From positions 1 to 52,549 of IMG/VR virus record IMGVR_UViG_3300037461_000955: a stretch of DNA of 52,549 bases; one strand, 5' to 3'. The DNA comes from a virus (taxonomy: Duplodnaviria > Caudoviricetes). The first letter of the stretch is position 1. Each line of letters starts with the position of its first letter. Under the pieces are notes generated by a model. The model saw only the letters and a list, made by a program, of their open reading frames with translations, had not been told where the DNA came from and did no database searches. This document shows positions 1 through 52,549 of this stretch, piece by piece. The translations under genes and the position numbers were made by a program.

Positions 1-1873
1 CGGCCCCAGCCTCTCACACCACCCGGCATGCCTGCTCGGCACCAAGGCGGTTTCCTATGGTTTGGCTCTTAATTCCTGCCATCTTTGGGTTAAACTCACC
101 AATTCCAGTTCTTTAAACCATGTCTGATTCATAGCCTGATGCGATTGCGGTATCGCACTGCGACGCCAGAGGCCTTTGCCGCTGGACGCGCCTATCCACG
201 CCTGATACTCTGCCACTCCGTGACGCATGTAGAACTTGGCAACCGTATAACGCCGTTTGAGCTGCTTGAGTTTCAGGACTCGCAGCCGACGGCGTATCCA
301 GCCATCCAGTTGCTTCAATCGCCAAGAGCTTCGCAGGTGGCGATAGTAGGTTATCCAGCCCGTCAGGGTCTGATTGAGGCCCGCAATAGTCTCCGCAAAC
401 CGCCCCGGTTTGTTACGCCGGGTCAGTTGACGAATCGTGTCCTCAAAACGGGAGATACTCTTCCAGGACAGTCCAAGGCTCCCGTCGTCGAAACAGGCGA
501 TAGCCAAGAAAGCTTCTTTCGCTCACATGGCCGACCGCCGATTTCTCCTTGTTTACATGGAGTTTCAGTTTCTCCTGCAGGAACCGTGTCGCACTGTCCA
601 TGACCCGTTGGCCGGCTCGCAGTGACTGTACATAGATGTTGCAGTCGTCTGCATACCGCACAAACCGATGACCCCGCTTTTCCAATTCCCGGTCAAAATC
701 CGTCAACAGGATATTGGCCAGTAACGGACTTAAGGGACCGCCCTGCGGCGTACCTTCTTTGCGAGGATGTACCACGCCATCCTGCATCAGTCCGGCATTC
801 AGAAACGCACGAATCAGTTTCAATAGCCGCTTGTCCTTAATGTAGCGAGCTACCCGGGCCATCAGTACATCATGGTTAACCCGGTCAAAGAACTTCTCCA
901 GGTCGATATCGACGACATAGACATAGCCGTCTCGGACATACTCGCAGGCTTGATGAATGGCCTGATGAGCACTTCGACCCGGTCGAAACCCATAGCTGAA
1001 AGCACTGAATTCCTGCTCCAGTATGGGCGTAAGCACCTGTAGAATCGCCTGCTGAACCATCCGGTCCACCGCCGTCGGGATACCCAACTGCCGGGTTCCC
1101 CCGCCGGGTTTGGGAATACCAACCCCCCGTACCGGAGATGGCTTGTACCGTCCGTTCATCAGCAATTCTATCAGTTGGCTTATATGCTCGCGGCACCAGC
1201 CGTACAGGTCTTCGACGGTCATCCCGTCAATCCCGCTGGCTCCCTGATTGGATACCACACGCAGATACGCCTTTCGCAGATTGTCCAGCTCCACAATCCG
1301 CTCCATCAGATGGTCGGTCAGGAGTACGTCTTCAGAATTCGCCGGGCCGCACCCACACCGTTCGTGCGGGGCAGTGTGAGTAACGCTCGTACCGCCGCCG
1401 TCGAGGGTCAGGGTCTGCTGACTTGTCTGTGTCTGGTGGACCATCGAGTTTCCCGTTGCGACTGCCTGTCCATAGAATTCGGCCCTTCGCTGTCCTCAAG
1501 GAAGGACGGCTACTATAGCCTCTGCTGACTTCTGCAAGGCTTCGCGAATCCTTAAACGTTGTAGTCTTGAATTCGCGCTGTCCGCAGCGGACGGCCTTAC
1601 AGACCTCCCGGGGTAAGATTCAACGCTTCCCGCTGGGCCTGGCCGGATTTACCTTATCGCCTACGGATGAGTATCGGGCTTCAGAATCTATTGCTCCCTG
1701 ACCCGGGCGATAGCGGCCTTGTATCCGATTCCTGTTCGTCCAGTCCAGCTTTTGCCTCCAGCTTCCTTCCCACCATACATCACTGTATCGCAGTTGCCTT
1801 CAGCTTGCAATTCCGCTCATCACGGCCTGCAGGGGACTTCAACCCCACGAGCGTTGAACCATGCCCGGCGCAC
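1..1873 (-). mobile_element. Group II intron, class IIC, ORF-containing copy (the last ~21 nt of the 3' end are seen only at 52304-52324)
   Basis: 5' end GTGCGCCGGGCATGG at 1873, directly after a stem-loop plus T5. Short IIC-type domain V AAACCGCCTTGGTGCCGAGCAGGCATGCCGGGTGGTGTGAGAGG at about 54-11. Internal RT ORF. Confidence 0.93.
55..1444 (-). pseudogene. ltrA: Group II intron reverse transcriptase/maturase, split by a +1 frameshift near 492 (ORFs 443-1444 and 55-507)
   Basis: Motifs IPKPGGGTRQLGIP, SYGFRPGRSAHQA, DLEKFFD, GTPQGGPLSPLLAN and RYADD. The maturase X domain (LNQTLTGWITYY...LDGWIRRRLR) is in a different frame. No endonuclease domain. Confidence 0.9.
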
Positions 1874-1911
1874 AAAAAGGCCTGGCACCCACAGTAGATG
1901 CCAGGCCATAA
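1874..1911 (-). terminator. Intrinsic terminator hairpin forming the intron 5' exon/target
   Basis: GGCCTGGCAT-ctactgtgg-GTGCCAGGCC followed by TTTTT; identical copy at 51981-52018. Confidence 0.85.
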
Positions 1912-1915
1912 CGGA

Positions 1916-2401
1916 TTATTCTTCGTCGACGTTGGCAAACCATTCCCACTGCTCGGCGAGAAAGCGCCATTGGTCGGAGTCCGCGAGAGCTTCGTCACGC
2001 TGGGCAAGCGTCTTTTCGTAGAGACCCTTGTACTTCGAGGCTAACTTCTTGTAGTCGGCAGCAACGGTTTCCCAGTCGGCGGAGCACTGTGTCCAGCGGT
2101 CTGCGAGACTTTCGAACTTGTCGCGTTGTTCACGGACGCGGTTATAGTACCTGTAACGATTGTAGACTGTGCTGATGAACTGAAACAGTCCGCAATAATC
2201 CAGTAGGCAATACCATATGAAACACGAGATGGCCAAAATGGCCAGGCCGAAGAACTTAATCTCGGCCTCAACCTGCCCGGTGTAGGCAAGCCAGGTCATA
2301 ACACAGCCGCCAAAGGCTGTGCCGACCGCAAGCGCTAAACCGACCAGGAAGACGACTATGGCAATAAGCCATAGCACTATGCGCTTTAGAATAGCGTTCA
2401 T
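1916..2401 (-). CDS. Early membrane protein (2-3 TM helices plus C-terminal coiled coil)
   Basis: ATG at 2401 behind RBS GAAAGGAAG; hydrophobic N-terminal half. Confidence 0.65.
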   Translation of the reverse strand: MNAILKRIVLWLIAIVVFLVGLALAVGTAFGGCVMTWLAYTGQVEAEIKFFGLAILAISCFIWYCLLDYCGLFQFISTVYNRYRYYNRVREQRDKFESLADRWTQCSADWETVAADYKKLASKYKGLYEKTLAQRDEALADSDQWRFLAEQWEWFANVDEE

Positions 2402-2885
2402 AGTCCACTTCCTTTCGTTAAGAGATACTGCAATCTTTAAGTATGTAATCTGTATACCGACTACGCAGTGTACAGCGACAGGGGTATGGTAAGGCAACAA
2501 CAATGGATAGACTGAGGGTAATGGATAGGTACCCTTCTACTCATCTGCACCAATAAAGTACAGCTCTATAGTAGTTACAAACTATATATGCACTATATCT
2601 GTGGGGAGGAATGGTAGACCTGGCGACTGTACACGGCGGGAGGGGGGGGTGGGGCTACTAATGATAAGCCTCTCCCCATAGTCAACCCATATCCCACCAA
2701 GAAAGTGGATATGTGGCATACAGTATTAACCAGTTATGCCTTAGAAGTGTCAAGTGGGTAGTGTGGCTAACCACCTGTAAAACGCACTACGATGCCCGTA
2801 GAACGATTTTCTTGGTTCGGGGGTACCCTTGGATACCCCAGAGTCTCAAAGAGGCCACGAGGTGGTACAAAAAAAACGGCGGGGA

Positions 2886-3407
2886 TTACTTAAAACACGA
2901 CGAACACGGTCTTTTACCAGACGCTTGTGCCTGTGAAAGGGTGATCTGCGTGCTGGTGGCTGTGACGTATCTGCACCCTGCTTTGTGATATGAGGTTCCT
3001 GACGCGGTGACGTATACCATTGTTTCCTGTGCAGGAGGCGGAATTGGCACGTTTGGGTCTGCCTTGGCCGGCTGGATTGTCGCTATCACCAATGCACGGT
3101 CGTTCGGGTCCACCCTTCCATCCGTATTGATGTCGCCGGTCAGGTTGATATAGTCGGTCAATTTGATGGAAACCAGTTTGTCGGGGCCATTTGGGTCTAT
3201 CCTGTATGTCTTGTTCATGTTGCGGTCTATGGCCAAAAGGGACTCCATCAGGCCTATCAGGGCAGATTCCTGCGGATAACACATCAAAGACATGGTGTAA
3301 GTGCGGGCTTCGGCTGCGATCCACAGCAAAAACACCGCAAAACACGTTAATTTCAGGTATTTTGTGATTTTTTTCACAGTATTTATCTCCTGTAACCTAA
3401 TTTCCAC
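2886..3407 (-). CDS. Exported protein with dockerin-like Ca-binding motif and C-terminal Ada-like metal-binding module
   Basis: N-terminal hydrophobic segment; GDINTDGRVDPND; VYVTASGTSYHKAGC...PCSSC. Confidence 0.65.
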   Translation of the reverse strand: MEIRLQEINTVKKITKYLKLTCFAVFLLWIAAEARTYTMSLMCYPQESALIGLMESLLAIDRNMNKTYRIDPNGPDKLVSIKLTDYINLTGDINTDGRVDPNDRALVIATIQPAKADPNVPIPPPAQETMVYVTASGTSYHKAGCRYVTATSTQITLSQAQASGKRPCSSCFK

Positions 3408-3652
3408 AGTAAAGTTCCTATTTCCGTGCTCATTCGGCCCACTTTTTCTTCCGGTATGTTGAAATCCGAGGCATGAAGAGCTTCATGCACTACTGTGATA
3501 AGGCATTCACGGGTCTTGGACAGCCCTTTTGGGAACCGTATGGCCGGTTTTCTGTCTGGGTTGGGACTTTCGCATATCGCCACGAACGGTTGGGTGTCAA
3601 TGTCATAAATAGTACCGTTAAATTTGTGGCGGAATTCCAGTTTAGTCTGCAT
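3383..3652 (-). CDS. Small HExxH metallopeptidase-like phage protein
   Basis: VVHEALHA motif; likely start MQTKLEF. Confidence 0.55.
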   Translation of the reverse strand: MQTKLEFRHKFNGTIYDIDTQPFVAICESPNPDRKPAIRFPKGLSKTRECLITVVHEALHASDFNIPEEKVGRMSTEIGTLLWKLGYRR

Positions 3653-6600
3653 AGCGCCGCCTGGGTTCAAACAGCCTCCTGCCCTGCAAGTCATCGCCTT
3701 TTTCTATCTTCCACATCATCTGCGCCGGTTTCGACCTTGGCATACCGCTATCCTGCAGGAATTTCTTGTACGTGAGTTTCGGTTCACGCTTTTCCTGCTC
3801 ATACGAGGTTCTGGTGTCAGTCCCGAAAGCTCCCAAAACAGCATCAAACGGCTCTATTTCTCCGCGTAACATGTCGATTACGTTCTGGGCGCCAATGGGT
3901 AAGGCTGACTTTGCCTCATATAACGCAAATGACGGGAACTGTTCCCTGTCAAGGAGGCCTTTTTCTCCCTTGGACTGGTAGGATGCTATCTGACCTTTGA
4001 GATTGTCGCCAAACTTGCCTCGTTCCTTGCCAAACAATTCACCTGTGGTAGTGAACGGTTTGCCGGCAAAATCATAGGCAAATGCGTAATCCATCGCCAT
4101 TCTCGGCAAGAAGGCTGATTTCGACCGCACCATGTTCCCAAGAGCCTTAGCGTCTGTAGCGGACGTCAGCCACCGCAGGCCCTCCTTGAAAGACGACAGG
4201 ATATTGAGGTACTTGCGGTTCTTGGTTTTCCCGCCGAACAGCTTGTAAATCGGCGTGATATCCCAGAATAGAATGTTCATGGAACTCAAACCGCCGTTTT
4301 TCCATGCCAGTTTCAGCCGTTCAATGAAGCCTTCATCATCGGCCATCGCCAATCCCAGGTTCCCCATAAGCCACAATAAGCCATATTTAACAGCTACAGC
4401 CGCCATCATCCGCCGAGCAGCACTGCCTTCCGGCCCTTTGGCGCCCATTTGAGTATATCTTCGTGCGTTGGCCAGTGTGAAATCGTGACCGAATATACCT
4501 AATTTCATCAAATGCTGTGCTGTCTGGCCTATATCCAAATCCACATAGTTAAGGCCACCGAACTGATTGTTCACCGTTTTGGCGACCGCCCTGAGAACTT
4601 CTTTACGGGTTGTCTGGCCCGACATTATTTTATCCGCGTTTCTTGTTAATTCTATTCGCGCTAACTGTACGGCGGCATGGGCTTTCAGTGCAGGACCTAA
4701 GTGCTCAAAGGTCAGTTTCTGTACCCCCTCACCCATGAAGGCTATAGCATTCCATATTTGCTTTAAGCCTGGTATTTTTTGTGCAATCCGTCCTGGCAAT
4801 TCAGGCGCCCTTTTGTAGGACGGGTCAAAGTCTAAAGCCAGATTGTCAACCAGCGAAGCCTCTACAATCTCCAGATATAAATCTTCTGCCCTGTCTACTT
4901 CATTTCTGGCAAACTGGTCTATCGAAGGCAGATTTCGCAGGATTTCCTTCCCCTCTTTAAGGTTTTTATGGACAAACATAGACTTGGTGTTCGGTGTCCC
5001 ATAAGCGGACATGGCAATGTATTCCTGTGCCTGGTATCCCGATGCTGTAAGAATAACTTCCTTGATTCTCTGGGTCAGCCATGTTAATGCCGGAACACCC
5101 CAAATACCTGCAATCCTGGACTTGCCGTACTCCTTATTGATGCTGTTGGCAATCTTTTCCGGTGCATAGAGCGTTATGGAAGAACCATTCTTGGTTTTAT
5201 ACTGTATAACCTGGGAATCAATCCTCTTGTATCCAGGCGGTGTGCCCTTTCCTTCTTTGGCGAAAATGCCTTGCTCAATGGCAAGATTGATGTATTTACG
5301 GTTTTCTATTGCCTCGGTCACTGACAGGGCGGTCTGGTATACCGCTTCAGAGAAATCCTCCCATTTCAGTACGCCGCCTTTTGCCATGCCTTCGAATACA
5401 CCACCCTCAAATAACCGGTGTTGTATCTGTCCTGGCCGCGTCGCCAACAGTTTTGAGGTAAACTCTTTCGCGGATTTCTTGAAATCCCACATTTCGGTGA
5501 TGTAGTACTGGCGAACATCCTTGGCCTCTATAAGGCCGGCGTCTACGGCAATCTTGCCCACCTTATCGGTAAATGCCAGGGTTTTCTCGACCACATCGTT
5601 GAGTTTACGAAGCACCTCGTTATTGGTCGGGTTCCCGTTGATTTGCTGAGCCAGTTCCGCAGCTTTTCTGTACGATGGAGACAACAGGTGCAGAAAACTT
5701 GACCACGCAGGGTATTCGCGCTGTTGTATGGCTGTATACAGTGCACGGCTGACATCCATGGTGGTATAGTCGCCAAACACCTTCTTGTCGCTATAGACAT
5801 CATAATGAGATACGCCCAGCGCATCAGTTACGGCATCCTGCAGTCTCTTGACTTCACCCCTAATAATGGCCTTCCACTTAGCCTTTTTCCCTCTCCAGTC
5901 CCTTAATTCCGACAATCCGCCGTCCGCTGATGCCGAAGGCGCCATTTTAATGCCGAACTTCTTATACAGGCCCTGCATGACAGAGGCTAATTGGTCGGCA
6001 TCTACCATGCTTGTCATGGTTGGCGCGGTAGATGGCGCGTCCACGTGGACAGCTTCCTTGGCCACATCATCTATGGTTTGTGTTTTGGCATCCTGATTTC
6101 CCTGGTCCCCCGACTTGGCCGCCATATCATCCAAGGCCTTCTGGTCCAACAAGGCGTTCAATGCCTTTGTTTTATCATTGATTGCCTTGTTTTCTGCCGG
6201 AGTCAGTACAGTTTTGCGCTTCAATGCCTCAAGTTCGCCTTGAAGCTTTTGAATCTCAGTCTGTTTTATGGCAGCCTGTTCGGCCTTGACCTGTTCTGTA
6301 GTCTTGTTTAACCGGCGTTTCAGTTCGGCGGCCATCTCTGCAGTCACCGCCGCCTTAACAGCCGCTCTGGTTCCCTGGTCATTGCCCCAGTTCTTGTCTT
6401 CTTTCTTGCCAATCCCCATTGCCTCCTTAAAGGAGGCTTGTTCTTCCCGTGATGTTTTCAGGATATCAAAAAGAGCCCTGGCTACTTCTTCCTGTTTTGC
6501 CTGGTCTACCAGGTCAATATTGTTTTCTCTTAATGCCCTTTTGTATCTGGCGACAAACTCCAGTGCCAGTTCTTCCTGCTGCCTTTTGTCTAACTTGTCT

Positions 6601-9600
6601 ATGCCTTCCATGAAAAGGACCGTAGAGCCCTTTTTAAGCTTATACGGGACAACTTCACGCATAAGTCTCATCTCTGCTTGCTGACCCAAGACCCTTTTCA
6701 GCGCCTTGAATAAAATGCCAAGTTTGGTGATTCCGTGTCGCTGTCCCCAAGCGCCATATTTACTCAGGCCCCAGTTTCCTTGTAAGGCGTTTGACATAGC
6801 CTGCTCTTTGTCTACCTTCTCGCCTTTGGCCTTTTCAACCTGCGGGTTTACTACGCCAGCCATCAAGTCTCCGCCTAAGCTGGCTATATACTGTCGCAGC
6901 TCATAGGCGAAACGCATCGGGCTTATGCGGTGGAAGAACGGCTTTCCTGTCTTTTTGCTGTGTCCGGCCACACGGGCATTGGCTTTCGGGTCTAATCCGA
7001 TCGAGATAGCAAAATTGGCCAGAGCAGCCAATCTCTCCATTAAGGGATTTCGGTAGGCTTCAGTCAAAAACACCTGCATGTCTTTGTTGGCTTTTTCGCC
7101 TTTTTCGTTTACCCAATAACCTCTGTCCACCTCTTCCATGTCCGGCTTGAGAATCCAGTACCCACCATTCTGCTTGTCCTGGATAGCCCTGACTCCTTTT
7201 GGCGGTGTCGCTACTTTTGCAAGTGTAGACTTGGCAACATGGTGTCCATTTACAACCCGCGTTGCTTGTCGCTGAATCTTCTTTTGGACATAGGCATATA
7301 CTGTTTCTCCCACTCTCAGCTTAACACCATTATTCGGGCGAACCTGAGACGGTGCAAGGTCTCTCGAATCCGCTTTTGGCGTTTCGTACTCGCTTACCTC
7401 GTCCGTGATATCGTAAATATCTGGGTCTTTCTTGTCATACCGTTCGTTTAATTCCTTATTATTCTTCCAAGCCGTGTCCCTGATGTCTCCGCCCTCGTCC
7501 TGCACAAAGTCTCGCAAGTCCGCACTGCCTATTTCATCCCACTCCATTTCCTGTAGTTCATTGGTTTGTTCGTCTATCCAGTAGGCCGTGTTGTTCCATA
7601 CTCCCAAATGGCGTATTTTGCCGGTCTCAGGGTCTGTTATTTCCTCGTAGCGTCCCTGCTGTAATGCCAAGTCCCCCGAATAGATACCAAATGTCCCCTC
7701 GGCAATCAACCGCTTGACGAGTTCCGGCATCCACAGGCCTTCTTCTACACTAGTATCGTTGGTATTATCGTCCTGTTCCGGCTTGTATTTTCCCTTTGAC
7801 GGGTCATACGGCTGTTCGATATTCCCTTCCAGGTCTTCTTCTTCGCCTATGGCGTCCTTGATAGCAGCGGCCTCGGCCTCATCCGTCAACTCCCTGGTGT
7901 TTACTTCCTCATCGGCGACTTTGTTGTCTGGTGCTATAACCTCGATTTCAGGCACAACTGGCTGGACCGGGACATCTTTATTGTCTTCTCGGCTTTCGTC
8001 GGTCTGCATTTCCTGTTCCGCAAGAATGCCTTTGACAGAATCAATGATGGTCCGGCGGTTGGTTGTCCCCATTGCCCCAGTGGTCGCCCTGTTGGGCTTG
8101 CCTTGTTTGGTTTGAGGCGTGGCGATATTCAAGATGTCGGCAATCTTGAGCAGTGTCGCAGTCGGCAATCTATTCAAATCAATGCCATCAATGGTCGGCA
8201 TTGTCTTGTCCTGGTTCATTCCCAATCTTGGCAACAGTTCTAAGCGAGCCTGGTTTAACTTGCCTCCATGTGCCCTTACAGCCGCCGTGATTGCCACAAT
8301 CATTGCTGCTTTATTTGTGGTATCTACATTATGCAACCCGCCTTCTCTGCACGCCTGTCGCAGTGCGCTTTCCGACATATCCACCAGTAGTTTGGCCAAA
8401 TCCCACTCAGACATCTGGAACTTTGCCCGTTCTTTGGGCTTCAGGTTTATTTTGTAGCCCGGGACTCTTTCTTCCTTTGGCGCGAATAATGCTGGAGCCG
8501 GTTTTGCGGGACCGGATACAACCGGTTCAGCCTGTTTTTCTTTTTCCGGCTTAACAAAGAAGCTTTTGGGTGCAGGTAGCGGGTCTGTGGCAGGCACTCT
8601 ACTGGTGGTTACGGCCTGTGCCTGTTTTTCCGATTCCGGTAATGCACTGAATAATTGAGCTTTCTGCTGCATTATCTGTTGCTTTTCCTGAAACGCGGCA
8701 ATGGTCGCTACACCCTTTTCAATTGCCTGTGTTCGGTCCTGATCCATCAACAGCAGGTTTTCATCCAGGGTTTGTTCCACAACCTTTTTGGCGTCAATCT
8801 TGCCCTGTATGTAAGCGTTCCAGGTCTCTTCGCTGACCCAGTCTGGCCCCTTCGTCACAGTCTGTGGCGGCATCGGGCCTACCGTGTCTTTGTCCTCAAA
8901 CAGACCGCCTTCTGCGATCTTTTCGGGCATCCAGGGCTTCAGTTCGCTTGGGAGACTGGTGTCTTCTATTTCAGTTCCGTCTGCTGTCCTGCGTTTCGCC
9001 ACTGCAGGCTCTGTTCCAGGCGTCGGTGTTACCGGCGTGGTTTGCGGGGTTTGCACTTCTTTTGCATTTTGTTCTCCTTGGTAAACAGGTGTATCAGGTG
9101 CTTGTTCTATTTTTACATCATATTTGCCAGCATAGATGTCATTTTCTACCTGCGCAAATAGCGCTTCAATCTTGGCAAGGTCTTCTTTGGTATGTTTCGG
9201 GTTTGTTTTTGCTACTGCCAGCGCGGCTTCTTTCCCCTTTCGCAGCTTCTCCAGCGCCTCTGCCCTGGTAGAGCGACGCGGAGAAGATGTGTCGGCGCCA
9301 ACATTGGCGTTTGTTGTCCCTGCAGGTCCTGGAGGAGGTGCAGGCGTGTTTGGGGCAAACAAATGACCCGCCATAGCGCCACCCGCGCCCTGCGTGCTTT
9401 CCCCGATAGCCCCCATTGCAAATTCTCGCGGTACATCGCTCAACAAGTCTTTCGGGTCATCAAATAATATGCTGTCCCATAAGTTCTCGTTGATCTTTGC
9501 AACGGCTTCTTCTGAGCCACCGATTAAATAACCTTCACCTGCGCCTTTCAGTCCTGACTTGAATAAGCCCCAGGCTGTCTTTCCACCTGCCTTTGCGGCG

Positions 9601-10745
9601 GCTTTTTTGGCAAACCTGAAAGCCAAGGCTTCCGGCAACAGGCCAACCTGTTCTGACAGTGACTCGCCCATGCCAACTAATACGGCATGTGTAAACCGCG
9701 AATCTTCGTCTGACAACCCTTCTGATTGGCCGAAATCGCGTGAACCGGCTGCGACCGCCATTACGCCGAATCCCAATGCGTTTCCGGCTGTAATCTCGCC
9801 GATAACCGGCAGTGTTGCCAACACCTGTGGTGCAGCGACGGTCCCCATTGCTGTTGCTGCCGCCACCGTGGCCGTGGTAGGCGACTGCTCTAAAAGGAAT
9901 GACAGTGTTCTTGACGGATGTTTGACAGCCTGTGCTGTGTAGCCGGCAATTTGCCTTAAAGCTCCGCCTTCTTCAGGCTCCCAAACCGACTTATAGAAAT
10001 CCGGTCTATTGGCGATATCCTGCTTGATTAACTCTATATCGCGGTCATTGGACTTTCTCCAGTCCTCCCCGGCCTGACTATTGGCGAATAGCTTCAAAAG
10101 GCCTGCCCATATACTATTTGCTGGCTGTCCAGTGGCCATACCAAGCGCCATTGTTTTGTTAAGGAGTTTCTGGCCTGGTTCAGAGTGAATAGCCTCTCCG
10201 AATCCATGTCTTGTCTGCATTATTGCCGCAGCGGCCTGTTCGTTGCCCAGCTTGATTTTGTCCCACCAGCCCCGCTGATCCATGTAATTAGCAGGGTCAC
10301 CCATTGTCGCAGAAGCTGACGTTCCGTCTGGTAGTTCAATATCGGCTAACATACGGCCATATGGGTCTCTGTTGTCTGTGGTCTGGCTTCCGCCTATGGT
10401 GACAGTCTTTCCCTCGAAATCCTTCTGGAACCGCTGTCTGGCCCAGACACCGCCTTCTTCGCCCCACCCAGCCGCACCTTTGTCGGTTTCCGGTGTGTCG
10501 ATTCCCTGTAGACGAATTCTGGCATACCGGCCTTTGTCGGTTCTGACAATTGCTGTGTCTCCGTCCAGTACCTCCATGACGGTAGCGCTTTGGCCCGCCA
10601 TCTGTTTATAGTCCGCGTCTGTGTCAAAGTCTCCAGCCGCCATTCGCCTGTTGACTTCTTCTAAAGCGGAGCCTTTTGACGGACTGGAACCCAGTGTTAA
10701 TTCACCAGCCTGTATTCTGCGTTGTACTTCTTCAAGTGCGCCCAT
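3642..10745 (-). CDS. Giant internal virion/DNA-ejection polyvalent protein with N-terminal thermonuclease (SNase) domain
   Basis: 2367 aa, last of the structural module. VLDGDT...IRLQGIDTPE...DPYGRMLA is the SNase signature. Confidence 0.75.
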   Translation of the reverse strand: MGALEEVQRRIQAGELTLGSSPSKGSALEEVNRRMAAGDFDTDADYKQMAGQSATVMEVLDGDTAIVRTDKGRYARIRLQGIDTPETDKGAAGWGEEGGVWARQRFQKDFEGKTVTIGGSQTTDNRDPYGRMLADIELPDGTSASATMGDPANYMDQRGWWDKIKLGNEQAAAAIMQTRHGFGEAIHSEPGQKLLNKTMALGMATGQPANSIWAGLLKLFANSQAGEDWRKSNDRDIELIKQDIANRPDFYKSVWEPEEGGALRQIAGYTAQAVKHPSRTLSFLLEQSPTTATVAAATAMGTVAAPQVLATLPVIGEITAGNALGFGVMAVAAGSRDFGQSEGLSDEDSRFTHAVLVGMGESLSEQVGLLPEALAFRFAKKAAAKAGGKTAWGLFKSGLKGAGEGYLIGGSEEAVAKINENLWDSILFDDPKDLLSDVPREFAMGAIGESTQGAGGAMAGHLFAPNTPAPPPGPAGTTNANVGADTSSPRRSTRAEALEKLRKGKEAALAVAKTNPKHTKEDLAKIEALFAQVENDIYAGKYDVKIEQAPDTPVYQGEQNAKEVQTPQTTPVTPTPGTEPAVAKRRTADGTEIEDTSLPSELKPWMPEKIAEGGLFEDKDTVGPMPPQTVTKGPDWVSEETWNAYIQGKIDAKKVVEQTLDENLLLMDQDRTQAIEKGVATIAAFQEKQQIMQQKAQLFSALPESEKQAQAVTTSRVPATDPLPAPKSFFVKPEKEKQAEPVVSGPAKPAPALFAPKEERVPGYKINLKPKERAKFQMSEWDLAKLLVDMSESALRQACREGGLHNVDTTNKAAMIVAITAAVRAHGGKLNQARLELLPRLGMNQDKTMPTIDGIDLNRLPTATLLKIADILNIATPQTKQGKPNRATTGAMGTTNRRTIIDSVKGILAEQEMQTDESREDNKDVPVQPVVPEIEVIAPDNKVADEEVNTRELTDEAEAAAIKDAIGEEEDLEGNIEQPYDPSKGKYKPEQDDNTNDTSVEEGLWMPELVKRLIAEGTFGIYSGDLALQQGRYEEITDPETGKIRHLGVWNNTAYWIDEQTNELQEMEWDEIGSADLRDFVQDEGGDIRDTAWKNNKELNERYDKKDPDIYDITDEVSEYETPKADSRDLAPSQVRPNNGVKLRVGETVYAYVQKKIQRQATRVVNGHHVAKSTLAKVATPPKGVRAIQDKQNGGYWILKPDMEEVDRGYWVNEKGEKANKDMQVFLTEAYRNPLMERLAALANFAISIGLDPKANARVAGHSKKTGKPFFHRISPMRFAYELRQYIASLGGDLMAGVVNPQVEKAKGEKVDKEQAMSNALQGNWGLSKYGAWGQRHGITKLGILFKALKRVLGQQAEMRLMREVVPYKLKKGSTVLFMEGIDKLDKRQQEELALEFVARYKRALRENNIDLVDQAKQEEVARALFDILKTSREEQASFKEAMGIGKKEDKNWGNDQGTRAAVKAAVTAEMAAELKRRLNKTTEQVKAEQAAIKQTEIQKLQGELEALKRKTVLTPAENKAINDKTKALNALLDQKALDDMAAKSGDQGNQDAKTQTIDDVAKEAVHVDAPSTAPTMTSMVDADQLASVMQGLYKKFGIKMAPSASADGGLSELRDWRGKKAKWKAIIRGEVKRLQDAVTDALGVSHYDVYSDKKVFGDYTTMDVSRALYTAIQQREYPAWSSFLHLLSPSYRKAAELAQQINGNPTNNEVLRKLNDVVEKTLAFTDKVGKIAVDAGLIEAKDVRQYYITEMWDFKKSAKEFTSKLLATRPGQIQHRLFEGGVFEGMAKGGVLKWEDFSEAVYQTALSVTEAIENRKYINLAIEQGIFAKEGKGTPPGYKRIDSQVIQYKTKNGSSITLYAPEKIANSINKEYGKSRIAGIWGVPALTWLTQRIKEVILTASGYQAQEYIAMSAYGTPNTKSMFVHKNLKEGKEILRNLPSIDQFARNEVDRAEDLYLEIVEASLVDNLALDFDPSYKRAPELPGRIAQKIPGLKQIWNAIAFMGEGVQKLTFEHLGPALKAHAAVQLARIELTRNADKIMSGQTTRKEVLRAVAKTVNNQFGGLNYVDLDIGQTAQHLMKLGIFGHDFTLANARRYTQMGAKGPEGSAARRMMAAVAVKYGLLWLMGNLGLAMADDEGFIERLKLAWKNGGLSSMNILFWDITPIYKLFGGKTKNRKYLNILSSFKEGLRWLTSATDAKALGNMVRSKSAFLPRMAMDYAFAYDFAGKPFTTTGELFGKERGKFGDNLKGQIASYQSKGEKGLLDREQFPSFALYEAKSALPIGAQNVIDMLRGEIEPFDAVLGAFGTDTRTSYEQEKREPKLTYKKFLQDSGMPRSKPAQMMWKIEKGDDLQGRRLFEPRRRYAD

Positions 10746-10774
10746 TTATGCCCTTGTGAATAAGTCTATATTTA

Positions 10775-11815
10775 CTACAAATTGGAAAGAGATAGGCCTT
10801 GCATTCTTTGCCATGAATAATCGCTCGGCTTCTCGGCCGTCTCGCTCTCGACCGCCTTGCTGTCATCCTTCTTTACGCCTTTCCAGTTGTATCTTTTGTT
10901 CATTCCGGTCTGCATTTTGTATACCTGGGCCAAATCAAAGGCTGTTTTCCTGAGCAAGCCTGCCTGTTCTGGAGCCTTCGTGTCTGCCTCGTCTGCAGCC
11001 GCTAGGAGCAGTTGTACGTCGCTTACTGTCTTGTCGTGCTCCTTTTTTGTGGTGCCGTATTCAGCCCTGTGTGGCGGTATGGCCCACGGGTTCTCAGTAT
11101 TGATTGATTTGTCACCGCGTGCATATAACGTGGCACGTATTTGCTCCCAAGCCTGTGGACCCAGTTCGGCTAATTGCTGTTCGTTCATCTGCAGATATCT
11201 ATCCCCTTTTCCTACTCCTATTTCTTTAGGCAGAGAAGTAGCTATGTCTTCTACCAGCTTATTCTGGTATTGTTTGGTTAACATCCAGTTCGATGTATTG
11301 TTATTTTGGATTTCGGACTCGTAGTAATTGCCCTTGTCTTTTACCGCCTGTGCCTCTATATCCATACCCTTCGATGCTATTTCATTGCGCTCCAGCCCTA
11401 ATGAGTATGCGTCGTTGGCACTTTGTTGTTCCAGGTCAAGTTTTTTGTACCCTAAATCTATATTGGCCGAGTCAAATAATTTCCTCCAGTTCAATGTTGC
11501 ATTAAACTGGCGTCGGTCTTCTCCAAGTTTTTGCTGACTGAATCCTTGTGTCCAGGTCTGGTTCCGGTCTTGCCTGTTCTCTGTCCTGTTGAACTGAGTA
11601 TCCTGGTTTATCTGTGCCTGTTTTTGTAAGGCCAGCGACCCTGTCTGATATTTCTCTTGTGACGCAAGTCTGGCTGTGTCGAGTTCATGCTGTTTCTGCT
11701 GCCACTGGTCCTGTTTGGCCAGTCTGGCATTCTCTAAAGCCATCTGGCCTTTCCATTGCATGTACGCAACATATGCCCCAGCCGCACCATCAAAGAAATT
11801 TGCCTGTCCAATCAT
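10775..11815 (-). CDS. Putative ejection/DNA-transfer protein
   Basis: Q/N-rich coiled coil; position typical of podoviral internal proteins. Confidence 0.55.
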   Translation of the reverse strand: MIGQANFFDGAAGAYVAYMQWKGQMALENARLAKQDQWQQKQHELDTARLASQEKYQTGSLALQKQAQINQDTQFNRTENRQDRNQTWTQGFSQQKLGEDRRQFNATLNWRKLFDSANIDLGYKKLDLEQQSANDAYSLGLERNEIASKGMDIEAQAVKDKGNYYESEIQNNNTSNWMLTKQYQNKLVEDIATSLPKEIGVGKGDRYLQMNEQQLAELGPQAWEQIRATLYARGDKSINTENPWAIPPHRAEYGTTKKEHDKTVSDVQLLLAAADEADTKAPEQAGLLRKTAFDLAQVYKMQTGMNKRYNWKGVKKDDSKAVESETAEKPSDYSWQRMQGLSLSNL

Positions 11816-11824
11816 AGTGTCCTC

Positions 11825-12505
11825 TTAGTATCCGCTAAACATTCCGCCCATTTGTGAGCCCGCCATTCCGCCCATCATTGTTCCCAGCATGGGTGATGCT
11901 GCAAAACCAAAACCGCCCGTGGCAATACCTAATCCTATTCCAGCTAATCCACCCAATGCGCCCCCTATCCCGCTGCTTTTCTTTTTGGAGTCCAGGTACT
12001 TCTGCATTGCCACCTGATAATTCTGGACGGCCTTTCTTCGTTCCGCCTGATATATTTCGTTGCCCTTGCCTGCCGCATTGAAATACGTGTTGGCTCTGGC
12101 ATTATTTTTGGCGTTGACAGGGGCCAGTGAATCTTGTATGGCCTGCTGTCCCTGAAGCGACATAACGCGGGATAAGGAACTACCTCCAGCCATGTCTCCA
12201 TCTGAATTCGATATTCTTGCAGACCGCCCGGCCATTGCTGCTCCTGCCATTTTGCGCTGCATATCAATCTGTGTTTTTATATTGCTGATTGCAGGGGCTG
12301 CTAAATTAAATTCCGACCGCCCCATTTTAGCCATATCATAGTCGGCACGGATTTGCTTGTTTGTTTTATCTTGCAATTGACGGGTTGGTTTGTCCAATGG
12401 CTGCATACCCTGCAATCCATACCCTTTGCCCCAATTCATGGCATCGTACAGATTCATGGCGCCGCTGCCCAAAGCCAATCCGCCTAACATAAATTCTGGT
12501 GTCAT
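11825..12505 (-). CDS. Putative internal virion (pilot/ejection) protein
   Basis: Gly/Ala/Met-rich with glycine-zipper hydrophobic C-terminus. Confidence 0.55.
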   Translation of the reverse strand: MTPEFMLGGLALGSGAMNLYDAMNWGKGYGLQGMQPLDKPTRQLQDKTNKQIRADYDMAKMGRSEFNLAAPAISNIKTQIDMQRKMAGAAMAGRSARISNSDGDMAGGSSLSRVMSLQGQQAIQDSLAPVNAKNNARANTYFNAAGKGNEIYQAERRKAVQNYQVAMQKYLDSKKKSSGIGGALGGLAGIGLGIATGGFGFAASPMLGTMMGGMAGSQMGGMFSGY

Positions 12506-12529
12506 TGTATATGGCCTCTTTCTTCGCCC

Positions 12530-13192
12530 TTAATAAGGTGACAACATCCTGCTATATGCCGTACCCTGTGGCTCAAAGGACGGGTTTAGGGTTCCGTATT
12601 TATTAAATGTTGCGGCGCCGGACCGACTGACTGGACCCGCCCCGGCATTAAATGCCTGCATTTGTGCCGATGGCTGTGACATCATTTGCCCAAACAACAT
12701 GCCTACTGCCGGACCAATTGAGCTTCCAAAGCTTTGCCAATACCCCGGAATGTTTCTTGCCTGCATCATCCCGTTGTTCCAGGTGTTCATGACCTGCGCA
12801 CTGGCCTGGTCCGCTGCTCCAAGTTCACCCAGGGCCGCATTCAGTGCGGATTCCTTATCCATACCACGCTGCAGTACTTCAGACTTTTTCAGGTCGTCCT
12901 CTGCCCTGTATTTTGCCTGTCTGGTGTAATCCCACAAAACACTGGCTATTTTCTCGTCCCCACCCAGTACCTCCCTGTCAATGTATGACCGTAAATCAGC
13001 CGAGGAATCCAGAAAGCCTGTATTGATGGCATTCTGTTGGCTTGCAAGAGCCATAGATTGGAGATTGCCGGGCAGTAACCCGCGCCCATCCATCCCCCTG
13101 TTTATCTGGTCATAATATTCACCTTGCCATTCCTTGCCCGTTTTAGACAAAGAATAATGCGGTTTCTTTTTCTTGCTTCCAAACAATCCCAT
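12530..13192 (-). CDS. Putative internal virion (ejection) protein
   Basis: MGLFGSKKKK N-terminus, composition and synteny. Confidence 0.5.
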   Translation of the reverse strand: MGLFGSKKKKPHYSLSKTGKEWQGEYYDQINRGMDGRGLLPGNLQSMALASQQNAINTGFLDSSADLRSYIDREVLGGDEKIASVLWDYTRQAKYRAEDDLKKSEVLQRGMDKESALNAALGELGAADQASAQVMNTWNNGMMQARNIPGYWQSFGSSIGPAVGMLFGQMMSQPSAQMQAFNAGAGPVSRSGAATFNKYGTLNPSFEPQGTAYSRMLSPY

Positions 13193-13201
13193 ATGTTCTT
13201 C

Positions 13202-13444
13202 CTATGTAGAAGGCATACTTGTTAATAAAGCGCCCAGGGCATTTACCGTGTTCTCAAGTTGGAGTTTTGTGTTTTGCAAAAGTTGTGTTGGCGTAGCTGC
13301 GGCTTTCAACATGGCATCTAGTGCTGCGAGGCTTATATCTGTTCCATCTGCAACATCTTTTGGCAATGCTTTGGCCAATAAGATGAACTCATTTTTTGTT
13401 AATGATACATACGTTTTACCGTCACCTGTTGCCAATTTAATCAT
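13202..13444 (-). CDS. Hypothetical protein (possible tail fibre chaperone)
   Basis: 80-aa ORF with TAAGGA RBS, downstream of the tail fibre. Confidence 0.5.
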   Translation of the reverse strand: MIKLATGDGKTYVSLTKNEFILLAKALPKDVADGTDISLAALDAMLKAAATPTQLLQNTKLQLENTVNALGALLTSMPST

Positions 13445-13542
13445 GTCTATATCCTTATTAAGCTGCTGTTCCAGGCAGTTCGGTTACCCTTAAAACACGC
13501 GGTAAGGTTGTGCCGTATTGCTTTACAAAAGTTCCTTTTGGT

Positions 13543-13623
13543 TTAGTACCCTATAGCAAGCCAGTAACCAGTAATATTTTCTGTATTGTCTCCATTAAAT
13601 ACTTGAAAATGTGTTTTCTCATA
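13543..13623 (-). pseudogene. Relic C-terminal tip of a former tail fibre
   Basis: In frame with the upstream fibre gene, after its stop: YEKTHFQVFNGDNTENITGYWLAIGY*. Confidence 0.5.
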
Positions 13624-13632
13624 TTAGTGTCC

Positions 13633-14499
13633 TTAATATCGTATTAGAGTAGCCAGCCCATTGAGGACCGGTGTTCCAGACGGAGCAAGGGCGGTATCTT
13701 TTTTCAGTATAACAATTTCAATAGAGCTTAGTGCTGCTGCTGTATTTTTTCGTCCGGCCACAGACAAGTGATGATTTATCGTGGTATCGGTAATATTAAC
13801 ACCTTGCCTGAAATTACCAACAACAGCTATGCATTGCGTGTCGAGAAGGCCAGAATTGCCAATCAGTGCTTCACCGGAAAATCCTGAATCATTTTTAATA
13901 TTATAGGTTGTGCCGTATCTTGATAAAGCAATGCAGCTTGTGTCTGTAGAGTAATCTCTATAGACATTTGAGTTACGAGTTTCTTCTACACAAAACGAAT
14001 AGTCTGTGGTTGAAGCATCACTGTTAAACCTTAAACCAATAATGGGATCGTCCGCTGCGGCGTCTGCCATTCCAGAAATAACGACAGAGAGAATTAGCTT
14101 GTAAGCATAATTTTTGCTTAGACCTGTCCATTGTACCGACGAAGCATCAGACAAGACCCGCCTGCTAACCATATAAGGAGCGGTAGCAAGCACATAATCA
14201 GCCACAGACTTCTTTGTTGCCGCATCCTGATCATCTATAGGGTCTGCGAGGTTGATAAATCTGTCGTTATTCATATCAAACGTATCACTGGTTATAGATA
14301 GTTTTGCATGTGTTACAGAGCCATTGGCTATCTGTGTTGTTCCCACCGCATTAGCGGCTATGACTCCATGTCCCGTTCCGCCCAGATCGTTTATAGCATT
14401 TGTCACGTCTGTGAAATTCTGATTCACATGCGTCGCTCGAATTTTGTCGCCAACAACAATTGTATTGGATGCTGTGTTTGTTACTGCGAATGTAGACAT
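13633..14499 (-). CDS. Tail fibre protein
   Basis: N-terminal anchor IRATHVNQNF, VGTTQIANGSVTHAKL repeat, NLADPIDDQDAATKKSV motif and beta-rich tip. Confidence 0.75.
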   Translation of the reverse strand: MSTFAVTNTASNTIVVGDKIRATHVNQNFTDVTNAINDLGGTGHGVIAANAVGTTQIANGSVTHAKLSITSDTFDMNNDRFINLADPIDDQDAATKKSVADYVLATAPYMVSRRVLSDASSVQWTGLSKNYAYKLILSVVISGMADAAADDPIIGLRFNSDASTTDYSFCVEETRNSNVYRDYSTDTSCIALSRYGTTYNIKNDSGFSGEALIGNSGLLDTQCIAVVGNFRQGVNITDTTINHHLSVAGRKNTAAALSSIEIVILKKDTALAPSGTPVLNGLATLIRY

Positions 14500-14508
14500 T
14501 GTGTTATC

Positions 14509-16809
14509 CTAAATAGTATATGGTGTTTCGCGATAATAGATTTCAATGGTATTGAGTTGTGTATCAGCTATATCCGATGTTGCAATGTTTAACTGCATGA
14601 CCGACCCCTTGGTATTGCTCACACACCGACTGGTATCATAGTACCCTTTTTCTGTATCATCGCTCCAATTATCTGTATCTAATCCCTCTGCATTATCTAC
14701 CAAATCTGTATCTGCGTTTGTAAAGATTGTGTTCGCGTTGTATGCCGGGGTACTAACGTATATGCTTGTTGTGTCAATTTTGGTAAACGCTACTCCTGCC
14801 GTTGCATTCCATAAATCCTTATTAGTTCCATCTACACCAGTAAATATTATCGTACCCGAAGAACCCAGGTTGTGGATGTCGGAAAACACAATCTTGGTTT
14901 TATTGGTGTCATATAGCGAGGTAGAACTGATTGGCGGCAACCCCCAAACCGATCCATCCCAGATGCCGTCATCCGCATCGTCACCTTCTATGGCGTCAGC
15001 TCCCAGCACCAATGTCGCGGTTGTCTTAAACGCGTTGTAATTCATCTCAAAGTCAGCAGTCAGTGTAGTTCCTGACGACTCACCATAAACCGCAATCGCA
15101 TGGGGTTTTTTCCGTGAGAGTGGTGACTCCAGAACAATCAACCCCGTCCTGATGATTATTGGGATGGTAGTCCCAGTATCTGCATAAGACACACAATCTT
15201 TCGCCGTTGTACTGACTGCATAACCATGTTCATAAATATATTTGCGGTTTACATCCAGAAAATACCAATTCCCGCTATATACTACGAAATCATCGAATGC
15301 CCAATCTATTTCAGACCAGCCTCCATACCGTCCACTGGCAATATTGGCCACTCCTGTTCGTACGTCCCAAACAAACGTCTTTGTATTATAGGGCATTCCT
15401 ACGCGCGTGGAATCTGTAAAACTCAAGTAATATCGATCTTTCCAGAGTCCCGCTACAATATAACTGCGCCGCGTAGACCCAATTCCTTCTATCTTGTCTT
15501 CAATAGGTCGTCCGATAGGGATTGCAAAATCGCCATCTTCTGCCTGGTCATTGAAATTGGCGAAATAAACATTTCTGGCGTCTACCCAGCACAGTCCCAA
15601 TCCAACATCTACAAGGCTTTTATGGCTTACGGTTCCAACATCAGACACCTTGAGCAGTTCATTGGACTGTTCAGGGTCTGCATTTGGAAGCACATAACAG
15701 CTTGATTCCGTAAAAACATATAAATTGCGGTTAAAAATGGTTATGCCTGTTCCGGCCTGTTGTAAATAAAAGTAATTAAAAGCAGGGAATACATCTGGTT
15801 GGCCCGGTTCCGAATACACCAGTTTCCCTGGAATGTCTCTATCGAATCCCCACACGCGCCCATCCGCGACAAATGGATGCTTGATGTTCACTAATGTGCA
15901 TGGATCGTCTGGTAATTCTATTCCCTCTTCGCCCACTGGGATATTGTCCGTGAATGTAACAGCCGAATTCCCCCACCCTGAACCCGGTTTCAGCAGGTAT
16001 CCTACCAGTTTGTACGGTCCAGCCGATTGTCCATTAGGTGAGCGGTAAATGTTGACCCTTGATACTGTGGCTGCAATGGCCGGAGTTGCAGCACCGGCAA
16101 CCGTAACAGTCACCGTGGCATTATGCGTGTCGTCGCAGCCTGTTACTAACACACTGGCATTAGCAGTTGGCGCCGATTCTCCATACAGTGTATTTGTACT
16201 GCCGCCATGATAAACAAACGTGGTTTTGTAGTAATATGTACCATCGTAATCAATGCCTTGTGTTTTACTGTCAATTGCCGCAGTGCTCGTCGTTGGCGTT
16301 GACGGTGCCGTTAGACCCATATTGCTGACTGTGCCATCGCCGGCCATTCTTTTTGGCACAATACCAGTTGATGGTGTGGGGTCGAAAATCAAGTAATCTG
16401 TGGCATTGCCCACCGAGTACCTGATGACTTCTGGTGCCACCGTGTATGACGTCGTCCCTTGTGACGGTGCCGTCCATGCCGAGCCATTCCAGTAATGGAT
16501 TTGTGTATAGGATGCTCCGGCTCTGACTGTCGCAAATGCCCCCAGGGCCTCATGGTAAAACAACACTGGCTTTGTTGTATTAGTTAAAGCCGTATCTATT
16601 GTGTCTTTTAAATAGGCCCTGTATGGCGAGCGCGCCTCTAATTGGCCTGTTTCTGAAATATAAATATTTAGCAATCTGGTGTATTGTGTGGGACCCAGCG
16701 ATGGTTCTGGCTGACTTGTCACCATGCCGCCCGAAAAGTCATTCAGCACTATCTTTTGTAATGGCAAGGACGACGGCTTTGATTGAATAATGGTTTGCGG
16801 AACTGCCAT
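14509..16809 (-). CDS. Tail tubular/nozzle (stabilisation) protein
   Basis: N-terminal DFSGGM motif, LVYSEPGQPDVFP; size and position after adaptor genes. Confidence 0.7.
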   Translation of the reverse strand: MAVPQTIIQSKPSSLPLQKIVLNDFSGGMVTSQPEPSLGPTQYTRLLNIYISETGQLEARSPYRAYLKDTIDTALTNTTKPVLFYHEALGAFATVRAGASYTQIHYWNGSAWTAPSQGTTSYTVAPEVIRYSVGNATDYLIFDPTPSTGIVPKRMAGDGTVSNMGLTAPSTPTTSTAAIDSKTQGIDYDGTYYYKTTFVYHGGSTNTLYGESAPTANASVLVTGCDDTHNATVTVTVAGAATPAIAATVSRVNIYRSPNGQSAGPYKLVGYLLKPGSGWGNSAVTFTDNIPVGEEGIELPDDPCTLVNIKHPFVADGRVWGFDRDIPGKLVYSEPGQPDVFPAFNYFYLQQAGTGITIFNRNLYVFTESSCYVLPNADPEQSNELLKVSDVGTVSHKSLVDVGLGLCWVDARNVYFANFNDQAEDGDFAIPIGRPIEDKIEGIGSTRRSYIVAGLWKDRYYLSFTDSTRVGMPYNTKTFVWDVRTGVANIASGRYGGWSEIDWAFDDFVVYSGNWYFLDVNRKYIYEHGYAVSTTAKDCVSYADTGTTIPIIIRTGLIVLESPLSRKKPHAIAVYGESSGTTLTADFEMNYNAFKTTATLVLGADAIEGDDADDGIWDGSVWGLPPISSTSLYDTNKTKIVFSDIHNLGSSGTIIFTGVDGTNKDLWNATAGVAFTKIDTTSIYVSTPAYNANTIFTNADTDLVDNAEGLDTDNWSDDTEKGYYDTSRCVSNTKGSVMQLNIATSDIADTQLNTIEIYYRETPYTI

Positions 16810-17402
16810 TACATTGAACCTCCGCCATACATCTTGATATCTTCTATGCCTCTGACAGACTGCGCCCACTCGTTGAATCTGTCAAGGTATTGCTGTGCTG
16901 TGGCGTGGTCAGAGTCCTGATGGCAGGCCAAATAACACATATAGTCTATTACCGCATTGTAACACTCCGCTGGCAATGCCGATTCTTCACTCAGCGCAGC
17001 AGCCTCTCCTGGTATACATGCATACCATGCAGTATAGTTCCCTGTATATGTTGCGTTGAAGTATAACGTTGTCCCAATAGTCATCCATGTGGTTGGCGTG
17101 CCTGCCGACAGTGTTGTAAAATCCACATTGTCGTCTGGTTTGGAAAACGGTATTGGGGACCCTCCAATATCTACCCTGTATACAAAAAACGCCCTGTGCG
17201 CGCTACTTCCTAACGCACTAAATGCAACCGAAGATGTGGATGAGACGCTTTTTATAGTCTTCTGCCTAAAGACCCCTGTCAGCGCGATTGCTCTCTGTCC
17301 GTGGTTGTAAAATTCTAACCAGGATGCGTCACTATATGATTGGTCGTTTGTGTCTGCGAGCCTTGTTCGCGCAGATGAAACAAAATAATTCAATGTTGAC
17401 AT
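16809..17402 (-). CDS. Head-tail adaptor-like protein
   Basis: ARTRLAD...SDASWLEFYN...AVIDYMCYLA pattern; synteny. Confidence 0.6.
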   Translation of the reverse strand: MSTLNYFVSSARTRLADTNDQSYSDASWLEFYNHGQRAIALTGVFRQKTIKSVSSTSSVAFSALGSSAHRAFFVYRVDIGGSPIPFSKPDDNVDFTTLSAGTPTTWMTIGTTLYFNATYTGNYTAWYACIPGEAAALSEESALPAECYNAVIDYMCYLACHQDSDHATAQQYLDRFNEWAQSVRGIEDIKMYGGGSM

Positions 17403-17403
17403 G

Positions 17404-18111
17404 CTAACTCCTTATTGCGCGTGAATATGCCGCACTAAAAGCATTGTCTGCCGCTGTCGACCTTTGATGCCTATTGATGCTCGTAGGTCCATCATATCCC
17501 TGTTTGTCTTTATGGTTCAGCAATGCGTGTTCATAAGCCATCATATATTGAAGTGGGTTTCCAAACCCCAGTCGACGCATTGCAATTGCCGTGGCAAGGT
17601 CTAACACACACCCAATAAACCACGGTGGCAATGAGGCAATAGAACTGGTATCATTTATAGATTCGCAATACGCGTCAATCGTGTATGCGCTGTCAGGGAC
17701 AGGATACAACTGAAGTCTGGTTACGCCCGCTGCCGTTGTGTCGTGTGCATAACAAGAAGGAACCCCCGTTTCATCTCTGTCGATATCTATTCCATACAAT
17801 GCCTCCATAGATATTGGCGACAAATACTGTTCTTCTGTCTCTATTCTTACGGTGCCTGTTATTAGAGTCATGGCCGTTGTTGGCAAGTCAACATATTTCT
17901 GGTTTGCAACACATGTCAACTGTATGGCCGCCTGGTTGTATTCCCATCGCGGAACCCCTCTTTCTTCCGACAACTGTTGCAGGGCTTCGTTCACAGAATT
18001 CCGAATCACCTCTTGTTCCGTGTAAGTGGCCACCTTTCGGGATGTTTGTTCCTTAAACAGGTGCACAATCGAACTTACAATTTGATTGAATGTTATTGAC
18101 CAGACGGCCAT
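17404..18111 (-). CDS. Head-tail adaptor / tail tubular protein A-like
   Basis: TGVPSCYA...LQLYPVPDSAYTI motif typical of podoviral adaptors. Confidence 0.7.
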   Translation of the reverse strand: MAVWSITFNQIVSSIVHLFKEQTSRKVATYTEQEVIRNSVNEALQQLSEERGVPRWEYNQAAIQLTCVANQKYVDLPTTAMTLITGTVRIETEEQYLSPISMEALYGIDIDRDETGVPSCYAHDTTAAGVTRLQLYPVPDSAYTIDAYCESINDTSSIASLPPWFIGCVLDLATAIAMRRLGFGNPLQYMMAYEHALLNHKDKQGYDGPTSINRHQRSTAADNAFSAAYSRAIRS

Positions 18112-18113
18112 AA

Positions 18114-18515
18114 TTACCTCATTAAGACTGAAACCTTGCTATTCATGGCGTTTTTATAGGCATTCCCGACTTCTTCTGCTACCGCCCTGACCCTGCGTTT
18201 CTTGTCGTGCTCTTCCATCATCTCATGGATTTGCCACTCATCCATATGTGCTTTTCTGGATCGCTGGACATGCATCAGGTGCCTGATGGCCTTCCATATA
18301 TCATATGGAGCACTTATCTCGTATACCAGCATACATTCGTTTGGAGTGCGGTGCCAAACCTGACATCTCTGTTTTCTGGGGTGCCAGCGGAGTCTTACGT
18401 TGTCTCCGAATTCACTCCGCAACCTCTTAGCATCCCTTTGGTACCCGAATTCCTCGGCTGGTTTGGTATTGCCATGAAATTCCCTGAGTAGTGTATAAGC
18501 CGCCTTCTTAGCCAT
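18114..18515 (-). CDS. Hypothetical protein
   Basis: 133-aa ORF tightly packed in the operon. Confidence 0.6.
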   Translation of the reverse strand: MAKKAAYTLLREFHGNTKPAEEFGYQRDAKRLRSEFGDNVRLRWHPRKQRCQVWHRTPNECMLVYEISAPYDIWKAIRHLMHVQRSRKAHMDEWQIHEMMEEHDKKRRVRAVAEEVGNAYKNAMNSKVSVLMR

Positions 18516-18734
18516 TTATGCCTCTATAATCGTTGTTTCTTGGGACTTGGCATTGTCCAGCATGGCAGACACCTCTTTGACTGCCCCTTCAAGCTGAATC
18601 AGTCTCACGTTAATGTCATTCAGGCGGTTGGATTTGAACTGCAGCTCCTTGACCAAATCTGTGCCTTCGGCCTGAAGCTCTTCCAGTTGTTTCTGTAATT
18701 CTACCAGTCTACTTTGAAATAAACTTAAGCTCAT
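18516..18734 (-). CDS. Hypothetical coiled-coil protein
   Basis: 72 aa with GGAGAG RBS. Confidence 0.6.
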   Translation of the reverse strand: MSLSLFQSRLVELQKQLEELQAEGTDLVKELQFKSNRLNDINVRLIQLEGAVKEVSAMLDNAKSQETTIIEA

Positions 18735-18760
18735 ATGCTCTCCATTCTGTGTGGCAGTAA

Positions 18761-18787
18761 GGAGGCCAAGTTTTAAGCTTGACCTCC
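18761..18787 (-). terminator. Stem-loop after the beta-helix gene
   Basis: GGAGGCCAAG-ttttaag-CTTGACCTCC imperfect inverted repeat; no strong U tract. Confidence 0.4.
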
Positions 18788-18810
18788 TCCGCCAAATTGT
18801 CTATAACAGG

Positions 18811-19731
18811 TTAGTCGTCTGCGGAAGCCGTGCCAACGATACCGCCTGTTTCAGTAGGCACTTCGCAATAATAATTCTCAAACAACCATGCGCCGTCGCA
18901 AACAATAGAGGCCGCTTTTGTGGCCAAGTTTGAGGCAATATAGTTATTAGAGATAATCCCGGTGGTACCGGTGAGCATTTCTATCGCCGGCTCTGTTGCG
19001 CCTTGCTGGAATACATTCTTGTCAATTAACAAGTTTGTGGACAATGTGGTGATTCCGCCGATCATTGCAGTTGAATGCGCGCCAGTAAAGCGGCAATTCT
19101 TAATTGCCACATTATCACTTGCGCCAACAATCTTGATTCCGTGTACGGCAGCCTGTGCACCCGCAGCAAAGTAACAGTTGTCGATGATAGTGTCATTACA
19201 TCCTGCACCAGCCAGTCGTAAAGCAATGGCAAATTCATCTGTGGCTGTTTCGGCGTAACCAAAATCGCAATTTCTAACTACCGTTCCAGTCACACCGGTT
19301 TCAATATCAAGCCCTACTGTTACTGCATTTGCACTTACCCTAAATCTGATATTATCGATTGTGATATTTGCGGCACCGACCGCGACACTTGCGGCTTGAT
19401 TATCAAAATCTATCGTTGGTTTCAATGAACCCTGTCCGATACCCACAACCGTCAACCCGGCAATATCAAAATCAATCTCCGCAGCAGTGGTGATGCCCTC
19501 ATTGTGTCCAGGAGCAATTACTATAACATCTCTGCGGTTGGCAACGCATTTAGCTATCGCCGCCTCAATAGTCGTAAAAAGTTTCTGGGATGCGATTCGC
19601 TCGGCCCATATTGTACGGCAAGCGGCTGACGTAGAGCAGACATAATATGTTTCTCCCACGCCTATTCCCGATAGCAATTTATGCGGCAGTATGGCGGCGT
19701 CATCCGCAATGTTTTTGTTTGTAATAGCCAT
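18811..19731 (-). CDS. Right-handed beta-helix (pectin lyase-like) virion protein, possible head fibre/spike
   Basis: TIEAAIAKC...DVIVIAPGH entry motif and repeated (I/V)xNCxF strands; directly after the capsid gene. Confidence 0.65.
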   Translation of the reverse strand: MAITNKNIADDAAILPHKLLSGIGVGETYYVCSTSAACRTIWAERIASQKLFTTIEAAIAKCVANRRDVIVIAPGHNEGITTAAEIDFDIAGLTVVGIGQGSLKPTIDFDNQAASVAVGAANITIDNIRFRVSANAVTVGLDIETGVTGTVVRNCDFGYAETATDEFAIALRLAGAGCNDTIIDNCYFAAGAQAAVHGIKIVGASDNVAIKNCRFTGAHSTAMIGGITTLSTNLLIDKNVFQQGATEPAIEMLTGTTGIISNNYIASNLATKAASIVCDGAWLFENYYCEVPTETGGIVGTASADD

Positions 19732-19800
19732 AATTCTTTCCTTAGTTAAGCAGCTTGTTTAAGGTCAACTGCTGATAAACCTTTCTGCATATTAGTAGAA

Positions 19801-19836
19801 TGATGGGGGCCGACTGCAGACTGCCGACCCCCATCT
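19801..19836 (-). terminator. Hairpin after the major capsid gene
   Basis: GATGGGGG...CCCCCATC inverted repeat. Confidence 0.55.
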
Positions 19837-19856
19837 CACGAAAGGAGTAGACTTAC

Positions 19857-21290
19857 TTATTCGGTGATATAGCCCAGCTTGATCTGTTTACCAGGGTTTG
19901 TGCAGACAAAGTTGAAGTAATCAACTGCGGACGCAAACTTGCTATCCGCGTTGTCTTTCTGGGTCAGAATGTCGCCGCCAGTACCAGTCAGCCAGCGATA
20001 CCCACTCCAGCCAGTCGGACGGACAAAAGCGAAATCGGCAGTGTTAATCAAGAAGCCGTTTCCGGTCGGAACCGAGGGCATAGAAGTCAGCATCAACTGT
20101 CTGTCGCCCAGTTGGATGCCAAGCCCTTTATAGCCACCCACCCAGTCCATCGCCTGCATCGTATTGAATCGACGGTCGGCTTTATTGTTCTGGAAGTATT
20201 TCAGGATAGCCCTTGGTGACACGATCATCACATTCGGCTGGCACTGGTATAGGTTTTCCGCCTCAATAAGGACGCTCAAGAGGTTTTCCTCGTCGAGTTC
20301 GTCATTGATGGCATAATACGGGGACTTCAGGACAGAATTGGCTGCAGTGGTGCGGTCAAGATTCCATATGTACTTGAAGTTTTCCAGTGCCTCTGTACCA
20401 TAGAAGTCGCTGGTCGTTGAGGCGCCATCGGAAACCAGGTTCATCAGTCCATTGGGTTCCAAACACCGCACTGTGCCGCTTTCAGCGATTTCGCCATAAG
20501 CGCCTTTCTTGACAATCCAGTCACCGGCATCTACGGTACGGTTAGATGTCCAAGCCTGGCCCAATGTCAATGTGCCCTGGGTTGAAGTCCGTTTATTGCC
20601 TGTGGTCAACGCACTGATTTGCATGTCGTACAAAGCAGTGTCATAGATGCGTTTGGTCAATGATGTGGTGGAAGCCGCCGTAGGTGCCGCATAGAAATTC
20701 AACCACTGATTCGGTTCAAGATACTGTGTATCAAAGAACCCGGCGCCCTTAATGGTCAGCGAATAACCCGACGTGCCGGGTTGCGAGTATACTTTGGCGA
20801 CAATGCCATCACCCGCGCCCATTAACTGTCGTTCAAGGTTAATACGGCTGGACTCCATCAGGCTTTCGACGTGTTCCTGGACCAGGTCGATATACGAACC
20901 TTGTCCGCCTTGAACAGTAGCCAGGGCAGGACCGGTGAACTCCAGATACATATTCTGGTATTTCATCCATTCCCATCCCTGAATCCCCGCGACCGGCGTG
21001 GCGTCAACAAAGCTGCCGCCTTCCTCAAAAGCCCCGACACCTGTAGACCGCTTGGTTTTAAAGTAACCAATAATCCGGCGACCCGTGGCATCCAGTTTGG
21101 CTGCCGAGGATTCAATCAGGCGAGTAAATTTGTTGTCAAAATACAGTGTGTTGTTGAACGCAGGAAGATAGATGTCTTTCAAGACACCGGACAGGGCATT
21201 TAAGCCCGTCGACTGCATGACGTAAGTGCCTTCTGTTTTGGCATTCGCGTTCATGTCATAGCGAGTAACCGCAGTTGTTGGAATAGCCAT
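19857..21290 (-). CDS. Major capsid protein
   Basis: 477 aa after portal and scaffold; VLKDIY, LERQLMGAGDG and EPNGLMNLV motifs typical of HK97-fold capsids. Confidence 0.8.
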   Translation of the reverse strand: MAIPTTAVTRYDMNANAKTEGTYVMQSTGLNALSGVLKDIYLPAFNNTLYFDNKFTRLIESSAAKLDATGRRIIGYFKTKRSTGVGAFEEGGSFVDATPVAGIQGWEWMKYQNMYLEFTGPALATVQGGQGSYIDLVQEHVESLMESSRINLERQLMGAGDGIVAKVYSQPGTSGYSLTIKGAGFFDTQYLEPNQWLNFYAAPTAASTTSLTKRIYDTALYDMQISALTTGNKRTSTQGTLTLGQAWTSNRTVDAGDWIVKKGAYGEIAESGTVRCLEPNGLMNLVSDGASTTSDFYGTEALENFKYIWNLDRTTAANSVLKSPYYAINDELDEENLLSVLIEAENLYQCQPNVMIVSPRAILKYFQNNKADRRFNTMQAMDWVGGYKGLGIQLGDRQLMLTSMPSVPTGNGFLINTADFAFVRPTGWSGYRWLTGTGGDILTQKDNADSKFASAVDYFNFVCTNPGKQIKLGYITE

Positions 21291-21315
21291 TACTATACTT
21301 TCTTAAAATGTCCGA

Positions 21316-22185
21316 TTAAACAGGATGGCCAAATTGCTGTATATACGCCGCTGCCCTCGCCCTCATGTTGTCTTTGGTGATGGGAAGGCCTGCGGGTATA
21401 GCAGGTGAATTGCCAGTGCCTGCTGAAATCGGAACCACATTGGTTTGGTTGTTAGGTTTCGAGTTCGTTAAGGCCTCGCGTTCCTGTTTTCGTCCAAGTT
21501 CGATGTAGGCATCTCTCAGTCGGTTATACCTTGGGACATTCATTTCTGCGTAGTACTTATACATTTCGGGAGTGAAAAACCTGTTGGGATTCTGCGACCG
21601 AAACGCCTCACTACTGACAAAATGGTCCGTTGAACTGTAGAAGATGTCTTTTTCTAACTCGGCCAAATCAGGCGGCAACTGCTTGTGTAACGCGTCATTG
21701 CTAATCACGCTCTGCACAGAACTCTTGACAGCTGAGACAATCTGCTGTGTGCTCTGTGCCGACTCCTTGACCTCTTGTTCCCGTATTGCGTCCACCATGA
21801 CCGCCAGTGCTTCTTTGAAGTCATCCGCCGTAGGATCGGCAGTGCTGACTTTCTGATACACACCAGCCAGTCTTTCTGATGCTCGTCTGGGAGGTTCGGA
21901 TTGTCTTTGTGGTTGCGGTTGACGATTTAACACTTCGTCCCAGTTCATGAGTCCTCGGTTGATCTTGTCGACGACATCACTTTCCGGGTCGATGCCCAGT
22001 GTCTTGAGGGCCTTGTTATACTTTGCGATTTCCTGCTCAAGACGGGCAGCTTTGCCATTGTCTACGGTCTGAGGCGCCGCAGTTGCCGGCTCAGTGGTCG
22101 GAAGTCCGCCCTGATTTGCCGTGTAGTCTGCTTGGACTGCACCGGTCGCACCTGCGCCAGTGTTTATGCCAGCTTCATTTTCCAT
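21316..22185 (-). CDS. Capsid scaffolding protein
   Basis: Helical, low-complexity protein between portal and capsid genes. Confidence 0.65.
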   Translation of the reverse strand: MENEAGINTGAGATGAVQADYTANQGGLPTTEPATAAPQTVDNGKAARLEQEIAKYNKALKTLGIDPESDVVDKINRGLMNWDEVLNRQPQPQRQSEPPRRASERLAGVYQKVSTADPTADDFKEALAVMVDAIREQEVKESAQSTQQIVSAVKSSVQSVISNDALHKQLPPDLAELEKDIFYSSTDHFVSSEAFRSQNPNRFFTPEMYKYYAEMNVPRYNRLRDAYIELGRKQEREALTNSKPNNQTNVVPISAGTGNSPAIPAGLPITKDNMRARAAAYIQQFGHPV

Positions 22186-22206
22186 TCTGTCTCCTTGGGT
22201 TATTGC

Positions 22207-24378
22207 TTAGTCTGCGGCTTTGTTCTGTGACTTCTGCTCGTCAGACTGTATTTTTGCTATGGCTACATCCGCCTGCACCTGCTGTAACTGTGCGGTCTGT
22301 TTAGCCAGAATCTGTTCCATAGTGTTTCCACGTTGGAAGGCTTCCATCTGGGTCATCTGCTGACCGCTGGCCGCCTGGGTCTGGGAAATGATATTGCTGT
22401 GCATTTGAATGTGCATCAGCATGGCATCGGCCAGTATCTTCCACTGAACCTCACCCGTACCAATATATTCCCAGTACTTATCCAAGAGGAAGTTGGTGTG
22501 CTCCTCAATATGGACTTCATGAATATCAAAGACATTCGGCGGCGGAACAAAGATGTTCTGCGCCAAGTCATCGGCTATCATCTCAAACGGAACGCCCTTT
22601 GTGGACGGAATCCGCTGTACAATGCTTTCGGCGTTGATAAACTCTTTTTGGGCAAATGCCACGTGTTTCGAGTTTAACTGCAGGATATTATCAATTCCGC
22701 CAACATCCATCTGCTTCAAGACATAGTTGCGTACCTGCGGGCTTGCTGGGTCGCCCAGAATGCCTGACTGCCACAGTGCAAATGTCTTGTCAGCCTCTAC
22801 GGCTTTACTGGTCGGCATAGAGCTCCCCATTCGCACCGTAACGCTGAACTTGCCATGCAGTTCGTTTGAATCTATCTTTTCCAGTGTCCAGGCATTGTCT
22901 TTGCCTACCACTGAAATCAACCGCGTTCCGTAGTTGGCCACAGCAAGCGACAGGAGTTGATGTACGACCTTTTCGTCTGCCGCATCTAACCCATCTATCA
23001 TGGGACCGAACTGCTGTTGTGCCGCGTCCTGGAGTGCCAGGAGGCCTTTGGCAGAGTCCACACCTGTCGGCCTGATACCCCGCGATGGTTCCGGGAAGCT
23101 GAAAACCTCGTCAATGCTCCGCTTCACCTCGTCCATGTAGGCAAATATGGCTGACGAGATAGGAACGCCCGGTTCTCTGGTTGGCTTAAAAGTGCCATCA
23201 TACTCAATGATATTGCCGGCGCGGTTGTCAATCTTCTTAAAGTTAATCTTGGAATTCCGTTGCACCATAATGACGCTGTTTCCTACCGCGTCAATGTTGT
23301 CCAGAATCATACTCCTGAGCCGGTTGTATTCTCTCTGCAGCGGCCTGGCCTGCGAGATTCTGGATATAGACCGCACCGTAACCCCAGATAAGGGTATTGG
23401 TGAAGCCGGTACAAATGGCAAATCGCCATGCGGATAGGTTTCGATCGGATATGGCTGGTTCACAGCTATCTCAGTGCCTATCTTTACTGCGTATGCCCCC
23501 AAAGGCATATTCTTATTGCGGACATGCCAGAACTCATAATAGTCCACAAGTTTGTCTTCCAGCAATTCCTGGCCTGTGCGCCCCCCATTAGACGGGGTCA
23601 TTGGTGCAATACGTTCAGTTAAAGTGGAGAAATCAGATAGAATATCCAGTTCAAACGAGCCTGGGTTGTAATCATTGCCTATATCGTCATGGCCTACTTT
23701 CTCTGCCAGTTCCTGACCATATAGCTTTCTAACCTCTCCAACTGTTATTTTCTTGTGATGGATAACCCATTCAAGCCTTCTGAGGTCCTTGGTCCGCCAA
23801 TCAAACACCATTTCCGTATTCGGAATATGTTCTACAATAGCTTCACCCTGGAAATCCGGGTCAAAAGGCGGGCGACTTGGGTCAAAATTCGGGTCTTCGG
23901 GGAATGTATTGTTGCCTGTTACTCTATAATACTGGTCCCACCAAACTTTGCGCCAGCCAATGCCGGCTATGTCATACCACAACACACACGCTTTTCTGGA
24001 AAAATCTTGTCCGTTTATTCTCTGCAGATAAGGAAGGATTTTATCACACGCCTTGGCTGTGGCCTTGTCGGCTTCGTCTGTACTGGTCGGTACAATGTCA
24101 AACTTAGGCATGGCACGGCTTGCCGTGGCAATATCATTAACCACCGCCGGCAGTATCCGGTTGGCTACCACTGGCGTCTGGTATGATTCAGGTAACTGCT
24201 GTATCTGGTTGTTCAGAATCTGGATGTTCTGAAATCCGCACAGATAGGCGATGTTGGCCCGAATCTCAATAGACGCGGCACGCCTGAAGTCATTGAAGGA
24301 CGTTACCTTCTTGTCTATCAGGTCTGCCATTTGCTTGTCGGCAGGTGACATTTCTGGGTTTAGATTAGTTTCCGGCAT
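22207..24378 (-). CDS. Portal protein (P22-like podoviral)
   Basis: 723 aa after terminase; ARPLQREYNRLRS motif and Q-rich barrel C-terminus. Confidence 0.85.
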   Translation of the reverse strand: MPETNLNPEMSPADKQMADLIDKKVTSFNDFRRAASIEIRANIAYLCGFQNIQILNNQIQQLPESYQTPVVANRILPAVVNDIATASRAMPKFDIVPTSTDEADKATAKACDKILPYLQRINGQDFSRKACVLWYDIAGIGWRKVWWDQYYRVTGNNTFPEDPNFDPSRPPFDPDFQGEAIVEHIPNTEMVFDWRTKDLRRLEWVIHHKKITVGEVRKLYGQELAEKVGHDDIGNDYNPGSFELDILSDFSTLTERIAPMTPSNGGRTGQELLEDKLVDYYEFWHVRNKNMPLGAYAVKIGTEIAVNQPYPIETYPHGDLPFVPASPIPLSGVTVRSISRISQARPLQREYNRLRSMILDNIDAVGNSVIMVQRNSKINFKKIDNRAGNIIEYDGTFKPTREPGVPISSAIFAYMDEVKRSIDEVFSFPEPSRGIRPTGVDSAKGLLALQDAAQQQFGPMIDGLDAADEKVVHQLLSLAVANYGTRLISVVGKDNAWTLEKIDSNELHGKFSVTVRMGSSMPTSKAVEADKTFALWQSGILGDPASPQVRNYVLKQMDVGGIDNILQLNSKHVAFAQKEFINAESIVQRIPSTKGVPFEMIADDLAQNIFVPPPNVFDIHEVHIEEHTNFLLDKYWEYIGTGEVQWKILADAMLMHIQMHSNIISQTQAASGQQMTQMEAFQRGNTMEQILAKQTAQLQQVQADVAIAKIQSDEQKSQNKAAD

Positions 24379-24604
24379 AAGTGTTGGTCTGTCGCCCTAT
24401 AATACCCTCGGCTCCATTAACTCTGACGCGGCTTCTGCAAGCTGGGCAGGTTATTGTGGCGTCATACATGTAAAGCTCCATACCGCGATGCTTGACATGC
24501 ACAAGCCACCCCTCATCACCTTCCAGGGTTACTGGAATGCGTTTACACAAGAGCCGGTAGCACTTGGGGCATTTAACGTTTTTTGCGTTTTTTTGCTGCA
24601 GCAT
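24365..24604 (-). CDS. Com-like zinc-ribbon protein
   Basis: VKCPKCYRLL...ITCPACR. Confidence 0.6.
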   Translation of the reverse strand: MLQQKNAKNVKCPKCYRLLCKRIPVTLEGDEGWLVHVKHRGMELYMYDATITCPACRSRVRVNGAEGIIGRQTNTYAGN

Positions 24605-24815
24605 CTTCTACCTCTTTCGCGGGTTCGTCTTGTGCGGGTTCCACTTTGGCTGGCGGGAATAATGCTTCTTCCACACTTTTTCTGATACAGCCGTAACACA
24701 CATACGCCCTGTATTTCCATGGCGAATAGGAATCCAAAAACACACTGTCGCCTCGTTCTCCGCACAGTGTACACTCATGTCTTGCTCCGCTGATTACATT
24801 AAATCGCGCTTTCAT
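24573..24815 (-). CDS. Small zinc-finger protein
   Basis: CTLC...CYGC with a basic tail. Confidence 0.5.
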   Translation of the reverse strand: MKARFNVISGARHECTLCGERGDSVFLDSYSPWKYRAYVCYGCIRKSVEEALFPPAKVEPAQDEPAKEVEDAAAKKRKKR

Positions 24816-24822
24816 AAGCTCC

Positions 24823-25533
24823 TTACGCTATAACTACTTTCTCTTCTTGGGGCTCACGTATGGACTGCATTAACTTGTCCATCATGGCTTTATGCTGAAG
24901 ATTAACCTTGGATGGTTTCAAAGCTCTTGCCTCGCGCTTGCTTTTTGGCCATATCAGGCATCCGTGGATAGCCAGCATTGTGGCTATCACATCGTCGTCA
25001 TTCAATCCCTGTGCCGCACCAGTCTTTGTCTTGTCCTCAATGTAGACATAGTTGCCCAGCTCATCTACCGTGTCTAAGCACTGTATCACAACCTCGTTAT
25101 TCTTGAGGACCGACTGGAACTCCCTGATTAAAAGCCATTTGCTGGCCTGTGTGGTCTGGAAACCAAACTTGGTGGAAACATTCGGGCTTTCGTCCAGATG
25201 CTGTTCAGCTTGATAGCACCAGGGGTATTGGTGCACCTGAATCAGGGCATCCTGAACCGCGTTGCCCGGATAATTGGTTTCGCATATAATCAGGGCGTTG
25301 TTGTAATATCTTCCTAACAGGTTGGCATAGCTGCCGGCATCCAAAACCGAACATTTCGCCCGGAATCTTGCTGCCTGCTTGAACGGCATGGTTCTGGTAA
25401 AGACTTCCATGACCGTGTAGTCGCCGCCTACTCCCGTGGCCGTGTCAATACCAATGACATACTCCTCGCCGGCCTCCGGTTTATTCCATATGCTGAAAGG
25501 ACCATCAGGGACAGGAATGAAATCAATCTGCAT
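24823..25533 (-). CDS. Terminase large subunit, RNase H-like nuclease domain (separate gene)
   Basis: YVIGIDTATG, ICETN, DDDVIATMLA; ATG overlaps the upstream TAA (TAATG). Confidence 0.85.
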   Translation of the reverse strand: MQIDFIPVPDGPFSIWNKPEAGEEYVIGIDTATGVGGDYTVMEVFTRTMPFKQAARFRAKCSVLDAGSYANLLGRYYNNALIICETNYPGNAVQDALIQVHQYPWCYQAEQHLDESPNVSTKFGFQTTQASKWLLIREFQSVLKNNEVVIQCLDTVDELGNYVYIEDKTKTGAAQGLNDDDVIATMLAIHGCLIWPKSKREARALKPSKVNLQHKAMMDKLMQSIREPQEEKVVIA

Positions 25534-26498
25534 TAGGCTACTCTCTGTAATATGCCACAATCAGCGCTTTCAAATCCCGCCTCGATGGCCTCTTTGAGTT
25601 TTCTCAGTATTGTCCTGTCAAAAACAGGGTTGCCACCAAAAATAATATATTCGCCTTCAATACGAACCAGTCGTTCGTCTTCCGGCAATGTCTTGGCAAA
25701 TGCCTCTACGGCATCCAGCGGAATATACGGATTCTCTCGCATACCCGCAAATGTTCTGTATACATCCCATCGTTCCGACAGCGCCTTGAGCCATGCTGTT
25801 CCACGCACTGGCGTGGCTGTCATCCACCAGACCCCTCTTGAGTCCACCAGGCGGGCCTCGATTTCAGAGAAGATATCCGTATTCTTCGGCTCCTCGTCTA
25901 TCCAGACCCAGTCAATCTTGGCGCCCTGAAACTTATCTGTGCCCATTTCTGTGGACTTAAAGATAACCTTCCATTCCCGCCCATCACCATGACAAATCCA
26001 CAAATTGTCCTGCTTGTAAAACTTGGTCTTAAACCTTGATGGCAGGAACTTCTCGAACATGGGCCTGTCAATGTCGCGGAGCATAGGATTGTCAAGACCC
26101 ACAATCCATCCCGTGCCTGACGCCGGAAACTTCCGATAAGGGTGTTTGCCTGTTATCGCAAGGCAACACTCATAGGCGCCCATCTCTGACTTTCCGATGC
26201 GGTTGGAACCCAGCGCTACTCTGCCTTTGTATTCTCCGGCTGCCTGAAGGAAATCCCATTGCCAGCCCGGCTTGCCATCTGAACGCCGGTAATACGGTTC
26301 AAACCTATAGAATGGTTCCCTGGACATCTCCAGAATCTGCCGGGCCATCGCTTTGTTTTCCGGCTTTTGGAACCAATCCGGTTGACTGCACAGCGTCTTC
26401 AATTTCACCAAATAATTCCTCATCTGATGCACTGGTAAGATTGCCGGACAGCTCGATGTGCCTTGGTGCTCTAATTCCGTAAATATCTGTGATAGCAT
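25533..26498 (-). CDS. Terminase large subunit, ATPase domain (true start probably about 26348)
   Basis: Walker A GSNRIGKS, Walker B WVWIDEE, motif III MTATP, ENPYI. Confidence 0.88.
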   Translation of the reverse strand: MLSQIFTELEHQGTSSCPAILPVHQMRNYLVKLKTLCSQPDWFQKPENKAMARQILEMSREPFYRFEPYYRRSDGKPGWQWDFLQAAGEYKGRVALGSNRIGKSEMGAYECCLAITGKHPYRKFPASGTGWIVGLDNPMLRDIDRPMFEKFLPSRFKTKFYKQDNLWICHGDGREWKVIFKSTEMGTDKFQGAKIDWVWIDEEPKNTDIFSEIEARLVDSRGVWWMTATPVRGTAWLKALSERWDVYRTFAGMRENPYIPLDAVEAFAKTLPEDERLVRIEGEYIIFGGNPVFDRTILRKLKEAIEAGFESADCGILQRVA

Positions 26499-26805
26499 CT
26501 AGAGCCTTCATCTGTGTTGGGTTATCGTCCTCATACCAATGAGTCGTACCCATCACTATACACTTTTGCGCCTTTGTTTTCTCTATCAGGGCTTTAACGT
26601 GGATGTCAATGCCATGATTGTACCGTTCCAATGCGTCAAGGCTCAGGTCTCTGTAAGCTGGTTTCTTTTTGATGCGCTTGACCGTGTCTACAGAAACTCC
26701 AACCTCCTGTGCTGTCTGAGCCAGTGTTTTGTTCTGGATTTCATGGGCCTGAAACACTTCAAGGTCTCTGAGTTTGAGTGTATTGGGGTCTTCTTTTGCT
26801 GGCAT
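26305..26805 (-). CDS. Terminase small subunit (HTH)
   Basis: HTH LAQTAQEVGVSVDTVKRI; directly upstream of the ATPase gene. Confidence 0.7.
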   Translation of the reverse strand: MPAKEDPNTLKLRDLEVFQAHEIQNKTLAQTAQEVGVSVDTVKRIKKKPAYRDLSLDALERYNHGIDIHVKALIEKTKAQKCIVMGTTHWYEDDNPTQMKALDAITDIYGIRAPRHIELSGNLTSASDEELFGEIEDAVQSTGLVPKAGKQSDGPADSGDVQGTIL

Positions 26806-26806
26806 A

Positions 26807-27601
26807 TTAACCTACTCGGTCAATTAACTTTTCTTTTGGAGCATACACGTTATTGTGATGCCATTTAAAGCCCCATCCATCCACTCTGTCGGCTGCCGTT
26901 GCTGCCGTATACAGGGCATCAAAGAATATAATGTCGTATTCTCCGTCTGGCAGGGCTGCTGGCAAAGTGACTGGATAACCACAAAGACCCTCTGTGTAGG
27001 TAATTGCGACATTGCCATTAGCAAAGTCTGCCCCGTCTACTGCCGTGTTTCCTGCCAAGGCTCCGGCGTTGCGATCCCAGACCTTTTCGTCACTCAGACG
27101 ATTCAGACGGTAACACTTATTGGTTCCTGAGTAATTACCATAGTAAATAAAATGTGCCATTTCTTTAGTTCCTGAAATATATTCTGTTACTGTTATTGTG
27201 CCCGTTGTGGTTAATGCTGCTTCATAGTCGCCAACAGGGTCAGCGTTACGTCTTTTCCATATATAGTTATCTACTCCATCATTATACAGAAGAGCCCAGT
27301 GATCTGTGTCCCATGTTATCGTTACATGAGGGCTCGTTGGATACTCAGATGTACAATAACCCTCTGCAAAAGATGGAGATGGTAAAGAAGCATAATAATT
27401 AAGAATCTTGTCTATTGGATAAGACGGAACAGCGTCTGAGCTCGTTAATACTATTGTGTTAGGATAACTCATACTCTCCTCCATCAGCCATTCTTCGGCC
27501 ATTATCGACAGGTTGAGTAAATCCACTCTGCCATCGTTGTTTATATCTGCCCTGAGAGCAAAGCAAGATGAAGTTAGTATTAGTCATATTAAGAGTCTCA
27601 T
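26807..27601 (-). CDS. Secreted dockerin-motif protein with an in-frame TGA at codon 6 (open frame 26807-27583)
   Basis: MRLLI*LILTSSCFA signal peptide, then ADINNDGRVDLLNLSIMAEEWL. Confidence 0.6.
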
Positions 27602-27603
27602 AG

Positions 27604-30252
27604 TTAGTTTCCAAATACTTCGCCGCCAGGGCCGAAGGGGGTGGATTTGCCGGAACCTGTTCCAATATCAGTTTCCGCCGTGTCGCTTATAATCGTATCG
27701 CCAATAAGGCTGATTCGGTTAGGGTAATAATCATCCTCAAGCAAGGTCATGCTCATTACGGCATTTCCGGCGTAATTGCCTGTCTTGGTACCGGCCAAAC
27801 GCCTCAGCCACGAATAGGCAGCAGTACAAGATATGACTTCTCTTTGTCCATTGCTGTCGATGTGCAGGCTCAGCGATGAGCCATCATATATTAAAGCAAA
27901 TCGGAACAAATCATTTGCTGAAAATTTATATGTTTTAGCAGATGCATAAGTCACCGCCGCAGCACCGGCATTGACGACAGAAACGTAGAATTTAAGGTCG
28001 CCTGAATCCCAATAGACGTTAATGTAGTTATTCGCATCAAGCCAGTAAGATTTAATATACTGTTCGTCAAAATCATTTGCGTAAGCATGATAGGGAGGAT
28101 AAGGACTGATTGTAAATTTGTTAGTCCATATCTCGTCAAACGCAATGGTATTACTTAAAGATTCATAAGCCCTTGCGGTTCCGCCAACCTGCCATCGGGT
28201 AGGAGGCCCGGCTTCTACCTGCATGCAATCAATGTAAAACCCAGCCGTAAAACCCGTTGAGCCTGCCCTGCAAACATAAATGTTTCCCGCACCCTCGCCA
28301 TCAATATCCAATGCCTCGCCGTCTGCGGTCAGGGCTATTTTAAATGTTCCGGTTGACCCTGCCGTACTCATATCTCTGGCATAATAAGTAGTCCCAGCAA
28401 CAAACGAAGTCGCTGTCGCATAGGTCGGCATTGTTGTTGTAGCAAATATCTTTATTGCCTCACCGGTATTAAAGTGGTATCCGCTTGTGGCAGTATAGGT
28501 AAATGTGTCTGTCGCAGCAGAAACAGCGCCAACGGCGGCACTTCCCTGCGGCATAAAATCTATGCGTATATAATCTGCGGATGCAGGGGCGGTAACGGAT
28601 TTTGTAAAGAAAGTTGCCCATTTTGAAGTTGGCAAACAATCATAGATTGGGTTGTTATACGGGCTTGTACCGCCAACACCCAAAAACCGCATTGAAAACG
28701 GGACATAATCTATTCCTTTGGCGGACAGTTGCAGACTGTATTTGGTTCCAGCCGTATAATCCACGTACGCAGGACTGGTTGCATAAACGCCAGACTCATA
28801 ACTTTCAATCCCACTATACTTTACACTGGCCGTACCATGCAGTTTATCTGCCGTACTTCTGGCGATTGTTGCGGCATTAAAAGAATCATCCCAAGTTGAG
28901 GCTGTAGTCTCGTACGAAGACTGGTCGGCGTTCATCAGGTTCGTTGTTGCCGGGTCTATCGCAAGACCTGTTACCGTCTTTTTAGTCGGAGTAGTCATAT
29001 AAGCGTGTGATACTTTGCCCGCACTATCAGAGACAACCATGTGCAGTTTCCCGCCGACGCCGCCAAGAAAACGAACAACCCCGCATTCATTTGAGCCAAA
29101 ACTATAAACAGGATAAAAATTAACCAAATCAGTTGTAGCCCATATCTGGGCGTGTCTTGCATTTGACGCTATATTCTCAGGAGGGTCAAATAGCCCAAAA
29201 TATATAATTCCATTGTATTTTGTAATAGCAAAGCAGTATTTCCCGTATGAGCTTGTATTGGCTGCATTAAAAACAGTACTGCTTCCAGTGAACAGATTCT
29301 CCCTTGCTTTGGATGATAAATCAACCGTACCAATAATGCCCGGCATATCGGCACCATAAAGTAATTTTGTCGCATGGCCGTAATCATACAAATCAACAGG
29401 CTGGAAATGCCCCTCCCCCTGAGCGTATAAATCAGTCCACGTATCTCCTGTATCAGAAATGGATGTCATGTTAGTCCCTGCTCCGTCGCCCCAAGCGACT
29501 ACCCATTTACCTAAAGTCTCATGATAATAAACACGGTGTGAATGTCGAATACCGTCGGATTTGGCTGTATCCGCCGCAGCAGGATTAGTGTAAACTAAAT
29601 CAAAGGTTGCTCCATCGTCTATTGAACGCCATATCTTTAAGCCAGTGCCCGCCGTGAGGTATTGCCCAACCATAATCACGCCAGCAGCGTTCTGATGCCA
29701 ATTCCAATATTCAATAAAAGAATTTGCGTCTAAGGTTAGGACTGAATTAGCTGGGTTACCTGAGTTTGCGTTAGCATTTGTGAACCAAGCTGGATTTGTA
29801 CTTCTAAACAGATATGCACCCTTCTGTACAAATAATGCCCCGGAGGACGAGCTATATATTCTTACAATGGTTCCAGATTGACCTCCTGCGGAACCTGGAG
29901 CAAGAACTTGTGTCCACGTCACACCATCTGTGGAGCTATATAAACCGCCGACGGAGTCATAGCCGGTAGCGTAAAGCACGTTATTCATATTCCATGTTAC
30001 ACCAATATGTATATCACCTACTCCAGTTACTGGCTCTGCGATAGGTAATGTTACAGTTGATTCGGCTGGTATCTCCCTTGTTTCGGTTCTCCTTCTATCT
30101 GCGTCATATTGAGTACCATTTAAAAAAGCTATAGATTCCCGGTCAAAAACTGACGTTGAGCGATTGAGTAAATCAACTTTGCCATCACGGCACCAACCCA
30201 TCCCCGCCATCAGTAACATCGCTAACACCAAAACGAATAGAATACGATTCAT
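27604..30252 (-). CDS. Large secreted/receptor-binding protein with BNR (Asp-box) beta-propeller and CBM-like/tail-fibre-like domains
   Basis: Signal peptide MNRILFVLVLAMLLMAGMGWC; Asp boxes SSTDGVTW, RSIDDGATF, SDTGDTW; TNLMNADQSSYE and MQVEAG segments. Confidence 0.65.
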   Translation of the reverse strand: MNRILFVLVLAMLLMAGMGWCRDGKVDLLNRSTSVFDRESIAFLNGTQYDADRRRTETREIPAESTVTLPIAEPVTGVGDIHIGVTWNMNNVLYATGYDSVGGLYSSTDGVTWTQVLAPGSAGGQSGTIVRIYSSSSGALFVQKGAYLFRSTNPAWFTNANANSGNPANSVLTLDANSFIEYWNWHQNAAGVIMVGQYLTAGTGLKIWRSIDDGATFDLVYTNPAAADTAKSDGIRHSHRVYYHETLGKWVVAWGDGAGTNMTSISDTGDTWTDLYAQGEGHFQPVDLYDYGHATKLLYGADMPGIIGTVDLSSKARENLFTGSSTVFNAANTSSYGKYCFAITKYNGIIYFGLFDPPENIASNARHAQIWATTDLVNFYPVYSFGSNECGVVRFLGGVGGKLHMVVSDSAGKVSHAYMTTPTKKTVTGLAIDPATTNLMNADQSSYETTASTWDDSFNAATIARSTADKLHGTASVKYSGIESYESGVYATSPAYVDYTAGTKYSLQLSAKGIDYVPFSMRFLGVGGTSPYNNPIYDCLPTSKWATFFTKSVTAPASADYIRIDFMPQGSAAVGAVSAATDTFTYTATSGYHFNTGEAIKIFATTTMPTYATATSFVAGTTYYARDMSTAGSTGTFKIALTADGEALDIDGEGAGNIYVCRAGSTGFTAGFYIDCMQVEAGPPTRWQVGGTARAYESLSNTIAFDEIWTNKFTISPYPPYHAYANDFDEQYIKSYWLDANNYINVYWDSGDLKFYVSVVNAGAAAVTYASAKTYKFSANDLFRFALIYDGSSLSLHIDSNGQREVISCTAAYSWLRRLAGTKTGNYAGNAVMSMTLLEDDYYPNRISLIGDTIISDTAETDIGTGSGKSTPFGPGGEVFGN

Positions 30253-30453
30253 GGTTATACTCCAAAAACAATCAAAACAATCAATCAAAGTCGCCATTAT
30301 ACACCCCGTTTTACACCTGTTTGCATATCACCGATATATCACCACGCAAGGCAACGAAGGCAACTATTATGTCGATAGCAACCAATAAAAAATGATGATT
30401 TTATGAAAATAATGCGTATTTTGTGCTTGACACGGATTTATGATATGTGGTTT

Positions 30454-30500
30454 TCGGATTGTCGATCCGAAGGTTGCGGGTTCGATCCCCGTCGGCCTCG
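30454..30500 (+). other. 3' fragment of tRNA-Asp(GTC); att-like site
   Basis: Anticodon arm TCGGA-TTGTCGA-TCCGA, T arm GCGGG-TTCGATC-CCCGT, acceptor strand CGGCCTC plus G discriminator; no D arm or 5' acceptor strand. Confidence 0.8.
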
Positions 30501-30501
30501 T

Positions 30502-30550
30502 GGTGTAAGTGATTATAATAAAAGAACTTATGATACTTACACCTTTTTTT
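30502..30550 (+). terminator. Terminator downstream of the tRNA-Asp fragment
   Basis: GGTGTAAGT...ACTTACACC stem followed by T7. Confidence 0.65.
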
Positions 30551-30572
30551 ACGTGCTTCCGGTATTCCCGTC

Positions 30573-30902
30573 TTATTTCTTATTATTTTCTTTAGCTAAT
30601 TCCATTGCCTCTTTGACCATTTTCTTGGCCAGTTCGTCTGCAAGACATGGCCGGATGGTCATAATCGAAGCAAAGTCTTTCATTATTTCGTGATTGGTCA
30701 TAATCAAACCAGTTGTTTTATTAACCATCTCTATTAACAGTTGACGCATTTCTGCTTCCAGAGACTGTATATGGGAGATTAGTTCAGCTTCTTTCATAAC
30801 TGCTCTCTGTTCCCTGACATAATCCCGCCAAACAAAGTAAACAACCAGTGCTATCGGTAAACCATATTGTCCAATCAAAGTAAGAAACATCTTTAGTTCC
30901 AT
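30573..30902 (-). CDS. Putative holin (BhlA-like)
   Basis: N-terminal TM IGQYGLPIALVVYFVW followed by a coiled coil. Confidence 0.6.
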   Translation of the reverse strand: MELKMFLTLIGQYGLPIALVVYFVWRDYVREQRAVMKEAELISHIQSLEAEMRQLLIEMVNKTTGLIMTNHEIMKDFASIMTIRPCLADELAKKMVKEAMELAKENNKK

Positions 30903-30947
30903 GAGTGTCCCGTAGTCATCGTGTGAGTGTCTCTATTTAAAAAACAG

Positions 30948-31145
30948 TTATACTTCCGCTTTGTAGTGTTGCTCATATTCCCTTTCTCCGTGTATATACC
31001 TTAATACACCTTCTTTAAATGACTTGCCTTCCAGAAAGGCTACCCACCCCTCCTGGATTGCGTCGTCTCTCCAGTCTTCAGGGATACTGAACTTGGCAAC
31101 ATACTTTTCTATATCTTTCTGGACCTGGTCTGCATTGAATTTCAC
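30948..31145 (-). CDS. Small protein resembling sigma-70 region 2
   Basis: DWRDDAIQEGWVAFLE. Confidence 0.45.
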   Translation of the reverse strand: MKFNADQVQKDIEKYVAKFSIPEDWRDDAIQEGWVAFLEGKSFKEGVLRYIHGEREYEQHYKAEV

Positions 31146-31579
31146 GCTATCGTCTCCTTGTGTATAGAAGCTCTCCTATGCAGGTTATTAGGGGGGTACT
31201 GAAAAGTACTTAAAGCCTAATAGTCTGTTTGGGTGAACATCAGGTTGCTCTTAGCCCCGATACGTTTTGTGGTGTCATAGTCTGCATAGCCCGCGACGGA
31301 TAGGTGCAGGTAATATAAGAGTTCCTATCGTAGCTTTATGTCGCTCTGTCACACCAGAAAACTACTTAACCGTTCTTTTGCCGCTGTATGTTCGTCACGG
31401 CACAGGTACGCTTTGGTTACAGCACCTGCCTATGTCTTTCTATAATTAAGGCAGATTACAACCTTTGTGACATAAAAAAACCTATCGGGAAACCCCTAAA
31501 TCTTTACAACATAAACGGTTATAAAAATTATGGAATTTCCGCGATAGGTTGTATCAAAAACCACAAATTTTGGAGAATT

Positions 31580-31789
31580 CTATATCTTTGGTCTATAGGC
31601 ACCACCCTTAAACAGGTGCTTGTGTATCTTGAAAAGGCGACTTAACGCCCTTGAAACCGCTTGTTGTGACACACCCAAGACAGACGCGGCCTGCTCCTGT
31701 GTCAGGCCTCTCAGGCATACTTTATCGTAAACCTCTATCTGTAAAGGAGTTCCAAGTTTAATCGCCTTTTTGCAATGCGGGCATATCAC
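31580..31789 (-). CDS. Sigma-70 region 4-like HTH protein
   Basis: GLTQEQAASVLGVSQQAVSRALSR. Confidence 0.7.
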   Translation of the reverse strand: MICPHCKKAIKLGTPLQIEVYDKVCLRGLTQEQAASVLGVSQQAVSRALSRLFKIHKHLFKGGAYRPKI

Positions 31790-32574
31790 GATGCCCTCAG
31801 CGAATCCAGAGAGGCAAAGTATGGATGTACCACAATTTCGCCATTCTGGATTGTAATCAGCAGCATTCCCACGTCAACAGGCCTGCTGCACTTCCTGGCC
31901 CCGTATTTGGAGCCATATCCCTGCAAAGCTGGTGTGATTACACCACCGGCAAGGCTGTTGCCCCGCCTGATAGTGCATTGACTGAATTTGTGAACGTGCG
32001 ACCTGATTACCAAGTCCGCGAAAGGCTGTTCACTACGGGAAGCCCAATAGCCGTTTTCTATGATCTGTCTACCTATTTGATGCAAATCCCCGTATGGCAT
32101 AGAAGAAGATGTGCAATGGTGCTTTATATCTAACACCTTGCCGCCTATTTTGATAAATTCATGGGACCCTATTTTGGCCTTAAACTCTTTGGCCACCAAG
32201 TCTTCCATGTCTTCACTGCACCCTGTATGGTATGGTGTACCATAGGTAAAGGCATAGTCACCTGTCTTGGGAACGGAAATGGCTTCTTTGGCCATTTCTG
32301 CCTGTTCAATGCGGTCACGTACTATAAGTTCCGTGCCACCTGAACGGGAACCTTCACCGTCTATGCAGTCGCCGTTTACGATAACCAGGTCAACGGGGCC
32401 TATAGTGCGGATGGTGGAGGTGTACCATTGCCAAAGCTCGGATTGCAAGGTTGCGAACTTGTTCCATTGTCCGCGTTTGCCGTTTGCCTTGCTTTGGTAT
32501 GTTGGAGGTGTTAAGCCTGACCTATGTCCGCAATGCAGGTCAGATAACACCAGAATTCGCTTACTACTCATCAT
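31786..32574 (-). CDS. Calcineurin-like metallophosphoesterase
   Basis: LSDLHCG, VNGDCID, GTPYH, RSHVH. Confidence 0.8.
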   Translation of the reverse strand: MMSSKRILVLSDLHCGHRSGLTPPTYQSKANGKRGQWNKFATLQSELWQWYTSTIRTIGPVDLVIVNGDCIDGEGSRSGGTELIVRDRIEQAEMAKEAISVPKTGDYAFTYGTPYHTGCSEDMEDLVAKEFKAKIGSHEFIKIGGKVLDIKHHCTSSSMPYGDLHQIGRQIIENGYWASRSEQPFADLVIRSHVHKFSQCTIRRGNSLAGGVITPALQGYGSKYGARKCSRPVDVGMLLITIQNGEIVVHPYFASLDSLRAS

Positions 32575-32591
32575 CTCTCCGAAAATAGTGT

Positions 32592-33029
32592 TTATTCCGA
32601 TTGACCCACTTCACCAGCGCGGATGAACTGGTCAAGCGCCATCAGCATTCGTGTGGCGGCGTGTGCAAGCTCCTCAAGCATGAATCTGCCGGTTTCGGCA
32701 TCATACTGTTCGCACGCGCCTGAACCCAATTTGTACTCGCTGAGACGCATGAAAATCAAGGCGTGTCTGAGCGCATGATCCAATTCCGATTTTACTGATA
32801 TATTGTGCCAGTTTCTGGAGCCATACTTCCTGGCTCCCTCCTGCATCACTCTGGAAACAGCCAGCAGTGCCGCAGGGGGAAGCTCGGAAGGCCATTCATC
32901 AATTTTGGACTGTTTTCCGCCTGTAGGGCCTACGACAATCTCTTCCGGTGTTGGGTTTTCAACGCTTTGTTGTCCATAGCTGGTATACGAGAAGGGTGCG
33001 ATTATACCTTCATTTGATATGGTTGTCAT
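32592..33029 (-). CDS. DUF5664 / dATP-dGTP diphosphohydrolase-like protein
   Basis: VMQEGARKYGSRNW...LDHALRH...LAHAATRMLM. Confidence 0.75.
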   Translation of the reverse strand: MTTISNEGIIAPFSYTSYGQQSVENPTPEEIVVGPTGGKQSKIDEWPSELPPAALLAVSRVMQEGARKYGSRNWHNISVKSELDHALRHALIFMRLSEYKLGSGACEQYDAETGRFMLEELAHAATRMLMALDQFIRAGEVGQSE

Positions 33030-33201
33030 GTTCTTGTTTCTCCTGTTCTAAAATAGTCTGTAGCGCTGTGGGCATGCGCCATGATGATGTTTTAGGTTTG
33101 CGAAGTGCATGGAAGCAGGCATAGCAAAGATATTCGGGATATTGGTGTGAGCCGATATTTACAAATGCCTTGAATCCGCACTTGCAACGATAGGTATTCA
33201 T
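33010..33201 (-). CDS. Small zinc-finger protein
   Basis: CKC...CYAC; overlaps both neighbours. Confidence 0.5.
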   Translation of the reverse strand: MNTYRCKCGFKAFVNIGSHQYPEYLCYACFHALRKPKTSSWRMPTALQTILEQEKQEHDNHIK

Positions 33202-33620
33202 TTCCGGGCCTCTTCGATTTTGATCAGCTTCTTTAGTCTTTTTTCAAGCCTCAACAAAAGGGCTTCCGAATAATGAAACGACACGTCGTGCATATCAAGA
33301 AGGTAATGTATCACCTCGACACCGTATTTTTTGACCATGAATTTATAATATCCAGGCCAGTTACCCTTTTGCATGATATTACAGCCGTAGCATTGAGAAT
33401 GACATCCCTGCATATGAAAGAGCAAAAGCCCTCTCCGTCCAGGGATAAAGTGGCCGGCCTGCAACTTCTTTATGGCATATTTTCTACCGCACGAGCAACA
33501 GCGACCGTAACGGGTAGAAACCTTGCCTTTAGATGTTACAAGCCGGTCTCTTAGGCGTATATAACGGCTGAACAGCTTCCAGACTCGCTTTTTCAGTGAG
33601 CCCAGTCGCTTTTTAGCCAT
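33198..33620 (-). CDS. ninG: NinG/Rap-family recombination endonuclease
   Basis: FSRYIRLRD...CCSCG...QAGHFI...HSQCYGCN. Confidence 0.85.
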   Translation of the reverse strand: MAKKRLGSLKKRVWKLFSRYIRLRDRLVTSKGKVSTRYGRCCSCGRKYAIKKLQAGHFIPGRRGLLLFHMQGCHSQCYGCNIMQKGNWPGYYKFMVKKYGVEVIHYLLDMHDVSFHYSEALLLRLEKRLKKLIKIEEARK

Positions 33621-33823
33621 TATTGAAACTCGGAATCAGAGCCAGTGGCTCCAGGTTTCGTGGCCGGAAATACGTTGAATTCACAGCCGGTGTTCAGTCT
33701 GCCCCAAATCTTTGCATCTTCGGGGATATCGCCGTTGGCAAATACCACCCCGATGGGGTCCCAATACGTTTTTCCCGCAGTTTCGTCTTTGCGGGGGTGC
33801 ATCATGTTGTACCGCTTAGCCAT
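33620..33823 (-). CDS. Small hypothetical protein (possible ssDNA-binding)
   Basis: KTYWDPIGVVF motif and acidic tail. Confidence 0.5.
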   Translation of the reverse strand: MAKRYNMMHPRKDETAGKTYWDPIGVVFANGDIPEDAKIWGRLNTGCEFNVFPATKPGATGSDSEFQ

Positions 33824-33989
33824 TTAAGGTCTCCTGTATAATAGTGTCTCCGATTACAATCATTAAACTGTCTGACATGAGGTCTGCTGTTTCAAATGCT
33901 TCCAAATCTTCGTTGCTGATTTCAAAAATCTCTGGTGTGTCCATATAGTCCGTTCATAAAAGTTAATAAGCTTCCCTTCTATGTACGTG

Positions 33990-34742
33990 TTATGCCGCTG
34001 CTGGCGTGTCTGGAGCAACCTGAATCTGAATGGTATTCAGCGCCTTTTCCTCGTCTGTCGCTGAATCCGGCCAGTGTCCCAAGAGAACATAGACTGCCTT
34101 GGCGAGGTCTTTGGGGCTGATATTTTTACCGTTGGCATAATTGTCGCGGACAAAGTTGTAGATTTTCCGCATCCGCTCTGTCTGTTCCGGCGTCATTTTT
34201 GGCAAGTCGGGCTTACTTTCCGACTTTGGCTTGTCAGCCGGCTTTGGTTTGGCGGTCTTGGCCGGCTTTGTAGAGCCTTCCGCGACATTGCGACAGTATT
34301 CAGTCAATTGGTCTTTGCTGAACAGTTTATTGCCCCTGTCGTCCGCCGGGACATACCTGGCGCCATTCTTGACCACTCCAAGCCGCATTTCGGGTAAATC
34401 ATACAGAAACCTGCCTATTCCCCATTTAACAGCGGCACGCTTGAACGCATCGGATGCCTCACCTTTTTCGGCTTCCATGTCCGATTCCGCTCCACAGTCT
34501 TCTTTGGTAATCCACGCGTCGCCCACTTTAATCGCAATGGAGCAAAAAAGGCTGTTTTTGGCAGCATGGTATGTGCACTGCCAGTTTTCCTGTCCTACCG
34601 CCTCGTCCAGTCGGTCCTGTACCTGTCTGGCATCCACATAGCCGACACAGATACAACTCGTCTTTTCCTCTGATTTAGCAGGAAAGAAAGCCTGGACTTT
34701 CCACTGATAAGGCATAGGCTCTTTCAGTTTGTTTAAATCCAT
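33990..34742 (-). CDS. Rad52/22-family (Sak-like) single-strand annealing protein
   Basis: YVDARQVQDRLDEAVG...KGEASDAFKRAAVKWGIGRFLY. Confidence 0.88.
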   Translation of the reverse strand: MDLNKLKEPMPYQWKVQAFFPAKSEEKTSCICVGYVDARQVQDRLDEAVGQENWQCTYHAAKNSLFCSIAIKVGDAWITKEDCGAESDMEAEKGEASDAFKRAAVKWGIGRFLYDLPEMRLGVVKNGARYVPADDRGNKLFSKDQLTEYCRNVAEGSTKPAKTAKPKPADKPKSESKPDLPKMTPEQTERMRKIYNFVRDNYANGKNISPKDLAKAVYVLLGHWPDSATDEEKALNTIQIQVAPDTPAAA

Positions 34743-34851
34743 AAAACTCCCGTAATAAGGGTTACCGTAATAGTGATTACTATATATACGTTGTCAAATT
34801 GCGTTCATTTGACTACAATGACGTAGTATCTGGCTTTTCAAAACTCTCCTT

Positions 34852-35061
34852 TTAGTTTAGCCATAATATGAGCCCCCACACCGCTAACCCCAGAAATACA
34901 ATGTCTCTGGCGAGCAGGGACCAGACGCGGGTTCTGTAATGTATCCATCCTGTAATGGTGTTGGAAACAAGCCAGCAAAGAAAGCATGGCCATAACTTAT
35001 AGTTGTTCAGTACCACGCCTGTGATAGCCAGTAGTGTTGCAAAAGTTCCCATCAATTCAAT
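34852..35061 (-). CDS. Small membrane protein (PnuC/SWEET-like 3-TM)
   Basis: LAITGVVLN...FLCWLVSN...LAVWGL. Confidence 0.55.
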   Translation of the reverse strand: MELMGTFATLLAITGVVLNNYKLWPCFLCWLVSNTITGWIHYRTRVWSLLARDIVFLGLAVWGLILWLN

Positions 35062-35462
35062 CATTTTGTCTCCCTTGACTTGGCATCGCAGTCTACGCAT
35101 CTGGCCGCAAGCCATCCACGGTAGCTTTTAACCCGTCCTGGTTTGCCGCAAGCCTCGCATACGTGGCCTGAATAGGCTTCGAAACCATCAATGATGTCGT
35201 TTTCCTTGTCTGTGCCGGCATCGATGTAAAACCGTAACATTCCAAACTTTTCCTTGATTTGCACCGCTCTTGGCGGTGATTCAGCACCACTCCTGTTGGC
35301 CTCGACCTCTAAGGCCGTCATCAGGTCGTCGAGTAGGTTATACCAGCCGTTTCCGCATTCAACCCCGAACGCCATGCAAGTGACTCTTGGGTCTCCCCAC
35401 AGGTCTTGCATTATTTGCGGGTGTCTTTCTTTGAGTTTTTCTGTTAGTTCTTTGTCCATCAT
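35061..35462 (-). CDS. Conserved phage hypothetical protein
   Basis: ECGNGW...QIKEKFGMLRFY...CEACG motif common in phages. Confidence 0.7.
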   Translation of the reverse strand: MMDKELTEKLKERHPQIMQDLWGDPRVTCMAFGVECGNGWYNLLDDLMTALEVEANRSGAESPPRAVQIKEKFGMLRFYIDAGTDKENDIIDGFEAYSGHVCEACGKPGRVKSYRGWLAARCVDCDAKSRETK

Positions 35463-35613
35463 TACTCCCGTTATGCAGAGGGCATCCCTGCGAAATCCAA
35501 AATCCTCTTGTTTGTCCTATCTGTTCTGATCCATATCCGTTATCTAAAACAGGGCACGTACACCCCAAAGAGACCGCCTCTTTGCTTCCTGAGTTTGGTA
35601 TTTTTTCTTTCAC
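35359..35613 (-). CDS. Small Cys-rich phage protein
   Basis: PNSGSKEAVSLGCTCPVLDN...CPLH. Confidence 0.55.
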   Translation of the reverse strand: MKEKIPNSGSKEAVSLGCTCPVLDNGYGSEQIGQTRGFWISQGCPLHNGSNDGQRTNRKTQRKTPANNARPVGRPKSHLHGVRG

Positions 35614-35718
35614 ATGTCCCCCTTTCTTGTAAATGGTAAAAGTAGTCCACCGCAGTAGCCAGCTTGAATCTTACCTGCCGGGGTAGGTACTGGCCAAGCT
35701 CGTTCTGGAGGTTGTGCG

Positions 35719-36195
35719 TTAAACGTTATTAGCACAACACGCCCCGTCCATATTTTTGCCTGCAGTGGACCGCCTTAAGGTTTTTGTAAAAAATACACCA
35801 ATAGCTGCAAGTATCATCGTTGCAGGCTCTGGTATCATTGTTCCCGCCAGTTTTCCATTGTCGTAGATATAGACAGGTGCTGTGTCGGTTATATAGCACA
35901 ATTTGAATTCTGTTCCATTTCCCTGCCAGCTACACAGTCTTTGATTGTCTTGAAAAACATCTATCCATTTGTATTCATTCGGCGGAACAGACAGGCCAAG
36001 CCAGTATGGAGGTTCATAATATCCGTATTCCACTCTTTTACTGTTTACTGTCGGCATAAAGGCATGAGCAGTGTTTGTACAGCTCTTTATGGCAAAAAGC
36101 ATAAATATAAAACCGAATATCCAGAAACCTAAAGACAGGTTTCCTATCTCGTTTGATATATTTTGCAACAATTTATCTTGTTCGTCTTTTGTCAT
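35719..36195 (-). CDS. PEP-CTERM sorting-domain protein
   Basis: C-terminal IPEPATMILAAIGVFF plus basic KTLRR; N-terminal hydrophobic segment. Confidence 0.75.
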   Translation of the reverse strand: MTKDEQDKLLQNISNEIGNLSLGFWIFGFIFMLFAIKSCTNTAHAFMPTVNSKRVEYGYYEPPYWLGLSVPPNEYKWIDVFQDNQRLCSWQGNGTEFKLCYITDTAPVYIYDNGKLAGTMIPEPATMILAAIGVFFTKTLRRSTAGKNMDGACCANNV

Positions 36196-36371
36196 TTTTT
36201 ATCCTCGCTTTCTTCGAGTAACGAATAAATTCTCTTGTAATCACCAAAGGCGTCCTCGATATAAGCACATGAAACATATTCAAGCCACACTATCTCGCCG
36301 GTTTTTACCTCAACAGGATACCAAGCATACCACCTTCTTACTTTACTAAAATCAAACGGTTTAATTATCAT
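36192..36371 (-). CDS. Small phage protein (59 aa, not in the ORF track)
   Basis: MIIKPFDFSKVRRWYAWYPV...VWLEYV; ATGA overlaps at both ends. Confidence 0.6.
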   Translation of the reverse strand: MIIKPFDFSKVRRWYAWYPVEVKTGEIVWLEYVSCAYIEDAFGDYKRIYSLLEESEDKK

Positions 36372-36697
36372 TTCTTGTCCTCACTTTCATAATTAAATCC
36401 CGCCACATCCTCCGCCGTTCCATTAAAAGGCCTTAGATACTTTGCGGCCATGTCAATTATCTCTTGCTTGCGATTATTTTCGGCTTTTAGTGATTTTATC
36501 TCTTTGTCGGCTTCAGCAAGCTGTTTGCGGAGGTCTTTAATAGTTTTGTGCAAAGAGACGATTTCCTCGGCAAGCATATTTTGGGCACACATCTCTTTAT
36601 TCTCTGTCATTCTCGCCTCGTAAATTCTGCTATCTCCGTCACTCATTTTCATTCTCCAATTAAAATTATACTGGCGGGCAGGAATCGATACCTGCAA
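36368..36697 (-). CDS. Hypothetical coiled-coil protein
   Basis: Heptad-rich ORF; start probably MSDGDS. Confidence 0.5.
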   Translation of the reverse strand: MQVSIPARQYNFNWRMKMSDGDSRIYEARMTENKEMCAQNMLAEEIVSLHKTIKDLRKQLAEADKEIKSLKAENNRKQEIIDMAAKYLRPFNGTAEDVAGFNYESEDKK

Positions 36698-36787
36698 CCA
36701 CGTCTGGAAGCATGGAGCTTTGTTCCAAGCACGGCTTATTTCAGCCCTAACATGCTGCGTCTATCTTCCGCCACCGCCAACCGTTTG

Positions 36788-37048
36788 TTATTTAATTGCC
36801 ATTATCGCTGTCTCGGCCAGTTTAATGGCCGATGTTGCGTCGGATTGATACCCTACTAAGCAGAAACTACCGTCTGGGTAAAAGGTCATCTCGGAGAATT
36901 TCTTATCAAAGATATTGCTGTGGTAGCTAAAATGCCTGCCATCGGGGAAGGTCATTGTTGCGGTCGTACATCCAGACAGAAACAGTACCGCCAGCCAAAC
37001 GATGATACAGTAAAACAACACGGCGATTGCGTTCCAGTTCAGTTTCAT
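36788..37048 (-). CDS. Putative lipoprotein
   Basis: Lipobox LSGC after a hydrophobic stretch. Confidence 0.6.
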   Translation of the reverse strand: MKLNWNAIAVLFYCIIVWLAVLFLSGCTTATMTFPDGRHFSYHSNIFDKKFSEMTFYPDGSFCLVGYQSDATSAIKLAETAIMAIK

Positions 37049-37058
37049 TTAATCTCCT

Positions 37059-37652
37059 TTACTTTATCCTCACCTCTGGCATTATTATCACACCCGGATT
37101 GCAATAGTAATCAACCGGCTTGTGGAATGGTACATAATCACGGAAATTATCCGGCTCTTGCTCTGATGGATTCATATTTTCGGATAGCAACCCGCAGGTT
37201 TGCAGGGTATGTGCTATCCGGTCGGAACAACACCTTGCATCGTTTATCGGTTCTGGCTTATTCTCTGTCCAGGGTAACCAATCGACTACGATGTTATACA
37301 TATACCGCAGACCGTAGAGTGAGTGCAGGTTGGGGTATGGCCTATCGCGGTACTTCTTGATATACGCATCCAGCATTATCTCGGCATCTTCCCGCATAGC
37401 ATCCGGCATAATCACCTTGCGTATATAAACCTTGCCGGGGTATTGGTCCAGCCATTCATTGAAGAACGATAGGCTTGTCCCCTTCTGATTGGCATACTGT
37501 GTAGTCGATTGCCATACCATATTTATATCTTTTTCTTTATCCCTGACAACCATCGCCGTATGGCCTATCAGCTTCCAGAACAAATCTTTATGCTCGCAGC
37601 ACACGATGTCAAAAGTGTTCAGGGTCTTGCGGATAGATTTATAGTTTTTCAT
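37059..37652 (-). CDS. Permuted papain-like NlpC/P60 amidase-family protein
   Basis: IGHTAMVV (His) precedes RCCSDRIA (Cys). Confidence 0.65.
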   Translation of the reverse strand: MKNYKSIRKTLNTFDIVCCEHKDLFWKLIGHTAMVVRDKEKDINMVWQSTTQYANQKGTSLSFFNEWLDQYPGKVYIRKVIMPDAMREDAEIMLDAYIKKYRDRPYPNLHSLYGLRYMYNIVVDWLPWTENKPEPINDARCCSDRIAHTLQTCGLLSENMNPSEQEPDNFRDYVPFHKPVDYYCNPGVIIMPEVRIK

Positions 37653-37655
37653 GCT

Positions 37656-37883
37656 TCACCTCTCAGTACAGTTTTTAGCTATTCGCCTTGCGAAAACACT
37701 ACACCTTCCAGGTGCAGGGTTATTGTCATGCCCACAAAATTGGCAAATCCAATTAGGATTTTCGTATGAATCCAGTGTGTCTATTTTTGTCTTTAGTTTA
37801 ATCTCATTCGACTCTCCTGATTCATAATCTCTACCACACATTTCGCAAATATATATTCCGAATTTCATGGCTTCACCTCTCAT
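37656..37883 (-). CDS. Small zinc-ribbon protein
   Basis: CEMC...CQFC. Confidence 0.5.
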   Translation of the reverse strand: MRGEAMKFGIYICEMCGRDYESGESNEIKLKTKIDTLDSYENPNWICQFCGHDNNPAPGRCSVFARRIAKNCTER

Positions 37884-37903
37884 AATAATCAGCCAGCCCA
37901 GTT
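37880..37903. repeat. 23-bp direct repeat ATAATAATCAGCCAGCCCAGTTA, copy 1 (copy 2 at about 38461-38483)
   Basis: Exact repeat flanking the 181-aa gene. Confidence 0.8.
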
Positions 37904-38447
37904 ACAAGCCCAAATAAACATTAATATCAGGAAAAACGTCTCTTACAATATCTGCACATTTACTCAGTATATCTTTTCGTTCGGCGTCGGTGGCGTAGGT
38001 GGCGGCGGCGTCGGCGTAGGCGGCGTAGGCGGCGGCGTCGGCGGCGGTGGCGTAGGTGGCGGCGACGGTGGCGGCGGCGGCGACGGCGGCGGCGGCGTAG
38101 GTGGCGGCGACGGTGGCGGCGGTGGCGGCGTAGGCGGCGGCATTTAAATCCTCTCTGGAAGCAATTCCTAAACCAAACTGCTCCGCAACATCAACCGCCT
38201 TGCGACTTCGCTCATCTTTCATTAAATGGATAACGAGTTTTGCACATCGCGCCTTTGCGAGCGTTAATTTCCTTAGCATAGCGTCGTCGCTGAGGTCCAA
38301 AACTCTTCGCAATAGCCATAACATCCAATCTCCGCGTTTGCAGTCTGCCCATAACGCCTCTGATGTCTCGTAATTCAAGGCGTCCTTTAATGCTTCCCCG
38401 CAGGCGTCTAATTTTTTGATTCTTTTGATGTAATCATTTATTTTCAT
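37902..38447 (-). CDS. Imm5-like phage protein with low-complexity Ala-rich tract
   Basis: DACGEA...RGDWMLWLL...DERSRKAVDVA followed by (A/T/Y/D/V) repeats. Confidence 0.7.
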   Translation of the reverse strand: MKINDYIKRIKKLDACGEALKDALNYETSEALWADCKRGDWMLWLLRRVLDLSDDAMLRKLTLAKARCAKLVIHLMKDERSRKAVDVAEQFGLGIASREDLNAAAYAATAATVAATYAAAAVAAAATVAATYATAADAAAYAAYADAAATYATDAERKDILSKCADIVRDVFPDINVYLGL

Positions 38448-38581
38448 TTTTCACCTCGTTATAATAATCAGCCAGCCCAGTTATGTGATTAACCAGTGAC
38501 AACGATTGAACTATTGGCTTCGTTGGGTTAGCCGGAACGCCCGGCTGTTGGGCAGGCTGATTTTAATTTCTAATTGTGTTT

Positions 38582-38794
38582 TCATTTTAATTTTCCTACC
38601 CAGGGGTCAGAGTTGATTGTGTTGCAAATCTTTTTAATGCCAGCGATCAACCATATCTTTAAAATCCACGGTCTTTCACGAATCCATCCTATCGTATATG
38701 TTGCATCTGAGAAGAATTGGCATATTTTGTAGATTGGATATACAACAAAGAAAATTAGCCATTTTAATATAATCATAGTTTTAGTCCTCAACAA
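38582..38794 (-). CDS. Hypothetical membrane protein
   Basis: AT-rich hydrophobic ORF abutting the truncated methyltransferase. Confidence 0.4.
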   Translation of the reverse strand: MLRTKTMIILKWLIFFVVYPIYKICQFFSDATYTIGWIRERPWILKIWLIAGIKKICNTINSDPWVGKLK

Positions 38795-39005
38795 ACGCTT
38801 CTTTCAATTTAGGCACTGTAGCCCACATAAACAAACCGCAATCATTGTCTGCAATATCTTTCACAGGTAAAGAACATATATCGCCATTGGACATAGTAGG
38901 ATAAGTAATGCCTCCCATAGCAGGGTCATTACCCTTTGGGTCGTTATACTCCCACGGCGGGTCAGCGTAGATTATTTTGTACTTCTTGTCTGGAAAAGGT
39001 ATCAT
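38781..39005 (-). pseudogene. Truncated MT-A70 family adenine methyltransferase
   Basis: KYKIIYADPPW, YPTMS, LPVKDIA, LFMWAT, then a stop after about 74 aa. Confidence 0.75.
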
Positions 39006-39024
39006 ATGCTCCTCCAAAGCCAGG

Positions 39025-39228
39025 TCATACCAGGTCAATGCGCTGTGTTATTTGGCTGCGTATGTCTTCAAGAGCCTCATCGGCATCTTTGAATTTATGG
39101 CCATATTTCAGGTAGTTTCGCAGGATGTTGTCGACATCCCACAATACGCCGTGATAGTCACGCGCTCTACAAGTAATTTCATACTCTTCTTGTTCTTCAG
39201 GCAACTGAAATTTGAGAATTGCTTCCAT
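39025..39228 (-). CDS. Conserved small phage protein
   Basis: AILKFQLPEEQEEY...LRNYLKY motif. Confidence 0.6.
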   Translation of the reverse strand: MEAILKFQLPEEQEEYEITCRARDYHGVLWDVDNILRNYLKYGHKFKDADEALEDIRSQITQRIDLV

Positions 39229-40090
39229 TTGAGCTCCTTTGCTGTTCTAATTGTGCCTGCCAATATGGGCAGTGGTTTGCGACCAGGCACCAGTTTTCCG
39301 CACACCGGACACATTCACCGGGTCGTGTTTCAATAGTATATGAATTGGGGTCAAGGTTTTTCCCTGCAGCCCAAGCTTGTGCTTCCCACAGAGTTTCTTC
39401 CACTTTCATTGCTCTTTTGGCGCCATGCTTGCGTACTGCAAACGTGGGTTCTTTTTGCCATCTTTCTTCAGGCGTACACTCCGTGGTGCTCCCAAGATGG
39501 ACGCGAATCCGTTCGCGTATGTATTCTTCCGTGTCATCCTTGTTCCATCTTGGAATGTTGATATTGACATTCCGGCTCTGGGGGTAATCTTTGGACTGAA
39601 AAGCGCTGTATCGGCTCCAGTCCTTGATATGGGCAAAGACCTGTATGCGTTCCACCGGCATTCCTTTTGCCTCAAGGAAGTATGCGTACAGGTTTAATTG
39701 CTGTTCAAATTTAAGGAAATCCTTTTTGACATACTTGTAAGACTTGATTTTCTTGTAATCCGCCAGTATTTTTTCATTCGGCTGGTAGAAGTCTGGCGTG
39801 CCTTTAATTGTCACCCCGTTGACTTCAAACTGGAATGGAATTTCGGCATAGGTGTCTTTGGGTGCATGCTGCATGAGGAATTCGTGCCATGCTGTTCCAT
39901 CCAGGGCCTCAATTAGCTGGTCCACGTCTACAGTTGTGCGATCCCAGTGTTCGATTAACAGCCTCTTTATTAAAGGAGAATCTATTAGTTCTGTAACGCG
40001 GAAGATGTTTGGTTGAGGTTTTTGGAGTGTATTGGATGCCGCGAGCATTATGGCCGGCGGGCAGTATTGCAAGCGATTTTTTATAATCAT
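39197..40090 (-). CDS. Cas4-like PD-(D/E)XK exonuclease
   Basis: GTAWH, GTPD...LADYK, QLNLYAY, C-terminal CVRC...WC...CP. Confidence 0.8.
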   Translation of the reverse strand: MIIKNRLQYCPPAIMLAASNTLQKPQPNIFRVTELIDSPLIKRLLIEHWDRTTVDVDQLIEALDGTAWHEFLMQHAPKDTYAEIPFQFEVNGVTIKGTPDFYQPNEKILADYKKIKSYKYVKKDFLKFEQQLNLYAYFLEAKGMPVERIQVFAHIKDWSRYSAFQSKDYPQSRNVNINIPRWNKDDTEEYIRERIRVHLGSTTECTPEERWQKEPTFAVRKHGAKRAMKVEETLWEAQAWAAGKNLDPNSYTIETRPGECVRCAENWCLVANHCPYWQAQLEQQRSSNGSNSQISVA

Positions 40091-40256
40091 AGTTATCCTT
40101 TTCTGGCAACGTCTTCGTCCAGCATCAGTAAGACAAGGGCGCCGAGGAAAAACAGACTTGATGCCGGCATTATTACTGCCACTCCAGCACCACCAACTAT
40201 CAAGTACATGGCCATACTTCTACGGAATTCATCGGTAAACAGCATAATATCAACTC

Positions 40257-41522
40257 CTATTGTTCTACAAAAGTGGTATATTGCGGTACAAAGTGCATTT
40301 TACAGACGGGACGCTCCCCTCTGCGGTTTTTCCCCACAATGATTTCGCATTCCGATGTGTCGGTGTTTGTGGATAATCCAGGTCTGTGGATCAGCAAAAT
40401 TATATCGGCGTCTTGTTCTACAGAACCTGAATCCCTCAAATCACTTATCCGCGGTCTGCCATCTTCTCTTTTGTCGCATTCCCTGTTTAATTGTGCTGCC
40501 GTGATAATCGGCATCTGCAGTTCCAGAGCCATCGACTTGATTGTTTTGGAGATTTCTGTGGCCTTTTCATACAGGCTGTTGAAATTGTCGGTTTGCATTA
40601 ACTGCAGATAGTCAATGAAACAAACCTGTATTCCGTACCTGTTTTTCAACTGCATTAACTTGAAACGGAGATATTGCGGGGACAGAAAGGAATGGTCGTC
40701 AATGTACAGTTTCGACTCCTTAATCCATCGCCTGGCCATCTCCAGCGAGGCTTTATGCTCCCCTGTCAACCGGCCATGTATGGCTTCACGGAAGTTTATC
40801 TTGGCTTTAGAGCACAATAGACGTTGCGTGTACTGGCTTGTGGTCATTTCCAGTGAAAACAGGGCAATTGGTATTCCAGCGCCTGACATGTTTGACGCGA
40901 TGTTCAGCAATAGGCAGGATTTGCCTGACTGGGGTCTTCCGGCTACTACGATCATATCGCCGGCGCCGGCACCATATATGGCGTCGTCGATGGATGGAAA
41001 TCCTGTTGGGATATAGCGACCCAGGCTGAATTCTATGGAATCTACTATATCGGATATACATACCACGCCAGAATCTTTGCAGGAATTGATTGCGCGGACA
41101 ATGTCCTGTTCTGTCTGGGCTATGATTTCCCTGCCTGGTATGTTTTTTGCCAGCTTGCTTTGCATGGTCTGGCATATCTTGGCCGCCATACGGTCTTCAT
41201 GCCTGTGGCTGCAGATTTCAAGGTAGTTCTCTATGTCTTGTGGAGATTTGGTGTCCTGGGTAATCCTGGCCAGATTAACGGCGCCCCCAGAACCTTCAAG
41301 GGCATTCTGTTCAGCCAGTTTATTGCGGAGGATTACCAGGTTGACTTTTCCGCACTGAGAAAGGCATTCTTTGATTCCGCGAAAGATATTTATGCGGTCT
41401 GTGGAAGTGAAAAGCTCTTCGTGGATTTTGGGCATCAGAGCAACTGCTTTGTCGGGCTCCAGTATCATGGAACCTAACAGCATTTCCTCGGCTTCTACGG
41501 CTATTTTATCCTGCTCTCTCAC
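40257..41522 (-). CDS. dnaB: Replicative DNA helicase
   Basis: AGRPQSGKS, FSLEM, IDYLQL, AQLNR, DLRDSGSVEQDAD, KNRRG. Confidence 0.95.
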   Translation of the reverse strand: MREQDKIAVEAEEMLLGSMILEPDKAVALMPKIHEELFTSTDRINIFRGIKECLSQCGKVNLVILRNKLAEQNALEGSGGAVNLARITQDTKSPQDIENYLEICSHRHEDRMAAKICQTMQSKLAKNIPGREIIAQTEQDIVRAINSCKDSGVVCISDIVDSIEFSLGRYIPTGFPSIDDAIYGAGAGDMIVVAGRPQSGKSCLLLNIASNMSGAGIPIALFSLEMTTSQYTQRLLCSKAKINFREAIHGRLTGEHKASLEMARRWIKESKLYIDDHSFLSPQYLRFKLMQLKNRYGIQVCFIDYLQLMQTDNFNSLYEKATEISKTIKSMALELQMPIITAAQLNRECDKREDGRPRISDLRDSGSVEQDADIILLIHRPGLSTNTDTSECEIIVGKNRRGERPVCKMHFVPQYTTFVEQ

Positions 41523-41967
41523 GCGAAACCTCCCTCATTCTTTGGATAGATTTTTGGTGAGCGCGGAGAACTGATGAGAAATGCTTGTCCAGAAGTTCCG
41601 CAATGTGGTTATAGGTCATGTTTTCCCAATAAAACATTCTATTGATGGTGCGGTGATATTCCTTGATTTTATTCAAAAGGAACTCCACTTCATCCTTGAT
41701 ATCTGAAAAATAGAAGTGACTGTGCAATACTTCAGGTTTGGGACTGACATTTGCCTTGAAGTCCGTCCAAGCCTTTTCTTTGCGCAGGAAATCTATGATT
41801 CGGCTGGCTGCGAATGAGCGCAATACATCTTGACAGTCAATGCTGTAAAGTCTGGGGTGGCTGTATACTTCAGAGGCCAGTTCTTCCGCTTCATATTGCG
41901 GAAATTGTCTGCTGTAATACTCCGCCACCGATTTTATGATAAGATAAACCGTAGATTGTTCCATCAT
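41506..41967 (-). CDS. Sigma-70 (ECF-like) family protein
   Basis: EAEELASE (region 2), RIIDFLRK, C-terminal HTH MTYNHIAELL. Confidence 0.65.
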   Translation of the reverse strand: MMEQSTVYLIIKSVAEYYSRQFPQYEAEELASEVYSHPRLYSIDCQDVLRSFAASRIIDFLRKEKAWTDFKANVSPKPEVLHSHFYFSDIKDEVEFLLNKIKEYHRTINRMFYWENMTYNHIAELLDKHFSSVLRAHQKSIQRMREVSRERAG

Positions 41968-41981
41968 CTCTCCGTGTAAAG

Positions 41982-42839
41982 TTAATCATTAGAAAGCCAG
42001 GTTGTACCGGCTTGTTCTAAGGCTTGAAAATCCCCCAGTGTCTTACCGCTTTTCAGGAAGTCTCTCGCGTCTTTGTACGGTTTTGGCATTAAGATACCTA
42101 CTTTGTTGATTTTTTGCAAGAGATTCCGTGCTAATTCTAACGAGCCGAACATCCCTGGGGCATGAATTCCTCCGTTTTCCATGATTTCGATCGGGTCGTT
42201 GTCTGCTACCAGGATTACGCGGCATTCCGCAGGTATATAGTCTATGGTCATCTGCACGCACGAGGTGGCGTTTGGACGGCCTATCGCAGACAACCCAAGG
42301 TCTAAAAGGGCTCCGCAATCGGTAGGGCCTTCGCAAATATACAGGGTATTGTTTATTAGTGGCCGTATTCCGTCTGGAATAAACAAACCCTGCTGGCTTC
42401 CTGTTACTGAAAACTTCTGTCCCTGTTTGTTTCTAAGCCGTATACCCACAATCAGGTCGTTGGCATTGCGCATTGGAAACGAATAGCATTGATTGTTGTC
42501 GTGCCCCACTCCAAGGCGAATTAGTGATTCCTGGCTGATAGACAGGTCATTGGAAAGCCATTGAAGGCGTTTGCTGGTGAGGTTGTTCCTGTATTTGAAT
42601 GCCAGCCAGTTCATTTCCGCGTTTTTGGTTTTTGCTGGCTTTCTGCGCATTACTGGTAACTCAGGGATGAGTTTCCCGCTTCCGTGGACATACCCCAGCA
42701 AATCTCCGCTCTGTGAATGCAATGGTATGCGCGAAGATACTTTGGTGCACAGGGTGTCTCCGTTAGGCAAAACACAGCACCATTTTGTTCTGCCGCAGAT
42801 TTTACATGGATTGGCTTTTGTTGTTCTGATCCATCGCAT
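41982..42839 (-). CDS. DNA primase (Zn finger plus TOPRIM)
   Basis: CKICGRTKWC, ICEGPTD, LVADND, KDARD. Confidence 0.85.
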   Translation of the reverse strand: MRWIRTTKANPCKICGRTKWCCVLPNGDTLCTKVSSRIPLHSQSGDLLGYVHGSGKLIPELPVMRRKPAKTKNAEMNWLAFKYRNNLTSKRLQWLSNDLSISQESLIRLGVGHDNNQCYSFPMRNANDLIVGIRLRNKQGQKFSVTGSQQGLFIPDGIRPLINNTLYICEGPTDCGALLDLGLSAIGRPNATSCVQMTIDYIPAECRVILVADNDPIEIMENGGIHAPGMFGSLELARNLLQKINKVGILMPKPYKDARDFLKSGKTLGDFQALEQAGTTWLSND

Positions 42840-42943
42840 CTGGTTCTCCGTCCGAATATGGTATCTCTGGTGTAAATCTGGTGTAATCGCCTTTAACAAT
42901 TATGCAGATTGGGTAAAATTTTTGTTAATTTAGATAAAAAAAC

Positions 42944-42972
42944 TTGACAAATTGTAGCGTTTGTAGTATATA
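42944..42972 (+). promoter_or_regulatory. Sigma-70-type promoter facing attP/integrase
   Basis: TTGACA-N17-TATATA. Confidence 0.6.
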
Positions 42973-43001
42973 TAGCACCATGAAACGTGTGGATTGCAAA
43001 T

Positions 43002-43042
43002 CTTCCAAGCTGGTCATGTGGGTTCGATTCCCATCGCCCGCT
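43002..43042 (+). other. attP core: 3' fragment of tRNA-Gly(TCC)
   Basis: CTTCCAA-GCTGG-TCAT-GTGGG-TTCGATT-CCCAT-CGCCCGC-T, starting at the anticodon loop; flanked by TGGTGTAA pairs; about 115 bp upstream of the integrase. Confidence 0.85.
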
Positions 43043-43155
43043 ATGTGTGGTATGTTCTTGTTTACACTGGATTTATGCCCGGTATTTGATGTAATATCGA
43101 GATGGTAAGATAGGCAATCTGGTGTAAATTTTGGTGTAATTTTTGGAGACATGTC

Positions 43156-44148
43156 ATGGCTTCGCTTGTACGTGCTGGTAAAAAATGGAAAGTATATTGG
43201 TGTCATAAATTGCAAAGAAGTTCAAGGACGTTTGACAGCAAAACACTTGCCTGTGAATTTATGGCTCAGGAAGAGTATAAGAAAACCAGAAAGGCACACA
43301 CTATATTATACGAGCCAGAGAGTGCTAAATATGCAATATATTTGTCAAGATTTTCAAAAAATACACAAAAATTATACCGGAGTGTGCATGGTGGGTTTTT
43401 TAAGCAACTGCCCGTTCCGGTCAACATGATTTCCAAAGAGCTTGTTCGGTCCTGGATTACCAGACAAACGGTGTCTAATCGAACCATTAACTCAAGATTG
43501 ACAGCCATACTGTCCTATTTCAAATGGGCTGCGGGTGAATTTGGGTTTTGTAATCCAATTCAAGGAATGTCTCTGCTTCGCGAAAGACCGCCTGTTGACC
43601 GGTACTTGTCACTGGAGCAGTTCAGGTCAATCCTGCTGGCTGGAAATGAGATGTTCAGGCAGAGAGCCTTGTTTTTGGCCAATACAGGCTTAAGGGCTTC
43701 CGAATTTTGCAATTTACGGTGGCGGCCCTGCAATACAGACGATGAAAACTATGGTTGGGTGGTTCTGGAGCAGAATCACCTTCAGATAATCGGAAAAGGC
43801 CTTAAGCGTCGCATAGTACCCTTAAACGCTGTTGCTTTAGAGATACTTAAGGCCCTTTTGGGGAAAAGGACTTCAATGTCCCCTCCAAGTGAATTTGTAT
43901 TCCTTTCCAGTGACGGTAAACGGCTGACCAGGTTTGCCCTGAGACAGCAGTTTGCCAAGGTGGCGGAAAAGTCTGGTATCGCCTGCTGTGCTCATGCCAT
44001 GAGGCATCTGTTTACACATCAAGCAGCCGCTTCTGGCCTTCCTTTGGCGTCCATTGCACGAATGCTGGGGCATTCATCCTCCCTGTTGACTGAAAAGGTA
44101 TACAGCCACACAGACCGTTTAAGCGTAGTTCCTGTGGAAATTTTATAG
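43156..44148 (+). CDS. int: Tyrosine integrase
   Basis: TGLRASE (R), GKG (K), HAMRH, LGHSS, VYSH (Y). Confidence 0.93.
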   Translation: MASLVRAGKKWKVYWCHKLQRSSRTFDSKTLACEFMAQEEYKKTRKAHTILYEPESAKYAIYLSRFSKNTQKLYRSVHGGFFKQLPVPVNMISKELVRSWITRQTVSNRTINSRLTAILSYFKWAAGEFGFCNPIQGMSLLRERPPVDRYLSLEQFRSILLAGNEMFRQRALFLANTGLRASEFCNLRWRPCNTDDENYGWVVLEQNHLQIIGKGLKRRIVPLNAVALEILKALLGKRTSMSPPSEFVFLSSDGKRLTRFALRQQFAKVAEKSGIACCAHAMRHLFTHQAAASGLPLASIARMLGHSSSLLTEKVYSHTDRLSVVPVEIL

Positions 44149-44149
44149 A

Positions 44150-44178
44150 AAGGTGGCCAGTGTGTGGCCGGCCACCTC
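44150..44178. terminator. Hairpin between convergent genes
   Basis: AGGTGGCC...GGCCACCT. Confidence 0.5.
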
Positions 44179-44184
44179 CTCACT

Positions 44185-44472
44185 TCACCTCTCCGAAGCG
44201 CTTAAACGGGTCTTGTCTATGGACTTCATAATTTCATGGGTTTTGTCAATCAATGTCAGCTTGGGTTTCGGGTTGCGGAGGGATTTCCAATACCGTACCG
44301 CTGCCTGCCAATTTTTCATTCGCAAGCCCTTTTTAATCTCCCATCCGCGCATTTCATAGTAATTACAGAAATACTCCCCGTCCAAATCCAGCCCTATTTC
44401 TTTTGCGTAGGACGTTACTTCTGATGGACTGGGCGGTTTCATTGGGCTTTGTCGTTTCATGTTTGTCTCCAT
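44185..44472 (-). CDS. Phage replication-initiator C-terminal-like small protein
   Basis: PPSPSEV...FCNYYEMRGW...MKNWQAAVRYW. Confidence 0.6.
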   Translation of the reverse strand: METNMKRQSPMKPPSPSEVTSYAKEIGLDLDGEYFCNYYEMRGWEIKKGLRMKNWQAAVRYWKSLRNPKPKLTLIDKTHEIMKSIDKTRLSASER

Positions 44473-44474
44473 TA

Positions 44475-45062
44475 TCAGGCTATGTTTTTAAGCCAATAAT
44501 CCTCATAGTTTTCCCTGTTTTTAAGAACAGCTTCTCTTGTTTTTGTGAGTGCTTTATTGAAACGGTAAAATGCGGTGGACCTACTGGTTCCGTATTTTTT
44601 GCCGATGGCTTTGAATGTCCACTCGTATACGGTATAAAGCATAAGTATGTCCAATTCCCTGCCTGTTAATTGTGCATCGTGGAGAACCTGTTCCCAGGTC
44701 TCCTTGGCTAAACATTGGTTTAACCATTTTGACAGGCCTGTTTCGTCGATTCGTGTGTCATCCACTGCATCGTGACCATTTGCGTAAAAGCCGTGTTTTT
44801 TGGCTACATACCTTTTACGCATAAAATCACGGCATGAATTGTGCAGGCGTGCATAAATATAACCTCTTGTACCCTTCTGCGGGTTATATTTTTTCATGAG
44901 CCTGCAAATGGAGTAATACAGGTCAGACAGTAATTCCTGGCGGTCTGAATAACACAGCCTGTATCCGGCGTGCTTCATGGCGTGGTAAGCCATAGGCATG
45001 AATTGTTCGGCTTCATTTCGTTGTTGGTCTGTAAGCCTGAATTGGATTTCTTTTCTTCCCAT
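44475..45062 (-). CDS. Sigma-70 family RNA polymerase sigma factor
   Basis: DRQELLSD...KYNPQKG...CRDFMRK (region 2); LTGRELDIL...TFKAIGKKYGTSR (region 4). Confidence 0.75.
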   Translation of the reverse strand: MGRKEIQFRLTDQQRNEAEQFMPMAYHAMKHAGYRLCYSDRQELLSDLYYSICRLMKKYNPQKGTRGYIYARLHNSCRDFMRKRYVAKKHGFYANGHDAVDDTRIDETGLSKWLNQCLAKETWEQVLHDAQLTGRELDILMLYTVYEWTFKAIGKKYGTSRSTAFYRFNKALTKTREAVLKNRENYEDYWLKNIA

Positions 45063-45071
45063 AGAACCTTT

Positions 45072-45746
45072 CTATGCGAAGGTATCCAGGGCGTATGCCG
45101 GTATATTCAGGACAAAATCGCATGTTTTGTGGGTTTTCAGTGTACGCATCCAGCGCGTTACCATTGCCACCATAAATCCCGCCTCAATGTTGGCACAATA
45201 GATGGTAGAACGTGCGGTGCATGGGGCTGCATAGGCTTCTTCCTGTGAAAAAAGCGTGGTAGGGTAATATTCCTTGTTTTGTGAAACCGCAATAATGCGG
45301 CATGATTCAGCCCCCATTCTGCCGTCTACGAATAATATACAGACATCTTTGAAGGTTTCGAACAGCTCCTGTCTTCCCTTGATGGAGTCTATACAGGAAA
45401 GCACAACATCTGGTGTCTTGATATTGCGTTTTTCAGCATTCCAAACCTGCTGGTTAATCATGCAGGGCCTGGCCGTAACCTTGGCCTGGCTGTTCATGCT
45501 GGAAATCATGTCCTTCACCACATTGACCTTGTGTTTACCAATGTCCTGTTCAAGCCAGCCTTGCGATGCCAGATTGCCCTCTTCAATGGTGTCATGGTCA
45601 TACATGGTGATATTTTCTGCTCCTGCTGCCGCCAGTTGTATTGCCACCTGTTTTCCTACTGCGCCCACTCCGGCCACCAGAAAGTCCAGGTTGGCCATGA
45701 AAAGCGGGTTTATAATGGAGGATTGTCTTGAATATCTCGCGTCCAT
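45072..45746 (-). CDS. ThiF/MoeB/E1-like adenylyltransferase
   Basis: RYSRQ, GVGAVG, DHDTIEEGNLASQ, DIGKHKV, DGRMGAE and candidate catalytic Cys in PCTAR. Confidence 0.9.
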   Translation of the reverse strand: MDARYSRQSSIINPLFMANLDFLVAGVGAVGKQVAIQLAAAGAENITMYDHDTIEEGNLASQGWLEQDIGKHKVNVVKDMISSMNSQAKVTARPCMINQQVWNAEKRNIKTPDVVLSCIDSIKGRQELFETFKDVCILFVDGRMGAESCRIIAVSQNKEYYPTTLFSQEEAYAAPCTARSTIYCANIEAGFMVAMVTRWMRTLKTHKTCDFVLNIPAYALDTFA

Positions 45747-45961
45747 ACTGTCCCTTTCAGGTGTATAGTTATGGGTGTTTGTTTGAGGGGACAATCTGTA
45801 AATAATTTGCCCCATGCAGGGTCTGTGTGCTTGAAGGTCTTTAGGCTGTGTTCGTGTCCGTTACTATAAGGATGAAGACACTTAGCGCCATTAGCGCCAT
45901 CTATTTCCCCGTCAGCATAGGCAAATGGACAGTCGTGGCAATTTTCGGTTTCCCATCTCAT
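45710..45961 (-). CDS. Small Cys-rich phage protein inside the Ubl cassette
   Basis: NCHDCPF...CLHP...DCPLK; start overlaps the JAB stop. Confidence 0.5.
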   Translation of the reverse strand: MRWETENCHDCPFAYADGEIDGANGAKCLHPYSNGHEHSLKTFKHTDPAWGKLFTDCPLKQTPITIHLKGTVWTRDIQDNPPL

Positions 45962-46911
45962 ATAGTCGCCCCCTGTGTGTCGTAATACATCATCAGTCCT
46001 ACAACCTCTTGTGGCAATGAATCCAGTCCCTGTGACTGTAGAAGGCCGATACAATGATTGAACTGGTCTCCATCAATGTCTCCGCTGGAATACATGCATC
46101 GCAACAGGTAGACCTGGTAATCCAGTTGGTGGTTTTCTACATATTCTAACTGTTTACTCTCGGTGCTTTTTATATCACTGCTTTCAATTTTGTCTTCTGC
46201 TGGTTTTGCTGGTTTTGCTTCTTTAATTGTTTTTTCAATTTTTTCTTCTGCTTTTTTGTTAGCTTTTTTAGTTTGCTCCGCGCTTTTTGGCGGGTTGCAT
46301 AGAAAAAACCGGTTTTCTTTCATTGGTTGATCTGGGTTCCAATCATAATTGTATTCATCCCACAGGCCATATGCGCCGTTGTAGGTGTTTTTGGCATAGG
46401 CGAATTCGCTGACGTTTTCGGTAAACTCCTTGTCCCATGCATCGTGCATTGGTCCCGCTTCTGCCCAATCCACCTCAACAGGCACTTCAGATTCCATGTA
46501 ATGCTTGCTTTGGCCGATTTGAGTGCGGAGCCGGCAATAAAACTGCCCATTTTTGGGCAGTATCAACATTACCGCCCAGTCGGATTTGCCGAAATTGGTC
46601 TTGAAAGTGGTTTCATCTGTGCCGGACGGTCCTGCAACGCCCTGTGGATGAGTGTGAATCCAGATGCGGAGGAATTGATTCATCTGAAGACCTTGTTTGC
46701 AAAGGTTGGCAGCTAAGTCATTTACGCCGTCGTCATCGAATTCCGTTGACGACATACTGACTTTCTGTTTTGGTACAATAATATCTTTGACATAAAGAGG
46801 CGAATCTAAGTCTGTAATCCCCAGACAGCCGACTTCGTTTTTGGTTCTTTCATTGAGCCACATCAATTTACAGTAAGCATAAGGCGATAGGCATAAACTG
46901 ATTTTTTTCAT
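45958..46911 (-). CDS. JAB/MPN+ metallo-isopeptidase
   Basis: NEVG (E), IWIHTHP...PSGTD = HxH-x7-S-x2-D. Confidence 0.88.
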   Translation of the reverse strand: MKKISLCLSPYAYCKLMWLNERTKNEVGCLGITDLDSPLYVKDIIVPKQKVSMSSTEFDDDGVNDLAANLCKQGLQMNQFLRIWIHTHPQGVAGPSGTDETTFKTNFGKSDWAVMLILPKNGQFYCRLRTQIGQSKHYMESEVPVEVDWAEAGPMHDAWDKEFTENVSEFAYAKNTYNGAYGLWDEYNYDWNPDQPMKENRFFLCNPPKSAEQTKKANKKAEEKIEKTIKEAKPAKPAEDKIESSDIKSTESKQLEYVENHQLDYQVYLLRCMYSSGDIDGDQFNHCIGLLQSQGLDSLPQEVVGLMMYYDTQGATI

Positions 46912-46922
46912 GGTAATCCTTT

Positions 46923-48077
46923 CTATTCCGCGCAGTGGCGGCATATAATAGTGTTATTTGCCAGGTCAATGTCAATACACTCTAGGCATGTTATGTTTCC
47001 GCAGGGACAGGTTATGTGCTGGTGCGTGCTTTTTCCGCATACCGAGCAGGTTTTGATGCAATCGTAACACGTGCCCTGTTCGGTTAAGCAATACCGACAA
47101 ACACGCTTTCCACAGATTGTGCAATATGTAAGATGGTTTTCTGGTGTTTGTGCACCACATCGCTCGCATTCCTTTATGCAATCTATGCAATAAGGATTGT
47201 CTGTGGTTGTTGATCGGGCATCGAATGTTATGTAAATTGCATGGTCTTCGCATACAAATTTACCACATCGTACGCATGTCTGTCGTGTTATTCTGCCACA
47301 AAAGCATTTAGCCGGCAGCCAGTTTTCCAGCTTGATGTATGGATTGGTTCCATAATTTGACAAGATATCTTCGGTCAAGCAAAACGCACCAACAAATGCG
47401 CCCTGCTGGAGCTGCTTGGTTACAAATGCGGCATGGTCTCCAAAGCACAGTCTGTTGCTGCTGACGTGCGGATGAAAAGTGTAGTGTGTTTTGTCGTACA
47501 CTTCTTTACCGTCTGGTCTGATTTTGATGTTTTCACAGCTTGGTGAATTGCACATATCGTACTCAATAATCATTCTCCCAAGGGATATATCCGTGTCAGT
47601 GGTTGGTTCCCGCAGAACGATTTCATTGGTTCTATGTCTAATCAAGCAGGCGAGAAGGTTGTTATTTGCAGAACTGTCATTTCTGCATTTTATAGAACGC
47701 GGTATTACCTCTAAGGATGCGCCTCGATTCAGCAGCCTGAAAATGTCTTTGTAGATTAAAGTTTCTGGCCTGACGCCTGTCTGTGCAGCGCATGCCGTGA
47801 CTTGTATACGGGTTTGGATATTCTGGATTTGTTTGTGACACGCTGAATACAAGTTAGCTATATCGCCTTTTAATTCAAGCAGGTTAGCTTCTCGGATTGG
47901 TTTTTGTATCAGTGTTCGCAGCAGAGTTCCTTTGAATTGACGGGCTTGCTGGTTAAATACGGCCAACATTTGTTTTAAGCCTGTGTCCTCTGTTACCGGC
48001 TTAATCCAATATCTTTGCAATACGCGCCGGAGAAGACTCATATTATGTCTTACATTGTCTTTTGTGATTAATGGCAT
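46923..48077 (-). CDS. Prokaryotic E2-like conjugating protein fused to a multi-zinc-finger tail
   Basis: FHPHVSSNRLCFGD resembles the UBC HPN(V/I)...C motif; about 10 CxxC/CxxH pairs at the C-terminus. Confidence 0.7.
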   Translation of the reverse strand: MPLITKDNVRHNMSLLRRVLQRYWIKPVTEDTGLKQMLAVFNQQARQFKGTLLRTLIQKPIREANLLELKGDIANLYSACHKQIQNIQTRIQVTACAAQTGVRPETLIYKDIFRLLNRGASLEVIPRSIKCRNDSSANNNLLACLIRHRTNEIVLREPTTDTDISLGRMIIEYDMCNSPSCENIKIRPDGKEVYDKTHYTFHPHVSSNRLCFGDHAAFVTKQLQQGAFVGAFCLTEDILSNYGTNPYIKLENWLPAKCFCGRITRQTCVRCGKFVCEDHAIYITFDARSTTTDNPYCIDCIKECERCGAQTPENHLTYCTICGKRVCRYCLTEQGTCYDCIKTCSVCGKSTHQHITCPCGNITCLECIDIDLANNTIICRHCAE

Positions 48078-48181
48078 ATGATTTCCTTTCTGGATTGTCC
48101 CAATTTAAGAACCAGGAAGCCGCAGTCCCCGCACCTTTTTTTGGCGAGTGCAAGGGACTGGGCTTGGGTGACGTGACGGCT

Positions 48182-48412
48182 TTACTTCTGGTTGCCGACT
48201 GTCTTGACCGGAGTGACCAGCACTTGGTCGCCGTCGTTCAGTTCAGTGTCATGGCGGGCAACCATATCGCTGTTGAGGCGGATACGGTAATCTTCGCTGC
48301 GGAATCCCTGGATGTTGTATTGGAGGAATTCTCCGAGCGTGGTGCCTTCGTCACAAGGAATGGTTCTGGAAAAACCGCCACCGTGATTGTTTACAAATTC
48401 GATGTTCAACAT
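48182..48412 (-). CDS. Ubiquitin-like (MoaD/ThiS beta-grasp) protein
   Basis: 76 aa; EGTTLGEF...IRLN...ELNDGDQVLVTPVKTVG-NQK. Confidence 0.8.
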   Translation of the reverse strand: MLNIEFVNNHGGGFSRTIPCDEGTTLGEFLQYNIQGFRSEDYRIRLNSDMVARHDTELNDGDQVLVTPVKTVGNQK

Positions 48413-48471
48413 TGAATGCTTCCCTTTCTATATAGGGTGTTAAATGGTATTGATGCCGGGACGCTCCCAGG

Positions 48472-48798
48472 CTATCTGTTAAGTCTTTTAAGGTACATTT
48501 GTACTTGTGGGATTTGCGGAAATAGTTCTTTTTCTTCTGTTTCCAGGATTAAATATTTCGCCAACGCAGCGTTATCAGTTAACTTTCTTAGTGCTTCCAT
48601 GCCGCCGTTTTTAAGGTGCGGGTATGTTTGTATATCGCGAAGTCGGTAGTAGCCGCTGCTCCACTCTGACGACAAGTCGCTTCTGGTAAATCCAAGGGAT
48701 GCCAGAAATTCATGGAGTTCTTTTTTTTCATTATAATTATTGAATTTTATTGCTACCCACTGTATAGGTGATTGGGTACAGGCAGAATTGTTTGGCAT
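48472..48798 (-). CDS. Hypothetical early protein
   Basis: ORF with GAAGGG RBS. Confidence 0.55.
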   Translation of the reverse strand: MPNNSACTQSPIQWVAIKFNNYNEKKELHEFLASLGFTRSDLSSEWSSGYYRLRDIQTYPHLKNGGMEALRKLTDNAALAKYLILETEEKELFPQIPQVQMYLKRLNR

Positions 48799-48890
48799 AT
48801 GTTTTCCCTTCTATCATGTTTACCGCGCTCTGTATTCAAAAAGCCGGAACCCATTTAAGCATTCCGGCTTTCGGAGGAGGTGATGGTTTT

Positions 48891-49250
48891 TTATTCTATG
48901 TGCATTGTTTCCCTGGCTTGGTAAGGGAATAGAGACATTGCTCTTTCTAAAATAGTTTTTATGGCCCATTTGGCTTTGTCACGGTTCGTTGTGTAATGGT
49001 CTGGCAGTCTATCCCCGAATCGACGTTGTGCCACCCAGCACAAGTCTTCAGCCAGTTCTTCCGCTGTATTGTTTATTATTGCACAGTTTCCTTTTCGGAA
49101 GTCATCATCGGGCATTGTCCTGAGTCCGGTATGTGAGGTACGCGTACCATCTTCTTTGATGTATTGGCATATTATAATGAGCCTTCCGATCATTATCCCA
49201 TCATAGACTTTGTTACATGTGTCTTTAAATCGTACAAAGTAGAATTTCAT
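48891..49250 (-). CDS. Hypothetical early protein
   Basis: ORF with GAAAGGAA RBS, followed by a terminator-like hairpin at about 48838-48871. Confidence 0.55.
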   Translation of the reverse strand: MKFYFVRFKDTCNKVYDGIMIGRLIIICQYIKEDGTRTSHTGLRTMPDDDFRKGNCAIINNTAEELAEDLCWVAQRRFGDRLPDHYTTNRDKAKWAIKTILERAMSLFPYQARETMHIE

Positions 49251-49503
49251 ATCTGTTTCCTTTCTTATTCGCCAAATATTGCGATATATCTGTTAGGTTT
49301 GGCTCTTATTCGCCAGGCATTGCGATATATTTACTGGTTTTCTTTGGATATACTTTCCATAATCAGGACATCTCCTAATACAAGGCGTCTGCGCTGCAAT
49401 GGACCTCCATTAAGCTGGAGGGGCTTGGCTCTGAATTTTTTGGCTACTTGGCTTGGTGTAAGTCCGGCCAGTGTGTTTTTAATGTTGATTGTCAGTGTGA
49501 TGC

Positions 49504-49860
49504 TCATAAAGTTCCTTTCCTGATTTTTACCTGTAACGTCTTAACGCCCCATTTCAGGGCTTCCCTGTGTGTATCAAAATACACGTCGAGACGGTTTCCC
49601 TTGATGGCGCCGCCTCTGTCTTTAACCTGGACATTCCCATAGCCAGGTATTTGGACCTCAGTGCCGAATGGAAGGCTTTTATCTGCTGCGACAAACCTGT
49701 CACCCGGCTTGATTTTGTATCCTGAAGCCGTAGTGTAGCCCCAGCCGTATTTGCCGCAACACTTGGTACATGGACAGTAGGCAGTAACCTTCATTGTCCG
49801 TGTTTCGTATTCATTGCATCCAGACATAAAAAATATGGTTGCTAACATAAATATTTGCAT
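49504..49860 (-). CDS. 3D-domain (lytic transglycosylase-like) lipoprotein
   Basis: Lipobox MSGC; VTAYCPC, TASG, VAAD, LPFGT, DRGGAIKGNRLDVYF. Confidence 0.88.
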   Translation of the reverse strand: MQIFMLATIFFMSGCNEYETRTMKVTAYCPCTKCCGKYGWGYTTASGYKIKPGDRFVAADKSLPFGTEVQIPGYGNVQVKDRGGAIKGNRLDVYFDTHREALKWGVKTLQVKIRKGTL

Positions 49861-50039
49861 GGAAAACCTCCGGTAGTATCGTGTGATTGTGTGATTTCCT
49901 GTTTTAAGGTAAAAGGGAGGATATATTCTCTGGCGGGCAGGCCCGTGGCTACGATTGATTTAAGCCCACGTCGCCAGATTGTAGCATAAAAAGCCAGGCG
50001 ACCCAGACCATCCAGGTCGCCTGACCGAAAGGAAGTACG

Positions 50040-50675
50040 TTAGAATTGATAGCTGGGGTCTTTGATGTTCTCTTCCCAGCCATCATATTGTGCTTCGCGG
50101 AAGTCAATGTTTCGAGGCCTGTGTCGCCTTAGCATTATCGCTTTGGCTTCATCCAGCGCTTCCAGGAATTTGGTTATGTTATTATTGTGCTGGATTGTAA
50201 TCCAATCGTTGTCCAGCACATGCCTGACAACATAATCCTTGTCAAACGGGTGATTGATGGGCGAAACAATCCTGATTGCATCCCAAGTGTGAAGGCCATG
50301 ACCGGGTATGCAAATGTCTGCACTGTCATCATTGACAATGCAGTCTGTAATGGACATTGTTTGGGCTATCATCCACATGGGGTCGTATTCCCCCAGTCCC
50401 CTGTGGTCTTCATTTTCCCGCCCAGGCGCTAAGCGGTATCTATCCATGTAAGGCACTTCTACTTTGGTTAGAGTGCCATCTTTGTAGGTGAACAGCCAGT
50501 TTTGGCCGTCCAGTGAAAGTTCCATTCGATTCTCGTCCAGAAGGTACGCCTCTGAAGCAAGAATCGGTATTACTTCTTCTTCCAGGCCTTCTGATTTACA
50601 GATTGCCTGGAAAAACTCTCTGTTTTCAACTTCTGTGGACATATTGTCCAGAAAGTCACTGATTTTTGTAATCAT
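50040..50675 (-). CDS. Hypothetical acidic early protein
   Basis: 211 aa with GAAAGGAAG RBS. Confidence 0.6.
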   Translation of the reverse strand: MITKISDFLDNMSTEVENREFFQAICKSEGLEEEVIPILASEAYLLDENRMELSLDGQNWLFTYKDGTLTKVEVPYMDRYRLAPGRENEDHRGLGEYDPMWMIAQTMSITDCIVNDDSADICIPGHGLHTWDAIRIVSPINHPFDKDYVVRHVLDNDWITIQHNNNITKFLEALDEAKAIMLRRHRPRNIDFREAQYDGWEENIKDPSYQF

Positions 50676-50756
50676 AGTTAATCTTCCTTTCTAAAGATAT
50701 GCAGGCCCCTTTAGAGGGCCAGTCACCCTAAAGAGGCCTGATTGATATGCTTTTGG

Positions 50757-51425
50757 TTACTTGGTTTGTCCAGGAATGATTTTGGACAGACCAAGATTGA
50801 TCATGCTGCCACTGACCCAGCCACTCATGGCATATGTTACGTATTCATGCAACGACTCATCATACGTATCGAGCGTGCCTGTGAATTTGGGCGACGTCGC
50901 TTTAGGCTGATTTTTATTCTCACGCATTTGGCCTTTACCAATAGCTATTTTGTTATTGATAAAGATGGTTTTCCAGGGCCTCTGCGTCTGGAATTTGAGA
51001 TTGAAACCTACCAGTTTCTTCACACCTTTGTCGTCCGTGGTTATGACAGGCCATGCAGACGACTGATGTTGAATACCACCGATAGTAAAGGCGCCTTTGT
51101 ACGGTGCACCTTTGCCACTGTTATCTGGATTGATAAAGAACAAACCGATTTCTAGGCCATCCAGTGTTTTAAGTTTTTCATATGTCGTGACTCTTGTTGC
51201 CGGTTTGGCAGCAGGTGCCTGTGCTGTATCTGCAGGCAACAACGCCTGCAAGACTGCAGCTTCTGTCATTATCATTGGCACCATCCCTGTTGGACAAGCC
51301 ATGTTGTTTTTGTACCACTGGCCCCCGATAAAGGCATAATTGCCTGATGGCAACTGCGAGCCTTCTTTGCCAGTGAAATCGAATGAAAAGCCGTCTGTGA
51401 TTGTGATTTGTTTTTGTGTTGACAT
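50757..51425 (-). CDS. Putative SSB-like protein with a duplicated module
   Basis: Two similar units, KGAPYKGAFTI...SSAW and ATSPKFTGTL...MSGW. Confidence 0.5.
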   Translation of the reverse strand: MSTQKQITITDGFSFDFTGKEGSQLPSGNYAFIGGQWYKNNMACPTGMVPMIMTEAAVLQALLPADTAQAPAAKPATRVTTYEKLKTLDGLEIGLFFINPDNSGKGAPYKGAFTIGGIQHQSSAWPVITTDDKGVKKLVGFNLKFQTQRPWKTIFINNKIAIGKGQMRENKNQPKATSPKFTGTLDTYDESLHEYVTYAMSGWVSGSMINLGLSKIIPGQTK

Positions 51426-51614
51426 TGTTTGTTTCCTTTCTAAAATGTATTTGTTTTTGTGTTGTTGCCCCATCTGGCTGGACCACCCAGTCATTTGGGG
51501 TATTTTTTTTATTTTTCATATTAAATTAACTTATCAAGGCGACCTGCCCTGCGCAAGCAAAGGGCAGTCGCCATATACTCATTTATTTTGTTTCTTCTAA
51601 TATTATTGTTGATA

Positions 51615-51651
51615 AAAACCCGTCCCCGCCAGTTGGGCGCGGGGGCGGGTT
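51615..51651 (-). terminator. Intrinsic terminator
   Basis: ACCCGCCCC...GGGGACGGG followed by TTTTT. Confidence 0.65.
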
Positions 51652-51658
51652 ATATGGT

Positions 51659-51949
51659 TTATATTGTGACTGACGCGTACAATGCCTTGAGACACGGCTC
51701 AAGACAGGCCTGTGAGTGTTCATAGTCCTCAGCCGTTGTGAAGGCTTCGCGGACTTTTGCTTCCAGTTGAGGGCATTGTGCTTTTGCCGCGTCTGCATAT
51801 GCCGGGTATCCATCCAGCAAATACAGCACGTTGACCAATACCATTCCTGCGAACGCCCAATCTTTGGCATTAAGCTTCTTGTAGGCGATGTTTAGGCCGT
51901 CATAGAGACGGCTATCAAAAACATCTTGTGATTCAATTACATTATTCAT
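51659..51949 (-). CDS. Hypothetical early protein
   Basis: ATG behind GAAAGGAAG. Confidence 0.6.
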   Translation of the reverse strand: MNNVIESQDVFDSRLYDGLNIAYKKLNAKDWAFAGMVLVNVLYLLDGYPAYADAAKAQCPQLEAKVREAFTTAEDYEHSQACLEPCLKALYASVTI

Positions 51950-51975
51950 GACTGTCTTCCTTTCAGTAGAGATTG

Positions 51976-52018
51976 ACATTAAAAAGGCCTGGCACCCACA
52001 GTAGATGCCAGGCCATAA
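51976..52018 (-). repeat. Duplicate terminator = unoccupied intron target site
   Basis: 43-bp identity to the rejoined exons (52299-52303 plus 1874-1911). Confidence 0.85.
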
Positions 52019-52052
52019 AGGCTAATTCATAAATCCCCCAACGTGCCCCGAA

Positions 52053-52271
52053 TTAAGCCTTCAGGGTTTCGGCTGCCATGATTGTTTCCAGCATGGGCTT
52101 GATGTCCTGCGGACGGAGACGGATGCCGTAGTTGTGCCAGGCGCCCGTCTTGTCTCTGTAGGACCGGCTAACGGTACAGTTGCCATCATCCCACAAAGCC
52201 AAGGAGAAATCCTTATGAACAGGGTGTTGATACTTCGCAACCGGCTTAGATTTTGCCTGTGTGCTTTCCAT
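52053..52271 (-). CDS. Small putative ssDNA-binding (PC4/whirly-like) protein
   Basis: LALW...TVSRSYRDKTGAW...LRPQDI. Confidence 0.55.
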   Translation of the reverse strand: MESTQAKSKPVAKYQHPVHKDFSLALWDDGNCTVSRSYRDKTGAWHNYGIRLRPQDIKPMLETIMAAETLKA

Positions 52272-52303
52272 AGTGCACTTCCTTTCGTGAAATAGTTTAC
52301 ATT

Positions 52304-52549
52304 ATCGAGTAGGCGGGGGCATTACGGCCCCAGCCTCTCACACCACCCGGCATGCCTGCTCGGCACCAAGGCGGTTTCCTATGGTTTGGCTCTTAATTCC
52401 TGCCATCTTTGGGTTAAACTCACCATCAGATGGTCGGTCAGGAGTACGTCTTCAGAATTCGCCGGGCCGCACCCACACCGTTCGTGCGGGGCAGTGTGAG
52501 TAACGCTCGTACCGCCGCCGTCGAGGGTCAGGGTCTGCTGACTTGTCTG
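52304..52549 (-). mobile_element. 3' part of the internally deleted group IIC intron allele
   Basis: 3' end ...CCTACTCGAT at 52304; 52325-52425 equals 1-101 and 52423-52549 equals 1303-1429. Confidence 0.88.

What the first reader, a model, noticed from the sequence alone, without database searches (positions are those of the whole stretch)
45072..48412. Phage-encoded complete ubiquitin-like conjugation cassette (Ubl - E2/Zn-finger - JAB - E1)
Seen: four co-oriented, closely spaced genes encoding a 76-aa beta-grasp protein, a protein with the HPHV-x5-C E2-like motif, a JAB peptidase with intact E/HxH/S/D, and a ThiF/E1 with GxGxxG and a PCTAR cysteine. No thiamine, molybdopterin or cysteine biosynthesis genes are nearby, arguing against sulfur transfer. 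Known: Ubl-E1-E2-JAB operons occur in bacteria (Bil antiphage systems, Bub operons, CBASS Cap2/Cap3, PRTRC), and Bil conjugates a Ubl onto phage tail proteins. Inference: here the cassette belongs to the phage's own early/middle transcription unit, with the same orientation and RBS style as its neighbours, just upstream of a sigma factor. The virus may therefore run its own protein-tagging pathway for host takeover, counter-defence or superinfection exclusion.
Basis: partly seen in the sequence, partly recalled or inferred. Interest (0 to 1): 0.9.

Follow-up and report, generated by a model that had tools for sequence, protein, structure and literature searches.

The report
Phage-borne ubiquitin-like protein-tagging operon
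An uncultured bacterial virus carries, inside its early/replication gene block, a complete and apparently intact four-gene kit for attaching a small ubiquitin-like tag to other proteins; such kits have so far been studied only in bacteria, as defences against viruses.

Summary
On the minus strand of 45072-48412 lie four genes:
- a 76-aa ThiS-type Ubl ending VG-NQK;
- a 384-aa protein that I show is a UBC-fold E2, with an invariant HPH-x6-Cys211 motif and a C-terminal zinc-finger array;
- a JAB/JAMM peptidase with an intact E/HxH/S/D motif;
- a minimal ThiF-type E1 whose only invariant cysteine is Cys199.

The window is a phage: an IMG/VR record with portal, capsid, terminase, replication genes and an integrase. 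The cassette shares strand and a GAAAGG pre-start motif with its neighbours.

The same Ubl-E2-JAB-E1 order recurs in 20 of 47 IMG/VR loci fetched with the E1 profile. These sit among replication and recombination genes, and three are complete 168-180 kb genomes with terminal repeats. It also recurs in 20 of 33 cellular loci, almost all from Planctomycetota MAGs, often in several copies near integrases.

The E2 family matches no Pfam, PHROGs or PADLOC model. Domain architecture and curated score cut-offs exclude Bil, Bub, PRTRC and CBASS Cap2/Cap3 membership.

Conjugation, targets and biological role remain inferred. Earlier notes of this scan describe the same cassette on other phage DNA. Verdict: a new variant of a known kind, of high interest.

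The parts
48182..48412 (-). Pro-Ubl, 76 aa, beta-grasp of ThiS/MoaD type. Near-invariant Gly73 is followed by a 3-residue tail (NQK).
   Evidence: Pfam ThiS 26.1 bits vs cut-off 22.5. In the 22-sequence alignment A5, G73 is conserved in at least 90% of rows and followed by 0-10 variable residues; G13 and F14 are invariant. Weak PDB profile hits to MoaD, SAMP2 and ThiS. GAAAGG lies 10 nt before the ATG.
48117..48165 (-). Stem-loop in the Ubl-E2 spacer; a possible attenuator, not significant.
   Evidence: RNA fold -34 kcal/mol, z = -1.93, 7 of 200 shuffles fold as well. It was not picked up by the terminator scan.
47727..48077 (-). E2-like protein, N-terminal helical domain (residues 1-117).
   Evidence: AF2 model helices 6-25, 32-58, 63-100, 105-117. 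Only generic helical-bundle matches.
47307..47726 (-). E2-like protein, UBC-fold catalytic core (residues 118-257), with H202-P203-H204 and Cys211 (47445-47474).
   Evidence: Core model pLDDT 79.3, pTM 0.75. VIA search of 48,161 chains: the top rows are E2s, Z 7.4-5.5. Invariant G167, H202, P203, C211, G213, W253. Two viral homologues have HPN. The L046 homologue aligns its HPN...C motif to UBE2M and other E2s.
46926..47306 (-). E2-like protein, C-terminal array of about 12 Cys/His pairs (zinc ribbons, B-box/RING-like).
   Evidence: Conserved CxxC columns in A1. Weak profile hits to Midline-1 B-box, RNF4 and TRIM21 RING, FYVE and ZZ. Pfam Siva in 9 of 68 members and zf-B_box in 2 of 68. Foldseek hits to LIM tandem fingers.
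45958..46911 (-). JAB/JAMM metallopeptidase, 317 aa from M12, with a long Lys/Glu-rich and helical C-terminal extension.
   Evidence: Prok-JAB E=3.8e-4. PADLOC JAB models down to 3.3e-5. E37, H97, S107, D110 invariant and H99 nearly invariant in A7. All 9 PDB profile hits are Rpn11-type. GAAAGG lies 6 nt before M12.
45710..45961 (-). 83-aa Cys/His-rich ORF between JAB and E1; doubtful gene.
   Evidence: No Pfam match. No homologue in 33 cellular or 47 viral loci. No GAAAGG motif. Absent in homologous cassettes, where JAB and E1 abut.
45072..45746 (-). Minimal single-domain ThiF-type E1, 224 aa from M24. It has an RxxRQ motif, a GxGxxG loop and invariant Cys199 (45219-45221) in a CT[AS][RK]ST motif.
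   Evidence: Pfam ThiF 2.3e-26. Alignment A6: C199 is the only invariant Cys, and R27, Q31, G49, G51, G54, D143, D164 and R166 are invariant. The nearest solved relatives are ThiF, PaaA, UBA7, MccB and MoeB.
44475..45062 (-). ECF-type sigma-70 factor, the next gene in the same unit. It is a neighbour and is not conserved with the cassette elsewhere.
   Evidence: TIGR02937 48.6 bits vs cut-off 42.9. No homologue in the flanks of other loci.

Best explanation
This is a complete, intact ubiquitin-like protein-conjugation cascade encoded by a temperate phage and expressed with its early/replication genes.

Proposed mechanism. Steps 1-4 are inferred by homology and conserved residues; none has been shown biochemically.
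1. The JAB peptidase removes the NQK tail of the 76-aa pro-Ubl and exposes Gly73.
2. The minimal, probably homodimeric, ThiF-type E1 adenylates Gly73. It may hold the Ubl as a thioester on its single invariant Cys199.
3. The Ubl passes to Cys211 of a UBC-fold E2, seven residues after an HPH motif that corresponds to the HPN motif of classical E2s.
4. There is no separate E3. The E2's own N-terminal helical domain and C-terminal B-box/RING-like zinc-finger array select the target lysine. JAB can also reverse the mark.

The cassette sits co-oriented inside replication/recombination modules of many phages, including complete large genomes in which no tyrosine integrase was found. I therefore think it most likely serves the phage during infection, tagging host or phage proteins for takeover or counter-defence, rather than being a lysogeny-only cargo gene.
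For: Identity of the parts:
- ThiS, ThiF and JAB family hits.
- The catalytic residues of all four proteins are invariant or nearly so across homologues.

E2 fold:
- Full-length model pLDDT 80.5.
- A second look at Foldseek candidates gave Tsg101 UEV at Z 8.2 with 132 residues aligned, and 21 chains of ubiquitin-conjugating (E2) enzymes at Z 5.0-6.1.
- The core-only model searched against 48,161 chains gave a list that, by the entry titles, is almost entirely E2/UEV/RWD. It includes BubB, Cap2 and CdnG-E2.
- Two viral homologues carry a canonical HPN motif. One aligns 'ifhpninfqgnvclg' to UBE2M 'VYHPNIDLEGNVCLN'. Of its 14 weak PDB hits, 9 are E2s, all on this motif.

Phage ownership:
- The window is a virus record with structural and replication genes.
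- GAAAGG precedes 11 ORF starts in 45062-52271, including all four cassette genes, and only 4 starts elsewhere in the window.
- A terminator-like hairpin at 50026-49992 lies upstream of the block.

Recurrence:
- 20 of 47 IMG/VR loci have E2-JAB-E1 in the same order, 16 of them with a detected Ubl.
- Their flanks hold SbcC, helicases, DnaB, primase, exonucleases, SSB, RusA and RNA ligase.
- L043 and L039 share the window's other early genes in synteny.
- Three carriers are 100%-complete genomes with direct terminal repeats. PF00589 integrase was found in 1 of the 5 large records searched.

Other:
- Processing of a Gly-plus-tail Ubl by the operon's JAB was shown for Type II Bil (PMC10557695, passages and section 5 read).
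- Weak hint of transcription: contigs 100% identical to the window, from RNA libraries of two studies, cover just the Ubl gene (48168-48458 and 48192-48445). Contigs from a third RNA library cover the sigma gene.
Against: - No biochemical data exist.
- The E2 family matches no UQ_con or Prok-E2 Pfam model.
- Structural Z-scores are moderate (at most 8.2). Foldseek E-values are weak: 0.028 for the full model and 0.11 for the core.
- The E1 has no separate Cys domain and no UFD, so how it would bind and load an E2 is unclear.
- In this window the cassette lies 0.9 kb from an integrase, a typical place for prophage cargo or defence genes.
- In Planctomycetota MAGs the same cassette sits in islands with integrases, a transposase, a serine recombinase or Cas genes. 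No phrog_2 terminase lies on the same contig. That pattern also fits a mobile defence system.
- RNA-library contigs can derive from contaminating DNA.
- Serine recombinases were not searched for in the large phages.
Confidence: 0.6

Rival explanations
1. The cassette is Bil-like anti-phage or superinfection-exclusion cargo. The prophage expresses it to tag structural proteins of competing phages, protecting the lysogen, as Bil does from bacterial chromosomes.
For: - The gene order Ubl-E2-JAB-E1 is the same as in BilABCD (PMC10557695, section 5).
- The window phage is temperate, and the cassette lies within 1 kb of the integrase.
- Cellular copies lie in mobile islands, one beside Cas3/Cas5 (L010). 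They occur in several copies per genome.
- An AAA+ ATPase accompanies the cassette in 4 of 33 cellular and 2 of 47 viral loci.
Against: - It is co-oriented and shares a translation motif with the early genes, rather than forming a separate, oppositely oriented moron.
- In 14 viral loci examined it is embedded among replication and recombination genes.
- It is present in complete DTR genomes of 168-180 kb. In 4 of the 5 large records searched no tyrosine integrase was found.
- No PADLOC model matches the Ubl or the E2.
- The E1 lacks Bil's IAD-AAD-CYS architecture.
Confidence: 0.22
2. The system is a non-conjugating sulfur carrier or another adenylation chemistry. The Ubl is thiocarboxylated by the E1 to make a thio-cofactor or a modified nucleoside or DNA base, and the 384-aa protein is a zinc-binding accessory.
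For: - The Ubl and E1 score best against ThiS/MoaD and ThiF/MoeB models.
- The cassette lies in nucleic-acid-metabolism neighbourhoods.
Against: - All scores are far below the curated cut-offs for ThiF or MoeB equivalogs, for example 76 vs 159 bits.
- No cysteine desulfurase, rhodanese, ThiG/H or MoaE family appeared among the window proteins scanned.
- A UBC fold with an invariant HPH...Cys motif and an always-linked JAMM peptidase are hallmarks of conjugation.
- The E1 lacks the CxxC pairs; C199 is its only invariant Cys.
Confidence: 0.08
3. The cassette is a virion- or replisome-assembly chaperone system. Ubl and JAB act on the phage's own proteins, as proposed for lambda TAPI/TAPK, and tagging is transient and internal to the phage.
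For: A Ubl+JAB pairing in phage tail-assembly clusters is documented bioinformatically (PMC1779556, passages read).
Against: - The cassette is not in the structural module, which spans roughly 10-27 kb of the window.
- It includes an E1 and an E2, which TAPI/TAPK lack.
- No sequence similarity to tail-assembly PHROGs was found.
Confidence: 0.06
4. The cassette is a decaying relic recently captured from a host island, with no function in the phage.
For: Cellular copies exist and some are broken. G002 has a split copy and G004 a copy with an internal stop.
Against: - All four window ORFs are intact with every catalytic residue.
- The window's E1 sits on a deep branch, at most 43% identical to any other. 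This is not a recent capture.
- The cassette is conserved in 20 viral loci.
Confidence: 0.03

Closest known systems
BilABCD, Type I and II (bacterial ISG15-like anti-phage operons; PMC10557695, PMC11601596, 10.1101/2023.09.04.556158)
   Same: - Four separate genes in the same order: Ubl-E2-JAB-E1.
- The Ubl has a conserved Gly followed by a short tail, as in Type II BilA.
- No separate E3.
- The E2 is presumed to choose the targets.
   Different: - Bil E1 is a large IAD-AAD-CYS protein; here it is a 224-aa single adenylation domain.
- The Type II Bil E2 is the 'CEHH' type; here it has HPH-x6-C plus a zinc-finger array and an N-terminal helical domain.
- Bil is chromosomal in defence islands; here the cassette sits in phage replication modules.
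- No Bil-related model matched the Ubl or E2 in PADLOC or NCBIfam.
Bub operons (6E/DUF6527; PMC11601596)
   Same: - Ubl, E2, JAB and a small homodimeric-type E1 without a Cys domain.
- BubB is among the structural neighbours of the E2 core: 9eav_D, Z 6.2, 103 residues aligned.
- The BubCD E1 domain matches the E1 profile at 1.9e-12.
   Different: - Bub uses fusions (Ubl-E2 and JAB-E1, or E2-E1), a DUF6527 serine protease and oxyester (Ser) chemistry.
- Here the genes are separate, no DUF6527 was seen, and cysteines are invariant in both the E1 and the E2.
PRTRC cassette of plasmids/ICEs (NCBIfam TIGR03735-03742) / operon type 6d of Iyer et al. 2006 (PMC1779556)
   Same: A mobile-element-borne combination of Ubl, E2-like, JAB and a small ThiF-family E1.
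   Different: - The E1 scores 39.2 bits against PRTRC_ThiF, whose cut-off is 144.75.
- No PRTRC A, B or C model matches.
- The 6d E2 lacks the histidine before the Cys (PMC1779556, table legend read), whereas here HPH is invariant.
- No ParB partner was seen.
Classical eukaryotic/archaeal UBC E2 enzymes
   Same: - Same fold.
- The HP[HN]-x6-7-C active-site motif lies between the beta-meander and helix 2.
- Some viral family members read FHPNINFQGNVCLG, nearly the classical motif.
   Different: - No Pfam UQ_con hit.
- His replaces Asn in most members.
- A 117-residue helical domain and about six zinc sites are fused to the core.
CBASS Cap2/Cap3
   Same: - E1 and JAB similarities. PADLOC E1-E2 models match the E1 down to 2.5e-13. 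Cap3 is the best NCBIfam hit for the JAB.
- The E1 cysteine lies in the crossover-loop region with no separate Cys domain. This comparison with Atg7-like E1s is recalled, not tested.
   Different: - Cap2 is an E2-E1 fusion that conjugates a CD-NTase.
- Here there is a dedicated Ubl and separate genes, and no CD-NTase was seen.
- Cap3 scores 19 bits against a cut-off of 200.

Membership tests
UBC/E2 superfamily (for the 384-aa protein) | UBC alpha/beta fold: N-terminal helix, four-stranded meander, two C-terminal helices. | tested here: met
   Core model (pLDDT 79.3) against 48,161 chains: top row Ube2S, Z 7.4, rmsd 3.6, 119 aligned. By entry titles the 50 listed rows are almost all E2/UEV/RWD. 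The full model gives Tsg101 UEV at Z 8.2.
UBC/E2 superfamily (for the 384-aa protein) | Catalytic Cys a few residues after an HPN-type motif. | tested here: met
   H202, P203 and C211 are invariant and H204 is conserved in at least 90% of 39 sequences. HPN is present in L044 and L046. The motif aligns to the UBE2M active site.
UBC/E2 superfamily (for the 384-aa protein) | Match to a curated sequence model (Pfam UQ_con or Prok-E2_A-E). | tested here: not met
   No such hit for the window protein or any of the 68 family members at E<=1, nor for 12 viral homologues.
BilABCD (Type I/II) | Gene order Ubl-E2-JAB-E1, with four separate proteins. | tested here: met
   The Bil gene order is taken from PMC10557695, section 5.
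BilABCD (Type I/II) | [quoted passage not shown] | tested here: not met
   The E1 is 224 aa with one adenylation domain throughout the family. The feature is defined in PMC11601596, section 5.
BilABCD (Type I/II) | Ubl with a conserved C-terminal Gly (Type II: followed by up to 9 residues). | tested here: met
   G73 is near-invariant and followed by 0-10 residues.
BilABCD (Type I/II) | Protects the host from phage by tagging a phage structural protein. | not testable with these tools
   Needs infection assays.
Bub (6E/DUF6527) | Ubl-E2 and JAB-E1 fusions (Type I) or an E2-E1 fusion (Type II), plus a DUF6527 protease. | tested here: not met
   The four genes are separate. No DUF6527 hit appeared among the 23 window proteins scanned against Pfam.
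Bub (6E/DUF6527) | E1 and E2 lack catalytic Cys (oxyester chemistry). | tested here: not met
   Invariant C199 in the E1 and C211 in the E2.
PRTRC | Scores above the NCBIfam cut-offs for PRTRC_ThiF and PRTRC proteins A, B and C. | tested here: not met
   E1 39.2 bits vs a cut-off of 144.75. No PRTRC hit for the Ubl, E2 or JAB.
CBASS Cap2/Cap3 | E2-E1 fusion with a CD-NTase substrate; Cap3 equivalog score. | tested here: not met
   Separate E1 and E2. Cap3 model 19 bits vs a cut-off of 200. No CD-NTase was seen among the proteins scanned.
ThiF/MoeB sulfur-carrier adenylyltransferases | Equivalog-level score and biosynthetic neighbours (ThiG/H, MoaE, desulfurase or rhodanese). | tested here: not met
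   Best 76 bits vs a cut-off of 159. No such neighbour appeared.
JAMM/JAB metallopeptidases | E ... HxH ... S ... D zinc-site motif. | tested here: met
   E37, H97, S107 and D110 are invariant and H99 is conserved in at least 90% of sequences. All PDB profile hits are Rpn11-type.

The most novel reading that the evidence does not exclude
Phages of Planctomycetota run their own 'offensive' ubiquitin-like system. Early in infection an E2 with a built-in zinc-finger, E3-like module tags host proteins, such as defence, replication or repair factors, to disable or redirect them. The chromosomal copies in Planctomycetota are descendants of phage copies. This would be the first virus-encoded complete E1-E2-Ubl-DUB cascade in the prokaryotic world. 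It would mirror the way eukaryotic viruses exploit ubiquitination.
Probability: 0.35. Interest if true: 0.92.

Novelty: new variant of a known kind. Interest (0 to 1): 0.78.

Why it matters
Bacterial ubiquitin-like conjugation (CBASS Cap2, Bil, Bub) has so far been studied as host immunity against phages. A complete, conserved cascade sitting in the replication modules of many phages reverses that picture. It offers a compact, testable system with three notable features:
- a 224-aa E1, close to the smallest size at which an E1 could load an E2;
- a UBC-fold E2 fused to RING/B-box-like zinc fingers, a possible one-protein E2/E3;
- a 76-aa Ubl with a removable tail.

It also defines an E2 family of more than 400 members that no curated library covers. 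It links that family to Planctomycetota, a phylum already noted for eukaryote-like ubiquitin genes. Identifying the targets would show what a phage gains by tagging proteins.

Tried and rejected
Searches that found nothing or failed:
- Word-index homologue search for the 384-aa protein found only the protein itself.
- blastn of the cassette against the INPHARED phage collection: no match.
- Viral scans with the single E1, and with the HPHV peptide pattern from alignment A2, confirmed no relatives.
- Two alignments were too diverse for pattern scans.

Complex prediction:
- E1 x2 + Ubl(1-73) + E2(1-262) gave 'no answer', score 0.00. This says nothing either way.

Structure and profile searches with limited value:
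- The VIA wide search with the full-length model was swamped by helical-bundle matches to residues 10-102. The core was therefore modelled alone.
- The profile of the E2 family against PDB sequences gave only zinc-finger and coiled-coil hits and no E2.
- hhalign of the E1 profile against the E2-core profile gave no relation, as expected.

Context checks:
- No homologue of the window's portal was found in five cassette-bearing MAGs. Their phrog_2 terminase hits lie on other contigs. I therefore could not show that the cellular copies are prophages.
- The parts of the cassette not covered by RNA-library contigs, and the small word shares in runs X2-X6, are not evidence of silence or of habitat.
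- An earlier scan note says the cassette 'always travels with an AAA+ ATPase'. No window ORF of 45 aa or more matches that ATPase at E<=1e-3. It is present in the flanks of only 4 of 33 cellular and 2 of 47 viral loci.
- No direct repeat of 40 nt or more (a DGR TR/VR pair) was found in 1-4500.

Literature:
- Searches and passages of PMC10557695, PMC11601596, PMC11601603, PMC1779556 and 10.1101/2023.09.04.556158 gave no report of a phage-encoded Ubl-E2-JAB-E1 cassette or of this E2 family.
- Burroughs et al. 2011 (Mol Biosyst) is not held, and I did not open the supplementary operon tables. An earlier description there cannot be excluded.

Full report
**What the window is.**
- The 52,549-base window is a whole IMG/VR virus record. 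It is linear, and CheckV estimates it 68% complete.
- Nearly all long ORFs lie on the minus strand.
- PHROGs scans of 46 ORFs identify the following:
  - a DGR-type reverse transcriptase (443-1444);
  - a major head protein (19857-21290);
  - a portal (22207-24378);
  - a large terminase in two overlapping ORFs (24823-26498);
  - an Erf annealing protein, NinG, an exonuclease, a DnaB helicase and a primase;
  - on the plus strand, a tyrosine integrase (43156-44148).
- So this is a temperate tailed phage. No tRNA gene was found.

**The observation.**
- Ubl (48182-48412) passes Pfam's ThiS cut-off, and the E1 (45072-45815) matches ThiF at 2.3e-26.
- JAB (45958-46944) is weak against Pfam (3.8e-4). 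It also matches eight PADLOC models: seven JAB models and one E1-E2 model.
- The 384-aa protein (46923-48077) matches no model in Pfam, NCBIfam, PHROGs or PADLOC.
- Family alignments and a GAAAGG motif move the E1 start to M24 (45746; 224 aa) and the JAB start to M12 (46911; 317 aa).
- An 83-aa Cys/His-rich ORF fills the JAB-E1 gap. It has no relatives and no such motif, so I treat it as doubtful.

**The 384-aa protein is an E2.**
- An exhaustive phmmer search of 1.84 billion representatives found 416 relatives at E<=1e-3. They are typically 330-360 aa and match residues 150-345.
- The alignment shows an invariant H-P-H ... C-x-G block, an invariant Trp, and a C-terminal series of CxxC pairs.
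- The AlphaFold2 model built on this alignment (pLDDT 80.5) has three parts: a helical N-terminal domain (6-117); a beta-meander (121-188) followed by the HPH...C211 loop and two helices (213-240); and a zinc-finger region.
- Foldseek's best PDB hit was the E2 Ube2w, but weakly (E=0.028).
- Realigning Foldseek's candidates gave Tsg101 UEV at Z 8.2 (132 aligned, rmsd 3.6) and 21 chains of ubiquitin-conjugating (E2) enzymes at Z 5.0-6.1.
- The helical domain swamped the unbiased search, so I modelled residues 100-262 alone (pLDDT 79.3, pTM 0.75).
- I searched that core against 48,161 representative chains. The top row is Ube2S (Z 7.4, 119 aligned). By entry titles the 50 listed rows are almost all E2, UEV or RWD proteins, including bacterial BubB, Cap2 and CdnG-E2.
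- The Z-scores are moderate. The uniformity of the list is what persuades me.
- At the sequence level, 40 of 42 cellular and viral homologues keep HPH or HPN followed by the Cys. Two viral ones read HPN.
- One of these (L046) aligns 'ifhpninfqgnvclg' with UBE2M 'VYHPNIDLEGNVCLN'. Of its 14 weak PDB hits, 9 are E2s, all on this motif.
- The C-terminal array weakly resembles B-box, RING, FYVE and LIM fingers.

**The other three proteins.**
- In 22 Ubl sequences Gly73 is nearly invariant and followed by 0-10 variable residues. Type II BilA shows the same pattern, and there the operon's JAB cuts after the glycine (PMC10557695, passages read).
- The E1 family consists of proteins of 215-225 aa with one adenylation domain.
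- The only invariant cysteine in the E1 is C199, in a CT[AS][RK]ST motif. From memory, this resembles the position of the catalytic Cys of Atg7-type E1s. I did not test this.
- The closest solved relatives of the E1 are ThiF, PaaA, UBA7, MccB and MoeB.
- JAB keeps E37, H97, S107 and D110 invariant and H99 nearly invariant. Its profile hits only Rpn11-type enzymes in the PDB.

**Where else the cassette occurs.**

*Cellular genomes*
- A scan of one genome per prokaryotic species found 33 loci. Of these, 32 are in Planctomycetota MAGs and 1 in a Nitrososphaerota MAG.
- In 20 of the 33 loci all four genes are present in the same order. Most of the other loci are cut by contig ends.
- Their flanks hold integrases, a serine recombinase with GP88, a transposase, Cas3/Cas5 and AAA+/NERD genes. 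No recognisable virion genes lie within 6 kb.
- Five MAGs carry one to four copies each. One copy in G002 is split and the single copy in G004 carries an internal stop.
- phrog_2 terminase hits in those MAGs lie on other contigs.

*Viral contigs*
- A scan of IMG/VR with the E1 profile returned 47 loci.
- Of these, 20 carry E2-JAB-E1 in the same order, 16 with a detected Ubl. The other 27 have only a related E1.
- In 14 of these loci the flanks are co-oriented. They are rich in SbcC-like, helicase, DnaB, primase, exonuclease, SSB, RusA, HNH and RNA-ligase genes.
- L043 and L039 are relatives of the window phage. They have homologues of its DnaB, exonuclease and 95-aa protein downstream of the cassette. 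L043 also has the 3D-domain and 211-aa proteins upstream.
- Three carriers (168-180 kb) have direct terminal repeats and 100% estimated completeness. A PF00589 integrase was found in only 1 of the 5 large records searched.
- A quick FastTree of the E1s nests the cellular copies inside viral diversity and puts the window on a deep branch. The tree is rough and its root is uncertain.

**Local context.**
- GAAAGG lies 4-10 nt before 11 ORF starts in 45062-52271. These include the Ubl, E2, JAB(M12), E1(M24) and sigma-factor genes. The motif precedes only 4 starts elsewhere in the window.
- A strong terminator-like hairpin at 50026-49992 precedes the block.
- The sigma factor downstream is not conserved with the cassette elsewhere.
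- Contigs from RNA libraries of two studies, 100% identical to the window, cover just the Ubl gene. A third library covers the sigma gene. This is only a weak hint of transcription.

**Comparison with known systems.** The cassette works like Bil: same order, separate genes, a tailed Ubl and no E3. It fails defining features of each named family.

| Family | Why it is not a member |
|---|---|
| Bil | Bil E1 is IAD-AAD-CYS; the Type II Bil E2 is the CEHH type |
| Bub | Bub has fusions, DUF6527 and Cys-less enzymes |
| PRTRC | E1 scores 39 bits against a cut-off of 145; no hit to PRTRC A, B or C |
| Cap2/Cap3 | Cap2 is a fusion with a CD-NTase substrate; Cap3 scores 19 bits against a cut-off of 200 |

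It is best described as an unnamed family of Ubl-conjugation operons of Planctomycetota and their phages. Its marks are a UBC-fold E2 carrying its own zinc-finger array and a minimal E1.

**Function.**
- I commit to a conjugation cascade: JAB processing, E1 adenylation and perhaps a thioester on C199, transfer to E2 C211, then a target lysine. Each step is inferred.
- For the role, the embedded, co-oriented position in replication modules, including complete genomes in which no tyrosine integrase was found, favours use by the phage during infection.
- The cellular island copies and the nearby integrase in this window keep a Bil-like exclusion role alive as a rival (confidence 0.22).
- A sulfur-carrier role is unlikely (0.08).

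**Earlier notes of this scan**.
- Notes e1-5803673 and e1-5804723 describe the same cassette on other phage DNA, of 180 kb and 179 kb.
- Notes e1-3695380 and e1-4072137 describe it on Planctomycetota mobile DNA.
- My independent searches agree with those readings.
- The claim in one note that an AAA+ ATPase always accompanies the cassette does not hold for this window.

**Limits.**
- There is no biochemistry.
- The structural scores are moderate.
- The host is inferred only from the cellular relatives of the cassette.
- I did not see the supplementary operon tables or one key 2011 paper.

Noticed in passing
window 443-1444 (-): DGR-type reverse transcriptase (phrog_1423 E=9.9e-97; RVT_1 1.1e-42). 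No TR/VR direct repeat of 40 nt or more was found in 1-4500, so its target gene is unknown. The contig end may cut the element.
   Followed up: partly
window 24823-25560 and 25533-26498 (-): The large terminase subunit is split into two overlapping ORFs. The ATPase part matches phrog_2 positions 266-467 and the nuclease part matches positions 474-604. This could be a frameshift, a sequencing error or a genuine split.
   Followed up: no
window 3642-10745 (-): A 2367-aa protein has an N-terminal staphylococcal-nuclease-like domain (PF00565 1.2e-4; phrog_452 endonuclease). The rest of the protein is unannotated.
   Followed up: no
window 45062-52271 (-): GAAAGG lies 4-10 nt upstream of 11 ORF starts in this 7-kb block but before only 4 starts in the other 45 kb. 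It is a block-specific translation or regulatory signal.
   Followed up: partly
window 48168-48458: Contigs from RNA libraries of two studies (X4, X6) cover just the Ubl gene and its short flanks and end near its stop codon, ahead of a stem-loop (48117-48165). The Ubl may be made from a short, abundant transcript.
   Followed up: partly
L035/L036 1396-6675; L047/L048 about 312-6669: These are enlarged versions of the cassette in large phages. The Ubl is 221-245 aa; L035's has two ThiS-type matches. The E2-like proteins are 710-798 aa, and the JAB ORFs are 466-654 aa.
   Followed up: no
L046 518-6762: A 138-kb viral contig has two tandem E2-like paralogues, one with a canonical FHPNINFQGNVCLG motif. 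They are followed by a 1333-aa ORF containing the JAB domain. No Ubl was detected.
   Followed up: no
L053, L054, L057-L081: 27 of the 47 viral loci have a related minimal E1 (24-32% identity) with no detectable E2-like or Ubl gene. One of them, L063, has a weak JAB match at E=8.7e-4. These may represent another phage-borne E1 system with different partners.
   Followed up: no
L005 396-1886, L008 2350-3852, L027, L034, L042 8899-10470, L045 9322-10863: A conserved AAA+ ATPase of about 500 aa (phrog_8638) lies within a few kb of the cassette in 4 cellular and 2 viral loci. It is absent from this window and is an occasional accessory.
   Followed up: partly
window 49504-49860 (-): A small 3D-domain (lytic-transglycosylase-like) protein lies in the same early block. 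It has a homologue at the corresponding place in L043.
   Followed up: no
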